Shown here: positions 1-49,871 of the stretch, in pieces
How the letters are laid out: each line of letters starts with the position of its first letter
Position numbering within the stretch: position 1 is the stretch's first letter
DNA from: Promethearchaeota archaeon
Lineage (GTDB): Archaea; Asgardarchaeota; Thorarchaeia; Thorarchaeales; Thorarchaeaceae
Direction of reading: 5' to 3'
DNA: 49,871 nucleotides
NCBI GenBank assembly: GCA_014728035.1
Contig: WJMJ01000080.1
Location: 1-49,871 of the forward strand
Notes under the pieces: model-generated
What the model saw: only the letters and a program-made list of their open reading frames with translations
Told to the model about the DNA's origin: nothing
Database searches by the model: none
Made by a program: the position numbers and the translations under genes

Positions 1-132
1 AAACGGTACTGGAACTGGCTCGGTCCTGGTCAGGGATCCTGTGTCTGTAGACCAAATCTCTATTCCAGATCACTCCATATAAACTCCTATCAGATCTTGT
101 CCAACAATGTCCAAGTTTTCAGTAGCTGATTG

Positions 133-918
133 CTACCCATACATTTCTCGTGCTATTCCCCATTCACCAACAGCAAGATTTCCTAAGTATCCCGTTGCAG
201 CAGTATGAAAGAAGTAGATAAGAAGCATCCCACTTGTGACAATCCAAAAATTCCGTCCTAAATTATTGAAGGATATAATTGGCCCCTCCCGAGCTTTGTC
301 CGAGGTTTCAGAAGCCAGTGATTCGCTAACGTACCTGTTAGTAATAAATAAGGTAAAGATTGTCATGAAACCTGCAAGCAAGTGTAATTGACTGGATGTA
401 TATCCATTGTTAAGAAGTAATGAAGCAAATATTGGACTTAGTCCATCCATTAAGAATGCTGGGAGTAATATCATTGTGAATGTTCTTGCTGAATTTTTGC
501 CTCTATCAACAGCAACAGCATCGGCAGGAATCGCACGTGATACAACGATAATCATACTCCAACCAAACATAATGATTGGAAATTCTATCAGCAGAAAAGG
601 CCATACAGGAAAAATGGAGAGGATGCCCAGACCTATCCCATACGGGATGAATGACACCAATAACGTCCTTTTTCTTCCAATAATATCAGAAAGAATACCT
701 GCAACTTGATAACCAAGTAAACTAACAAAGGTTCCTGCTCCAAGAACAAGACCCATCTGCCATGGAACGATGATGGTTTCTAGAAATATACTGAATTCCC
801 AATACCATAGACTAATCGAAAACTGTGCAAAACCAACCGCAATTGCAACTCTCCACAGTTCCATCTTTAGACCTAGGATTCTTTTCTGTGGAGGTTCTCC
901 CAAAGAACGCTCTTTCAT
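133..918 (-). pseudogene. MFS transporter, C-terminally truncated (about 7 of 12 TM helices)
   Basis: MFS motif A (GILSDIIGRKRTLL) and hydrophobic helices. Stops at TAG after 261 aa (typical MFS ~400 aa). The frame beyond the TAG (QSATENLDIVGQDLIGVYME*) is not MFS-like. Confidence 0.7.
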
Positions 919-1142
919 TGCAACTCTTGATACTTTTCAAAGATATGACATATTCTATTGGAGCAGAACAATCTCTTTTTCAATTAATAATAAAATGTGT
1001 GTCCGAAGATTGATCCGATGCAGCTAAAAAATGATGTTATTAGTATCTGGAGAGATGTAACATATGAGTTATGAGTGAAAGACAAGTTGAATTCGAATAT
1101 CTACAGAACCACACAAGCTTAAAGTATACAATATAATCTTAA

Positions 1143-3185
1143 TTGCGTGAAAACTTCGGGGCCATAAATTTGATTGTAATGGATGAAAAAGACCTGAACC
1201 TCAATCGCGCAGTCACATTTGAATGGCTGTACACAAACGGTTTGGGTGGGTATTCTTCTTCTACGATTGTTGGTCTTAATACTCGAGGATATCATGGTTT
1301 ACTGGTTGGTTCTCTTAGCCCTCCAGTTGATCGTTGGCTTACTCTTTCACGAGTTGATGAAGTCGTAGCAACCTCCGAAGGTGACACAAATCTAAGTACT
1401 GAGCATACTACCAAAGGTGTGACTCATAGAGGATATAGATTGTTAGAACGGTTCGAATTGAATCCTCTCCCTCAGATGAGATATTGTACTGAAGGGATAG
1501 CTGTTGAAAAGACTGTATTCATGGCGTATGGTCGGAATATCACTATTGTCAACTACGAGTTAGAAACCGAGGAAGATACAGTATTCACAGTAACCCCATT
1601 ACAGACTTGTCGTCCGCTTCATGATAGACCTCCAAAATTAGATTTTCAACCAAAGACCGAGGTTATTGACAATCACTCATATTTCTCACTTAATGAGGAA
1701 GGCGATAGACCCGTATTTTGGGCGTATACCCCAGATGCAGAATTCATGGCTTCAGAGATCAGAAAGACTAGACAGCAGATTTATCGTAAAGAAAAAGCTC
1801 AAGGCCTGAAACATAAAGAAGAGCTCTTTATCCCTGGTGTTTTCCACACTGTTCTAGAACCAGGAAGTCATTTTCTTTCATTTCTCTTTGCGATGGGATC
1901 ATCAAAGAAAGAACTGCTGGATAATCTTGGAAGACTGGTCAACGCAAGACGCAAGGATGTTGCAAAACTCAGATTTGAAGAACTTAGACGCCGTAAGATT
2001 CTCTTTGACCGTGCTTTCAATCTATCAGAGCGTCCAAGAAATCAGGATATCGAATGGTTGTTACTTGATGCAGATTCTTTCATTGTTGATAGAGTTTCAA
2101 CAAGGATGCGGTCAATCATAGCAGGATATCACAGCCTTGAAGACATTGGTTATGATGCAATGGTTTCTCTCCCGGGTCTCACATTATCAATTGGTCGCTT
2201 TGCTGATGCAAGAGATATCCTAACAACATATGCAAGGCATTCGCGATACGGTCTCATCGCCAATGACTTTCCTGACACAGGAATTCAACCTGAATACGAT
2301 AGCGTTGATTCTTCCTTGTGGTTCATTCTTGGGGTAAAGAAATACATAGACGCTACAGACGACAAAGAATTTCTGAAGGGAATCATATGGGATACAATTG
2401 ATTCAATTCTTAGAGCTTTTCGCATTGGAACCAAATACAACATCCATGAAGATGTAGATGGCTTGATCCATTCGGGAATCGAATCGGTGGAGGTATCGTG
2501 GATGAATGAATCAGTTGGTGGTTGGCATGCAACTCCTCGAATTGGAAAATGTGTTGAAGTGAATGCACTCTGGTTCAATGCACTAATGGCGGCAGGAGAC
2601 CTTGCAGAATACATGGGCAAGGATCCCTCAATATACAGAGCAATCGGTTTCTGGGTTCGAGAAGCTTTCAATACCACGTTCTGGAATGAAGAATTGAAAT
2701 GTCTTTACGATGTTGTTACAGATGAGAAAAATGACGATTCAATTCGTCCCAACCAAATATTCGCATTAAGTCTTCCCTATCCTCTCGTTGAAAAAGATCG
2801 CTCGAAGAGAATCCTCAAATTAGTTCGAAATCATCTTGTTACTCCATTTGGATTAAGAACTCTCTCTCCTAAAGATAAGAGATATACTCGTCAGCACACT
2901 GGAGGCCCAAGAAGTAGAGCAGGAGCCACTCATCAAGGCACTGTTCATCCCTGGCTTATCGGTCCCTTCATCTCAGCATTTCTGTCTGTAATGGGACGAA
3001 CTGAGAAGAATCGGTACATTGCAGAAAGGAGATTCTTTCAGCCAGTTCTTGACACGATCAGACACGGATGTCTAGGAACCGTGTCGGGTATGTTTGATGG
3101 TTCAAAACCTCATCGCGACCGAGGTGTTGTTTCTCGAGCAAGAAATGTAGCAGAGCTCCTCAGAGTGTATTTCGAAGAACTTTGA
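1143..3185 (+). CDS. Glycogen debranching enzyme-like protein (amylo-alpha-1,6-glucosidase, GDE N + C domains), catalytic motifs degenerate; likely start ATG 1179
   Basis: EWLYTNGLGGYSSST, TRGYHGLL, SIIAGY, GKCVEVNALWFNAL, IRPNQIFALSL, TPFGLRTLSP, HQGTVHPWLIGPF. Confidence 0.85.
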   Translation: MRENFGAINLIVMDEKDLNLNRAVTFEWLYTNGLGGYSSSTIVGLNTRGYHGLLVGSLSPPVDRWLTLSRVDEVVATSEGDTNLSTEHTTKGVTHRGYRLLERFELNPLPQMRYCTEGIAVEKTVFMAYGRNITIVNYELETEEDTVFTVTPLQTCRPLHDRPPKLDFQPKTEVIDNHSYFSLNEEGDRPVFWAYTPDAEFMASEIRKTRQQIYRKEKAQGLKHKEELFIPGVFHTVLEPGSHFLSFLFAMGSSKKELLDNLGRLVNARRKDVAKLRFEELRRRKILFDRAFNLSERPRNQDIEWLLLDADSFIVDRVSTRMRSIIAGYHSLEDIGYDAMVSLPGLTLSIGRFADARDILTTYARHSRYGLIANDFPDTGIQPEYDSVDSSLWFILGVKKYIDATDDKEFLKGIIWDTIDSILRAFRIGTKYNIHEDVDGLIHSGIESVEVSWMNESVGGWHATPRIGKCVEVNALWFNALMAAGDLAEYMGKDPSIYRAIGFWVREAFNTTFWNEELKCLYDVVTDEKNDDSIRPNQIFALSLPYPLVEKDRSKRILKLVRNHLVTPFGLRTLSPKDKRYTRQHTGGPRSRAGATHQGTVHPWLIGPFISAFLSVMGRTEKNRYIAERRFFQPVLDTIRHGCLGTVSGMFDGSKPHRDRGVVSRARNVAELLRVYFEEL

Positions 3186-3250
3186 TATTGCACATCTCTA
3201 CCGCTAGAGTATTGCTTATTTGCCCCTATCTGCTTTCTTAGCTAGATTCA

Positions 3251-4243
3251 ATGATGATTGAAACCACAGAACTGTCTGGAGTATACAAAATTTCTGTGCC
3301 TACTCCTTTTCCTGTTGGTGCGGTCAATTGTTACGTCATTGAAGGTGAACCACTAACATTGATAGATGTTGGTCCAAAGACAGAAGAGGCAGTGGTAACC
3401 CTCCGAAATAGATTAGATTTACTAGGCTTTGATTTTTCGGATATTGAGCAGATTCTGATAACACACGGACATATCGATCATGCTGGACTCACAGCTAGTA
3501 TTCTCGAAAACTCAGGAGCTGCTAAACCAGTAATTCGAATTCATTCACGTGATGCTGAAAGAATCTTAGATAATGACGGCTACATAAATAGAAGAATGAA
3601 AGCATATCTGGACATTGTCAAGAGTTCTGGAGTTCCCAATGAGTTCTATTCATACTATAATCATGAACGTCTAGTTCGGTATTTCAGTCCGCTGGGAGCC
3701 TCGGTGAAATCAGTTACGAATATTTCACATGGGGATACAATTGAGACTGGTATAGGATTTCTTGAGGTTCATCATACCCCAGGACACTCCATGGGTTCAG
3801 TCTGCTATTTGCATCATGAAAGTAATACAATGTTTTCTGGCGATACCCTTCTCAAAGATATTAGTTCTAATCCCAGTCTTTCATTTGATGAAAATGAGCT
3901 ATCACTCTCTTTCTATTTACGGTCTCTGGAGAGTTTACAACCTTGGGACCATTACACCGTTCTTCCTGGTCATCGCCATAGCATAGACAAAGCTTCACAA
4001 CGAATTGAAGAGTTACAACGGGACTATCATCAGAAGCGTGATGTAGTTCTGGGACTGATTGATACCTCACCTCATACAGTGTATCAGGTATCACGAATGT
4101 TATTTGGTGAATATCCAGTAGAATCCATGGTCTTGGCTCTAGCTGAAACTCGTGATTATATACGGATACTAGAAAAGGATAGAACTGATATCATAATCAA
4201 CGAAGTTAATGGTGTTTACACCGTGTCACGAACCTATGTATGA
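3251..4243 (+). CDS. MBL-fold metallo-hydrolase
   Basis: THGHIDH, TPGHS, FSGD and LPGH metal-binding motifs. Confidence 0.9.
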   Translation: MMIETTELSGVYKISVPTPFPVGAVNCYVIEGEPLTLIDVGPKTEEAVVTLRNRLDLLGFDFSDIEQILITHGHIDHAGLTASILENSGAAKPVIRIHSRDAERILDNDGYINRRMKAYLDIVKSSGVPNEFYSYYNHERLVRYFSPLGASVKSVTNISHGDTIETGIGFLEVHHTPGHSMGSVCYLHHESNTMFSGDTLLKDISSNPSLSFDENELSLSFYLRSLESLQPWDHYTVLPGHRHSIDKASQRIEELQRDYHQKRDVVLGLIDTSPHTVYQVSRMLFGEYPVESMVLALAETRDYIRILEKDRTDIIINEVNGVYTVSRTYV

Positions 4244-4440
4244 ATCATACAGGTCTTTTATTAATACAAATATCTCATATTAGATTGCAGTTTGTTGGTA
4301 TGTCCATCAGAAAATATTAGGATTATACCTAACATGATTCACGCCAAATCCGCACATGGGAACACATACGATTACTCTCTTGAGAGTATATTCCATATGT
4401 CACATTCCAAAGCTGCGAGAATTTTGGTGAGGGGAACAAC

Positions 4441-7400
4441 ATGAAGAAAACACAGACAATTTTTATTATTGCGATGCTTCTGGCTAGTGTTACTGCCATA
4501 AGTGGGTTCGCTACAGCACAGTCTGGAGACCCATACGTACGGGTCATTTGGGAAACTGCTGACGAACTTCATGAATGGGAGAACGAAGCTGAAGAGTCAC
4601 AATGGATTTTTGGCCCGCAGCCAGACTTATGGATTGGTTATGCGGATAATCTCACATCAATAGGTGAGAACTTCTATCAGGCCGAACTTGAAACCGACTT
4701 ATTATTGAACATTACAATTCCAAAATCCTTCTTGGGTGAGGATAATGATTTGGATGTCATCCGGTTTTGGGGTTCTAAACAGATGGATCGTTCACCGATT
4801 TTTGTGATGGAATATAATGCTACAGCAGATAGCTGGTCATATTTCAGCTTTAGATATCAGCCAGGTCAGACCGAACCAGTTGAAGGTAACTTCTTGGTTC
4901 TTGATATAGCTGACTGCGAATATGAAGCTGAAGCAGACTATTACAAGGCAGTATTTGCATTCAAATTTGAAGGTCCGTTAGCACCTGGAATTTTCTGGAC
5001 TGGTATGCAAGCTGTTGATACAGATGGTAGACCCGTGACACCATCGTGGTTGAACAGGTTAACAACTGATGGTTTCCAATCACCTCCAATTGCAGTTGGA
5101 ATGAATGTTAATCCTACTCAGTTTGAATTACCAAAGTATTACTTTGCAGATATGATTGACCCATCTGGTGATGTAATTCACTATATTGGTGACAATGATA
5201 CTTTTATTGTTCGTTTACAGGCGGGTGTGGAAATTGTAGATACTCTAATTCCATTCTCTTTCTTGACTTTCAATGAAAGCTATCAACAGACAATCAGTTA
5301 TGACCAACCCATTAACTGGCCAGCAACAATGTACGAGGCCAATCCTCCAATGGAAACTATAGAATACGATGTTGGACCAATGATGTTCTTGATTCACAAT
5401 GAAACTGGAACATTTATCGAAGCAGGTTATCCTGATGTCGAATTCTACTGGCAAGAACTTGCTGAAGGCATAGGCGCTTGGCTTGTTAATTTCACTATTG
5501 CACGCAACTCAACAGTATCTAATGCTGAATTTCTCAGTAACTATTTTGTAACTAATAGTACTTACACTGGTTCCTTCAATGCTGGAACGAAATTGCAGTG
5601 GAGTGGCTATTATACTAATAACACCGACATGGACTTTGATCCACTCAAAACTGGTGCAGTTATTCGTCCTGAATTGGGACTTTGTAATGTACTTGGACCA
5701 AATGGTGAGAGGCTCAATCCTCACCCAGACATTCAACGTCGTGAAACCTTCAAGCTAGCTTACAAGGCTGCATTCATTGAAGCTTTTGTTTACGATGAGC
5801 TTGGTGGTGTTGCTAATACAGCAATGCAAGGTGATGTTCTAAGTCTTAACTTCACAATCCATCAACCATCCGAATTGGTCAATGGCTCACGTATTATCTA
5901 TGACCATGATAACTTGGATTGGAAAATTGAAGAGCTGTTAGCAAACTTCACAGTGCAAACATCAGGAACTGGTTTCGGTGAGAATGATACTCACTACTGG
6001 AATACTGCAACAACTTACAATTTTACCATTGATTTCATCAATGACACGATATCTAGTTGGACCGCGAACTTCAAGTTCACCAGAGAGAAAGGTACTGGTA
6101 CTCTTGTTGATATCGACGTAGAGGTTACCAACTATTGGACCATCCACGATTACGAAATTGAGATTGGACCAGAATCTACCCATCTATGGGTTAATATCAC
6201 ATTCAGTGAAAATGCTCCAGATATGATTCTAACCGAGAGTCATGTAGCTGTTACTCAAATTGAAAACGTCTACTATGAGTCTGGTGGGACTTGGTATCAG
6301 GAGTATCCTATTGGAAATCCGATTGATGATTGGATTGACCAGATCAAGACCCTTGACCTATCTGGTGATACTATCTGGAGTCCTGGACACTTCCGACTTG
6401 GTGATGTCAGCATTTGGGTTCCACCCGCATGGACAGTTACAGACAATGGTGCGATTGATCTTGATGGAAATGTATACACAACCGAAGATCAATACTTCAT
6501 TAAGAGAACTGGATATTGGCATGATTGGGGTAATACTACTGTTGAAGGAATGAGTGTAATAGCTGGTTTTGATCCTTCACCCGGACAAAATGGTGACGAG
6601 TTTGTTTCCAACAGCTGGATGGGTGCAGTCTCAATGATAATGGAATTCGAAGCTAACGAATCGTTCTATTGGTATCATGCTAGTGACTTCTCACCTGTGA
6701 ACGAAACAGAATTATCCGAGATTCAAGAACTTCTTTGGAACAATATTACTCAACACATTCCAGCTCCTGAGTATCTCCACGTTGCATGGATGTCGGAGAA
6801 CAGAACGTTGGACTTGAGTGAGATTACAGGACTTGAGGACAATTTATGGACCAATACGTGGTTTGCATGGGGTACACAACAATGGTTCAGTGTCGCGACA
6901 AGTGCAACACAGAAAAAAGTAGCATCATTTAGAGCTGAATATGCAGGACTGCTGGTATTCAATGATATTGATCCTGTTGGTCCTGAAGAACCTAATGAAG
7001 CTCCTGATTTTGATTTCAATGAAGGTTTGATTGAGACCGATGAGGTAACTCACGTTGTCTTGATTGATGATATTGAATCAATAGAACTTAGACAACCATT
7101 TGGTGCCACTAATGGTACGGGTGATGTAATAGTTGATCCTGATACTGAAGTTGAATTTGGTATCTCTATCTACAATGTGTCAGTTAGCATGTATCCTCTC
7201 CAGATTGAGAATGGCGAGGGTATCAGAGGCCCATGGCACTTCAGACAATCATATGAAGGTGTTCTTGGTCTAAACTCAACTAACTTCGACTACTGGATTA
7301 CTCATGCTACAATTGATGAGATGGCTTTCGACATTACTTTCAGTGTCGACCAAACACAATACGATCCGGATGATGATACAACCTGGAACCATGCTGTTTC

Positions 7401-8010
7401 ATTTAAGATTGACCAGTACTTCGGAGAATGGAACCTAACAGAGTTTGATAATAGTGTACTCAATGACCGTGGTCTTGCAGTTAACTTCTTCGCAACTCTT
7501 GGAACTGGAACCAGGACTCAGTATCAAGCTGGCTCAACACCAGTAACAGACACCAACGATGATAGTGTTTCAGCAGATTACTATCAGTTTGGTTCTGAGA
7601 ATAACCCATTCGCAAATGTGTCGATGGGTGGTCTACCATATACCTATGGTGGAGATGGTCACTCAACTACATACTATTCTGGCTCATCGACAGTTCCTGT
7701 TGGTGCATTCAGTGCTATGTATGAATCTAGCTCGGGTGATACTATAACCAATTGGAAAGTAGATGCAACTATGCTCTTTATGACTGCTGGTTATACACAC
7801 TGGGGTGGAGAGGAAATTATTTGTGATCCTGTGTTTGTTTCATACAGCAGTTCACAATACTCTGGGTCCTCTACATCAACAACTAGTACGACAACCTCGA
7901 CTACAACAACTGGTACAGGAAATCCAGTCAATGGAAACCTATACATACTAGTAGGTGGAGCGGTGTTAGCACTGGTTATTATAATGGTTATTTCCAGAAG
8001 ACGACGGTAG
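4441..8010 (+). CDS. Large secreted, C-terminally anchored cell-surface (S-layer-like) glycoprotein
   Basis: Signal peptide; acidic beta-rich body with many NxS/T sequons; Ser/Thr linker (STSTTSTTTSTTTTG); TM helix then RRRR; strong GGTGAGGGG SD. Confidence 0.8.
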   Translation: MKKTQTIFIIAMLLASVTAISGFATAQSGDPYVRVIWETADELHEWENEAEESQWIFGPQPDLWIGYADNLTSIGENFYQAELETDLLLNITIPKSFLGEDNDLDVIRFWGSKQMDRSPIFVMEYNATADSWSYFSFRYQPGQTEPVEGNFLVLDIADCEYEAEADYYKAVFAFKFEGPLAPGIFWTGMQAVDTDGRPVTPSWLNRLTTDGFQSPPIAVGMNVNPTQFELPKYYFADMIDPSGDVIHYIGDNDTFIVRLQAGVEIVDTLIPFSFLTFNESYQQTISYDQPINWPATMYEANPPMETIEYDVGPMMFLIHNETGTFIEAGYPDVEFYWQELAEGIGAWLVNFTIARNSTVSNAEFLSNYFVTNSTYTGSFNAGTKLQWSGYYTNNTDMDFDPLKTGAVIRPELGLCNVLGPNGERLNPHPDIQRRETFKLAYKAAFIEAFVYDELGGVANTAMQGDVLSLNFTIHQPSELVNGSRIIYDHDNLDWKIEELLANFTVQTSGTGFGENDTHYWNTATTYNFTIDFINDTISSWTANFKFTREKGTGTLVDIDVEVTNYWTIHDYEIEIGPESTHLWVNITFSENAPDMILTESHVAVTQIENVYYESGGTWYQEYPIGNPIDDWIDQIKTLDLSGDTIWSPGHFRLGDVSIWVPPAWTVTDNGAIDLDGNVYTTEDQYFIKRTGYWHDWGNTTVEGMSVIAGFDPSPGQNGDEFVSNSWMGAVSMIMEFEANESFYWYHASDFSPVNETELSEIQELLWNNITQHIPAPEYLHVAWMSENRTLDLSEITGLEDNLWTNTWFAWGTQQWFSVATSATQKKVASFRAEYAGLLVFNDIDPVGPEEPNEAPDFDFNEGLIETDEVTHVVLIDDIESIELRQPFGATNGTGDVIVDPDTEVEFGISIYNVSVSMYPLQIENGEGIRGPWHFRQSYEGVLGLNSTNFDYWITHATIDEMAFDITFSVDQTQYDPDDDTTWNHAVSFKIDQYFGEWNLTEFDNSVLNDRGLAVNFFATLGTGTRTQYQAGSTPVTDTNDDSVSADYYQFGSENNPFANVSMGGLPYTYGGDGHSTTYYSGSSTVPVGAFSAMYESSSGDTITNWKVDATMLFMTAGYTHWGGEEIICDPVFVSYSSSQYSGSSTSTTSTTTSTTTTGTGNPVNGNLYILVGGAVLALVIIMVISRRRR

Positions 8011-8018
8011 AACAAACT

Positions 8019-8077
8019 ATGAGATTTCAGCTCCTGTGGGTTTACCACAAGCTGATTTCTCTCATTCTCTTTTTTTT
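8019..8077 (+). terminator. Hairpin plus T-tract between convergent genes
   Basis: GAGA-TT-TCAGCT-CC-TGTGG/GTTTA/CCACA-AGCTGA-TT-TCTC followed by a T run. Confidence 0.6.
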
Positions 8078-8735
8078 ACAATTCACTTAATTGTTTTATA
8101 ATATCATCAGGGAGAACATCACGCATAGTAACTGGTTCAATGAGAAAACTATAATCTGGTGACATGACAAGAGACCAACTCTTGCCAGAGAATTCATAGG
8201 CAGCACAGGATGCATAACTATTCATTAACCATTGACTGGCAATTGAAAAATTCCCGGTAACTTGAGCGTGAAATAATGTGCTGATTAGAGGGCTAGTCAC
8301 AAATGCAATGCTATCCCCAATATGTTTTGGAGCTATTTTATTTGCACATTCAGTTAATCTTCTAGAGGCATTATTGATTGATTCCATTTTATTGGGACTA
8401 TGATCAAAGTCCTCTAGCATCTTGGTAATTTCTGAGAGAAACTTCTCTTCTCTTGACCCTTTCAAATCCATTAAGCAATCACTCACTTCAATTTTAGCCA
8501 TGAACTCTGTTTTGAGAATCTGTGCTGATTTCATTGAAGGTTGATCTGGAGCTGTATAGATTTTTCTTACTCCAACTGCAATACGTGACCGTGCTAGATC
8601 CTGTATTGCTTGTTTTCCTTCTTCCGAGAGATTTTTTGATTCGAGAGAATCACAAGCTCCATGAGTGATTACGTACACCATTGTTTTTGGGACGAGTTTC
8701 TTTCCAGTATCTCGTTCTTGGATGAGGTCGAACAT
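8076..8735 (-). CDS. Histidine phosphatase (phosphoglycerate mutase-like) family protein, degenerate
   Basis: YVITHG (for RHG), LSEEGKQ, IYTAP, ESINNASRR; second His motif replaced (FVTSP). Confidence 0.7.
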   Translation of the reverse strand: MFDLIQERDTGKKLVPKTMVYVITHGACDSLESKNLSEEGKQAIQDLARSRIAVGVRKIYTAPDQPSMKSAQILKTEFMAKIEVSDCLMDLKGSREEKFLSEITKMLEDFDHSPNKMESINNASRRLTECANKIAPKHIGDSIAFVTSPLISTLFHAQVTGNFSIASQWLMNSYASCAAYEFSGKSWSLVMSPDYSFLIEPVTMRDVLPDDIIKQLSEL

Positions 8736-8865
8736 GATGAATCACCGTAACGGGTCTGATTGAAATGATACTCATATATTAGACTTCTCAACATGTTCAT
8801 GTCGAATATTCCTATTCAGAAAAACACTATAAGCTTTCAAAACGAAAGCAAGATGAGGCAAAGAC

Positions 8866-9552
8866 TTGAAGCTATCCATAAATAAAATCGGGAAGCTAGA
8901 TGGGAAGACATGTTTCATCTGCGGGAAGTACCTTCTCAATAATACAAGTGGAGATTTAGCTTACATTCGTTTAGGTAATGGACAATCAATGAAAGCAAAA
9001 CCAGACAAGTATTACTTGTTTCGCTGTCCAAAATGTTCACGTATTGGACACAAACGCTGCTGGTTCGACCATGGAGAGAAGAAGATAAAGAGAGGATGGT
9101 TCAAATCACCGGATTGGCAATTAGTTTGCCCAGGATGTGGAAGTGTCCTTTCAGATAAGCGTCCTGAAAAGATTGATTGGAAAGAGGGGTATCAAATTCC
9201 AGGCTATCCCGATCAGGAGTTATACGAACTTGTTGTTTCTGATGTATTCTCCTGGAAGGCAGGTTCAATGTTTAGTAAAGTAAGAACTGCAATTGGAAAC
9301 TTCTTCACCGCTGTTGGATTAGGCTCATTAACTAGCGAAGAGAATAAAGCAATTCGAGATGCTGCTGATAGAATTGGGAAGAAATTCCAACACATCTCTG
9401 AAAAAGTATTTCGACTTGAGATACCCGAAGGTAAGACTACTGATATTACCAGTCTCACATGTCAGAATTGTGGAGCTCCATTACCAGTTCCTGATCCTTT
9501 GGTTGAAGCTGTGGTCTGTGAACACTGCAACACTGCTCATCTTCTTCCTTAA
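8866..9552 (+). CDS. Zinc-finger protein: N-terminal C4-H-C3 (PHD/RING-variant-like) finger plus C-terminal zinc ribbon
   Basis: C16-x2-C19...C54-x2-C57-x4-H62-x2-C65...C88-x2-C91; C-terminal CQNC...CEHC. Confidence 0.7.
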   Translation: MKLSINKIGKLDGKTCFICGKYLLNNTSGDLAYIRLGNGQSMKAKPDKYYLFRCPKCSRIGHKRCWFDHGEKKIKRGWFKSPDWQLVCPGCGSVLSDKRPEKIDWKEGYQIPGYPDQELYELVVSDVFSWKAGSMFSKVRTAIGNFFTAVGLGSLTSEENKAIRDAADRIGKKFQHISEKVFRLEIPEGKTTDITSLTCQNCGAPLPVPDPLVEAVVCEHCNTAHLLP

Positions 9553-9595
9553 CGCGGAATCGTTGGCTAGAAAAGCGTAGAATCATTAATATGGT

Positions 9596-9946
9596 TTGAA
9601 GACGAAAACTGAAAGGAACTTGACCATGGAGGCATATAGAAAAGTGCCAGTATATCTTGAGTTTAATCCATCCACTTCACAATACCATGAAACTACGAAA
9701 ACAACAAGCGATGATTCTATTCTACTAGTCATAGATGAGGGGCAGAAAAAACTGATAATGTCTGTACCTGGAAATGTGTCTATGATTCAAAGACGTGCTG
9801 CTGAAAGGCAAGCAAGAGGAATCAAAAAGACAGGCTTCTTATGTAGTGATGGTGGTAGAGCTGGGCGCGATCATGAATTAGAAGTACTTGGTGAGGGTGG
9901 CAGACTACCCGAGAGGCTTCGTGAAAGTCCCAGAGAAGTCTACTGA
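9596..9946 (+). CDS. Small protein, possible single-domain gelsolin-like (Asgard type); likely start 9626 or 9644
   Basis: SDDSILLVIDEGQKKLIMSVPGNVSMIQRRAAERQARGI resembles the gelsolin core (strand-strand-G-x-x-S-long helix); recognised by eye only. Confidence 0.4.
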   Translation: MKTKTERNLTMEAYRKVPVYLEFNPSTSQYHETTKTTSDDSILLVIDEGQKKLIMSVPGNVSMIQRRAAERQARGIKKTGFLCSDGGRAGRDHELEVLGEGGRLPERLRESPREVY

Positions 9947-9958
9947 ACAACAAACTGA

Positions 9959-9996
9959 GGAGCCCTGACCTCGGGCTCTCCATTTCTATTTGATTT
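9959..9996 (+). terminator. Hairpin terminator
   Basis: GGAGCCC-TGACCTC-GGGCTCT followed by T-rich sequence, just after the 9946 stop. Confidence 0.5.
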
Positions 9997-10102
9997 TCGC
10001 GGGATATTTCCTACATCAGCTATTCATTTATCAATTCCACCTCTAAGTCATTGATGAAATATAGGCATTAATTAGTCGAGAGAACTTGATTAGAGAAATC
10101 TA

Positions 10103-13100
10103 TTGTTAACTGAAATAAAAAGGGGTCTAACATTGACACAGGAAAAGGACAGAGATGGTGTTTCATCCCAAAGCAGTCCACTTGATTTAGTTATCAATCT
10201 AGTTCAATCTCAGAGCGACCCAATCATTGTATGTTCTTCAAAACGTATTCACTATGTAAACAAAGCGCTTATCGAATTATTGAATCTCTCTATTCCACAG
10301 GAAGATATAGTCGGGATATCTCAAAATAGAACAATTCAAAGTTTATTTTCCAATATTTTCAACAACACATCAAACATCGAATCGAATGGTACTACATCTA
10401 TCTATATTGATGACAGGGAAGTACGATTAGGATATTCAATACTGACATATTCCAACAGTTCCAATTCGACATTGCATGTAGTTCGAATTTTTCATCTCGA
10501 CCCATCAACAAGAATAACCAGTGTGGAAAAAATTCCAACAAAGAGCAAAGAAGAGTCTGAAAGATTACATTTCTTCTTTAGACGAATTGCGCAGGCTTCA
10601 ATGCAGAGTGCAGGTCTGAAAGATTTTGGAAATCAGATTTTACAATTCATTCTTGATGAATTTAATTTTGACATCGGTTCGATTAGGATACTTGATGATA
10701 ATTCCTTGATTCTTGTCGCACATGCAGGTCTTACCGAGTTGGAATTGGGTAGGCTATCTCTGTCACTTAATTTATCTGAGGACAGGTTTCTTCCCATTCA
10801 GGTGATAAAGAGGGGTAAACCATTGATTTCTGAAGACTTGCAAAGAGATGAGAGAGTAAGGCATCATGTAGACCCCTTTAGAAGGTTAAACACCAGAGCT
10901 CACATCTCGTGGCCTATTTTTGGATCAGACGGAGAAGCTATTGGGCTAGTGAATCTTGGTGCTCATCATCCACAGAGTATGACTGATGAGTACCTTAGCA
11001 TGTTCAAGAGCGTCATGGCCGTATTTGCTATAACAATCGAACATCAGTTGTCTATTCAAGATGTAAGAAGTCAAGAACAACGTTTTGAGATCTTATTCCA
11101 AGAGTCTCCATTACCCGCAGTCATCCTTCAAATTGATGGAAGCAAAGTTAATCCTCTGATGGTGAATCAGCGTGCTAAGAACTTCCTGGGACTAGATACA
11201 ACAGATGTCCATGAAAAATTACTTGGTGACATCTTCCCTTTTTCAATTGAGTGTATCCTAGAAGATATCCAGTCTCTTATTGCGGGTACTGCACTGGTTA
11301 ATCGAGAATTAGAATACGAGCTAACAAATGGTTCTGAGAGAATCGTCAAACTACATTATTCTCTAATCACAGACGATACGACCTTACTCTATCTTACAGA
11401 TTTAACAAGACAGAAGAATATTGAAGCTGAACTTCGAGAAACTAATAGCGCGCTTGTTGACGAACGTAATATGTTCATTAGCGGGAAAGTAGTACTATAT
11501 CGTTCTGGTCCTGAAATGAAAGGAATTCCCAAGTATATTTCTCAAAATATCGAGGCAATGTTTGGATATACTGTTGAGGAATGGATGAGTGGAAATATCT
11601 CATATCTGGATATTGTACATCCTGAAGATATCCATAGAGTCAGGAACCACCTTTTGAGTAGTATTAACGATAACAAGGAGACCATTCAGCATAAGCCCTA
11701 TCGGGTATACCAAAAAGATGGTTCTATTATATGGGTAGACCACCATGTAGTGATATCCTATGATGATGAAGGAAATGTTTTGAACTTCACTGGTTATATG
11801 ATAGACGTTACAGATTTACAAGAAACCCAAGAAGCATTACGCCTCAGCGAGAGAAACTATCGTTCGTTATCATCCAACCTTCCACATGGATTGGTCGTTA
11901 TTGATGGTTCAAACATTCTTTACCATAATCCACAATTTGAAGTCATGTTTAGAGATATTCTTCCAGACAATTTCGAAAACAACATTGACAGTTTTTTATC
12001 CGCGTTTAACTCTAACACTGGGTTAACTCTTCAAGATATGATACAACAGGGTGAAGATAGCTCGAAGGAACTGCAATCTTCAGATTATTGGATTGCACTA
12101 TCTAGCAATGATATGATGTGGGTTAATGTAATCGTTTCTAAGATTAGTTTTGAGGGGATAGATGCGATTCAAATTCTAATATCCGATATATCAGAACGAA
12201 AAAAGATTGAGCGATCTATTGAGACTACTAATGCTCTATTGGTTTCAACAATTGAGGCAGTTTCTATTGGTGTTTTAGCAATCGATACGAAAGGCAATAT
12301 TTTATACATTAATGAATTCATGAAGGAATTATGGGATATTATAGATAATGAAGATCTTTCTGCGGAAGAATTGTTGGATCTATCTATTGACGTAATTGAA
12401 AATACAGATATTCTAAGAGATTTCTTCAATATGAAGGAATGTACTGGTAACAGAATCGAAAGGCTTTGTTTTTCAAATGGTACTGTACTTGAAATGACCT
12501 GTTCTACATTGAAAAGAGAGGGTCAAAAATTTGGAAGAATTATCTTTTTCAGAGATATCACTGATAGCGAACTCAACCGTTCGATTGCTGAAGCAATGAG
12601 TGATTTGGGTTTAATGTTAGGTGGTACTCATGAGCTAGGTGATACTTTCACAATCTTCCTGAAAACAGCTATTTCAGTATCTAACATGGACTTTGGAGCT
12701 CTCTATGTTTACAATCAAGATACTGACGAACTAGATATCACCTGTTTCCAAGGATTTGATTCAGATAAGGTTTCAAGGATTAGATATTTTCCTTTCGAAT
12801 CTCATATGTCCAAGCTCATTCGGAAAAAAGAAGTCCGTTACATGAAGTTTCATGAAAGTAATCTAGCAGAATTCAATATCCATCCCAAAAAAGTACCGTT
12901 ATCTATTGCTGCAATTCCGCTTACATTCAATGACCAACTTGTTGCTGCACTGATTGCAGGTAGTTATTCAGAATATGATATACCCAAGAGGTCTCGACTA
13001 GCATTGGAGAATATAGGTCATCAAATTGCCAGTGCTATGGCACGAGTGAAATTCGAAACCACACTTAGAGTGAATGAAGAACGTTATAGGGCAATTCTGC

Positions 13101-14065
13101 AATCTTTGAATGATATTGTCGTCATTGTTGATGAAGAAGAACGGGTATCTGATTTTTACATCAGTGAAAACTCCCAATGGCATTCTCGAATTATAGAGGT
13201 ACTAGGTCAGAAACTGGATGAGGTGATGGATGAACCCCTATACGATCAACTGATTTCATTAGTTAAAAAAACCCAAGTAACTCAAGAAGCGAATACCACT
13301 GAGATTCAGTTCGAATCTGACAATCAGGTGTACTACTTTTCTGTAAATGCAACTCCCCATCAAGACGGGAACAGTGTTGTTCTAGTAGGGAGAGACCTTA
13401 CAGAATCGAGACGAGCAATAGAACAACAGAAAGTTCAACAAATTGAACTTGAACTGTTTGCTTCCATTTTACGGCATGATTTAGGCAATGAGTTACAAAA
13501 TCTAATGCATTATCTGGAAATCATCAGTCTGGACTCTGCAGCTGCGGGAATAACGATTGAAAGTTCTGAAGTGGCTTTAAATCTAGTTGATAGAATGGGG
13601 AAAGTAATACGTCTTTTCAGTGAAGGGGAGGATAAAGCTGAAGACCATATTCTTGATCTATTGAATAATATTTCAGAGCAGGCAATGAAGACATTTCCTG
13701 AATTATCGATAGATATAGAATGTCCTGATTCATTCCAACGTACACGCGTTATCAGTGGAAGATTACTCTCAATGTGTTTCATGAACCTGTTTAGAAATTC
13801 TGTCCAACACTCAGATGGACCAGTCGAAATCAATATTCAAATTCAACAGAGAAATGGTGACATTTTGATTCAAATGAAAGATAATGGACCCGGTATCGAT
13901 CCAAGCATAAAAGACAAACTCTTTCAAAAGGGAATATCCACAAAAGGAGGTGGAATGGGTCTCTACTTGACACGTCAAGTTCTGAAAGCTTACGGCGGAT
14001 CTATCGAATTAATTGATGCTGATTCTGGAGCAATATTTGAGATTCGGTTGCCAATACTGACATAA
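10103..14065 (+). CDS. Cytoplasmic multi-PAS/GAF sensor histidine kinase
   Basis: Repeated PAS ends (DLT, DVT, DIS, DIT; VHPED), two GAF-like segments, H-box LRHDLGN, N-box NLFRNS, DNGPGI, GGGMGLYL. Confidence 0.9.
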   Translation: MLTEIKRGLTLTQEKDRDGVSSQSSPLDLVINLVQSQSDPIIVCSSKRIHYVNKALIELLNLSIPQEDIVGISQNRTIQSLFSNIFNNTSNIESNGTTSIYIDDREVRLGYSILTYSNSSNSTLHVVRIFHLDPSTRITSVEKIPTKSKEESERLHFFFRRIAQASMQSAGLKDFGNQILQFILDEFNFDIGSIRILDDNSLILVAHAGLTELELGRLSLSLNLSEDRFLPIQVIKRGKPLISEDLQRDERVRHHVDPFRRLNTRAHISWPIFGSDGEAIGLVNLGAHHPQSMTDEYLSMFKSVMAVFAITIEHQLSIQDVRSQEQRFEILFQESPLPAVILQIDGSKVNPLMVNQRAKNFLGLDTTDVHEKLLGDIFPFSIECILEDIQSLIAGTALVNRELEYELTNGSERIVKLHYSLITDDTTLLYLTDLTRQKNIEAELRETNSALVDERNMFISGKVVLYRSGPEMKGIPKYISQNIEAMFGYTVEEWMSGNISYLDIVHPEDIHRVRNHLLSSINDNKETIQHKPYRVYQKDGSIIWVDHHVVISYDDEGNVLNFTGYMIDVTDLQETQEALRLSERNYRSLSSNLPHGLVVIDGSNILYHNPQFEVMFRDILPDNFENNIDSFLSAFNSNTGLTLQDMIQQGEDSSKELQSSDYWIALSSNDMMWVNVIVSKISFEGIDAIQILISDISERKKIERSIETTNALLVSTIEAVSIGVLAIDTKGNILYINEFMKELWDIIDNEDLSAEELLDLSIDVIENTDILRDFFNMKECTGNRIERLCFSNGTVLEMTCSTLKREGQKFGRIIFFRDITDSELNRSIAEAMSDLGLMLGGTHELGDTFTIFLKTAISVSNMDFGALYVYNQDTDELDITCFQGFDSDKVSRIRYFPFESHMSKLIRKKEVRYMKFHESNLAEFNIHPKKVPLSIAAIPLTFNDQLVAALIAGSYSEYDIPKRSRLALENIGHQIASAMARVKFETTLRVNEERYRAILQSLNDIVVIVDEEERVSDFYISENSQWHSRIIEVLGQKLDEVMDEPLYDQLISLVKKTQVTQEANTTEIQFESDNQVYYFSVNATPHQDGNSVVLVGRDLTESRRAIEQQKVQQIELELFASILRHDLGNELQNLMHYLEIISLDSAAAGITIESSEVALNLVDRMGKVIRLFSEGEDKAEDHILDLLNNISEQAMKTFPELSIDIECPDSFQRTRVISGRLLSMCFMNLFRNSVQHSDGPVEINIQIQQRNGDILIQMKDNGPGIDPSIKDKLFQKGISTKGGGMGLYLTRQVLKAYGGSIELIDADSGAIFEIRLPILT

Positions 14066-14095
14066 CCTGTCACTGATTGGAAGGTTTATCAGCGG

Positions 14096-14731
14096 GTGAA
14101 TCTTTGCACCACTGTGAGTCATACGATGACCCTAATTGAAAATACACGATATAGCGAATTAAAAAACAAACCAGTTTTCGATTCCAAAGGTGTAAAACTT
14201 GGCAGAGTTATAGACATTGTATTTTCAACAACTGATTCCGTGATTTCAATCAATTCAATTGTTTTGGGAGATTCCCCCTTTGAGGAATTTTTAGAAAAAA
14301 TAGGTTCCAAACCAGATATGGATCCGATAATATGTAAGACATACATCAAATCAATCGACGAAGATATAGAATTAACAGATACAAAAGACAGTATTGCTGA
14401 AGATTTTGATAAGTGTAAATTGGATGATACTCTCTGGACTTTTACGAAACTTGCTAAACTTCCTATTGTTGATTCTAATGGAAATGAAATTGGCAATATA
14501 ATCGATGTATGGTTTGACTCATCCGGGGGGATTTGGTTTATTGTAGGTGGCGGGACTATTGAGGAAATTCTAGAAAAAGTTGGAATTCTTCCTGATATTG
14601 ACCTCTTAGTTTCTCCAAGAACGATAAAAGAGTTCACTCAAGATGCAATTACAATCACATGGAATGTTGATGATATCGAAGCTGCTTGTGAGAATGCTCC
14701 GGATTCATCGGAAATTATGATTCGCAGTTAG
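14096..14731 (+). CDS. Tandem PRC-barrel domain protein
   Basis: Two repeats of the L-x-x-x-P-V/I-x-D-S-x-G-x-x-L/I-G-x-V/I-x-D pattern. Confidence 0.8.
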   Translation: MNLCTTVSHTMTLIENTRYSELKNKPVFDSKGVKLGRVIDIVFSTTDSVISINSIVLGDSPFEEFLEKIGSKPDMDPIICKTYIKSIDEDIELTDTKDSIAEDFDKCKLDDTLWTFTKLAKLPIVDSNGNEIGNIIDVWFDSSGGIWFIVGGGTIEEILEKVGILPDIDLLVSPRTIKEFTQDAITITWNVDDIEAACENAPDSSEIMIRS

Positions 14732-14751
14732 CTAGGTTCTGTGTGCTTGTT

Positions 14752-15441
14752 CTACTGGAATTCGATATCTTGTACTATCAAATTCTCAATCCATCGGAAT
14801 GTGAACTTAGAAAGTGCATATCCAAACAAAAAGATGCTTGCTGAGACTGTTGCAACTATCCATCCAGTGAGTAGAATGAACTCGAATGGTTGTACAGCTA
14901 CTGTTACTAGCATAATACCACAGAGCATTTGAACAATAATCCATTTCGTGAAATCTCTAGTCGTTCTATCTGCAATACGTTTGTCTATTTCTGAAAGAAA
15001 TTCTGCACTTAGCTTCCAAATTTCATTAAGGTAATATTCAATGTTGTAGAGTCTATGAGGTCCTGAGAAGAAGACAAAGCTAAGCACACCTCCAATCATT
15101 ATCTCAAATAATAGTGGAGGTGCAAATGGATAAAAAGCATCGAAAGCTGAAAGAAATATTAGTGACACTAGAATGGTAAGTATTGGTCCTGGTTTTGATA
15201 ACCAACTCATACCTATACGAGTTTGATACCTTAGATTGAGTTCGGGACGTGTTAGTAATTTGAAGGATTGACTATTTTCTGGATTTTCAGTTTTTTCTTC
15301 GTCTTGCAAATTCAAAACAAAATATCGCACTCTTGGAATCGAGGGAATACGATTTAATCCACCGATGAAAATGGCAAAACCTATCGCAACCAATATTATT
15401 GCAAGAATTTCCATTAGTGAACACCAAATAAGTATCATCAA
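14752..15441 (-). CDS. Hypothetical membrane protein
   Basis: 229-aa ORF with several hydrophobic helices, co-directional downstream of the helicase. Confidence 0.6.
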   Translation of the reverse strand: MMILIWCSLMEILAIILVAIGFAIFIGGLNRIPSIPRVRYFVLNLQDEEKTENPENSQSFKLLTRPELNLRYQTRIGMSWLSKPGPILTILVSLIFLSAFDAFYPFAPPLLFEIMIGGVLSFVFFSGPHRLYNIEYYLNEIWKLSAEFLSEIDKRIADRTTRDFTKWIIVQMLCGIMLVTVAVQPFEFILLTGWIVATVSASIFLFGYALSKFTFRWIENLIVQDIEFQ

Positions 15442-15462
15442 ACCATCTTATAGGTGTCACGA

Positions 15463-18207
15463 TTATTTCCATCGACTGATTCTTTGTGATTTTGGAACAA
15501 ATGCAGCTGACAGAGATTGTGTACGTGCCCGTAACAAAATCATTCTCCCCTCTTGATGCCTTGTATAGACCAATCTGGCGTTACCAATCTTTTCATTCCA
15601 GTATTTGGCAAACTTTTCTGCAAATTCCTTTCGAGTCCCTACTTCTTTTGGAACTGCGTGATAGTCTTTTCGATCGATTGTTTTCCAGATACTTTTTCGA
15701 ATCAATAAATATCTAGGATTTTCTATCGGATCCAGTACTTCTTGCAATGCTCTCAAGTAGTTTGCCTTTTCACGGCTGGTTCCTCCTTCAATATGACAGA
15801 GGACAATACCGTATTCTCCTTCTTCAGTCACAACTCTAACATCTTGATATGGAGTTTTAATTTCTCCAATCTCGCATAGTGTTTTAAGAACAACTTCTCC
15901 AACTTTTTGCATACTGGTTTTGATTGGTCCATTTCTAATGAAGAGATATAGTACCTTCAAAAATTTTGGGAGGAATATGATTGCTGCAATAAGGAAGATG
16001 ATGGCTAACCCCCATAGTAGTACTTCAACACTATCTAAACCTCTTAATCCTCTAAGAACTTCTGAGAAGTAGTATCCCATTAATAATACACTTTCCCAAA
16101 ATAGAGCTGAAATTGTATTTTTGAATACAAAACTACGCGGTAATCTTTCTGGAGGTGACTTGATTTCTTCAACCTGTTTGACATCTATCTCTCCTATCTT
16201 CAAAGCTCTTTCCCAAGACTCACGCATTCTAGCTCGATCATATGCACGCTCGATCATATCACTATTAATTTCATACACATCTGATTCTGAATATGGTGGA
16301 TTCTGAAGGACTATTCTATCCAATCCACTTTGTATCACGGGAGCACCAAAAGTTGGTCCCAAGAAAGCTCTGAATCTTCTTTTCATAGTCTGATAATCTG
16401 GTCCAGGGTTTCTCTTTCCAGTTTCAACACATACTAGGTGCCAAACGTTTGCTGTCTTGAAGGGATTTCCGCGTTGAGTTCTAATTGCTCTTCCTCGCAT
16501 TTGATTAGACAGCATATACGAACCAACGAATGTAGCTAGAAGCAATGTGTTGATAAATGGAGCATCCCAACCCTCACCAAGAAGTGCTTTCGTTCCAATC
16601 AGGACATGGACACCTCCACGTGAAAAGAATTCTGTGATTAAATCCACCTTCTTATGATTATCCCTACCTCCTATATCCACTTCATAATAATCGTCAGTAT
16701 GAGGGAGTTGTTTCAAAGAAATACTACTTTGGTCGATATCGCATTCTTCTAAGCAACTCCAAAGGATGTTCTCTGATGACTTAGGGATAATGATAAGTGA
16801 CCCACTGAGTATCCCAATTTTCAGGTCTTCGATATTCTCTCTACGCAATCCCTCAAAGATTGGTACTGCTCCCATTTTTGTCAGAGGTACCTCTTCTTCT
16901 TTAGAACGAGGCATGAACGGTTTCCGTATGTAATCTGTTAGGATTACTGCCTTGAGTTCAGTAGCAAGCGATTCGTATTCGATGTTGATTATGTCTTTGA
17001 TACTTTGTAGTTTTGATATACTTCTTTTCAATATCTTTTCTAGGTCTTTCTTTCTCTCTAATCGAACTCTTCTTCTGTGGACTAGACCAATTGATCTGAT
17101 TTGTTTCCCTATTTTCTCTAGTTCTTTAGGTGTATCTTTTTCTTTATGAAATACGATTCCCTGTAGAAGAATCTCGATCCATTCTTCATCTAACTCTGGT
17201 AGATTCTTTGGAGAGTCTGTCATTAAATGCAGCGTTTCTACAGGAATTTCGATATCATAGTGATTGAGAAAAATCAACATAGCTGAGAATATTTGGGGTT
17301 CTTCTAAAATCGCTTCTACATATCCTTCTGAATGTTGAATCCACGGATGGGATGAAATGTAGTTTTTGAAATCATTGTTCTCTCCTAATTTCTCTACTAA
17401 TTCTCTATATCGTTGTCTGAAAGCATCTATCTCATCTCGTTCACCTTCCGAAGGTGTGGAAAACATGATGTAATCTTGATGCGGACAAAGGTTGTTCTCC
17501 ATAACTAATTCTGGTACAGCTACTTCTGCATCTATATCTCCACAGAGTTCATAGTATCTTTCCCATTCAAAATGTGATACATCATAGGGTGGAGTGGCTG
17601 TGAGTGCTAGTATCTTTGGATTTCCAATCTCTTCGATGACTTGAGTCAAACTTATCCACCATGCAGATCGCAAATGGTGAGCCTCGTCAACTACGACTGT
17701 TGCTATCCCTATTGACTTAAGCATCCGAGCTAATTCAGATATGTCTTCTTGATGTTGTAATTCAGATTCATCTTTACTTTGTTTAATCCATGGATGTTCA
17801 AATTCTTCTGCTTCCTCGGTTTCATCATCAAGCTCTTCGCTTAGTTCTTCTTCCTCTTCTCCTGTTAAAGCAGAGTGGAGCCCTTGATAGGTGGATACAG
17901 TGAAGAATCTGGGATTTCGGATATCCAAGGATATCCAATCGTACTCACCTTGACCATCAGGTAAAAACATCTTTTCAAGTCGTTCTACCCATTGGTCTCG
18001 AATGGCAAGCGTAGGTGTAAGAACAAGGGTTGGTTTATTAATTCTGGTTACAACCTCTAACCCAAGAACTGTTTTTCCAGACCCAGGAGCTGCTACTACA
18101 TGTAGTCTATCATCATCTAGATATATCTCCAGTTCATCTAAAATTCGCTTTTGATATGGTCTCCATGGAAATCGAAATTTTGTTCCTTTTGGAAAAGATT
18201 GTACCAC
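15463..18207 (-). CDS. SF2 DEAD/DEAH-box helicase (ResIII-like) with a C-terminal hydrophobic hairpin
   Basis: Q motif WRPYQ, Walker A APGSGKT, DEAHH, LTATP, GEGWDAP, QMRGRAIR; hydrophobic segments at about aa 695-755. Confidence 0.9.
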   Translation of the reverse strand: MVQSFPKGTKFRFPWRPYQKRILDELEIYLDDDRLHVVAAPGSGKTVLGLEVVTRINKPTLVLTPTLAIRDQWVERLEKMFLPDGQGEYDWISLDIRNPRFFTVSTYQGLHSALTGEEEEELSEELDDETEEAEEFEHPWIKQSKDESELQHQEDISELARMLKSIGIATVVVDEAHHLRSAWWISLTQVIEEIGNPKILALTATPPYDVSHFEWERYYELCGDIDAEVAVPELVMENNLCPHQDYIMFSTPSEGERDEIDAFRQRYRELVEKLGENNDFKNYISSHPWIQHSEGYVEAILEEPQIFSAMLIFLNHYDIEIPVETLHLMTDSPKNLPELDEEWIEILLQGIVFHKEKDTPKELEKIGKQIRSIGLVHRRRVRLERKKDLEKILKRSISKLQSIKDIINIEYESLATELKAVILTDYIRKPFMPRSKEEEVPLTKMGAVPIFEGLRRENIEDLKIGILSGSLIIIPKSSENILWSCLEECDIDQSSISLKQLPHTDDYYEVDIGGRDNHKKVDLITEFFSRGGVHVLIGTKALLGEGWDAPFINTLLLATFVGSYMLSNQMRGRAIRTQRGNPFKTANVWHLVCVETGKRNPGPDYQTMKRRFRAFLGPTFGAPVIQSGLDRIVLQNPPYSESDVYEINSDMIERAYDRARMRESWERALKIGEIDVKQVEEIKSPPERLPRSFVFKNTISALFWESVLLMGYYFSEVLRGLRGLDSVEVLLWGLAIIFLIAAIIFLPKFLKVLYLFIRNGPIKTSMQKVGEVVLKTLCEIGEIKTPYQDVRVVTEEGEYGIVLCHIEGGTSREKANYLRALQEVLDPIENPRYLLIRKSIWKTIDRKDYHAVPKEVGTRKEFAEKFAKYWNEKIGNARLVYTRHQEGRMILLRARTQSLSAAFVPKSQRISRWK

Positions 18208-18385
18208 CGTGTATCCCTTGAACTATTTTGAATCACACAAATTCTTCGATATGATTCTAAATTAAAACTGTTTTGACATAAAATAATCTCTTTGGTTATC
18301 AGTGGATACACATTACTATTAAATTAGTGAAGCATTAGTTCAATATGGACCAAAATAAATTTCATTGAACAGCTGGGACTATTAA

Positions 18386-19825
18386 ATGAGTGGAGAAAAG
18401 AAAAAAGCAAAGTCTAATGACGATTCATATATCGGCCCTAATGAACTGAAGACTATCCTATTTAACAATGTACTTGTTGGACTAGGTGCTGCTCGTGGTA
18501 GTGATGGTCAGATGATCATTACAAATGATTGTCTCTCTGAAATTTTTGGATATGAATCCCCCTCTGAGTTTCTTGAGGAATTCAAAACTACTGAAATGTG
18601 GAAAAATCCAGTATCTCGCCAACATATGTATAATGCAATGAAGGAACAAGGCCATGTCGATGGATTTGAAGCTGAACTACTCCGTAAGGACGGTTCAAGT
18701 TTTTGGGCACGCTGGGCAGGAAAACTTATTCCTGGTACAAATCTCCTCGCTGGAGCGGTAATTGATATTTCAAAAGAAAAAGAACTTCTAACATCCTTAC
18801 AATCAATAGAAAGGAAGTATACAGCTCTTATTGACAGTAAATTAATCGGTATTCAGATTGTGAAAACAAAACCTTTGAATATTCAATTTGTAAATTCTAC
18901 TGTTTATTCTATAACAGGCTATTCCCAAGAGGAATTGCAAACTCTTGTAAATAGTGGGATATTATCAATAATCCATCCTGATGACAGAGAACGTATTTCA
19001 AAAATATTTACTGAATCCGTAGAAGATTTCAAAGGTTCATCATACGATTTCCGTCTTAAGAGAAAAGATGGTGAATGGATTTGGGTTCGAAATCAAATTT
19101 CTCTCATTGAATATGACCCTCGTCCAACCTATATGGTCACACTCATTGACATCACATCAGAAATTGAAGCAAGGGAATGTAGAGCACAACTTCAAGAAGC
19201 TGAACTTTATGCTGGTATTTTAACACATGACCTTGGAAATGACATTCAGACAATTATGAGTTTTATAGACATTGCAGAAATGGACATTCCCAAGGATAAT
19301 CCTGTTTTAGTCAAAGCTTTTCAATCAGTCAACAACGCAATTGACAGAATGCAATATCTTCTCAAAGCATTCAAGTTGGATGGATCATGTGTTTCAAAAA
19401 AGATTTCAAAGATACTCACTCATGTTGTTGAGGAAACGTCAACTACCTACCCATCTCTTTCAATTGATCTGCATATCAACAAGTCCGCCCAGAATTCAGA
19501 AGTTAGGAAACGTCAACTATTACCTTTAGTTTTTGAGAATCTAATAAGAAATACAATCGAGGCATCCGGACCCTCAGCACATATTTCAATTTCGCTGGAT
19601 AAAAGAAATGACATATTGGAAATATTATATTTTGATAATGGCTCAGAAACTGCTCAACATCTGCAATCAACGCTCTTCAAACGTGGGACTACCAGTTCTT
19701 CCTTTGGGTTTGGTCTGAATCTTGCAAGGAAGATTGTTACGGGTTATGGTGGTTCAATCGAGTTTGTGGCTCCAGGGGTTAAAAAGAAAACTGGAGTTCG
19801 AATCCAGCTACCGATATCGAAATAA
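18386..19825 (+). CDS. PAS-PAS sensor histidine kinase
   Basis: Two PAS domains (RKDGSSFW; IHPDD...RKDGEWIW), THDLGND, ENLIRN, DNG, GFGLNL. Confidence 0.85.
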   Translation: MSGEKKKAKSNDDSYIGPNELKTILFNNVLVGLGAARGSDGQMIITNDCLSEIFGYESPSEFLEEFKTTEMWKNPVSRQHMYNAMKEQGHVDGFEAELLRKDGSSFWARWAGKLIPGTNLLAGAVIDISKEKELLTSLQSIERKYTALIDSKLIGIQIVKTKPLNIQFVNSTVYSITGYSQEELQTLVNSGILSIIHPDDRERISKIFTESVEDFKGSSYDFRLKRKDGEWIWVRNQISLIEYDPRPTYMVTLIDITSEIEARECRAQLQEAELYAGILTHDLGNDIQTIMSFIDIAEMDIPKDNPVLVKAFQSVNNAIDRMQYLLKAFKLDGSCVSKKISKILTHVVEETSTTYPSLSIDLHINKSAQNSEVRKRQLLPLVFENLIRNTIEASGPSAHISISLDKRNDILEILYFDNGSETAQHLQSTLFKRGTTSSSFGFGLNLARKIVTGYGGSIEFVAPGVKKKTGVRIQLPISK

Positions 19826-20213
19826 AAATTTTCCAGAAGTCAAGTTGTAGACTAAAAAGGTTAATTTTTCTTATCCTTTAAGAATTCCCTTTCTCGAATC
19901 TCTATAGCTTGAAGATATTTTGGAGAACCGAATCATAAATAAAAGAGCTATCGAAGCTTGACTGGATATTATGGAATGTATATTTCAGCTATCTATTTTC
20001 TACAGATAATTGATTCTTTTTGTGCTTATTGGAGAGAGTATCCTTCCTATGCATGCAATCACTTCAGAGCGACGCATGTTTTCAGATCGATTTTGTCTAT
20101 AATATGTTTTATAAAAAAGGTGCAAAATATATTTACAGTAGACATTACAAATAGTCCTATATATTACAAATTGTTTCTTTTTAGTGGTTGCAATATATTG
20201 GAGGTTCCCTAAA

Positions 20214-20804
20214 TTGACTGGTCCACCCGGCAAACAATTCAAAATATCTCTCATTGGAGATGGTCAGGTGGGAAAGACCAGTCTACGAAGACGGTATCTC
20301 GATGAGATATTCAAAGCGTCTTACATCCCTACGTTAGGTGTTGACTTTGCTCAGAAGCAGATTGAAGTAGATGGCACTCCTGTTCGCTTAGTTATCTGGG
20401 ATATAGCTGGACAACCTCTTTTCAAAAATCTTAGACGCCAATACTATCAGGGATGTTCAGGACTGATTTTAGTCTATTCTGTCGCAGAGCCTGAAACCTT
20501 TGATAATGCCTCAAAATGGCTTGTTGAAGCATTTGAGTATATGAACAGGCTTCCCCCTCTAATTGTTGTTGGTAATAAGGTCGATCTTCGCCCAAGTTTA
20601 ACGACAAAAACTTCCGTATCATATGAAGAAGGAGCAGCATTTGCCAAACGATTCAGTGAGAGTATGAATACTCAAACTATCTTTATCGAAACGTCAGCAA
20701 AGACTGGAAAAAATGTTGACGAAGCCTTTGCATCGCTTGTCAGGATTCTATTGAAAAATCTGGATGCTAGCATGGACAAAGAGAAACCCAAACTCCGATT
20801 ATGA
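20214..20804 (+). CDS. Rab/Ras-like small GTPase (eukaryotic signature protein)
   Basis: G1 GDGQVGKTS, switch I YIPTLGVDF, G3 WDIAGQ, G4 NKVD, G5 ETSAK. TTG start at 20214 follows a GGAGG SD (track start 20184). No C-terminal Cys. Confidence 0.92.
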   Translation: MTGPPGKQFKISLIGDGQVGKTSLRRRYLDEIFKASYIPTLGVDFAQKQIEVDGTPVRLVIWDIAGQPLFKNLRRQYYQGCSGLILVYSVAEPETFDNASKWLVEAFEYMNRLPPLIVVGNKVDLRPSLTTKTSVSYEEGAAFAKRFSESMNTQTIFIETSAKTGKNVDEAFASLVRILLKNLDASMDKEKPKLRL

Positions 20805-21164
20805 TTACGTACTTTTACTTTCGCTGAAAAGTCCATTTGGATTTTTCTAAATTCGATATCTAAGATTCTTGGACATGTTGTGACTGACTATTTTGTGGAA
20901 AGCTACCTATGGCGTGGAATTCGTAGATTTACAAGGATTCTTTTCAAACGTCCATGGTCCGAATTAGCTCCACATATGGATACACTGCGAAGAAAGCTAA
21001 TTTATCATAGAGATGGATATACACTTCGAGAACTTGAAAGTATAGTTTAGAAATCAGCTGAATGACCTGCCTTACAATATTAGCAACTCAGGATAGATAA
21101 CTTGATAGCATATCTTATTGCGCTATAAAGAAAATCGTAGAGGAGCATATTGCTCCTCTGGCAT

Positions 21165-23345
21165 TTACTCCCAAGCTTCATTGCTTTTGGGCAGAGTTTC
21201 TATAGGTGGTTCTTCATTGATATATTCGTTAACTACTTCCAGAACCGTTGGAAAGTCTATTCCCAACTCCTTGATCTTATCGTGTGTAGGAACTCCATTT
21301 CGAGTCCAACCACGTCGTTTGTACGCAGCGTCAGTAAGAAGACGATACTGTTCTTCACGATAATCTCGAAGTTTTTCACGTTTCTGAGTGGTGGTCATTC
21401 CAGAGATTTCAATTCCAAGTTTTTCTACCAATTGCTTATCATATCGTTCCTGTCTGCTCTCATATTCCCAATCAGTCACTGGTCCAACACTTCGATATGG
21501 AATAAATGAGTCATGAGCTCTGAGCCCCTTACCTTGACGGATGTTGAATATTCTCTGAAAATTATAGACCTTCTCAGACATTGTTATCAAGTCATCAGGA
21601 GACGTTTCTCTACCAGTCATAGCTTGGAAAAAGTCTGCGTAGAATCTGAGGTGTTTTGGCACCTTTGCGGGTTCATCAGTTTCCTTGTTGTCAGCTGGAA
21701 CGACATCATTCCATGGTAGCTTACAGAGACCGTTAAGTCCAAACCAAGTTCGCCACATTGGGAACCAATAGAGGGCTTCTGCTTTGTCTTCAAAAGTGGG
21801 CATGTAATTGTGAACCATGTCCAAGAAGATGAGCCATGCTTCATCATGCTGTGGTCCCTTGAGAGTAAGACCATACCCTCCCTGTTGTGCAAGACTCTCT
21901 TTGGTAACGTATTCGCTATATTCGAGACCTTTGTGCTCCATTCCTATGTCCTGCATGAGCTCTTTATCGACATCAAATTTTTCTGAGAAGTATCCTTTGA
22001 GATATCGGATACCTTTACCAAAGTGAACTCCGAATCCTTTTCCAGCAGCAATCTCATGAAGAACAGCTAGTGCTTCCTCGGCAGCTCCCCAAGTCAGTTT
22101 ATGACCACCTGTGGCTTTTTCATCAATTTGGCCTCCCTCAAATAGCTCCATAACGAATGCCATGGTGGTTCCGAAACTTATAGTATCCAACCCATAGGTG
22201 TCACAGTAGAAGTTGAACTCACCGACGTAAAGAGGATCAAATACTCCAATGTTCGAACCACAGCCAGCAATAGTTTCGTATTCAGGTCCATCAACAGTTA
22301 CTACTTGACCCTTGAATGGTCCTGTTCGTGGCTTAAAACCTTCCATGCAATGAGAACAATTTATCGCGCAAGCTGACCAGCAACCGTCCCAACCTTTACC
22401 AGTGTTTGTGAATAGTTTCTCCCACACATCACCATAGAGATTTTTTGCTTCAGGGTCACTTCCTGTTCTGAAGTTGCGAGTTGGGAGTAGGTCAAACTCA
22501 TCCATGATTGAAGGCAGGTGACCTGTTCCAATCACTCTCATTCTATTCTGTTTTTCATCAAGCTGTAAAATCTCTCTGGAGTGCTTTCTTGCTACTTGTT
22601 TCAATGCATCAAGGTCAGCAGGATTGTTATTCCCCAGTTTGAGTTTTGAGTACTTACCGACAATAGCTTTAATTTTTTTGTCTCGGAATACTGAACCAAT
22701 ACCTCCACGACCAGCTTGTTTGTATCTAGTTTCGCCTCTACGCATATCGAACCATGAAAAGTTCAAACAACCCATATATGCATGATCAGCTCCAGGTCCT
22801 GCTGTCACAACAGAGATATCTCGTCCTTTGTTACTCGTGTATTTTTCAGTCAGAATCTTGGTGATTTCATGAGCGTATTCCGGTAAATCGCTTGCATCAT
22901 GAATCTCGATTTTTCCTTCGTCACCATCAATGTAAATATAGACCTCTTTGTCTGCTTTTCCTTGAATCTCCATTGCATCGAAGCCTGCAAATTTGAGATA
23001 TGGCCCAAAGTATCCACCTACATTGCTATCAATTGGAATACCCGTTTCTGGAGAAATTGCTGTAACGATTGATTTTCCAGCACCTGGATAATTCGTTACC
23101 CCTCCAAGAGGCCCACAGGCAATGCATATCTCATTCTCGGGGTCATCCCATTTTACAACTCTGTCTATTGGGAGACTATTCCACATAAGCCAGAGATCAA
23201 ACCCCTTACCACCAGTAAATGTTTCTCGCATCTTCTGGTCAACAGGTTTGATTGTTATCTCATTGGTTCCTACATTGACATAGAGTGTCTGATTAGCATA
23301 TCCACGTTCTATCTCAGGAACATCGTATTTGAATTCTGTAATCAA
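21165..23345 (-). CDS. aor: Tungsten-containing aldehyde:ferredoxin oxidoreductase family protein
   Basis: SPETG...DSNVGG, QAGRGGIG, CWSACAINC, DGPEYET, CDTYGLDTIS, YKRRGW...GVP. Confidence 0.9.
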   Translation of the reverse strand: MITEFKYDVPEIERGYANQTLYVNVGTNEITIKPVDQKMRETFTGGKGFDLWLMWNSLPIDRVVKWDDPENEICIACGPLGGVTNYPGAGKSIVTAISPETGIPIDSNVGGYFGPYLKFAGFDAMEIQGKADKEVYIYIDGDEGKIEIHDASDLPEYAHEITKILTEKYTSNKGRDISVVTAGPGADHAYMGCLNFSWFDMRRGETRYKQAGRGGIGSVFRDKKIKAIVGKYSKLKLGNNNPADLDALKQVARKHSREILQLDEKQNRMRVIGTGHLPSIMDEFDLLPTRNFRTGSDPEAKNLYGDVWEKLFTNTGKGWDGCWSACAINCSHCMEGFKPRTGPFKGQVVTVDGPEYETIAGCGSNIGVFDPLYVGEFNFYCDTYGLDTISFGTTMAFVMELFEGGQIDEKATGGHKLTWGAAEEALAVLHEIAAGKGFGVHFGKGIRYLKGYFSEKFDVDKELMQDIGMEHKGLEYSEYVTKESLAQQGGYGLTLKGPQHDEAWLIFLDMVHNYMPTFEDKAEALYWFPMWRTWFGLNGLCKLPWNDVVPADNKETDEPAKVPKHLRFYADFFQAMTGRETSPDDLITMSEKVYNFQRIFNIRQGKGLRAHDSFIPYRSVGPVTDWEYESRQERYDKQLVEKLGIEISGMTTTQKREKLRDYREEQYRLLTDAAYKRRGWTRNGVPTHDKIKELGIDFPTVLEVVNEYINEEPPIETLPKSNEAWE

Positions 23346-23527
23346 TCGAACTCACCGTCCGAAGACTATACTCTGAAGGGAGTCTTCTACACTGAGATTC
23401 AACCCAGTAACCTCACATTTGAGTCTTACCTCACCGACATGTTTCATTGTACATATTGTTTTTGTATAATAGCGTAGAATAAAGTAATTAAACAGTCTTG
23501 CTACACAATAGCTGAGGCATCTTGTGA

Positions 23528-25105
23528 ATGAACGAACAAACACGGATATCTCCAAAGGCAAGAACTTGTGCAGTTGTTTTGTTCTTGATTATAGCGCTCT
23601 ATGCTCCATCCGTTGTTCTCATCCAAAGCCAAGCTCTCAATAATAGTAAGTTTCAAGCCTCCACAGAGCTAGATTACATTGTTAACAAATTCGAAACAAA
23701 TCTTACCTATCTTTTCTCACTGGTTGAATCATTACATCTATCATCAATATCTCACGAAAACTATTCAGACCTTGCTTTACACTTCAATACGACTGCTCCT
23801 TCATTATACAATAGAAGCGAACACATTAGAGTAATTACTGTTGCTCCAAATGGCACTCAATTGTATGTTTATCCTCTTGAAGGAAATGAGGGTGTATTAG
23901 GGCATAATCTTCTTGAAGATGACAATCCATCTGTTGTCGCTGATGTTCAATTGGCATTGGAAACTGATGACATCGTTGTTAGTGTACCTTACGAACTAAG
24001 GCAAGGTGGTATAGGAATAGTTGGTAGAAAATCAGTCTTTGTCAATTCAACTTGGTGGGGTTTTGTAACAATTATAGTTGATTTTGTAGATATTATCGAA
24101 GAAAGTTTACTCTCAGTGGTGGAGTCTTCGTATTATACATGTCTGAAGGATAAAAACGGTCAACTCGTTGCTGGCACCAATGATATCTTCTTGGAAGACT
24201 CTTTGGTCTTTTCTTTCAATATATTTAACCAACCCTTTTCAATTGCATTCTATCCAATTAGAGGTTGGCTGGATTATGTCTTGCCTAGTATAGTCTTATC
24301 GCATATTGGTATTCTTACTATTGTCTTTCTAACTACAGGGATATCTTGGCTTACATTTAACAAACAAGAAGAACTAACCGTTCTAGTTGATAAACGAACT
24401 GAAGAACTTGAGAGAGCCAATATTGGTTTGAAGAAGGAAATAGAAGATCGAAAACGAATTGAAGAAAATCTTAGGGCTCAAAAAGAAGAGCTGAGTCAAT
24501 TTGCACATACATTATCACATGATCTTAAAGGGCGTTTTCATAACATTCTGGGTTATGCAGAACTGTTAGAGGATGAATATGATCAGAAATATGTTGATAG
24601 AATATCTCAACAAGTTAAACGAATGCAATTAATAGTTGAAAAGTCCGTTGAACTTGCGGATGCTGGTCTGGTCATTGATGAGAAAAAGAAATATTCTCTG
24701 AGAAGCTTGGTTCTTCAAGTAAAAGAAATTATTAGTCTTGGAGAAGTTGAGTTAGTAGTCCAAGATTTGCCTTCAGTTTACTGTGATGGACCGCGATTAA
24801 TACAAGCTCTTCAAAATATTATTGATAATGCAATAATTCACGGGAATGCGGATACTATTACAATTTTCTCTGAACCGAAACAAGAACATGTTGATTTAAT
24901 AATTGAAAATGATGGGAAAACAATACCTCCGGATATTCTACCACAAATCTTTGAAAGGGGTTTTTCCACCAAAAAGGGACATCAGGGAATCGGTTTGGTT
25001 ATCATCCATAAGATCATACAAGCTCATGGATGGCGGATTACTATTGAATCTGAAGATATTCTTGTATATAGAATTTCTATTCCAAACTCAGATATTGCAT
25101 CTTAG
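23528..25105 (+). CDS. Membrane CHASE-domain sensor histidine kinase
   Basis: Two TM helices flanking a CHASE-like region (VYPLEGNEGVLGHNL, PYELRQGGIG), SHDLKG, QNIIDNA, NDG, GIGL. Confidence 0.85.
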   Translation: MNEQTRISPKARTCAVVLFLIIALYAPSVVLIQSQALNNSKFQASTELDYIVNKFETNLTYLFSLVESLHLSSISHENYSDLALHFNTTAPSLYNRSEHIRVITVAPNGTQLYVYPLEGNEGVLGHNLLEDDNPSVVADVQLALETDDIVVSVPYELRQGGIGIVGRKSVFVNSTWWGFVTIIVDFVDIIEESLLSVVESSYYTCLKDKNGQLVAGTNDIFLEDSLVFSFNIFNQPFSIAFYPIRGWLDYVLPSIVLSHIGILTIVFLTTGISWLTFNKQEELTVLVDKRTEELERANIGLKKEIEDRKRIEENLRAQKEELSQFAHTLSHDLKGRFHNILGYAELLEDEYDQKYVDRISQQVKRMQLIVEKSVELADAGLVIDEKKKYSLRSLVLQVKEIISLGEVELVVQDLPSVYCDGPRLIQALQNIIDNAIIHGNADTITIFSEPKQEHVDLIIENDGKTIPPDILPQIFERGFSTKKGHQGIGLVIIHKIIQAHGWRITIESEDILVYRISIPNSDIAS

Positions 25106-25120
25106 AAAATTTAATTTGAA

Positions 25121-26215
25121 TTAGAAGTCAACCATGAATTGTTCATCAGATTTCCAAGTGTGGGCTTCTTCATCAAATGCTTCTGCCCATAAGGCGTAGA
25201 CCTCGCTCATGTGATAATCAACCATTGTCACATCTAATTTATAGACGGTTTCACGGAGATTGTTGAGTAATGAAGATAGATGACTTGGGGGTAGTCTCAA
25301 GTACCAGAATGAGAAGTCATCGTTGACTTTCAAGGTAGACCTGAATGGTGGAGGATTGTTGAGCAATGATTTTCTAAGACTCTCGCCAAATGATTCCTCA
25401 CAGTTAATGGATAAAATCACGTTGCTATAGAGGTCAAATGCATCCGGATCAATGAATACATGATATCCCATGATGAAATTATCTCGAAGCATCTGAAGTC
25501 TTCGAGAGAAGTCCTGAGAAGTAAATTCTATTCCTTCTTTCTTCAGAGCTCGAATGATATCCACATTTTTTCTTCTTGATCCTCTTGCGAGATGTGATAA
25601 TATCATGATATCTTCTTGACTAAGTAATTCAGTTCGCTCTGTATCAGATTGCGAAAATCCATTCTTTCTTCCTTTTGAGGAGAAGGTAAACCATTCATCC
25701 CAATCGAAGTTCCAAGTGAATGTCTTACTGTCCCAATGTTGTAGTCTTGATGTGGAAAATGCTGGTTCAGTATCAAGAGTAGGAAGAATCTCATACTCAG
25801 CACTAAGAAGTTTACAGTATTTTTGCAGACTCTGATCAATCAGTTTTACCGTTCCAATTGGTATTCTGAATTGAGCGAATAAGCCTGAATTACCACCATA
25901 GCAACGGGCTCGGTATTTTGTATAGGGATGTTTATCACAGAGAGTTTCCAGCTGTTTAATCTCAGGAAAACTGTCTGATCTGAAGAAGACATCAACTGTT
26001 TCAAGTCCTAAAGCAGTTTCGTCTAATTCAGGTGCTACTCGAAAGTAACTCTTCTTACTATCCTTGCTCTCACCAGCTAACCATTTGAGATTCTGTGAGA
26101 CCGTGGTTCTTGAATAACCAACCTTCTCAGCAAGTTTCTCTACTGTTTCCATGGGAGCCTCTTGCAAAGCAAGTAGTAAGCTAAGATGCTTTCCAGTAAG
26201 TCTTTGAGTCATCAC
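25121..26215 (-). CDS. Tandem winged-HTH Lrp/AsnC-like transcriptional regulator
   Basis: N-terminal HTH (LAEKVGYSRTTVSQNL) and a second wHTH (LSQEDIMILSHL...FSRRLQML), each followed by a RAM-like region. Confidence 0.65.
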   Translation of the reverse strand: MMTQRLTGKHLSLLLALQEAPMETVEKLAEKVGYSRTTVSQNLKWLAGESKDSKKSYFRVAPELDETALGLETVDVFFRSDSFPEIKQLETLCDKHPYTKYRARCYGGNSGLFAQFRIPIGTVKLIDQSLQKYCKLLSAEYEILPTLDTEPAFSTSRLQHWDSKTFTWNFDWDEWFTFSSKGRKNGFSQSDTERTELLSQEDIMILSHLARGSRRKNVDIIRALKKEGIEFTSQDFSRRLQMLRDNFIMGYHVFIDPDAFDLYSNVILSINCEESFGESLRKSLLNNPPPFRSTLKVNDDFSFWYLRLPPSHLSSLLNNLRETVYKLDVTMVDYHMSEVYALWAEAFDEEAHTWKSDEQFMVDF

Positions 26216-26273
26216 TCATTAATTCCCTCATATAATCAAATTTGTGCAAATTCTTTGTGAGTTAATTCTTTCT

Positions 26274-26747
26274 CTACCACACAGCAATTTTGATGTGTGG
26301 GTCTCCAGGGCCTGTACCTGTTGGTGGGTCAAAATCATAGAGCGTTGTAGAATAGGCATTTCCTGTGTAGCCATTCGTGAAAACGTCAACTTTAACATTG
26401 TACCAACCTGGTTCAGTTGCGGTATTAAACCAGGACAAACCAAGATGTATCTCTTTGAATTGTCCGATAATCGTTACCAAGCTGATATGGTACGTGCCAG
26501 AAGGAAGAGTGAGTGTGACATAGCAGTCCGACTTTTTCGGCTTAAGTTGTCCCGGTGGGACCTTCAATGATATCTCAATATACACATCATCTTCGACACC
26601 ATCAGCATCTAAGTCATAGTAATATGCATGATCGACAGCAACGTCCAAGGGATGTGGTTCTGATGCAGCAGATACAGGAACTGCAACAAAGAGCATCATC
26701 ATTGTAGCGAGAATTAGTAGGATGCCTGTTCTCTTTCTCGATGGCAT
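26274..26747 (-). CDS. Small secreted protein with a DxDxDG loop
   Basis: Signal peptide from MPSRKRTG (ATG 26747); DLDADGVEDD motif; beta-rich. Confidence 0.65.
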   Translation of the reverse strand: MPSRKRTGILLILATMMMLFVAVPVSAASEPHPLDVAVDHAYYYDLDADGVEDDVYIEISLKVPPGQLKPKKSDCYVTLTLPSGTYHISLVTIIGQFKEIHLGLSWFNTATEPGWYNVKVDVFTNGYTGNAYSTTLYDFDPPTGTGPGDPHIKIAVW

Positions 26748-26811
26748 AATGATTGGAAATTGCAATTTTCTCTTATAAATATGTTGCATTTTCCCTGTTT
26801 AATATTCTGAT

Positions 26812-27600
26812 TCATTCACTATTAGGTGCCTTGAAGTATGCATAATAAGAGACTGGATTTGAATACCCCAGTTTCTTAGCTAGGGCTATGGACGGTTCAT
26901 TAGCTGCGTCCCAATGAGGGACAATATTGTGTTCAAGAGCATCTATTATCATTTCTGCACATGCAACAGTTGCAAGACCTTTCTGTCTGAAGTCTTTTTT
27001 ATTAAGAGTTATTACTTGAATTTCAAATTCATTGATGTATGGGAAAGCTGGATATGCGATACTTGCTAGTTCTTCTTTAAATGTAATAGATTTTCCAAAT
27101 TTATCTTTCAAGAAGTTCTTCCTACTTCCAAAAAGCTTCTCTATCGAATCAAGATATCCTGATGGTATTTCATCTAAATGACGATTTTGGATTGGACCAA
27201 TATTGAATCCTGATGGCAATTCTTCTCTCAGTTTTCTTAGATGGTCAAGACTCAGAGAGGTTTCATCTAACCGAGTTCTTTTGTGAGGAATGGTTCTCTC
27301 CCCCCATATTGTGGAGATTTGTTTTGACCATTTTTCAGTTGGTATAAAGACAAATTGAAGTGGTTGCACTTTTCTAAGAAATTCGATGGCTGTACTGGTA
27401 TCGGGATTTCCCGCTACAAAATGCACTGGGTCGAGACTGAAGATACCTGTTGTTGGATTGTTAATAGAATCTACAAATAGATGACCTATTTCAAGTCTTA
27501 ATCCTTGAAACAATATTGCACGGTTATTGATGTGTTTTTTGAAAAGTGAAATGTATTGTTTTCTATCTATTCGATCTTCAATCAGAATCGTTTTTATCAC
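26812..27600 (-). CDS. GNAT family acetyltransferase
   Basis: FRQKGLAT acetyl-CoA motif; WDAANEPSIALAKKLGY. Confidence 0.85.
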   Translation of the reverse strand: MIKTILIEDRIDRKQYISLFKKHINNRAILFQGLRLEIGHLFVDSINNPTTGIFSLDPVHFVAGNPDTSTAIEFLRKVQPLQFVFIPTEKWSKQISTIWGERTIPHKRTRLDETSLSLDHLRKLREELPSGFNIGPIQNRHLDEIPSGYLDSIEKLFGSRKNFLKDKFGKSITFKEELASIAYPAFPYINEFEIQVITLNKKDFRQKGLATVACAEMIIDALEHNIVPHWDAANEPSIALAKKLGYSNPVSYYAYFKAPNSE

Positions 27601-27934
27601 ACTCAGTAATTCCGATTATATTTGAGTGAAAAAGGTTGCTAAATGAATTATGCAATAAAAAGCGTTACTTGTCAGGGAAAACCAACAAATTAACGAAAAT
27701 GTTCGAAATTCGACATGAAAAGCGATTTTTGTTCTGATTATGTGAATGGTTCAATCCGAAACTATTTTTTACGATATAGTTAGAGATATAATCTAAAAAA
27801 CATTGCATTCCACACTCTGTAACGCAGATTTAGACCTAATTCATGAACTGGCAATGAAATTGAATTGGATATTCAATCGTGATTTCGTGTCAGAGGCCAG
27901 GTCTAAAAAAGATATCATACTGCGATAAGGTGAA

Positions 27935-28441
27935 ATGGGAATGACACAAAAAGCTCACACTCCATCATCTAGTTTCGCAAAAGAGGTAGCAGAAGCTCCT
28001 GGTGGCGAGGCCATCAACAAGTGCGTCCAATGCGGAATCTGCACTGCTAGCTGTGCTGTTGCATCTGTCTCTGACAAGTACAGACCGCGAAAACTGATTC
28101 AGAAAATTCTGATCGGAAAACGCGAGGAGGTACTTAAGAGTGAAGTGCCATGGCTCTGCATGACCTGTAGAATGTGCGAAGAAAGATGTCAAGAGGGCGT
28201 TAGCCCAGCTGAAATTTTCCAAGCTGTCAGACATATTGCGGCAAAAGAAGGACACATACCTGATGCTTTCAGAAACACCGTTGATACACTCCTCGATGAT
28301 GGCTGGTTGCTTAAGGATGCCTATTCCGACTTCATTGAAGATGACCGAGATGACCTCGGACTAGACATGGAGCTTGGATGGAATAATGACTTTATGAAAA
28401 AAGTCAAAGCGAAGTATTTTGAGGGAGAAACAGAAGCATGA
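27935..28441 (+). CDS. hdrC: Heterodisulfide reductase subunit C
   Basis: CVQCGICTASC and WLCMTCRMCEERC 2x[4Fe-4S] motifs; first gene of operon; AGGTGA SD. Confidence 0.9.
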   Translation: MGMTQKAHTPSSSFAKEVAEAPGGEAINKCVQCGICTASCAVASVSDKYRPRKLIQKILIGKREEVLKSEVPWLCMTCRMCEERCQEGVSPAEIFQAVRHIAAKEGHIPDAFRNTVDTLLDDGWLLKDAYSDFIEDDRDDLGLDMELGWNNDFMKKVKAKYFEGETEA

Positions 28442-29316
28442 AGGAATATCTCCTATATACTGGTTGTACAACTCCAGTTAGATTACCTAATTATGAAGCC
28501 TCAGTTAAAGCTACATTAGAGAAACTGGGGATTAAGATTTGTGATTTCAAAGATGTAACATGTTGCGGAGCTCAATTTGTGGAGTCTCTTAACAAACGTG
28601 CCTTTGCAGCAATGAGTGGCAGAATATTAGCTCTTGCTGAAAAACAAGGAAAAGACATTCTAGCAATCTGTGGTGCCTGTAATGGTTCTCTAAAACATAT
28701 CAAGCATGAACTTGATCACGATAAAGAACTACGTGATGAGATAAATGAGTTACTGAAAGATGAAGGTCTCGAATATACCGGAAATGTTCAGGTCCGTCAT
28801 CTTCTGCAAGTTCTTCGCGATGATATTGGATATGAGAAAATCAAAGAAGCCACTGTTAAGCCACTCAGTGGTGTTAGATTATCAGCTCATTACGGTTGCC
28901 ATGTAACTAGACCACATGAGATTATGCAAGTTGACGATCCAGAAAATCCACGCTCTATCGATGATATAATCGAAGCAATTGGAGGAATAGCTGTTGACTA
29001 TGCTGGAAAAACTCGTTGTTGTGGAGGTCCCATGCTTGCTATGGATGAAGAATTAGCGGGCAAGATTGGAATGGAAAAGATTCTCAATGTCAAAGCAGCT
29101 TCTTCTGAAGGTATTGTCACTGCATGCGTATTCTGTGACATACAACTCACTCAAGTTCAGTTTGGAGGTAATATGTCATCTGAAGATAGATTACCAATCA
29201 TAACTGTACCACAATTACTTGGTTATGTATTAGGAATTGAAGAAGAATTACTTGGTTTCGACTTGAACAAGATTAGTCCAAGCCAGATTCTCGAAAAAGC
29301 TCAGGAGGTCAAATAA
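28438..29316 (+). CDS. hdrB: Heterodisulfide reductase subunit B
   Basis: Two CCG domains: YTGC, TCCGA, ICGAC; HYGCH, RCCGG, ACVFC. Confidence 0.92.
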   Translation: MKEYLLYTGCTTPVRLPNYEASVKATLEKLGIKICDFKDVTCCGAQFVESLNKRAFAAMSGRILALAEKQGKDILAICGACNGSLKHIKHELDHDKELRDEINELLKDEGLEYTGNVQVRHLLQVLRDDIGYEKIKEATVKPLSGVRLSAHYGCHVTRPHEIMQVDDPENPRSIDDIIEAIGGIAVDYAGKTRCCGGPMLAMDEELAGKIGMEKILNVKAASSEGIVTACVFCDIQLTQVQFGGNMSSEDRLPIITVPQLLGYVLGIEEELLGFDLNKISPSQILEKAQEVK

Positions 29317-30650
29317 TGACTGTTGATACAAGTTCGTCTTCTGACTCGAAACACAAACCAACTGCTAGTGCTCTTGTTATCGGTGGCGGAGTCGCTGGGA
29401 TGCAAGCAGCTCTTGATATTGCTGCACAAGGCTACAAAGTATACCTTGTGGAAAAGACCTCCTCGATTGGTGGTAGAATGGCTGCGATCGACAAGACTTT
29501 TCCAACTCTTGATTGTTCAGCGTGTATCCTTACTCCCAAACTTAGTGAAGTATCTCGCCATCCGAATATTGAGATTCTTACATATTCTGAGGTGAAGGGT
29601 GTAACAGGAAAAACTGGTGACTTTAAAGTAAAAGTCTACCGAAAAGCACGATACGTTCATGAAGACCGATGTTCTGGATGCGGAGATTGTGCAGCTGAGT
29701 GCCCTGTTGAAGTGCCAAATTATTTTGATGAATACATTGGTTTCAGAAAAGCAATCTACATGCCCTTCCCCCAGGCTACACCAGCAGTATATACTATTGA
29801 TATGGAAACCTGTATTGAATGCAAACGATGTGCAAAAGTTTGTGAGCGAGATGCTATTGACTATGAAATGCAAGACTCAGAGGTTGAACTCAATGTCGGT
29901 GCAATTGTCGTTGCTACCGGGTACAAATTATTTGATGTTTCGGAATATCCCCGTCTCGGTTACACTAAATATGATAATGTCATCAATGCAATGGAATATG
30001 AACGTCTCATCAATGCAGCGGGACCAACCCATGGTCATCTAATCAGACTGAGTGACGGAAAGATGCCCAAGAATATTGGTTTTGTCCAATGCGTTGGTGC
30101 TCGTGATGTTAACAAGGGTGTTCCATATTGTTCTCGAGTTTGCTGCATGTACGGAATTAAGAATGCTGTGATGGCAAAAGAACACGACCCGGATATTGAT
30201 GTATCAATATACTATGCTGATATCCGAGCATTTGGTAAAGGTTTTGAAGAATTCTATAATATGGCAAAGACTCGTTTCGAAGTGAATTTTGTTCGTGGAA
30301 GAGTAGCCGAGGTTGTTGAAGATCCGAAAACACGAGACCTAATCGTTCGTGTTGAAGATACTGAGACTGGAGAATTCAAAGAAGTTCGTCATGACTTACT
30401 GATTCTTTCACCTGGAATTCAACCTCCAGAAGGAATGAGTGAGATGGCCGAAAATATTGGGATTGATGTTAACGAAGACGGTTATATCTCCGTTGAGCAT
30501 GCCCTTACTGCTCCCGTTGACACAAAGATTCCTGGAATCTATGTATGCGGCTGTGCTGACGGCCCCAAAGATATTCCAGATAGTGTTGCAGCTGGAAGTG
30601 CAGCAGCAATGCGAGCGACAATCGTCCTATCAAAGGAGGGTAAAGAATAA
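29316..30650 (+). CDS. hdrA: HdrA-like flavoprotein 1 (FAD domain plus inserted ferredoxin; no N-terminal Fe-S domain or C-terminal ferredoxin)
   Basis: GGGVAG, TFPTLDCSACIL, CSGCGDCAAECP, CIECKRCAKVC, CVGARD...CSRVCCMYGIK, GPKDIP. Confidence 0.9.
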   Translation: MTVDTSSSSDSKHKPTASALVIGGGVAGMQAALDIAAQGYKVYLVEKTSSIGGRMAAIDKTFPTLDCSACILTPKLSEVSRHPNIEILTYSEVKGVTGKTGDFKVKVYRKARYVHEDRCSGCGDCAAECPVEVPNYFDEYIGFRKAIYMPFPQATPAVYTIDMETCIECKRCAKVCERDAIDYEMQDSEVELNVGAIVVATGYKLFDVSEYPRLGYTKYDNVINAMEYERLINAAGPTHGHLIRLSDGKMPKNIGFVQCVGARDVNKGVPYCSRVCCMYGIKNAVMAKEHDPDIDVSIYYADIRAFGKGFEEFYNMAKTRFEVNFVRGRVAEVVEDPKTRDLIVRVEDTETGEFKEVRHDLLILSPGIQPPEGMSEMAENIGIDVNEDGYISVEHALTAPVDTKIPGIYVCGCADGPKDIPDSVAAGSAAAMRATIVLSKEGKE

Positions 30651-32377
30651 TGACTGAAACAGAGACCCCTAGAATTGGAGTTTTTGTCTGCCATTGCGGT
30701 CACAATATTGCTGGAGTCGTAGATGTCAAGAAAGTGGCTGAAATTGCGTCAAACTTACCAAATGTTGTATTTTCAACTGATGAGATGTTTATGTGTGCAG
30801 ATGCTGGACAGCAACTGATTCGTGATAAGATAAAAGAACATAATCTTACACGTGTTGTCGTTGCTAGTTGCTCTCCACGAATGCACGAGCCTACCTTCAG
30901 AAAAGTTGTTGAAGAGGCTGGTATGAACCGTTATCTGTTTGAACAAGTGAATCTCCGTGAACATGTTTCATGGTGTCATATGCGTGAACCTGAGGCAGCT
31001 ACTGAGAAAGCAATTGATTTGGTGAGAATGTCTGTAGCTCGTGCAGGAAAACTTGAGGAGTTGCCTATAAAGGCCGTAAAAGTCACTCCAAGGACTCTTG
31101 TTGTTGGAGGTGGAGTAGCAGGACTTCGTTCAGCACTTGATATAGCCGATAGAGGCTTTGAAGTTGTTCTTGTTGAAAAGAAGCCCAAATTAGGTGGCAA
31201 TACAATCAAGTGGTCACATTTGTATCCAACAGGTGAAGACGGTGAAGCAATCGTAGGACCTCTTGTTGAAAAGGTACAGAAACACAAGAATATCACAGTT
31301 CATACTGATTCAAAAGTTTCAGAGTTTGATGGCTACATTGGTAACTTCGATGTAACTGTCAAAACAGGTGAAGACTTGACTAAATACGAGATTGGTACTG
31401 TTATTGTTGCAACGGGATTTGACCCATTTGAACCTGCGGGCTACTATGGCTATGGAGTCAGTAACAAGATAATGACCCTCGCACAATATGAGGAGAAAAA
31501 AGTTGCTGGCAAAATTGATTTTGACAAGATCAAGAAGATTGCATTCATTGGATGTGTTGGTTCTCGAGAACCTGGAAAGAAAGGTCATGAGCATTGTTCC
31601 AGGTATTGTTGTACAGCCGTAGCTAGCGCATCAGCAGATGCGAAAGATAAGGTGGATGACATAGTTGTTCTATATCAGGACATTCGAACTTATGGAAAGA
31701 ACCATGAAGAGCTTCATAGGCTTGCCCGTGAGAAATTTGTCATCTATAGTAAATTCCCAGAAGACAAGAAACCAGAAATTGAGGTAAAAGAAGGCAGGAT
31801 TCATATCAACTGGCATGATACTTTGTCCGATGAAGAGCTCTCTTTCGAACCTGATTTACTTATCTTAGCTTCAGCAATGATTCCACCAGATGGAATTGAC
31901 GAGATTTCTAAGATGTTCAGTCTGACTAGAAGTGCAGATGGATTCTTCAACCCTGAACATGTCAAACTCGCTCCACTGACAACACACACTGCTGGAGTAA
32001 TGATAGCTGGGGCAGCTCATTCTGCAAAGACTGCAGCTGAATCGATTATCGATGCTAGTGGAGCAGCTGCTAAAGCAGTTGGTCTAATGGCTCAGGGTGA
32101 GGTTGAGATTGAATCTACAGTTTCCTATGTCCTCCCTGACCTCTGTTCTGCATGTCACACTTGTGTCACAGCTTGTCCATATGGGGCATTAGAAGTGATT
32201 ACAGAGAATGACAAAGAATATGCTATTGTCACTGAAGCAAAATGTCACGGATGTGGAACCTGCGCAGCCGCTTGTCCAAGTGGAGCAATCGTTATGCGGC
32301 ATTCTACTGATGAACAAATTATTACAATGGTTGAGGCTTACCTCTGTCCTGCGCCTGAAACTGGAGGTGGTGCTTAA
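30650..32377 (+). CDS. hdrA: HdrA-like flavoprotein 2 (N-terminal Fe-S domain, FAD domain, C-terminal ferredoxin; no inserted ferredoxin)
   Basis: RIGVFVCHCGHNIAG, CSPRMHE, GGGVAG, CVGSRE...CSRYCC, CSACHTCVTACP, CHGCGTCAAACP. Confidence 0.9.
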   Translation: MTETETPRIGVFVCHCGHNIAGVVDVKKVAEIASNLPNVVFSTDEMFMCADAGQQLIRDKIKEHNLTRVVVASCSPRMHEPTFRKVVEEAGMNRYLFEQVNLREHVSWCHMREPEAATEKAIDLVRMSVARAGKLEELPIKAVKVTPRTLVVGGGVAGLRSALDIADRGFEVVLVEKKPKLGGNTIKWSHLYPTGEDGEAIVGPLVEKVQKHKNITVHTDSKVSEFDGYIGNFDVTVKTGEDLTKYEIGTVIVATGFDPFEPAGYYGYGVSNKIMTLAQYEEKKVAGKIDFDKIKKIAFIGCVGSREPGKKGHEHCSRYCCTAVASASADAKDKVDDIVVLYQDIRTYGKNHEELHRLAREKFVIYSKFPEDKKPEIEVKEGRIHINWHDTLSDEELSFEPDLLILASAMIPPDGIDEISKMFSLTRSADGFFNPEHVKLAPLTTHTAGVMIAGAAHSAKTAAESIIDASGAAAKAVGLMAQGEVEIESTVSYVLPDLCSACHTCVTACPYGALEVITENDKEYAIVTEAKCHGCGTCAAACPSGAIVMRHSTDEQIITMVEAYLCPAPETGGGA

Positions 32378-32823
32378 TGACTACTAAAGCAGTTACTACA
32401 AAGACTACCGAAGAAGACTGGGAACCACGTATCGTTGCATATTGTTGCAACTGGTGCTCTTACGCTGGAGCTGACCTTGCTGGCACTAGCAGAATACAAT
32501 ACCCTCCTAATGCTAGAATTATTCGAGTGAACTGTACTGGACGAATTAGCCCAGAGTTCATTCTAGCAGCATTGGATATGGGTGCTGATGGCGTGTTAGT
32601 ATCTGGTTGCCATCCTGGTGATTGTCACTACACTAGCGGAAATCTAAAACTAAGAGCTCGCTGGGCACTTATGGAGAAAGCTATCGAGCAGGCTGGTATA
32701 GATCCCCGGCGTGTCCGATTACAATGGGCAAGCGCATCAGAAGCACAAATCTTTGCGGATGGAGTAAAGATACTCATAGACCAAGTGAAGAAGTTGGGAC
32801 CTATTAGGAGGTCATGGAAATGA
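32377..32823 (+). CDS. mvhD: F420-non-reducing hydrogenase [2Fe-2S] subunit D (all-Cys form)
   Basis: CCNWCSYAGADLAG, RVNCTGR, GCHPGDCHY. Confidence 0.95.
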   Translation: MTTKAVTTKTTEEDWEPRIVAYCCNWCSYAGADLAGTSRIQYPPNARIIRVNCTGRISPEFILAALDMGADGVLVSGCHPGDCHYTSGNLKLRARWALMEKAIEQAGIDPRRVRLQWASASEAQIFADGVKILIDQVKKLGPIRRSWK

Positions 32824-33053
32824 GTGTATTCTCTGAATATTTCAAACAAAAACGTGGAGCAATTCGAAAACAGCGAAAAGCGATTAAAGAAGTACTTGAG
32901 AGTGGACCTGCTTCAGTGAGTGATATTTCTGAAAAGGTCGAGTTTGATAAGAAACTCATTCTTTGGAATCTCATGGGAATGCTACGTTGGGGAGATGTGG
33001 ATATAGTAGATGAGCGTGACCATGAATTGGTCTATGCTCTTGCGGAGGCCTAA
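32814..33053 (+). CDS. Small winged-helix protein embedded in the hydrogenase operon
   Basis: IKEVLESGPASVSDISEKV...LMGMLRWGDV...Y wHTH pattern; overlaps the mvhD stop. Confidence 0.7.
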   Translation: MEMSVFSEYFKQKRGAIRKQRKAIKEVLESGPASVSDISEKVEFDKKLILWNLMGMLRWGDVDIVDERDHELVYALAEA

Positions 33054-33055
33054 AC

Positions 33056-33979
33056 ATGTCTGATAAAGTTTCAATCGCATTAGTACAAGGAAGCTCCTGT
33101 TGGGGTTGCTTCCAGAGCCTTGTGGATATTCATCTCCGATTAGCAGACGTATTGCCCCTACTTGACATCAAGTTCTGGGCTGGAGTCGTAGATTTCAAAC
33201 ACTCTGATCTTGAAGGATATCCAGAGAAATCTATTGATGTTGGAATCTTTGAAGGTTCAGCCAGGACTTCTGACGATGTGCATCATCTCAAAGTTCTACG
33301 TGAAAAATGCAAGACCCTAATTGCATTCGGTTCTTGTTCCTGCTTTGGTGGGATTCCAGGCTTAGCAAACTTCTCAGAGATTGATGATGCCTTAGCTACC
33401 AAGTTCAAAACGAGACCAACTTATGACAATGAAACGATCCCCTCAGAGAATCTTCCCACAATCGAACCTGTTATTCTCCCTAATAACGAGATTGTAGATT
33501 TCGATATTTTCCTTCCGGGATGCCCTCCAACATCCGACCTGATTCATACTGCTCTTACAGCTTTAATCAAGGGCGAAGAATTAGAACTTCCTCCTCATAC
33601 TGTGTGTCATTACTGCAGTCGTGAGAAGAAGGAAACACCTCTTCCCGATGTACTGAAACCCTATCAAGGCAAGGCTGATCCTGACCGATGCTTACTTGAG
33701 CAAGGTTACATCTGTCTTGGTGGTTCTACATGGGGTCTCTGTGAAGGGCAATGTGTTAACAAGGGAGCTACCTGTCGAGGTTGTTTTGGTCCTGTTCCAC
33801 CAATTATGCAGGATCAGGGTGCTACTGCTATCTCTATGATTGGTACATATGCACCTCTAGAACCAGAACTCCTCAAAGAGAAAATTAAGGACCCACTTGG
33901 GCTATTTTGGAGATTCTCATATGCCACAAGTCATCTTGGACACATCCGTGCTAAGAGAGAGGAGGTTAAGAACGAATGA
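33056..33979 (+). CDS. mvhG: F420-non-reducing (group 3c) hydrogenase small subunit
   Basis: SCWGC, FEGS, FGSCSCFGGIPGL, PGCPP, VCHYC, CLLEQGYICLG, CRGCFG. Confidence 0.92.
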   Translation: MSDKVSIALVQGSSCWGCFQSLVDIHLRLADVLPLLDIKFWAGVVDFKHSDLEGYPEKSIDVGIFEGSARTSDDVHHLKVLREKCKTLIAFGSCSCFGGIPGLANFSEIDDALATKFKTRPTYDNETIPSENLPTIEPVILPNNEIVDFDIFLPGCPPTSDLIHTALTALIKGEELELPPHTVCHYCSREKKETPLPDVLKPYQGKADPDRCLLEQGYICLGGSTWGLCEGQCVNKGATCRGCFGPVPPIMQDQGATAISMIGTYAPLEPELLKEKIKDPLGLFWRFSYATSHLGHIRAKREEVKNE

Positions 33980-35292
33980 CTGACGAAAAGACAATCAGAA
34001 TAGACCCGGTGACTCGGTTAGAAGGTCACGGATCATTAACAATCAAATTAGGCAAAGATGGTAAGGTTCGCGATGTGCAATTCAATGTAGGCAGCACTCG
34101 CTTCTTTGAAGAGTTCCTTCAAGGTCGCCCGATGGAAGAAGCACCACGTATCGCCCCACGAATCTGTGGGATATGTCCAATTCCTCACCATCTAGCATCG
34201 GTAAAAGCTGTAGAAGCTGCATGGGATGTTACCCCTCCGCCTGCAGCCATCAAATTGCGAAGATTGATGATTGAGGCAAAACAGCTGTCCTCACATGCGA
34301 TACATTTCTATGCACTAGCAGCTCCTGATTTCGTCTTTGGACCTTTTGCAGATCCTGCAGTGAGAAACGTTGCCAAAGTTCTAGAACATCTACCCGATGT
34401 AACTGTACAAGCTATCAAGCTCATGCAGTTCGGGCAAGAATTGTGTAAGACCATTGGTGCTAAAGCAATTCATCCAACAACCGCTATTCCTGGTGGAATG
34501 TTAACTGCTCTAACAGAGGAGGAACGTGACTACTGGATTGGGCAAGTACCTGAGATGCTTGAAAATATAACGAAGACTGTTGACTTGGCAAAGAAGGTTG
34601 TCACTGATTATATTGATGTAGTGACAAAAGTGGCAGTTACTCCTACTTATTACCTTGGTTTGGTTAATGACGGAGCACTCGATATCTACGATGGAAAAGT
34701 CAGAGTCATGGACCCAGAAGGTAAGATTGTTGCTGACTTTGAACCCAAAGACTACCAGCAATATTACGGAGAGCATGTTGCAGACCACTCTTTTGCTACT
34801 CATGTCTATTACAAACCAGCAGGTTATCCTGATGGAGTTTGGAGAGCTAATACATTGGCAAGATGCAATGTTGCTGATAAAATGGCTACACCACTCGCTC
34901 AAGAAGCCCTTGTAGAGATGCGCGAACTCATCGGTCGCCCCTCACATCATACCTTTGCATTCCATTATGCGCGGATTGTTGAGATGGTTCAGGCGGCTGA
35001 ATGGATTAAGACATTGCTTGAAGACCCAATGATTGTAAGCACTGACGTTAAACTTGCAGATGTGGAACCAAAAGCTGGAGATGGAGTTGGACTCGTAGAA
35101 GCTCCTCGCGGTACTCTATTGCACCATTACACAAGTGACGAGGAAGGTATCTTGACAGATGCAAACCTTATTGTAGCTACAAATAACAATATAGCTGGAA
35201 TTGAAAAGTCCCTAATGGTTGCAGCAAAACAGATATTCGAGGAAAAGGCTCACGAATCACTTAACCTTCCTGATCCTCTTGTAAAACTATAA
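33976..35292 (+). CDS. vhuA: Group 3c hydrogenase large subunit lacking the C-terminal L2 motif (VhuA type)
   Basis: PVTRLEGHG, L1 motif RICGICPIPH, EAPRGTLLHHY, LIVATNNN; ends ...PDPLVKL with no DPCxxC. Confidence 0.92.
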   Translation: MTDEKTIRIDPVTRLEGHGSLTIKLGKDGKVRDVQFNVGSTRFFEEFLQGRPMEEAPRIAPRICGICPIPHHLASVKAVEAAWDVTPPPAAIKLRRLMIEAKQLSSHAIHFYALAAPDFVFGPFADPAVRNVAKVLEHLPDVTVQAIKLMQFGQELCKTIGAKAIHPTTAIPGGMLTALTEEERDYWIGQVPEMLENITKTVDLAKKVVTDYIDVVTKVAVTPTYYLGLVNDGALDIYDGKVRVMDPEGKIVADFEPKDYQQYYGEHVADHSFATHVYYKPAGYPDGVWRANTLARCNVADKMATPLAQEALVEMRELIGRPSHHTFAFHYARIVEMVQAAEWIKTLLEDPMIVSTDVKLADVEPKAGDGVGLVEAPRGTLLHHYTSDEEGILTDANLIVATNNNIAGIEKSLMVAAKQIFEEKAHESLNLPDPLVKL

Positions 35293-35307
35293 TTACGGTG
35301 AACCCTA

Positions 35308-35460
35308 ATGACTGAAGAAATACCTGAAGGCCTGCTCAACCTCCTCGAGATGGTTGTGCGGTGCTACGATTGCTGACTATCATGCGGTGCTCATCTCGTC
35401 GTAGTTGACGAAGAGGATCGCGAGATTGTCAGGAAGGAGTTAGTGACCAGCGGCGGATGA
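35308..35460 (+). CDS. vhuU: Selenoprotein VhuU, 50 aa with Sec23: MTEEIPEGLLNLLEMVVRCYDC(U)LSCGAHLVVVDEEDREIVRKELVTSGG
   Basis: Translated by hand; not in the ORF track. GGTGA SD at 35297-35301, ATG 35308. In-frame TGA at 35374-35376 falls at the first ligand position of the L2 motif (D-x-U-x-x-C-x-x-H), which vhuA lacks. SECIS downstream. Confidence 0.93.
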
Positions 35461-35507
35461 AGGCACGACCGAAAGTTTGTGGTCGTGTTGGACAACCCTG
35501 CCCGGGT
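35446..35507 (+). ncRNA. Eukaryote-like (Lokiarchaeota-type) SECIS element
   Basis: ATGA core 35457-35460; A; stem GGCACGACC (35462-70); loop GAAAGTTTGT; stem GGTCGTGTT (35481-89); GGAC (tandem G.A/A.G). Lower helix GGCGG (35452-56) pairs with CTGCC (35498-502). Confidence 0.85.
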
Positions 35508-35542
35508 GTGCTTGTCACACTCCTCCCCCCTTTTTCTTTTTC
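35504..35542 (+). terminator. Operon terminator (hairpin plus U-tract)
   Basis: GGGTGTG-CTTGT-CACACTC followed by CCCCCC TTTTTCTTTTT. Confidence 0.6.
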
Positions 35543-35623
35543 AATTCTGTTAATTCGGTCTGTCATTCCTTCAACAGACTCTTATCGGAAGAATTGTCCA
35601 TAATAATTACACTTCTACATGAC

Positions 35624-36199
35624 ATGATAAATATGGATTTAGAAACTAGAGACGAAATCTGCTCTTTGATGAACTCCGAATTAAGCCAACTGATGGAACC
35701 ACACCAAATTCATTTCTATTTTGATAACAGAATTCAGCAGTTCGTCTTGTCAATTGAACCTCGACCAGGAATCATTAGGAAGAAGGAGATAGAGCCTAAT
35801 ACCATCGAATTATTGGACGCAGAAGAATTACTCACGCTATTGGTTTCTTATATTGTAAATTTGAGTCAGCCTAGAAGGGATTTTTCACGAGTAGCTATAA
35901 TATCCATAGCTGGAATGATTGGTTGTGCTATTATTGTTATTTTTCTAGTGTCTTTCATCGGATTTCCAATTTTAGATTCAATATTTCTTTTGTCAGTTCT
36001 TCTAGGAATAGGGATACCTATTGTCTTAGTTTTGGTTTTGATTTTACCAAGAATTCTCTTTCCACATCCTGACTTAATTACTTACGAATTGAGACCTAAT
36101 CTATTGGAAGTACTTGAGAAAATAAAGAGCCATTGTGGTTCATCAGAGGAGAATATTCTCCTCCAAGAACGGATAGAACGTCTCAGAGAAAAGAATTGA
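35624..36199 (+). CDS. Hypothetical protein with two TM helices
   Basis: Same frame as track ORF 35477-36199; start moved to ATG 35624/35633 because the upstream part overlaps the SECIS and terminator. Confidence 0.6.
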   Translation: MINMDLETRDEICSLMNSELSQLMEPHQIHFYFDNRIQQFVLSIEPRPGIIRKKEIEPNTIELLDAEELLTLLVSYIVNLSQPRRDFSRVAIISIAGMIGCAIIVIFLVSFIGFPILDSIFLLSVLLGIGIPIVLVLVLILPRILFPHPDLITYELRPNLLEVLEKIKSHCGSSEENILLQERIERLREKN

Positions 36200-36275
36200 A
36201 ACCTCCAATGACGTATCAAAACTGCTTAATTTGGAAATGACTGTGTGAAACTTAGAATATCTGGAATTTGACAAG

Positions 36276-36761
36276 TTGAACGAAGGAATACCAAAACGAT
36301 TGGATGATACTGATCCCGTTAAAATTTGCACATCTTGTGAATCTCAATGCTGTAAATTGGGTGGAGCAGTTGCAACTGAAAATGAATATCGAGCAATTGT
36401 TGAAACCGGCAATCCTGATTATTTCGAGAAGGTAACTGATGGTGTCTATCAAATGAAATGGATCGAACCAGAAGGTAGATGTCCGTATCTGGAAGATAAC
36501 CTTTGTACTATCTATTCAGTGAGACCACTTGGTTGTCGTATGTTTCCTGTTGTTCATGTCCAAGGAATCGGTCCCCACCTTGTTAGATGTGAACTTTCCT
36601 ATCACTTGACAAGTGCAACCATTATTGAGAGAGCATTATTACTATCTTCGCGTCCTGAAGAGGTTGCAGACGCAGTTCTTGATCATAGAAAGCGAGCATC
36701 TTGCAAATTTGAACGTCGTCTTAGTAGGTTTGATATTAATTATATCGAGATTGAAAAATAA
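36276..36761 (+). CDS. YkgJ-family (CxxCxxCC) cysteine-cluster protein
   Basis: CTSCESQCC, CPYLEDNLCTIYSVRPLGCRMFP. Confidence 0.85.
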   Translation: MNEGIPKRLDDTDPVKICTSCESQCCKLGGAVATENEYRAIVETGNPDYFEKVTDGVYQMKWIEPEGRCPYLEDNLCTIYSVRPLGCRMFPVVHVQGIGPHLVRCELSYHLTSATIIERALLLSSRPEEVADAVLDHRKRASCKFERRLSRFDINYIEIEK

Positions 36762-37022
36762 TTGATGCAATTTAGAAATTTCCTAAGCCACTCTGAACAA
36801 GTACCAGAAGCACAGTCATAGAAATTAGCGTCCATTTCTCTCTGATGGTATAGTGGATTGAGGTGAATATTTTCTCCCATTCTGGATAGCATTCATAGGT
36901 TTCCTTCTCTAGAATCGCATTAATCTCTTTAGTATTCCGAAGTACTTTCCTGAACTTCTATCTCAAAAAGCTGAAAACTCCTGTATGCAAGTTTGCAATC
37001 GATTCTGGTACAAAGATGATGT

Positions 37023-38159
37023 ATGCAATCTATTTATATGCTTAATATCGTTAACAATATCGTTAGTGATATAATGATGCAGGTTTCGCCCCTTCCTGGT
37101 TCTGAATTTCATGTTCTTAGTGTGATTTTTTCAGTACTTGTCACAATAATAGCTCTCCAACTTTATAGAAAAACGCGAGTAAAAGAGACCCTTATTTTTG
37201 CAGTCTATCCCTTGTGTTATGGAATATGGCAAGTTATATCACTACCTGCTGAATTTTGGCAAAACATCATTCTGGCAAAAATCGGATATCTAATTGGCAT
37301 AGCTGGTATTTTAGCTCTCTTTGCCTTTGGAGAACGTATACATACTCGATCTGGAATTCGGGAGATAGTCATATCCACCACTTTTGGAGCATTTCTCCTT
37401 GCTCTTGCCACGGATACAATGGTGCATATCTCTCCTGTAACAGGTGAAGTGCTTTTTGGTTTTGGTATCGAAGTGATTCTTATCGGAACATTTCTAACCA
37501 ATATCATTGGAATCTGGATGGTACGTGTTTCTTACAAGGTATACAAACGAACAAAATCATTGGAAGATAAGAAACCAGCACAAGCAGCTATGCTTTTCAT
37601 GTTGGCAATGGTAATTCTTATTTTTGCACATTCTGGACAACAGTCCGCATCATTATTTCTGGCCCCAGGTTTTGAACAACGATCTCTTGTTTTGATACCA
37701 ACCTTAGGTCCTCTCTTCATTCTTCTTTCACTATGGCGATTTTCTTACATTCCATATGTTCTCACGATTGAGGCTGAAGCATTGACAGTATATCACACAT
37801 CAGGTATTCCAATATATCATCGTACTTTGAGTAATGTTGTAACCCATGATCCGGCTCTTCTGACAGGAGCACTATCTGCCATCAACTCTTTTACTAAAGA
37901 GGTCGTATCTGATTCACAACTAAATGCAATTCAATTGGGAAGCTATATTCTTGAACACTATCATTCAGGTGAGTACACGATTCTCTTGGTAACACTCTCG
38001 AAAAACTCGATTGTTTCTAGTATACTACAGAAGTTCGTAGAGAGCGTTGCTGAACGGTTGAAAAAAGAAGATCCTGCTGGTCCGGAAGTGACAAAAATAG
38101 TATCTGAGAAGTTCAAAAATGAAGTTCCAATTCTCGTAGAACTTGCTCCTCCGACATAG
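37023..38159 (+). CDS. About 7-TM membrane protein with a C-terminal longin/roadblock-like domain
   Basis: About 7 hydrophobic helices, then YHTSGIPIY...DPALLTGALSAINSFTKEV...LNAIQLG, a pattern typical of Asgard longin-like domains; start may be 37074/37077. Confidence 0.6.
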   Translation: MQSIYMLNIVNNIVSDIMMQVSPLPGSEFHVLSVIFSVLVTIIALQLYRKTRVKETLIFAVYPLCYGIWQVISLPAEFWQNIILAKIGYLIGIAGILALFAFGERIHTRSGIREIVISTTFGAFLLALATDTMVHISPVTGEVLFGFGIEVILIGTFLTNIIGIWMVRVSYKVYKRTKSLEDKKPAQAAMLFMLAMVILIFAHSGQQSASLFLAPGFEQRSLVLIPTLGPLFILLSLWRFSYIPYVLTIEAEALTVYHTSGIPIYHRTLSNVVTHDPALLTGALSAINSFTKEVVSDSQLNAIQLGSYILEHYHSGEYTILLVTLSKNSIVSSILQKFVESVAERLKKEDPAGPEVTKIVSEKFKNEVPILVELAPPT

Positions 38160-38166
38160 ACTAATC

Positions 38167-38433
38167 CTATTGATCTCTTTGAGTTCGAAGTATAAAAGAC
38201 TTCGAGTCGATTGCTCATTGTGTTGCGAGTATTCCGTTTAGGTGGTCATACTCATGTTGCAGCAGCTCAGAGAGGTCATCCTTAAGGTTCTTCTTTTCTA
38301 TCCATTTTTCATCTCGGTAGAGAATGGTACAAGTTTTGTGACGCATTACTCGCACCACCAGTTCTGGAAAACACATCAGGTACCTCTATCATTTCGTAAC
38401 TTTTGGCAGTTTGTATATCTCTCTAACTGCTAT
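38167..38433 (-). pseudogene. def: Peptide deformylase pseudogene (internal deletion, in-frame stops, start mutated to ATA)
   Basis: Minus-strand translation: (I)AVREIYKLPKVTK**RYLMCFPELVVRVMRHKTCTILYRDEKWIEKKNLKDDLSELLQHEYDHLNGILATQ*AIDSKSFILRTQRDQ*. Contains the PDF motif QHExDHLxG. Confidence 0.85.
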
Positions 38434-38537
38434 GTTGGTCCAATTGTATCTCTCCTCGATAAAGAATCATATGAGGTTAACATAGGTTTCTGGACAGACT
38501 TTCCACAAGCTGTTATTGCAATCATAGCTATATTTAT

Positions 38538-38876
38538 ATGATAATTAATACAATGGTGATAATGGTGACAAATATGTCAACTGATGAAACAACTAATGAA
38601 GATCGCGATACGAGATTACGAATGCGTCGCAGATTCCAAGAACTTAAGGAAGCTCAACGCAAAAGAGAAGAAGCTAGTTCAGCATGGGTAATGGTAGCAT
38701 ACATAGGATTTCTTTTTACATTCATAGGATTCTTCATGATGCTAATCTTCTTGGGTGTTGTTCCTTTGACCCTGGAGATAATCATTTCAGCTGGTGTGAT
38801 TCTATTCGGAGTCTTCTTCATTGCAATTGGATTCTTCTTGAGAAATTCTCCTAGTTTAGTAATGGATGATATGTAA
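38538..38876 (+). CDS. Small two-TM membrane protein
   Basis: Charged N-terminal helix then two TM helices; start probably 38574. Confidence 0.6.
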   Translation: MIINTMVIMVTNMSTDETTNEDRDTRLRMRRRFQELKEAQRKREEASSAWVMVAYIGFLFTFIGFFMMLIFLGVVPLTLEIIISAGVILFGVFFIAIGFFLRNSPSLVMDDM

Positions 38877-38902
38877 GTGAAAAATAACACGAGGTGTGCC
38901 AT

Positions 38903-39286
38903 GTGACAAACGTAACAATACGCGGGATAGATGATCAAGTCTACAGTCTTTTTTCAGCTGAGGCTAGGAGACGTGGCGTTCCCATAGGCGAACTAGTTAC
39001 TCAGATCATGCGAATCTTTCTCGAAGAAACCAGTGAAAAGCAGTTTCGAATTGAAGATATGGATGAACTGACTTTAACGAAGGAAGAGCTAGAATCAGTG
39101 GGAGCTCCAATTAGTTTCAGTGGAATCAAGCATCTCCTAATCGCTGATGATGTTGATTGGGAAACTTTCGACAAATACGTTGACGAGATTCGTAAGTCAA
39201 AGACTGTAACAATTCCAAATTCTCTAACAAAACTTCAAGTTCTAACGAAATGTCGGAAAGTTGACAAGATTATTGAAGCCAAGTAA
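38903..39286 (+). CDS. Protein with an N-terminal ribbon-helix-helix (FitA/CopG-like) domain
   Basis: TNVTIRGIDDQVYSLFSAEARRRGVPIGELV; GAGGTG SD before GTG 38903. Confidence 0.7.
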   Translation: MTNVTIRGIDDQVYSLFSAEARRRGVPIGELVTQIMRIFLEETSEKQFRIEDMDELTLTKEELESVGAPISFSGIKHLLIADDVDWETFDKYVDEIRKSKTVTIPNSLTKLQVLTKCRKVDKIIEAK

Positions 39287-39627
39287 ATCTGAAATGAGGA
39301 AGTATGTTTACCTAAGAATCATAACAAGTTACTTGGATATGATATTAGGTACCTTACTATTTTTCTAATTTTTTCTCAACCTATTCTTTCAGGAATTGGG
39401 AATCTACTAGATTTCATTGTCTTGACTATTTCTTTCTAATATTGCAAGCTCGTGTGAATGATCTAAAAGCGAGTAATTTAGGTGTTCAAATTTCTCCTAG
39501 GCTGACGATCATCAATACTACATGGAACATGAAATATACTGAGATAAGAACATGCTCTCTTCTTTCAATCCTCAAATTCATTATTTACATACAATGAGGA
39601 TTTCTTTTTGTCTGCTAATTCTTAATT

Positions 39628-40356
39628 TTACTTCCCTTTGAGAAAAGCTTCAATTAGATTCATGATATGTTCAGTGATTTCTTCTTGGGTGAATCCAATC
39701 CTATCCAATACAGCACTACGAAGCTTAACCTCATCAGCCATTCCACTCATCAACATATACACGAATTGAGCGATATGAACATCATCCAAGTCTTTTCTTA
39801 TTGTACCATCTGATTTTCCTTTTCTAATGACCTTCATCCACAAATCTGTATTTCTCTTCAATTGAACATATAGTTCGATAAGGTAGGGTTCTTCGAAGTT
39901 CTTAAGCAATTTCTTGAATTCCTTCTTTTCCGTTCCTGCATCGATGATATCATACCATTTTTTTATCGTAACATTATGGAGTTGTACACGCTTGAAGAAT
40001 TCTCTCATGATGTCAAATATTATTCCTTTTTCTACACCAGATATGAATGCAGATTTTGCAAGTTGGAGAAACTGATCAATTCCTGGGATATCATTTGGAT
40101 AATTCTGTTCAATTCTGTCATTTGTAGTTTCAAACATCTGTCTTCCAATCTCAAAATAGATTGCATCCTTGTTCTGAAAATAATTGTACAACGTTGTACG
40201 ACTAACAAACGCTGATTCTGCAATCTCTTCTAGACTTACTTCTTCAAATGATCTTTTTGAGAACAACTTTTCAGCTGCGGTCAGAATATTTTGTTTGGTT
40301 CTCTCTTTTTTTCTGTAACGTAAGTTTTTCGTTTTTTGATCCTTTTTCGGTGTCAT
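39628..40356 (-). CDS. TetR/AcrR family transcriptional regulator
   Basis: ILTAAEKLFSKRSFEEVSLEEIAESAFVSRTTLYNYFQNKD. Confidence 0.92.
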   Translation of the reverse strand: MTPKKDQKTKNLRYRKKERTKQNILTAAEKLFSKRSFEEVSLEEIAESAFVSRTTLYNYFQNKDAIYFEIGRQMFETTNDRIEQNYPNDIPGIDQFLQLAKSAFISGVEKGIIFDIMREFFKRVQLHNVTIKKWYDIIDAGTEKKEFKKLLKNFEEPYLIELYVQLKRNTDLWMKVIRKGKSDGTIRKDLDDVHIAQFVYMLMSGMADEVKLRSAVLDRIGFTQEEITEHIMNLIEAFLKGK

Positions 40357-40486
40357 ATCATGGTACTAATTATTTACTCAATTTATAAATATTTACATTG
40401 AAACCATAATTAGTGTTATTGTATAATATTGTACTTATAGTAAAAGTTTATATGCAAAGTAAAGTGTACAAGTCAGGTGCTTAACT

Positions 40487-41137
40487 TTGAATCTTAGTAA
40501 ACTAAATGCAAAATTTGTAGGTCTTTTCATCATAATTACCTACTTGAGTTTGGTAATCAGTGGAATTATTCTTGCACCTTTGTTAGATGCCCCTGATATT
40601 TTGGCTGTTATATTTCCAAATGCCCTTATGTGGCAAGTTGGAGTATACGTTGAACTTGGAAATGCAATAGGTGTTCTAGGTATTGCTCTATTCATGTACC
40701 CATTTTTGAAAGAATATCATAAAGGACTAGCATTATTCTATGTTGGTATCCGATTAGTTGAATCAATATTCTCAGCGATTGCTTCCATGAGTCGATTACT
40801 CCTCATTGATATCAGTAGTGCATATTTGGACGCTGGTTCACCAAGTAATTCATATTATCAAGGCTTAGCTGATTTCGCACTTGCAATATACCACTGGGCT
40901 TTTGAGATGCCAACAGTCTTTTTCCTTATTGGAGCAGTGCTTTTCTATTTCCTACTGGAACAAACAGAATTGGTGCCTAGGTATATCACTATCTGGGGAT
41001 ATATAGCTGTAATTGCATTGTTAATCCTAAACATTTTTGGTGCATTCTTAGGTGTAATTGCATTTGTTTTCGCACTTCCAATAATAACGAATGAGATATT
41101 CTTAGCAATCTGGTTGATTGCGAAGGGTGATTTTTGA
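40487..41137 (+). CDS. DUF4386-like multi-TM membrane protein, divergent from TetR
   Basis: IALFMYPFLK...ALFYVGIRLVES, LVPRYITIWG, NEIFLAIWLIAKG. Confidence 0.7.
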   Translation: MNLSKLNAKFVGLFIIITYLSLVISGIILAPLLDAPDILAVIFPNALMWQVGVYVELGNAIGVLGIALFMYPFLKEYHKGLALFYVGIRLVESIFSAIASMSRLLLIDISSAYLDAGSPSNSYYQGLADFALAIYHWAFEMPTVFFLIGAVLFYFLLEQTELVPRYITIWGYIAVIALLILNIFGAFLGVIAFVFALPIITNEIFLAIWLIAKGDF

Positions 41138-41157
41138 TAGATTAGATGTGAATCTTA

Positions 41158-41198
41158 TGGAGATCACTTGGTCTCCAATCCCTTTTCTTTTTCTTTTC
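41158..41198 (+). terminator. Hairpin plus U-tract terminator
   Basis: TGGAGATC-ACTT-GGTCTCCA followed by CCCTTTTCTTTTTCTTTT. Confidence 0.6.
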
Positions 41199-41417
41199 AC
41201 CGTTGAATCTTGACTTCTATCTCTCATTATGGTCATTGTGAGTAGAACTTGTGCATGACTTTCTTCACTGATTTTATTGCTTCCTCATCTAGAGGTGCAT
41301 AGAACTCAAGACTTCACAATTCTATTTTCTTGATGAGTTATGAATTCTCGCAATCTGTTTCATTCACCTCTTCGAACGTTTTTGGTGCCCATACCTCTTT
41401 CTATCCTGTTCCTATGG

Positions 41418-41438
41418 AATAAATTAGAACACGTGTTC
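41418..41438. repeat. 21-bp direct repeat, copy 1 (AATAAATTAGAACACGTGTTC)
   Basis: Identical to 44319-44339; palindromic core GAACACGTGTTC. Confidence 0.85.
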
Positions 41439-41623
41439 CAAAACTCTACTTCTCAAAACCTTTTTCGAATCTTTTCAAAAGTTAAGAATTCTGTTGATCT
41501 CGCGTGTGCAGCACTAATTGCTGACTCTGAAATACATCCTACTAATCGTGAAAAAAAGCTCTATCTCAAATCACACTTGAGTCTCTATTTATGATAGTCA
41601 AAATGAAATTGATATAACCTTTG

Positions 41624-41653
41624 AAAAAAGTAGAAGTCCCGCCCGAAGGCGGG
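41624..41653 (-). terminator. GC hairpin with UUCG loop plus U-tract
   Basis: Minus strand CCCGCC-TTCG-GGCGGG-ACTTCTAC-TTTTTT, just after the 833-aa gene stop. Confidence 0.8.
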
Positions 41654-41661
41654 TAGTAGAT

Positions 41662-44163
41662 TTATTGCTTACGTTTACGACTGAAAACAACTACACCAAT
41701 GATGACGACTAATACCACTGCTGCAATGATGAGCAAGGTATTGATGTCTAGGTCTCCTATCAATGATGATGCAGTTATTTTCACTAAGACTGTATCAGAC
41801 ACTTCTTGACCATATGCATCAGTTACTGTCAATGTTACTTCATAACCAGCGGCTTCCCAGTCAGTCAAATCGACCGTTACGGAGTTTCCATCCCAGACAT
41901 CTGTAGTTTCTGTTGAACCATTTATAGTAATGGTATAACTGTCTGGACTGATGCTATATGGTGTCCAAGTGATTTCATGGGGGCCATCTGAGCCTGCTTG
42001 GAATTCTATGTCTGATGGACTGTCGATTGAAGGCCGTAGCATGAACACGATCTGATTAATCCACAACTCAAAGTTGTCTTTGTATGCTGATTCATCAGTA
42101 TCTCCGTTGTATTGATCTATCAAGTACCCATTGTAGAGAGATCTACCATTCAATCCAAGTACAATAGAAGCTTCATCTGCGGTTACGGATGATGCATATC
42201 CTGCAATAGCTGTTGCGTTATCAAACACAGTAAGAGCTTCACCAGTTCGACCATAGTCCTCTCCTCCCGAAACATATGATTCTCCGAGATCAATAGGATT
42301 ATTGAAGATTGGATGTCCTGCGTCCCAGAAATATGTGGTAGATGCTACTGTCTTTTCATCTGCATAAGCAAATCCTAGTTTTGCCCAAAGTGGCTCATCC
42401 GGATGTGTTACAGTCCAATAATATGATATGATCAATTTTCCACCAGTATCAAGATAATCACTTGTATCATTAGTATAACCCATTGCAGCCCAAGGTGAGT
42501 CAAAAATAACAAGATCCCATTCATACCAATACAAGCTCCTATTGTAGAAATCCTGATTTCTAACTGGGAAATAGTTCAAACCAAGTTCATTGAGAGCAAG
42601 AGCAGCAGGTGATTTTTGAATTATAGTGAACGGATAATTTGTGTAGTACAGAATCTTCGCATCTGTAGAGGTTAACCAATCGGCGGCGTCAACAGCGTAG
42701 TATTTGTTTCCAGAGGTTTTAAGACGCAAACTATCAAAGATATTGATATCTGAAAAGAGTAGGACTCTTCCCTCACCATATTCCTGTGCAGCTACTACGA
42801 TGTTGTTCCCGTATTTGTAAACTGCTTTTGCATCATTCCCTGTGAGATTGATGTAATTTCGATAACTGATTCCTATACTTCCAGAAGTCTTGGCTGAAAT
42901 ATGGTATGGTGTAGCTCTGATTGCAGTCTGATCATCCAATACATTATATGAACCGATCTCCATATCATAGTCCGCAAGCAGTTCATTGATACGTTCGTTC
43001 CCTCCTGATGGTAAGAATCCTGATCGATCTCCCATAACCAACATTGATCCCCCATCTGCTACCCAATTATTGATTGTTGACATTTCAGTTGTAGTATAAT
43101 TCAAGTCAGGCCAACTGAGAATTATCATATCATATTGTTCAAGTCTTTCAGTTGTGAAGTTACCTTCGGATGAGGGGAAGAACTTGTCAAAGGTGTATGA
43201 ATGATTGACGAGTAGATTCCTGTACTCTCCATAATTATTGGTAGGACTCCAAGTTGTTGCGAATTCGTCCCAACTGTCCACATGTAATCGTGGTTGATGT
43301 GAGAAGTCAAATGCAATCCTCGCCTTTGGTCTTGGTGCTAACCAATCTACAGCATCAATTACTAAATTGTTGATGTCATTGCTCCATGGGTCAATAGGTA
43401 TACCGATGTGCACGACTTTTCCTCCCTTATCGTTAGGATCACTAGCAACAATAACAGCCTCATTTGGATCAGCTGCTGATAGGGCTAGAATCTCTACTGA
43501 ACTATATATGGAGGCTGTTGAGAGGCTATCAACAAGGTACGTACCATAATTCAAAGTAGTATATGTTAGTTGGTCTGTTACATCATAGGATTTTGTAACC
43601 GGATGTAGTGTCTGAATCTCTGCTGGTCCAGTACTAACATAATTCCAGAATGCATATCTGCCATCATCTATACTCTCGTTTTCTCTAGGCAATATTCCTG
43701 CCCAACCAAGATATCCGATTGAACTATCGAAACTGAGAACACCTCCACCTCCTAGCCAGAATTCTTTAACATGGTTCGAGATATTTTCTCGTGGATTATT
43801 ATCAGGTAAGACAATTACATCATAATCTGCTAATATAAGCTTATAATCCAGAATATCTTGGAAAGTGATTCTGTCAACTGAATATCCAGCATTATCCAAT
43901 ACACTGTAAATGATTGAATAATTGGTATTCATGCTTCCTTGTGTGTAAGCTGGACATGTAAAATTAGTTTCATTATATAATGCAACACGAATTTCTCTAT
44001 CTGGTAGAGCACTTGGCGTTGAGGTTTCATAAAGGGGTGAAGTATCCGATGTAATTTGACTGGATGATATTGATGGTGATATCGCTGAAGGCACCATGAA
44101 TATTCCTGTCAAAAACAAAGTAACCATAATAAGAAGGCTGACGCGTTTCATACCTATCCTCAA
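41662..44163 (-). CDS. Secreted surface protein with repeated GATase-like/DUF4350-type domains, an Ig-like domain and a C-terminal TM anchor
   Basis: Signal peptide; repeated L-x-x-YD-V/M-I-V/I-L...W-x-x-x-GG-x-x-L units; YGEGRVLLFSD; Ig-like YEVTLTVTDAYGQEVSDTV; TM then RKRKQ. Confidence 0.75.
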   Translation of the reverse strand: MRIGMKRVSLLIMVTLFLTGIFMVPSAISPSISSSQITSDTSPLYETSTPSALPDREIRVALYNETNFTCPAYTQGSMNTNYSIIYSVLDNAGYSVDRITFQDILDYKLILADYDVIVLPDNNPRENISNHVKEFWLGGGGVLSFDSSIGYLGWAGILPRENESIDDGRYAFWNYVSTGPAEIQTLHPVTKSYDVTDQLTYTTLNYGTYLVDSLSTASIYSSVEILALSAADPNEAVIVASDPNDKGGKVVHIGIPIDPWSNDINNLVIDAVDWLAPRPKARIAFDFSHQPRLHVDSWDEFATTWSPTNNYGEYRNLLVNHSYTFDKFFPSSEGNFTTERLEQYDMIILSWPDLNYTTTEMSTINNWVADGGSMLVMGDRSGFLPSGGNERINELLADYDMEIGSYNVLDDQTAIRATPYHISAKTSGSIGISYRNYINLTGNDAKAVYKYGNNIVVAAQEYGEGRVLLFSDINIFDSLRLKTSGNKYYAVDAADWLTSTDAKILYYTNYPFTIIQKSPAALALNELGLNYFPVRNQDFYNRSLYWYEWDLVIFDSPWAAMGYTNDTSDYLDTGGKLIISYYWTVTHPDEPLWAKLGFAYADEKTVASTTYFWDAGHPIFNNPIDLGESYVSGGEDYGRTGEALTVFDNATAIAGYASSVTADEASIVLGLNGRSLYNGYLIDQYNGDTDESAYKDNFELWINQIVFMLRPSIDSPSDIEFQAGSDGPHEITWTPYSISPDSYTITINGSTETTDVWDGNSVTVDLTDWEAAGYEVTLTVTDAYGQEVSDTVLVKITASSLIGDLDINTLLIIAAVVLVVIIGVVVFSRKRKQ

Positions 44164-44318
44164 TTATAGATGACTAGATTGCCATATAAACTATAGCAGA
44201 CTAATAACTTGTAGAATTGTCCTACATCTCTTTTATTTTCTCAATGTATTCCTTAAGACCGGATTCATCTATTTTCGAAGATCTTGTAGAATTCATACTT
44301 GCTTGAATATCCATTTTC

Positions 44319-44342
44319 AATAAATTAGAACACGTGTTCTAA
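44319..44342. repeat. 21-bp direct repeat, copy 2, extending into a perfect 18-bp palindrome TTAGAACACGTGTTCTAA (44325-44342)
   Basis: Read directly; matches 41418-41438. Confidence 0.85.
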
Positions 44343-44472
44343 ATACATGTCTATCTTACACTTGCTTTTTGGAAATATCGAAAGTTATCCAGAAAATGTA
44401 ATGTGTCAAAAGGTATTCTATAGAGTATTAGATCTCTTCTGGACTGGTTTTCCAGAAGAGTATCTACTATTG

Positions 44473-45162
44473 TCAGAGGAAAATACTATCCCCATACCAT
44501 CCAGTGTTCCAAGCAACTTGTCCCATTGTGTACATGACGCCATTTCCATTGTCATTATACCTTGGTGTTTCACTGCGGCTATCCATTGCAGCTGCATAGA
44601 CAAAAGCTTCACGCATGGAGATATCTCCATCCTGATTGAAATCTGCATCACAAGCTCCATCGCCATTGAGGTGCCAACCAATGAGACCACTCATGAAGTG
44701 ATAGACAAACTCATCCCATTGACCTTCTGTGTCACAACCTGCAGAACCCTCATCATCCCCACAAGCAGTTAGAATCACTCGTTCAGGGGCGCTGATGTAT
44801 TCTATGAATTTTCCAGATACACATTGCTCCATTACAATAATCATATGCTGACACGTTATTGAATCTAGCAAGGACGCTACATGATTGTGAGTGAGTACCC
44901 CTGCCGAGTCCATGGGATTCCACACACTGATACCGCCATATCCTCCATGATTCGTTGTATAGAAGAATAATGTGTCACGCGACCCCATTTCCGTACTGAG
45001 ATCATCGAAGAGTGTATTCATGGATGGGTTAGTGGCAGGGTAATCCACCGTTGTGTATGGGTCTTCTGCAACACCATCCTTGTATACAATGTATATATTC
45101 TCAGCCTCATACCCGTGCATTAACAGAATGAAGTTCATGTATATGATGTCATTCCAGTAGCG
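44473..45162 (-). pseudogene. C-terminal (catalytic) part of an interrupted C13/legumain-like clan CD peptidase
   Basis: RYWND..., His motif FFYTTNHGG, Cys motif IIVMEQCVSG, RVILTA, DFNQDGDISMREAF. The first 30 aa of track ORF 44473-45252 come from the insert. Confidence 0.85.
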
Positions 45163-45329
45163 ATTGTTTCTCCTAAGAGAATATAATCTCATGAAGGTTC
45201 CTGATAAAAGATGAGTTTCTGTTTCTCTCTTCATCATCACTATATTGGTCATTAGGAATGTCTCGTTAGAATGGATATACTCAAAGAATGAGTTTATATC
45301 CGGTCAAGAGTATCCGTACTTGATAGAGG

Positions 45330-46391
45330 ATGACTCCTTATACAGGGTTTCGTACGGTGTTCAAGACGTGCCAACAAGAGGGGAATTGTACAAGTGTTGA
45401 AGTACAGAACCAATACGATCTAAACCTACTCAATAACTACTCCTCAATTACCGAAGTGTTCATCAGAGGAGCCTCAAGGCAACTGGATCTGACTCCCCTC
45501 AAAAGATGTACTTATCTGAAAGAATTAACATTCTATGATTGTTCTCTCTCTTCTCTCGACATCACTCCCATAGTGGATCATCCAAATCTTGAGACTTTAT
45601 ACCTATCATCAACAGGATTGAAATCTTTGATTTACTCCTCTCAGATAAATTGGCCGTCGTTGAAGTCGCTAAGAATCATAGACACGCATCTCTCAACACT
45701 AGATCTCTCATTCATATCGGTGAGTGAGGGGTTGAGGTATCTGCACCTCATGAACAACTGTCTGGATTCTCTGGATCTATCTCTACTACGTTCATGTCGT
45801 GAATTAGACACGTTAAATATTTCCAATAATCAGCTCTCAAACATTGATCTCTCTCCTATTGCCACTCATAAATTTCTGAGTAGACTGGATATCTCGGACA
45901 ATATGTTGACCTCTTCTTTGGATCTGTCGGATATCACTGCTCCTCTATGGAATGGTATCGATCTCTCAGGAAATTGTCTGGACTCTGTAACTCTATCCAA
46001 ACACATACGGGGAAAAATCAATCTATCTAAGAATCGCCTGACTTCTATCAATCTATCTCCTCTCTCACAAATGCAGACTGTGAAGATCAATCTCTCTCAA
46101 AATGAACTCTCAGAGATAGATCTCTCTCCTCTAAGCAACAGATACTGGGGCATCGATAGAGACCTGTTCTTCGGCAATGACTATGTCCATGGACTGGAAG
46201 GGACAGTTGATAGGCTAGAGTTAGACCTCTCTCACAATCTGCTCAGGACTATCGATCTAACCCCTCTTGCAACAATACCTCGGATAGCATACCTAGATAT
46301 ATCCGATAATCCGCTGGATCAGATCGAGAAGACTCTGTTCTCTAAGAGTGACAACGAAAAAGTTGCTATCCTCGGGTTCTCATATAGATAG
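45330..46391 (+). CDS. Leucine-rich repeat protein (cargo)
   Basis: More than 10 LxxLxLxxNxLxxLDLxxL-type repeats. Confidence 0.9.
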   Translation: MTPYTGFRTVFKTCQQEGNCTSVEVQNQYDLNLLNNYSSITEVFIRGASRQLDLTPLKRCTYLKELTFYDCSLSSLDITPIVDHPNLETLYLSSTGLKSLIYSSQINWPSLKSLRIIDTHLSTLDLSFISVSEGLRYLHLMNNCLDSLDLSLLRSCRELDTLNISNNQLSNIDLSPIATHKFLSRLDISDNMLTSSLDLSDITAPLWNGIDLSGNCLDSVTLSKHIRGKINLSKNRLTSINLSPLSQMQTVKINLSQNELSEIDLSPLSNRYWGIDRDLFFGNDYVHGLEGTVDRLELDLSHNLLRTIDLTPLATIPRIAYLDISDNPLDQIEKTLFSKSDNEKVAILGFSYR

Positions 46392-46861
46392 TCCTTGATA
46401 CATTCCGAGAATGATACCTCTTCTTACCATGCACTGTGGGTTTGAATAGCGTACTTCGATTTGCAATATGTCTATCAATTTTTTGGATGTTTCATTTCTC
46501 TTTGACACAATGAGAATCTCATCATTGATGTATGACGAAGATTTACTGATAATCTCTGTTTTGAAATCTTGCGACCTTATTTGATTATGAATCACAATCT
46601 CCACGAGCGACAAGAGTACGAAGAGAGCAAAACAAACAATGAATAATGCATCTCCAAATCCAAGCACACTACTTAGTCCAAAACCAATATTTAGCAATAT
46701 TGAAACAACCACAAGGAATGCAGCTATGATCTGCCAAAGTGTGGTTGTGGTTGCCCTTATATCGGCCCATGATTCCTTTACACAATGGACAAGAACGGAT
46801 AATAATGCATTATCTATATCCGAGATTTCTTTACTGCATCTTTTAATTCCTTTTTGGACAT
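46380..46861 (-). pseudogene. Frameshifted two-TM membrane protein (cargo)
   Basis: ATG 46861 gives MSKKELKDAVK then an early TAG. One extra A at GTAAAGAAATC joins it to the open frame EISDIDNALLSVLVHCVKESWADIRATTTTLWQIIAAFL..., which continues into track ORF 46380-46712. Confidence 0.55.
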
Positions 46862-47007
46862 TAACAAAACATCCCCTGATTCACTTTGTAATGAAATAAG
46901 ATGAATGTTTCTTAGACCGGAGTATTTCATCAGAAGTTACTATTCTAGAGGTTAATAAAACAATCCAATCCGAAACTATAACTATCTTAAATTGAATCAA
47001 TCAGAAC

Positions 47008-48453
47008 ATGTCAAGTATGCTGAGTGTTGTAGGAGCATCTCGAATCAGTAATACGGTCTATTTTGCTGCAGGTTCTATACTTTGGACTGCTTTACTTGTT
47101 TGGGTTGATTTTAACTTAACTGTGGATATAAATACAGGTCTTGTGGTAGTTGGAGGAAGTTCGATATTTGGTACTATTTTTTGGGCAATTACACTCGAAA
47201 AACGCGTGTTGTTTCCAATTATCCATTATTTGACCATGAAAAGAGCCAGAGATTTTACACGATGGATGGCAAACGATTTGCTGCTGATAAAACCATGGCA
47301 AACTTCTATTGTACCTTATGTATCAATTGAAGAAAAACTGGAATGTGAAGTAGAATCGATATTGCGGTCTAAACTGCTTGAACCAGATATGGAACGACTC
47401 TTTATGCTATTCTATCTATTGTTAACAAGTATTCCGTTTGGATATCTAGTTATTAATTCAATTCCAATAGAATTCTCACTCAGAATTAATGTGCTTTCTT
47501 GTGCTGTTCTAGTGGGATTTATCCTATACATCGTAATCAGTATATTTGTACTATATGACCTCAGAGAAAGGCCCAGAAATATTCTCACTCTTAGCTATTT
47601 TGATTGGTTAAGAACTACCATAAGTAATGATCGAAGTCGTCGAGAAAGAAAAATATTCAGGTCCCGTTCTGGACCAACTCATAGATTGGAGGAGTTAGAG
47701 GTTCTCTATGACTTCTCCGGTGAAGTATTAGTTCAAATGAGAACGAAACACTGGAAATGGCTTGATGAAGCTCTTGCGAGTTATCGTGACCTTCGTGGAC
47801 CTATCTTCTCTTTGACTTCATTCCAGAATGATTACAATGATTTCATCGAAGATATACTTCATTGTTTTAGACTTCAAAAAGGAACAACTCATCTTGATAC
47901 TCAAAAGCAAAATATCTACAGCGTTGTTCTAAGGACTGGAGCGGTACAATCAATCAGCGAAATCTTGGATGTGATTGAGAGTGTCAAACATATCAAAATT
48001 CCATGGGATATTCCAGATCTTCGTTACATTGAAGAAACCAAAGACATACTAAAGGTATTTAGATCTATAGCGAATTTGTTCAGTGTAGCAAATTACGTAA
48101 GATTACTCAAGTCAATGGATTCGGTTTCTTTCAAATTTATGTCTGCTAATGTATGCAAAGAATTGGCTCAACACGTTTACCTGCATTGCGAACAAAAAAC
48201 ACCATCATTTCAAAGTGATCCTACACCTGAACGTGTAATACTATACCTCTTAGAGGCATCAAAATCGAAATGTATTTCTAGTACAGATGTATTTTCAATC
48301 GGACAAAAATGGAAAGTATCTCCCTCCAAGTATATTTCAAAGTTATCCAATGACCAATCTCGTTTGTTTTATGAATACTTCTGGAACCGGAACACAACTA
48401 AACTAAAAACACCTATTTGTGATGGAGTATCGTTATTATTGAATCGAAACTAA
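47008..48453 (+). CDS. Hypothetical protein with 4 N-terminal TM helices and a helical cytoplasmic domain (cargo)
   Basis: 481-aa ORF; no recognisable catalytic motif. Confidence 0.65.
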   Translation: MSSMLSVVGASRISNTVYFAAGSILWTALLVWVDFNLTVDINTGLVVVGGSSIFGTIFWAITLEKRVLFPIIHYLTMKRARDFTRWMANDLLLIKPWQTSIVPYVSIEEKLECEVESILRSKLLEPDMERLFMLFYLLLTSIPFGYLVINSIPIEFSLRINVLSCAVLVGFILYIVISIFVLYDLRERPRNILTLSYFDWLRTTISNDRSRRERKIFRSRSGPTHRLEELEVLYDFSGEVLVQMRTKHWKWLDEALASYRDLRGPIFSLTSFQNDYNDFIEDILHCFRLQKGTTHLDTQKQNIYSVVLRTGAVQSISEILDVIESVKHIKIPWDIPDLRYIEETKDILKVFRSIANLFSVANYVRLLKSMDSVSFKFMSANVCKELAQHVYLHCEQKTPSFQSDPTPERVILYLLEASKSKCISSTDVFSIGQKWKVSPSKYISKLSNDQSRLFYEYFWNRNTTKLKTPICDGVSLLLNRN

Positions 48454-49247
48454 CCATGTGTATCGATTTTGCCTCTCTGATGATTACTTTGAGATGTTTG
48501 AAGGTTATATATTCGATTTCACGTACACCCATCAGTTCTTGGATATCCGCATGGGAAGAATCCCCATCTCTTAATAGAAAATCAATTAACATAGGATAAT
48601 ATCCTCCGAAGTGATGAGTATGGCAACTTCTTCTTTCGATACCTAATCCAATTTACAAATCCCAAAAATACAGATAATTTCCTATCTTATAGGTTCTATT
48701 TGGATGAAACAGCAATAGAAATGATACCTATTGGCAATAATCAATAAGGATTATTATTCCTCTTATTTCCTTTTCTACCAATGTTCTTTTAGCTTTAACT
48801 GACAATACAAACGAAAAACGTGAGAGAAACTCGTGGTTTGACTTCGCGTGTTGTGGATAATAAACTAAAAAGCATTGAAATCTTCCATGATCGAGCTGAG
48901 AATGGACAGATTCATCCATCAAAATAGTGATGCTGAAACTATACTATCGTATTGTCATCTACTTCATGATGATTTCAGTCAACTCTAGATTCTTGCTCTC
49001 CCTTGGAATGAGAATTTTGTTTCAACAAAACTACAAAATCAGACTATCGAGTTAGAGGTCAAACTTAGTTCAACTCAAGCATGAATGGACTGACTGAGCA
49101 ACTCAGTTGCACAATGATAGTCTAAGTCTGACTAGGTGATTAATTTGCTTATATTGTCTATCCTTGTTTGATGGATTTTGATGTGATTTTTGAAGAAGAG
49201 CATCTTAACTTTCACGCGCTGAAATGTGGTTGAAAGTTACTACGATC

Positions 49248-49817
49248 ATAGTAAGCTTTCTCAGGCTTAATCCCTCCGCTGTACAAGACTGCATATTTGG
49301 TTGCGTCAGGATCCAGCTGAAAGAGGTCAAGGTCTCCCAGTGTGCTTGCATTTTGAATCGAGTCATCATATACCCCTGGATAGTAATCCTTGGAGCTGGT
49401 AGCGATGAGCTCACTAAAGTCAATAGAAAGAACTAGGTCTGACTCATCTCCCCAGCCTATCTCTCCTTTCACTGAAACTCTTTCTCCAATATGGTCTGCC
49501 ATAGAATCTGGAACGTTACCTGTCATTATGACATAATTTGAAGGATTGAGCGAATTATTGACATAGGCAGCTGGATTAGAGATTAGTAGATGGAAATCAT
49601 TAGATTTCACATAGTATCCTTCTAAGGTCAGAATCTCTCCTATATGACTGGTTGGATTTTCAGTTATATCTTCCAGGCCCTGCGGAACATTTTCCGCTGG
49701 AACTGACGGCTGATAGAACATAAAATAATACACTGTTGCTGCATTAGTGATTATAAGAATGAACACTAGAGCTAGCAAAGATTTTGATTTGCCTGCTTTC
49801 TTTGGCATGCTTTTCAC
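49248..49817 (-). pseudogene. N-terminal part of the interrupted C13-like peptidase (signal-anchor, OB-fold-like domain, first catalytic-domain strand)
   Basis: Basic N-terminus plus TM; HIGEILTLEGY / HIGERVSVKGEI; ends KYAVLYSGGIKPEKAYY. The last ~11 aa of track ORF 49212-49817 come from the insert. Confidence 0.8.
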
Positions 49818-49871
49818 ATCTATTTTGATAATTGAATAATGGATATGGGTCTAATAGCTAATAAATTGAGA

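Follow-up and report, generated by a model that had tools for sequence, protein, structure and literature searches.

We analyzed a 49,871-nucleotide stretch of a Thorarchaeia genome (the window), which contains a co-directional and tightly packed operon with the gene order hdrCB-hdrA-hdrA-mvhD-orf79-vhuG-vhuA-vhuU. The operon and all other window features described here lie on the plus strand. The first gene codes for an HdrC-like 4Fe-4S dicluster protein (27935-28441; Pfam Fer4_8/Fer4_17) and is followed by a gene for an HdrB-like protein with CCG domains (28438-29316; Pfam PF02754 in two stretches). Two HdrA-like flavoproteins, both Cys forms, are encoded in tandem by genes that overlap by ATGA (29316-32377). 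The upstream one (29316-30650) lacks the N-terminal domain and matches positions 135-562 of the NCBIfam HdrA2 profile (E 3e-179, below the cut-off). A search for an upstream in-frame (Sec) continuation of this short ORF found none. The second (30650-32377) matches NCBIfam HdrA2/HdrA and contains Pfam FAD and Fer4 domains. The MvhD/VhuD subunit (32377-32823; Pfam PF02662, E 9e-51) is likewise a Cys form, and its gene has no in-frame TGA. Because the HdrA-like proteins and MvhD are Cys forms, vhuU is the only selenoprotein gene that we identified in the operon. A conserved ORF of 79 amino acids (32814-33053) lies between mvhD and vhuG. It matched no Pfam or NCBIfam family, and tblastn found copies with 38-63% identity at 19 Thor-type loci, in the same operon position. 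The small subunit VhuG/MvhG (33056-33979; PF01058) scored 228 bits against NCBIfam VhuG, below the cut-off. One relative (locus L010, G009:C28, about 1501-2619 on the minus strand) carries a second vhuU copy directly after mvhD and the 79-amino-acid ORF, with a gap of about 290 nt and no vhuG or vhuA in between.

The large subunit gene, vhuA (33976-35292), codes for a protein of 438 amino acids that ends before L2. The protein contains the L1 motif RICGICPIPHH (at about 34159-34191) and an APRG motif, terminates in ...LPDPLVKL, and has no D-x-C-x-x-C-x-x-H anywhere. L2 is supplied by vhuU, the last gene of the operon (35308-35460). It starts 15 nt past the end of vhuA and runs from an ATG at 35308 to a TGA stop at 35458-35460, a length of 50 codons plus the stop. 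Codon 23 is an in-frame TGA (35374-35376). Alignments to solved large subunits place this conserved TGA, read as Sec23, at the first L2 Cys, which is a terminal Ni ligand. The L2 motif of the peptide is R18-C-Y-D-C-U-L-S-C-G-A-H29, with U-x-x-C-x-x-H spacing, and is followed by an extension of 21 residues. The codon for Cys22, TGC (35371-35373), stands where D-P-C/U motifs have a near-invariant Pro. The best family match of the peptide is NCBIfam VhuU NF041786 (52 bits, E 4.5e-14), at which the equivalog cut-off of 70 bits is not reached; that model was presumably built on Methanococcales sequences. VhuA also falls below its NCBIfam equivalog cut-off (496 bits). Since VhuU, VhuA, VhuG, and VhuD all score below the curated equivalog cut-offs, we regard them as related to the Methanococcales enzyme but not as its equivalogs. 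An earlier note on this DNA had proposed that a split group 3c [NiFeSe] hydrogenase is completed here by a hidden selenoprotein gene, vhuU. The large subunit without L2 and the unannotated 50-codon gene with its in-frame UGA are both located as that note had described, and the conserved TGA and the Sec machinery that it had listed for checking were found as well.

The TGA at codon 23 could in principle be a true stop or an error, which would leave a 22-codon remnant ORF and a defective hydrogenase. Standard gene callers would end the ORF there, and a Pfam search of the 51-amino-acid vhuU translation matched no family. Comparison with other genomes speaks against this reading. A single TGA is present at the same codon in each of about 30 vhuU orthologues of relatives. 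In these orthologues, the amino-acid sequence remains conserved past the UGA up to the C-terminus, with synonymous variation in this part; the end of conservation at the UGA that the earlier note had named as a refuting sign is absent. The same TGA was found in more than 200 genomes and is therefore not a sequencing error, which disposes of the misread TGC or TGT that the earlier note had raised as a possible refutation. A SECIS element follows the gene, and the Sec machinery of the genome is complete. The true-stop reading is already contradicted by these observations, and we give it virtually no credence.

The genome encodes the components that the earlier note had named for checking: tRNA-Sec, SelB, PSTK, SepSecS, and SelD. 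The tRNA-Sec (55.9 bits, anticodon TCA) is on contig C151; ARAGORN found no tRNA in the window, the tRNA-Sec being on another contig. The genes for SelB, SepSecS, tRNA-Sec, and a PSTK-like kinase are clustered within about 4.3 kb (G000:C151:70659-74949). The PSTK match is below the TIGR03574 cut-off (129.5 bits), but the gene adjoins the one for tRNA-Sec. The SelD of this genome is itself a Sec-containing protein, with one in-frame TGA in its gene.

A SECIS element of the Loki type (eukaryote-like, type I) is located at 35457-35493, and its AUGA (35457-35460) overlaps the vhuU stop codon. Its stem of 9 bp, formed by 35462-35470 and 35481-35489, encloses a 10-nt loop, GAAAGUUUGU, and GA follows at 35491-35492. 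The element has the features of lokiSECIS and Asgard eSECIS-like type I elements, namely an AUGA...GA core, a stem of about 9 bp, an A-rich apical loop of 10-11 nt, and a position near the stop codon. The AUGA, the AAA of the loop, and the GAC are invariant in 19 relatives, in which the stem is 95% paired and both sides have changed in 6/7 pairs. The covariation score of the stem was 0.562 compared with 0.309 in shuffles (0/500 as high), and slid partners scored at most 0.20. Rfam gave no family at the gathering score in the whole window, and a search of 35200-35700 at E≤10 returned only spurious sRNA and snoRNA matches. This silence at vhuU indicates that the Rfam models miss the Asgard SECIS. 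The lokiSECIS was described in Lokiarchaeota, where the AUGA of the VhuU.1 element doubles as the stop codon (Mariotti 2016, PMC4989117). A second small hairpin is conserved at 35495-35507; in relatives it is 96% paired, with one covarying pair. It has the form CCC...GGG, and the loop in relatives is mostly of the GCAA type. Past it comes a C/T-rich and oligo-T tract (35520-35541). The second hairpin and the oligo-T tract (35495-35541) probably form the transcript end.

In Thor-type lineages only, the vhuU coding sequence contains another hairpin (35377-35428; 19 pairs) that begins at the codon after the UGA. The fold of the whole region has a z-score of -4.9 in this window. The hairpin is 95% paired in 15 Thor relatives, and three pairs have changed on both sides. 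For example, a Gly27-to-Ala change is matched by a synonymous change on the opposite strand of the hairpin. Median folding z-scores were -2.8 in the Thor group and -0.5 in the Loki group, the latter corresponding to no significant coding structure. Support for the hairpin is moderate because 10 of its pairs are invariant and because the alignment used to assess it is also the one from which the structure was obtained. The hairpin resembles a eukaryotic Sec redefinition element and may act as an SRE-like helper of recoding.

We compared the predicted VhuA-VhuU pair with solved hydrogenases. The nearest solved relatives of VhuA are 9sfi_g (VhuA of Methanococcus maripaludis, E 3e-130) and 5odc_F (MvhA of Methanothermococcus thermolithotrophicus, E 6e-113). 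Residues 6-29 of VhuU match the 27-residue VhuU chain of M. maripaludis (9SFI chain M). VhuA and vhuU share a reading frame, and we built a read-through model, based on 73 aligned relatives, in which the TAA and the TGA were taken as residues. Its mean pLDDT is 91.8, and its pTM is 0.92. It superposes on MvhA (5odc_F) with a Z-score of 53.6 and an rmsd of 1.6 Å over 445 residues at 42% identity. The alignment stops at model residue 473 (His29 of VhuU), where the mature solved chain also ends; the modeling that the earlier note had suggested thus reproduces the MvhA fold exactly up to His29. Confidence is low in the linker (pLDDT about 60) and drops from 63 to 31 along the extension, and no solved chain aligns past His29. 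A low-confidence tail after His29 fits a cleaved extension. The 21-residue extension to which the earlier note had drawn attention is present, and the genome contains a HycI-type endopeptidase gene. By analogy to the Methanococcus Vhu enzyme, we infer that a HycI-type endopeptidase would remove these 21 residues. The nearest solved relatives of VhuA, its L1 motif, the MvhD and MvhG partners, and the HdrABC neighborhood place the predicted enzyme in group 3c (Mvh/Vhu type), the Hdr-linked [NiFe] hydrogenases.

The locus belongs to a family that has been described previously. VhuU, VhuD, HdrA, SPS, and PrxL selenoproteins were published for Lokiarchaeota in 2016 together with the lokiSECIS (Mariotti, PMC4989117), as the earlier note had stated for VhuU. 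In a later survey (Huang 2024, PMC11227280), 68% of the Asgard archaea that use Sec, among them Thorarchaeia, had the FrhA/MvhA/VhuU family. The Asgard VhuU of these reports (PMC4989117, PMC11227280) is likewise an ORF of about 50 amino acids with one Sec, located downstream of vhuA. Its SECIS shares the AUGA core that doubles as the UGA stop, the 9-bp stem, the A-rich apical loop, and the GA. We found no difference of substance between these genes and the one in the window. The gene, the split, the Sec residue, and the eukaryote-like SECIS have thus been described for Asgard archaea since 2016, and this vhuU is a member of the family. The F420-non-reducing [NiFeSe] hydrogenase of M. maripaludis (VhuA/VhuU; PDB 9SFI/9T1S), for which 9SFI is the entry of the complex (PMC13518236), also has a split large subunit with Sec at the first L2 position, UxxCxxH spacing, and an association with Hdr and MvhD. 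It differs in having R-A-Y-D-P-U in place of R-C-Y-D-C-U. In addition, the SECIS in the window is of the eukaryote-like Asgard type, and the MvhD and HdrA proteins encoded there are Cys forms. MvhA of M. thermolithotrophicus (5ODC) has the same fold, and its mature chain ends at the His that matches His29 of VhuU, but it is an unsplit single polypeptide with D-P-C and no selenium.

The earlier note had singled out the Cys at position 22 as unusual. We scanned 400 Asgard genomes with the pattern R-x-[YF]-D-x-U-x-x-C-x-x-H and obtained matches in 210/400; a reversed-pattern control of this phylum-wide scan gave almost no matches. Among the 143 VhuU-like matches listed, 139 have D-C-U. The exceptions are two D-P-U sequences from one Promethearchaeaceae genus, one D-N-U, and one D-F-U at a contig end, and the D-P-U and D-N-U genes still carry a SECIS. 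A D-C-U scan of 185,579 species genomes gave at least 120 loci, and 119 of the 120 listed encode VhuU. These loci represent Thor-, Promethearchaeota/Loki-, Hel-, Hod-, Hermod-, Jord-, and Atabeyarchaeia lineages and include the cultured archaeon P. syntrophicum MK-D1 (L152). Among the D-C-U matches listed, the VhuU peptide from the window is closest to Thorarchaeota sequences. The triplet is thus the clade-wide norm of predicted Asgard VhuU proteins and no peculiarity of this genome. The extra upstream Cys, Cys19, fared similarly. It is present as the earlier note had said, but it is typical of Thor and Loki sequences only, not special to this genome, with N, S, A, I, or G in its place in other lineages.

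Some of the D-C-U contigs carry bacterial labels (L051, L073, and L109, labeled Deferrimicrobium, Nanopelagicaceae, and Anaerolineae, respectively). The Deferrimicrobium- and Nanopelagicaceae-labeled loci encode a typical Asgard VhuU, and one of them maps to a genome placed in the Asgard phylum, so these bins look mislabeled. From the Anaerolineae-labeled contig no VhuU peptide was obtained, and its match to the pattern may be due to chance. Other loci encode Cys-type split VhuU paralogues (L165:1804-1965, the same place as L176, and L171) with the motif R-C/A-Y-D-C-C-L-S-C-S-A-F. These paralogues have Cys in place of Sec and Phe in place of the C-terminal His of L2, and they retain the vicinal Cys. 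The change from His to Phe raises the question of whether processing or metal binding is normal.

The replacement of Pro by Cys nevertheless stands when Asgard VhuU is set against other hydrogenases. The alignments of solved large subunits that were displayed have D-P-C in every case. Of the 150 nearest large-subunit cluster representatives, 89 have a recognizable L2; D-P-C occurs in 87 of these 89, D-L-C in two, and D-C-C in none. VhuU of M. maripaludis (9SFI chain M), the sole Methanococcales/Methanopyrus sequence compared for D-P-U, reads RAYDP-Sec-YSCAAH. The Pro in nearly all of the nearest representatives and in the solved chains marks the Cys as a real departure, as the earlier note had maintained. 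In the passages of Mariotti 2016, Huang 2024, a 2026 review, and the Atabeyarchaeia paper that matched our search terms, the motif is given as UxxC and the Cys beside Sec goes unmentioned. A literature search on a Cys beside Sec or on the L2 proline returned nothing relevant.

We weighed several explanations for the conservation of Cys22. The TGY codon before the UGA might be retained for the RNA rather than for the protein, if its codon context or base pairing favors Sec insertion. The minimum free energy fold of this sequence places the third base of the Cys codon and the UGA opposite GUCAG (about 35428-35433). In RNAalifold predictions for the Thor sequences, UGCUG can pair with the Gly codons that immediately precede the AUGA, and a G pairs with both TGT and TGC. 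However, the Cys22 codon has no consistent RNA pairing partner; its partners vary within and between lineages, and their mean pairing probability is 0.5-0.7. Sequences of the Loki group (61-62 distinct sequences) keep D-C-U without a significant hairpin, the selD gene of the same genome has a Gly codon (GGN) before its Sec UGA, and D-P-U and D-N-U genes retain their SECIS. D-C-C is also kept where the UGA is absent, as seen in all five of the Sec-to-Cys revertants, which are independent and come from different families (one is a fused full-length subunit). An RNA-level reason for the Cys codon was rejected on the basis of the inconsistent partners, the hairpin-less Loki D-C-U genes, and the Gly of SelD, and we consider it highly improbable. 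The same observations, the D-C-C of the revertants, and the Pro in 87 of the 89 nearest representatives indicate that Cys22 is selected at the protein level.

A redox function, which the earlier note had raised, would be one protein-level explanation. Cys22 could be the partner of Sec23, and oxidation would then produce a reversible selenenylsulfide that protects the Ni-Se site or switches the enzyme off. The two residues are adjacent, and the Cys is about 97% conserved in Asgard VhuU, compared with a near-universal Pro elsewhere. A vicinal Cys-Sec selenenylsulfide is established chemistry in TrxR, and the Gly-Cys-Sec-Gly of mammalian TrxR has Cys directly adjacent to Sec, as in this VhuU. The TrxR pair cycles as a selenenylsulfide on a flexible, solvent-exposed tail, whereas Sec23 of VhuU would be a buried metal ligand. 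A Cys-Sec shuttle has been discussed for HdrA of the M. maripaludis complex (PMC13518236). Against a Cys22-Sec23 couple, the five revertants keep the Cys after losing Sec, and Asgard Sec forms exist with Pro (two genomes), Asn, or Phe in its place. VhuA shows no strictly co-conserved change. Besides those of L1, no VhuA Cys that could partner Cys22 or Cys19 is strictly conserved (Cys157 78%, Cys297 38%). VhuA positions A274, F329, E410, and F421 were examined as weak, small-sample candidates for covariation with D-C-U versus D-P-U, D-N-U, or D-P-C. The F329 position is Tyr in 94% of D-C-U forms, and E410 is also Glu in M. maripaludis, which makes these candidates uninformative. The comparative data appear neutral to mildly against an obligatory Cys-Sec couple, and we view the selenenylsulfide as unlikely. 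It is equally doubtful that the Asgard-wide change from Pro to Cys provides the [NiFeSe] site with a vicinal thiol that bonds reversibly to the terminal Ni ligand, as Se-S or, in the revertants, as S-S. To our knowledge, no protective or regulatory Se-S switch of this kind exists in any hydrogenase.

Because D-C-C outlives the loss of Sec and Sec forms with D-P-U and D-N-U exist, the Cys is not strictly tied to selenium. At the same time, its conservation across the phylum exceeds what would be expected of a mere space-filling residue, which argues for a specific role. Our best guess is that Cys22 is most likely a second-shell, structural, or maturation-related variant rather than an obligatory redox partner. 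We rank this explanation above a selenenylsulfide switch, and the latter above RNA context.

We are highly confident in the following model as the best explanation of the locus as a whole, in which vhuU is the last gene of a Thorarchaeia hdr-mvhD-vhu operon for a group 3c [NiFeSe] hydrogenase. The large subunit would be split between VhuA, which holds the L1 cysteines, and the 50-codon vhuU, which holds L2. The machinery encoded in the genome (tRNA-Sec, SelB, PSTK, SepSecS, and SelD) would insert selenocysteine at UGA23, directed by the eukaryote-like lokiSECIS, in which the AUGA core and the UGA stop overlap. In Thor-type lineages, the coding hairpin right after the Sec codon probably aids decoding. 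Homology and the structural model suggest that the VhuU peptide docks on VhuA as a C-terminal strand, with Sec23 and Cys26 predicted to ligate Ni and Ni-Fe. The 21 residues after His29 would be cut off by the HycI-type endopeptidase, as suggested by Methanococcus Vhu. The Cys in place of the usual Pro is, in this model, a protein-level, clade-wide signature of Asgard VhuU.

Gene finders miss vhuU because one of its codons is a UGA read as selenocysteine, and without its annotation the hydrogenase of this Thorarchaeia genome would be called truncated. The only point that we did not find in the literature searched is that Asgard VhuU nearly always has a Cys beside the Ni-binding Sec, at a position occupied by Pro in other [NiFe] and [NiFeSe] hydrogenases. 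The role of this Cys is testable, since a cultured Asgard archaeon carries the same D-C-U motif. If Cys22 has a chemical role, it would be of interest for O2 protection, proton relay, and Ni insertion in hydrogenases.

Follow-up and report, generated by a model that had tools for sequence, protein, structure and literature searches.

How does a conserved protease gene of a Thorarchaeon come to lie in two pieces some 4 kb apart, and is the DNA between them a mobile element, a genetic switch, or neither? The window analysed here is a 49,871-nt contig, and the host genome data consist of a single MAG. A sequence-only reading of this window had taken two of its open reading frames for the two parts of a single peptidase gene, which is borne out by alignments to unsplit homologues. 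The minus-strand gene is broken at 45162/45163 and 49247/49248, with 4,085 bp between the breakpoints (Table 1). Its N-terminal half encodes 190 residues, comprising an N-terminal membrane helix, the N-domain and a first strand (...YAVLYSGGIKPEKAYY), after which an 11-residue tail from outside the gene runs up to a stop codon at 49212. The C-terminal half, 229 residues starting with RYWND and ending at the stop codon 44473-44475, holds the catalytic His and Cys and matches the Pfam family Peptidase_C13 (PF01650, E = 2.8e-10) with 40.6 bits, above the gathering score of 22.8 bits that we took as the threshold for membership. On these sequence grounds we assign the interrupted gene to peptidase family C13 (legumain/GPI8-like), with a product predicted to be a membrane-anchored cysteine protease.

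We found 185 homologues of this peptidase, all with PF01650 and for the most part 417-450 aa long and unsplit. More than 100 homologues in Thorarchaeota carry the gene in one piece, and it is conserved and single-copy in this group. Where the gene is broken here, the homologues read SGGIKPEKAYY/RYWND. As had been claimed, the His/Cys dyad is intact: the motifs TNHGG (His) and MEQCVSG (Cys) are both kept and fall in alignment columns that do not vary among 106 homologues, and the 1,257 nt of the split gene contain no stop codon. An empty site, which the sequence-only reading had proposed to look for in relatives, is present in the syntenic orthologue of a related Thorarchaeon (P0229, locus L027), where the DNA is contiguous through the break site and the neighbours are the same. 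Positions 2908-3483 of L027 correspond to 49821-49249 of the window (N half, 75% nucleotide identity), and positions 3485-4172 to 45162-44475 (C half, 80%). Two ways of rejoining the halves had been put forward, and both keep the frame: deletion of 45163-49247 gives a peptidase of 419 aa, deletion of 45161-49242 one of 420 aa. Since the orthologue and the other homologues support the first, and the second adds an Asp that is present in none of them, the 419-aa form is, judging from the alignments, the right one. The bases common to the two junctions are AT (2 bp) in register, found at the left end of the insert (45163-45164) and in the host flank (49248-49249), or CGAT (4 bp) one codon off.

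The insertion appears to be recent, as indicated by a dN/dS of about 0.05 against the L027 orthologue (with dS saturated), by a number of derived changes at conserved sites that does not differ significantly between the split gene and its relative (6 versus 3, p = 0.5), and by the lack of stop codons. From the peptidase gene to the next conserved gene the window carries ∼6.7 kb more than L027, and the region around the peptidase is unusually plastic in this genome.

Table 1. Features of the split peptidase gene, of the DNA that interrupts it and of their junctions (window coordinates).
Feature	Position	Strand	Basis
3' part of C13 peptidase gene	44473..45162	-	Pfam PF01650, alignments
Insertion, 4,085 bp, single copy	45163..49247		Empty site in L027 orthologue; self-hit only in genome
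Hairpin, 5-bp stem, at opposite insert end	45168..45181		Chance level (z +0.5, -0.2)
Mosaic piece 1, LRR-protein gene region	45271..46410	+	84.7% nucleotide identity to L022; LRR Pfam matches
166-codon open frame, predicted membrane helices	46380..46880	-	ORF list
481-aa all-helical membrane protein, rare family	47008..48453	+	22 representatives; AlphaFold model
Non-coding stretch, about 750 nt	48454..49205		No convincing ORF
Hairpin, 9-bp stem and 16-nt loop, in insert, 8 nt from its end	49206..49239		Stability as in shuffled sequence
Junction palindrome GAAAG-TTACTAC-GATC-ATAGTAA-(g)-CTTTC	49232..49260		P about 5e-4 for such a hairpin at either junction
5' part of C13 peptidase gene	49248..49817	-	ORF list, alignments to unsplit homologues

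The insert is a patchwork of accessory DNA pieces of chromosomal type. Its first piece, a gene for an LRR protein (45330-46391, 353 aa) plus short flanks (59 nt on the upstream side, 19 nt on the downstream side), corresponds to positions 9942-11081 of L022, found in another chromosomal context in a related archaeon, and this homology stops sharply at 46410/46411. The minus-strand open frame that crosses this boundary has no upstream start, would give 110 aa if read from a GTG at 46712, and matched nothing in a family search; because its 3' end falls inside the LRR piece, it is probably truncated or spurious. The 481-aa protein belongs to a family with as few as 22 representatives in 1.8 billion proteins, and its AlphaFold model (pLDDT 79) consists of helices only and has no match in the PDB. 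Its homologues adjoin AbiTii-, HSDR_N- and HNH-like genes as well as restriction-modification/helicase genes, surroundings that look defence-island-like from their gene content. As a candidate recombinase this protein was rejected, given its all-helical model, the lack of a PDB match and the lack of a recombinase domain. The non-coding stretch matched neither RNA families nor protein families. Decay had been claimed for the cargo; this fits the start-less frame and the non-coding DNA, but not the genes for the LRR protein and the 481-aa protein, which are both intact.

Searches of the genome with the insert and its ends gave the self-hit only, short-word matches to the ends occur at chance level, and a match to an insert end on contig C70 turned out to be a ribosome-binding site with a start codon. 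No DNA relatives of the insert were found in 85 genomes of the same family. The insert had been described as free of terminal inverted repeats and of transposase or integrase genes, and so it is: no such repeats were found, and neither was a recombinase domain in any of its ORFs or frames (Pfam, NCBIfam, PHROGs, PADLOC). The hairpins described at its two ends both exist, but they fold no better than shuffled sequence, the ends showing no extra stability as single strands (z = -0.6, -1.8, +0.5 and -0.2). The reverse complement of the 5-bp hairpin looks like a ribosome-binding site.

The near-palindrome that had been seen at the right junction is the one feature that stands out as non-random; it is real and larger than first described, with 29 bp, of which 11 bp are paired with one bulge, and with a dyad axis at 49245/49246, centred on GATC. 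Host coding sequence, namely the final 13 nt of the flank, makes up its right arm, and its left arm is formed by the last 16 nt of the insert. Hairpins of this quality occur twice in the 49.9-kb contig and 168 times in the 4.33-Mb genome, which contains no twin of the palindrome itself (e.g., a dif-like site). As the palindrome is made of host flank and of an inverted copy of it in the insert, it suggests that the broken host end passed through a fold-back or snap-back intermediate, and not that the element brought a hairpin along.

We give somewhat better than an even chance to a one-off, repair-mediated insertion of the 4,085 bp, which would have made a young pseudogene of this conserved gene. 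A double-strand break inside the peptidase gene would have been repaired by illegitimate recombination of the microhomology or end-joining type: the host end would first have copied its own last 12-13 nt by fold-back (snap-back) around the centre GATC, relocated DNA would next have been joined to this copy, and the other side may have been sealed via the 2-bp AT microhomology. Snap-back end joining is documented for eukaryotes and bacteria; for Asgard archaea, no such demonstration is known to us. The SD-MMEJ model describes illegitimate insertions with snap-back templated bases (Yu and McVey, 2010, PMC2943611; Khodaverdian et al., 2017, PMC5728401), in which bases inserted by snap-back synthesis at a break end up within a longer inverted repeat (PMC5728401). 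Our insert resembles such insertions in its 2-4 bp of junctional microhomology, in junction bases that extend an inverted repeat of the flank, and in being a single copy with neither transposon ends nor target duplication. The documented cases, by contrast, come from flies and mammals, where breaks made by nucleases acquired short insertions of a few nt up to tens of nt; here the mirrored bases are followed by 4 kb of patchwork DNA, and the host is an Asgard archaeon. Several observations speak against the repair route: the mechanism is read from one junction, where the mirror comprises only 12-13 nt with one mismatch and one bulge; the 419-aa ancestral sequence leaves a 'GA' at the palindrome axis unaccounted for; and the 9-bp hairpin 8 nt from the end, together with a flank able to pair immediately 5' of it, resembles the layout of single-stranded DNA (HUH) transposon ends.

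The sequence-only reading had taken the insert for a non-autonomous element mobilised in trans (HUH/rolling-circle or serine-recombinase type). The enzyme, encoded elsewhere, would be an HUH/Y1 single-strand transposase (IS200/IS605-like), a rolling-circle type (IS91/Helitron-like) or a serine recombinase (IS607-like). We regard mobilisation of this kind as unlikely. The lack of terminal inverted repeats, a target duplication of at most 2 bp and the subterminal 9-bp hairpin are all in line with it, and in our reading of the sequence the last four host bases (CTAT) can pair with GTAG located 5' of the hairpin foot, in the manner of IS608-type elements, in which a guide pairs with the cleavage site. 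The host flank pentamer ACTAT also resembles the other insert terminus, ACAAT, and among the genes of this genome are a fragment of a Y1 transposase, a serine resolvase, an IS110 transposase and TnpB genes, next to a family of mini-IS607 elements with 41-42 copies of its core 18-mer. IS200/IS605 elements and their passenger-only derivatives (PATEs; IS608, ISDra2) share with the insert the absence of terminal inverted repeats and target duplication, the subterminal hairpin, and a flank pairing with bases beside it. Yet such elements are multi-copy, carry a conserved hairpin at either end, use a fixed target of 4-5 nt and are served by a cognate Y1 transposase, whereas the insert occurs once, has a convincing 9-bp stem at one end against a 5-bp stem at the other, and lacks such a partner; the sole Y1 match, on contig C98, is a fragment of 36 aa at the contig edge and shows no resemblance to the insert ends. 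The complementarity of the flank extends over 12-13 nt and overlaps a hairpin arm, versus 4-5 nt for IS200/IS605 guide pairing. The position of the hairpin, 8-9 nt from the end, fits rolling-circle (IS91/Helitron-like) elements, in which a 3' hairpin lies ∼10 nt from the end, but Helitron termini (5' TC / CTRR 3') are not present, and Y2/Helitron Rep models (PF04986, PF14214) matched nothing in the genome, control genomes being equally silent. With IS607-type elements and the mini-IS607 of this genome the insert has in common the absence of terminal inverted repeats, a junction identity on the 2-bp scale and an intragenic position. The abundant, active resident family (MITE consensus), however, has a G-G-T core and, below each of its ends, TTGGACA doublets, and the insert has neither: its only TTGGACA is internal, at 46854, and its junction dinucleotide is AT. 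Further points against mobilisation in trans are the single copy, a left-end hairpin at chance level with neither end folding unusually well, the mosaic cargo with its sharp internal boundary, and the outcome of the search for sibling elements that had been suggested, as the ends recur neither in the genome nor in the 85 relatives. A bolder version, in which the insert is the first copy of an undescribed Asgard cassette system that depends on a recombinase in trans, moves LRR and defence-type genes between chromosomal sites via a hairpin or palindrome intermediate of the element end and a complementary host target, and restores the gene upon precise exit, seems to us very improbable.

Site-specific integration, whether by a tyrosine recombinase of the host (Xer-type, IMEX-like) or by some unknown recombinase, would make the palindrome a hybrid core site, with arms of 11-13 bp and a short spacer. 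Its arms and spacer are indeed arranged as in simple core sites of recombinases, the genome has one tyrosine recombinase gene, and the insert lacks a recombinase of its own, but the palindrome exists at this junction only and lacks a twin in the genome. No matching half-sites can be read at the other junction, in the reconstructed target or in the reconstructed circle junction, and the shared core of 2-4 bp lies off the dyad axis, which makes this scenario very improbable. A programmed or conditional intervening element, whose exact excision restores the peptidase, as for skin, nifD, fdxN, hupL and active-lysogeny switches, could account for the stop-free halves with their catalytic residues and for the family-typical sequence obtained by exact deletion; intact halves are, however, expected just as much from a recent insertion. 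Like the insert, skin (Bacillus subtilis sigK) and nifD/fdxN/hupL (Anabaena) are multi-kb interruptions whose exact removal restores the frame, but these elements encode their own recombinase (SpoIVCA, XisA, XisF and XisC), possess defined, longer core repeats and are conserved within species. Here there is no element-encoded recombinase, the core repeat measures 2-4 bp (AT or CGAT) instead of 5 bp or more, and the split arrangement is not conserved, since no interruption is seen in the orthologue or in any other homologue. The contig was also assembled through both junctions without a bubble, which speaks weakly against an empty allele being frequent; such a switch is highly improbable. Metagenome scans with two stretches of 30-35 nt from the 5' part of the gene, common to either allele, gave no match. 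Splicing of the insert from RNA as a giant bulge-helix-bulge (BHB) intron by the tRNA-splicing endonuclease finds some basis at the 420-aa junction, where a central helix of 4 bp (AGUA/UACU) can be sketched between 3-nt bulges. Its flanking helices are nevertheless poor (3/5 pairs, mismatches beside the bulges), equally good motifs occur at chance level (38 among the 5,202 junction combinations tested), and the junction supported by homologues forms no central helix in either arrangement. Since the insert also measures 4 kb, carries both of its intact genes in the orientation opposite to the peptidase and is missing from the L027 orthologue, we consider an intron extremely improbable. Finally, the arrangement might be an assembly artefact from a mixed-strain metagenome bin, for which a bin contamination of 8.5% could speak, as could the contig end, which forks into two continuations (C31 and C32) that are 85% identical, so that two related populations were evidently co-assembled. 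Yet a chimera would need to exit the gene and, after 4 kb, resume it at exactly the codon where it had left off, neither junction has a repeat of assembler k-mer length, and the sequence past the palindrome is not a fold-back of the contig; we hold an artefact to be very unlikely as well.

The insert cannot be recognised as a transposon or integrative element, and as nothing shows it to be mobile or to act as a switch, the gene was most likely disrupted recently in an ordinary way, the palindromic junction being the one oddity; the present evidence reveals no new mobile element and no new genetic switch. The locus offers a clean, well-dated case of an Asgard archaeon losing a gene to an insertion, with an exact empty-site orthologue. 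It also illustrates the plasticity of this stretch of the Thorarchaeota chromosome and shows that LRR and defence-type genes are relocated within these genomes. The palindromic junction would record the processing of the break. Double-strand-break repair is little known in these relatives of eukaryotes, and if more such junctions are collected, their palindromic signature could inform on how Asgard archaea repair these breaks.

The two peptidase open reading frames near the right end of the window, which is the entire contig C46 of a Thorarchaeota-type bin of 4.33 Mb in 173 contigs (97.9% completeness, 8.5% contamination), are halves of one gene, as the sequence-only reading had proposed. With the second (3') ORF as protein query, 185 relatives were retrieved, almost all of them in bins of Thorarchaeota and other Asgard groups, and these are typically 417-450 aa long and unsplit, a continuous ...KAYY|RYWND... 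spanning the break point. Two in-frame rejoinings had been put forward: the one that joins 49248 to 45162 yields 419 aa and aligns to the homologues without a gap, while the 420-aa version, via a CGAT repeat, adds an Asp present in none of the 106 aligned homologues and was discarded.

Comparison with an empty site in a relative had been suggested as a check. A cluster look-up brought up an intact 417-aa orthologue (P0229) that two Logan assemblies from a related Thorarchaeon contain. The neighbours on its contig (L027) agree with those in the window: FKBP lies upstream, the NiFeSe hydrogenase and Hdr genes downstream. L027 positions 2908-3483 correspond to 49821-49249 of the window and 3485-4172 to 45162-44475, the DNA at the site reading TAC|CGC in the relative versus TAT|[4,085 bp]|CGC in the window. 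This contiguity across the break at the DNA level makes an insertion at 45163-49247 as firmly established as a sequence comparison made without reads allows. Scans of metagenomes with the last 30 nt of the gene's 5' part and with the gene's first 35 nt gave zero matches.

Features of the split peptidase gene and of its insert (window coordinates)
Feature	Coordinates	Strand	Remarks
5' peptidase ORF	start 49817, stop at 49212	-	membrane helix, N-domain and ...YAVLYSGGIKPEKAYY, then 11 unrelated codons
3' peptidase ORF	from 45162 to end 44473	-	reads RYWNDIIYM...; matches Pfam Peptidase_C13
LRR protein gene, 353 aa	45330-46391	+	
Open frame with membrane helices	46380-46880	-	no upstream start; last codons within the LRR piece
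Gene for 481-aa protein	47008-48453	+	
Stretch without convincing ORF, protein-family match or RNA-family match	48454-49205		

The insert is a patchwork. Its LRR gene has an orthologue (P0122, 81% identical) in the same related organism that carries the intact peptidase, and at the DNA level 45271-46410 corresponds to positions 9942-11081 of that organism's contig L022 (84.7% identity), with a sharp right edge at 46410|46411 and no homology to L022 past 45271 or 46410 exceeding that of shuffled controls. There, the LRR gene sits outside any peptidase gene, and the sequences on its two sides have their counterparts on contigs C37 and C157 in the genome that the window comes from. This other location, together with the lack of similarity beyond the edges, shows that a chromosomal LRR gene was relocated along with unrelated DNA, a combination that is unlike a conserved transposon. 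The matching position on C157 holds a different LRR open frame (517 codons, 38% identical; C157 3827-5377 versus L022 9998-11059), and the sequence downstream of it is shared; replacement of LRR genes seems to take place at fixed loci.

Among 1.8 billion proteins, just 22 representatives are related to the 481-aa protein, which is modelled as all-helical (pLDDT 79) with no match in the PDB and was absent from the IMG/VR, plasmid and phage collections searched. It is a membrane protein from a rare family centred on Thorarchaeota (also at loci L002, L004, L023 and L024), whose genes adjoin AbiTii-, HSDR_N- and HNH-like genes with restriction-modification and helicase genes nearby, which suggests a defence-island gene. 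The gene upstream of the homologues differs from locus to locus (LRR, AbiTii-like, HSDR_N-like nuclease or HNH) in defence-island-like surroundings, and the 481-aa gene and its variable neighbour may form a two-gene defence module. On contig C583 of another Thorarchaeon, G326 (loci L004 and L012), a homologue and a C13 peptidase paralogue lie ~9 kb apart, which may be a coincidence. As had been noted, the insert is devoid of a recombinase: nothing in it resembles a tyrosine, serine, DDE, HUH or IS110 enzyme, and an Rfam search at E up to 1 returned a sub-threshold snoRNA match alone, with no group I/II intron and no TnpB-associated RNA.

Mobilisation in trans, the origin first proposed, would have to draw on enzymes encoded elsewhere, and the genome does carry a Y1 transposase fragment, one resolvase, one IS110 transposase, TnpB genes and one tyrosine recombinase, the IS110 and Y1 loci sitting on short or edge contigs; none could be linked to the ends of the insert. 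Small transposons are active in this genome, namely a mini-IS607 family whose core 18-mer occurs 41-42 times, with TTGGACA doublets at the ends and G-G-T at the junctions, hallmarks not found at the ends of the insert. A TTGGACA doublet also occurs at 98-114 of the window, which makes it probable that the contig starts part-way through a mini-IS607 copy. The genome-wide search for sibling elements went against mobility: neither the insert nor its terminal 140 nt recurs anywhere else in the genome, only chance-level matches came from blastn-short, fuzzy patterns and short words, and 0 DNA relatives were detected across 85 same-family genomes. The best of these matches, on contig C70 and identical to the left end over 16 nt, proved to be a ribosome-binding site and start codon. 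Neither shared end motifs beside other LRR paralogues nor the palindrome half-site near the 481-aa gene homologues of other genomes were found. Nor do the hairpins said to mark both ends stand out: the four end segments, folded as single strands, gave z-scores of -0.6, -1.8, +0.5 and -0.2 against shuffles, so hairpin ends are not a significant property of the insert. We regard a trans-mobilised element as unlikely, and a programmed switch that restores the peptidase gene by precise excision as very improbable. Removal at the RNA level is not supported either: a scan of both junctions for bulge-helix-bulge motifs gave none at the homologue-supported (419-aa) junction, and the 420-aa junction permits a 4-bp central helix whose flanking helices are poor; 38 motifs of similar quality turned up in the 5,202 combinations scanned.

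The insert's one significant feature is the near-palindrome at its right junction, correctly recognised from the start, where the plus strand at 49232-49260 reads GAAAG TTACTAC GATC ATAGTAA g CTTTC. Its stem comprises 11 bp with one bulge, plus a T·G position beside the self-complementary GATC; only two hairpins of this quality occur in the contig (168 in the genome), and the chance of one lying <=3 nt from either junction is about 5e-4. The other, the strongest in the contig, is at 44429-44465 (15-bp stem, loop CTGGTTT), 8 nt past the peptidase stop codon, and may be a terminator or protein-binding site. In the junction palindrome, host coding sequence supplies the right arm with its last 13 nt, and the final 16 nt of the insert form the left arm and GATC. 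Since host DNA makes up one arm, the palindrome is not an element-borne hairpin; its left arm repeats the flank in inverted orientation, a copy that arose at the insertion event or was selected by it. A recombinase core or Xer/dif-like site was rejected, this junction alone being palindromic and a twin site absent from the genome, and so was an integron cassette, the hairpin having no RYYYAAC/GTTRRRY boxes and the junction lying, from the sequence, 8-10 nt off the attC recombination point. Guide pairing of the IS200/IS605 type involves 4-5 nt; here 12-13 nt are paired, in a single copy. When a broken end undergoes snap-back synthesis or is joined head to head, the added bases lengthen an inverted repeat of its flank (PMC5728401; PMC2943611). 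This would be the simplest known process to give such a junction, and break repair with a fold-back step is our best-supported guess for the mechanism; our confidence in the overall reading is somewhat better than even.

Between the peptidase and its orthologue, synonymous sites are saturated, dN is 0.08-0.12 and dN/dS about 0.05; lineage-specific changes at conserved sites number six in the window's gene versus three in the relative (p = 0.5, 106 outgroups), and the halves, described as free of stops, carry neither stops nor frameshifts over 1,257 nt. Together these point to an insertion that is young relative to the split of the two lineages, and the intact halves call for no special explanation. 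At the contig end, 141 nt (49731-49871) recur identically in two continuations, on contigs C31 (1-524) and C32 (3702-3179), which are 85% identical over an FKBP gene and then diverge; from this fork, two related populations are co-assembled, and the peptidase allele of the second is not in the bin.

Compared with L027, the window holds a further ~6.7 kb between the peptidase gene and the next conserved gene (36760-44472 versus L027 4175-5195), with the gene for an 833-aa surface protein (41662-44163) that the sequence-only reading placed between flanking 21-bp palindromes. The initial observation is thus confirmed and its interpretation supported in part only: what split the gene is a mosaic insertion, real, recent and present in a single copy, which inactivated a conserved peptidase gene, in a neighbourhood that is plastic in this lineage.
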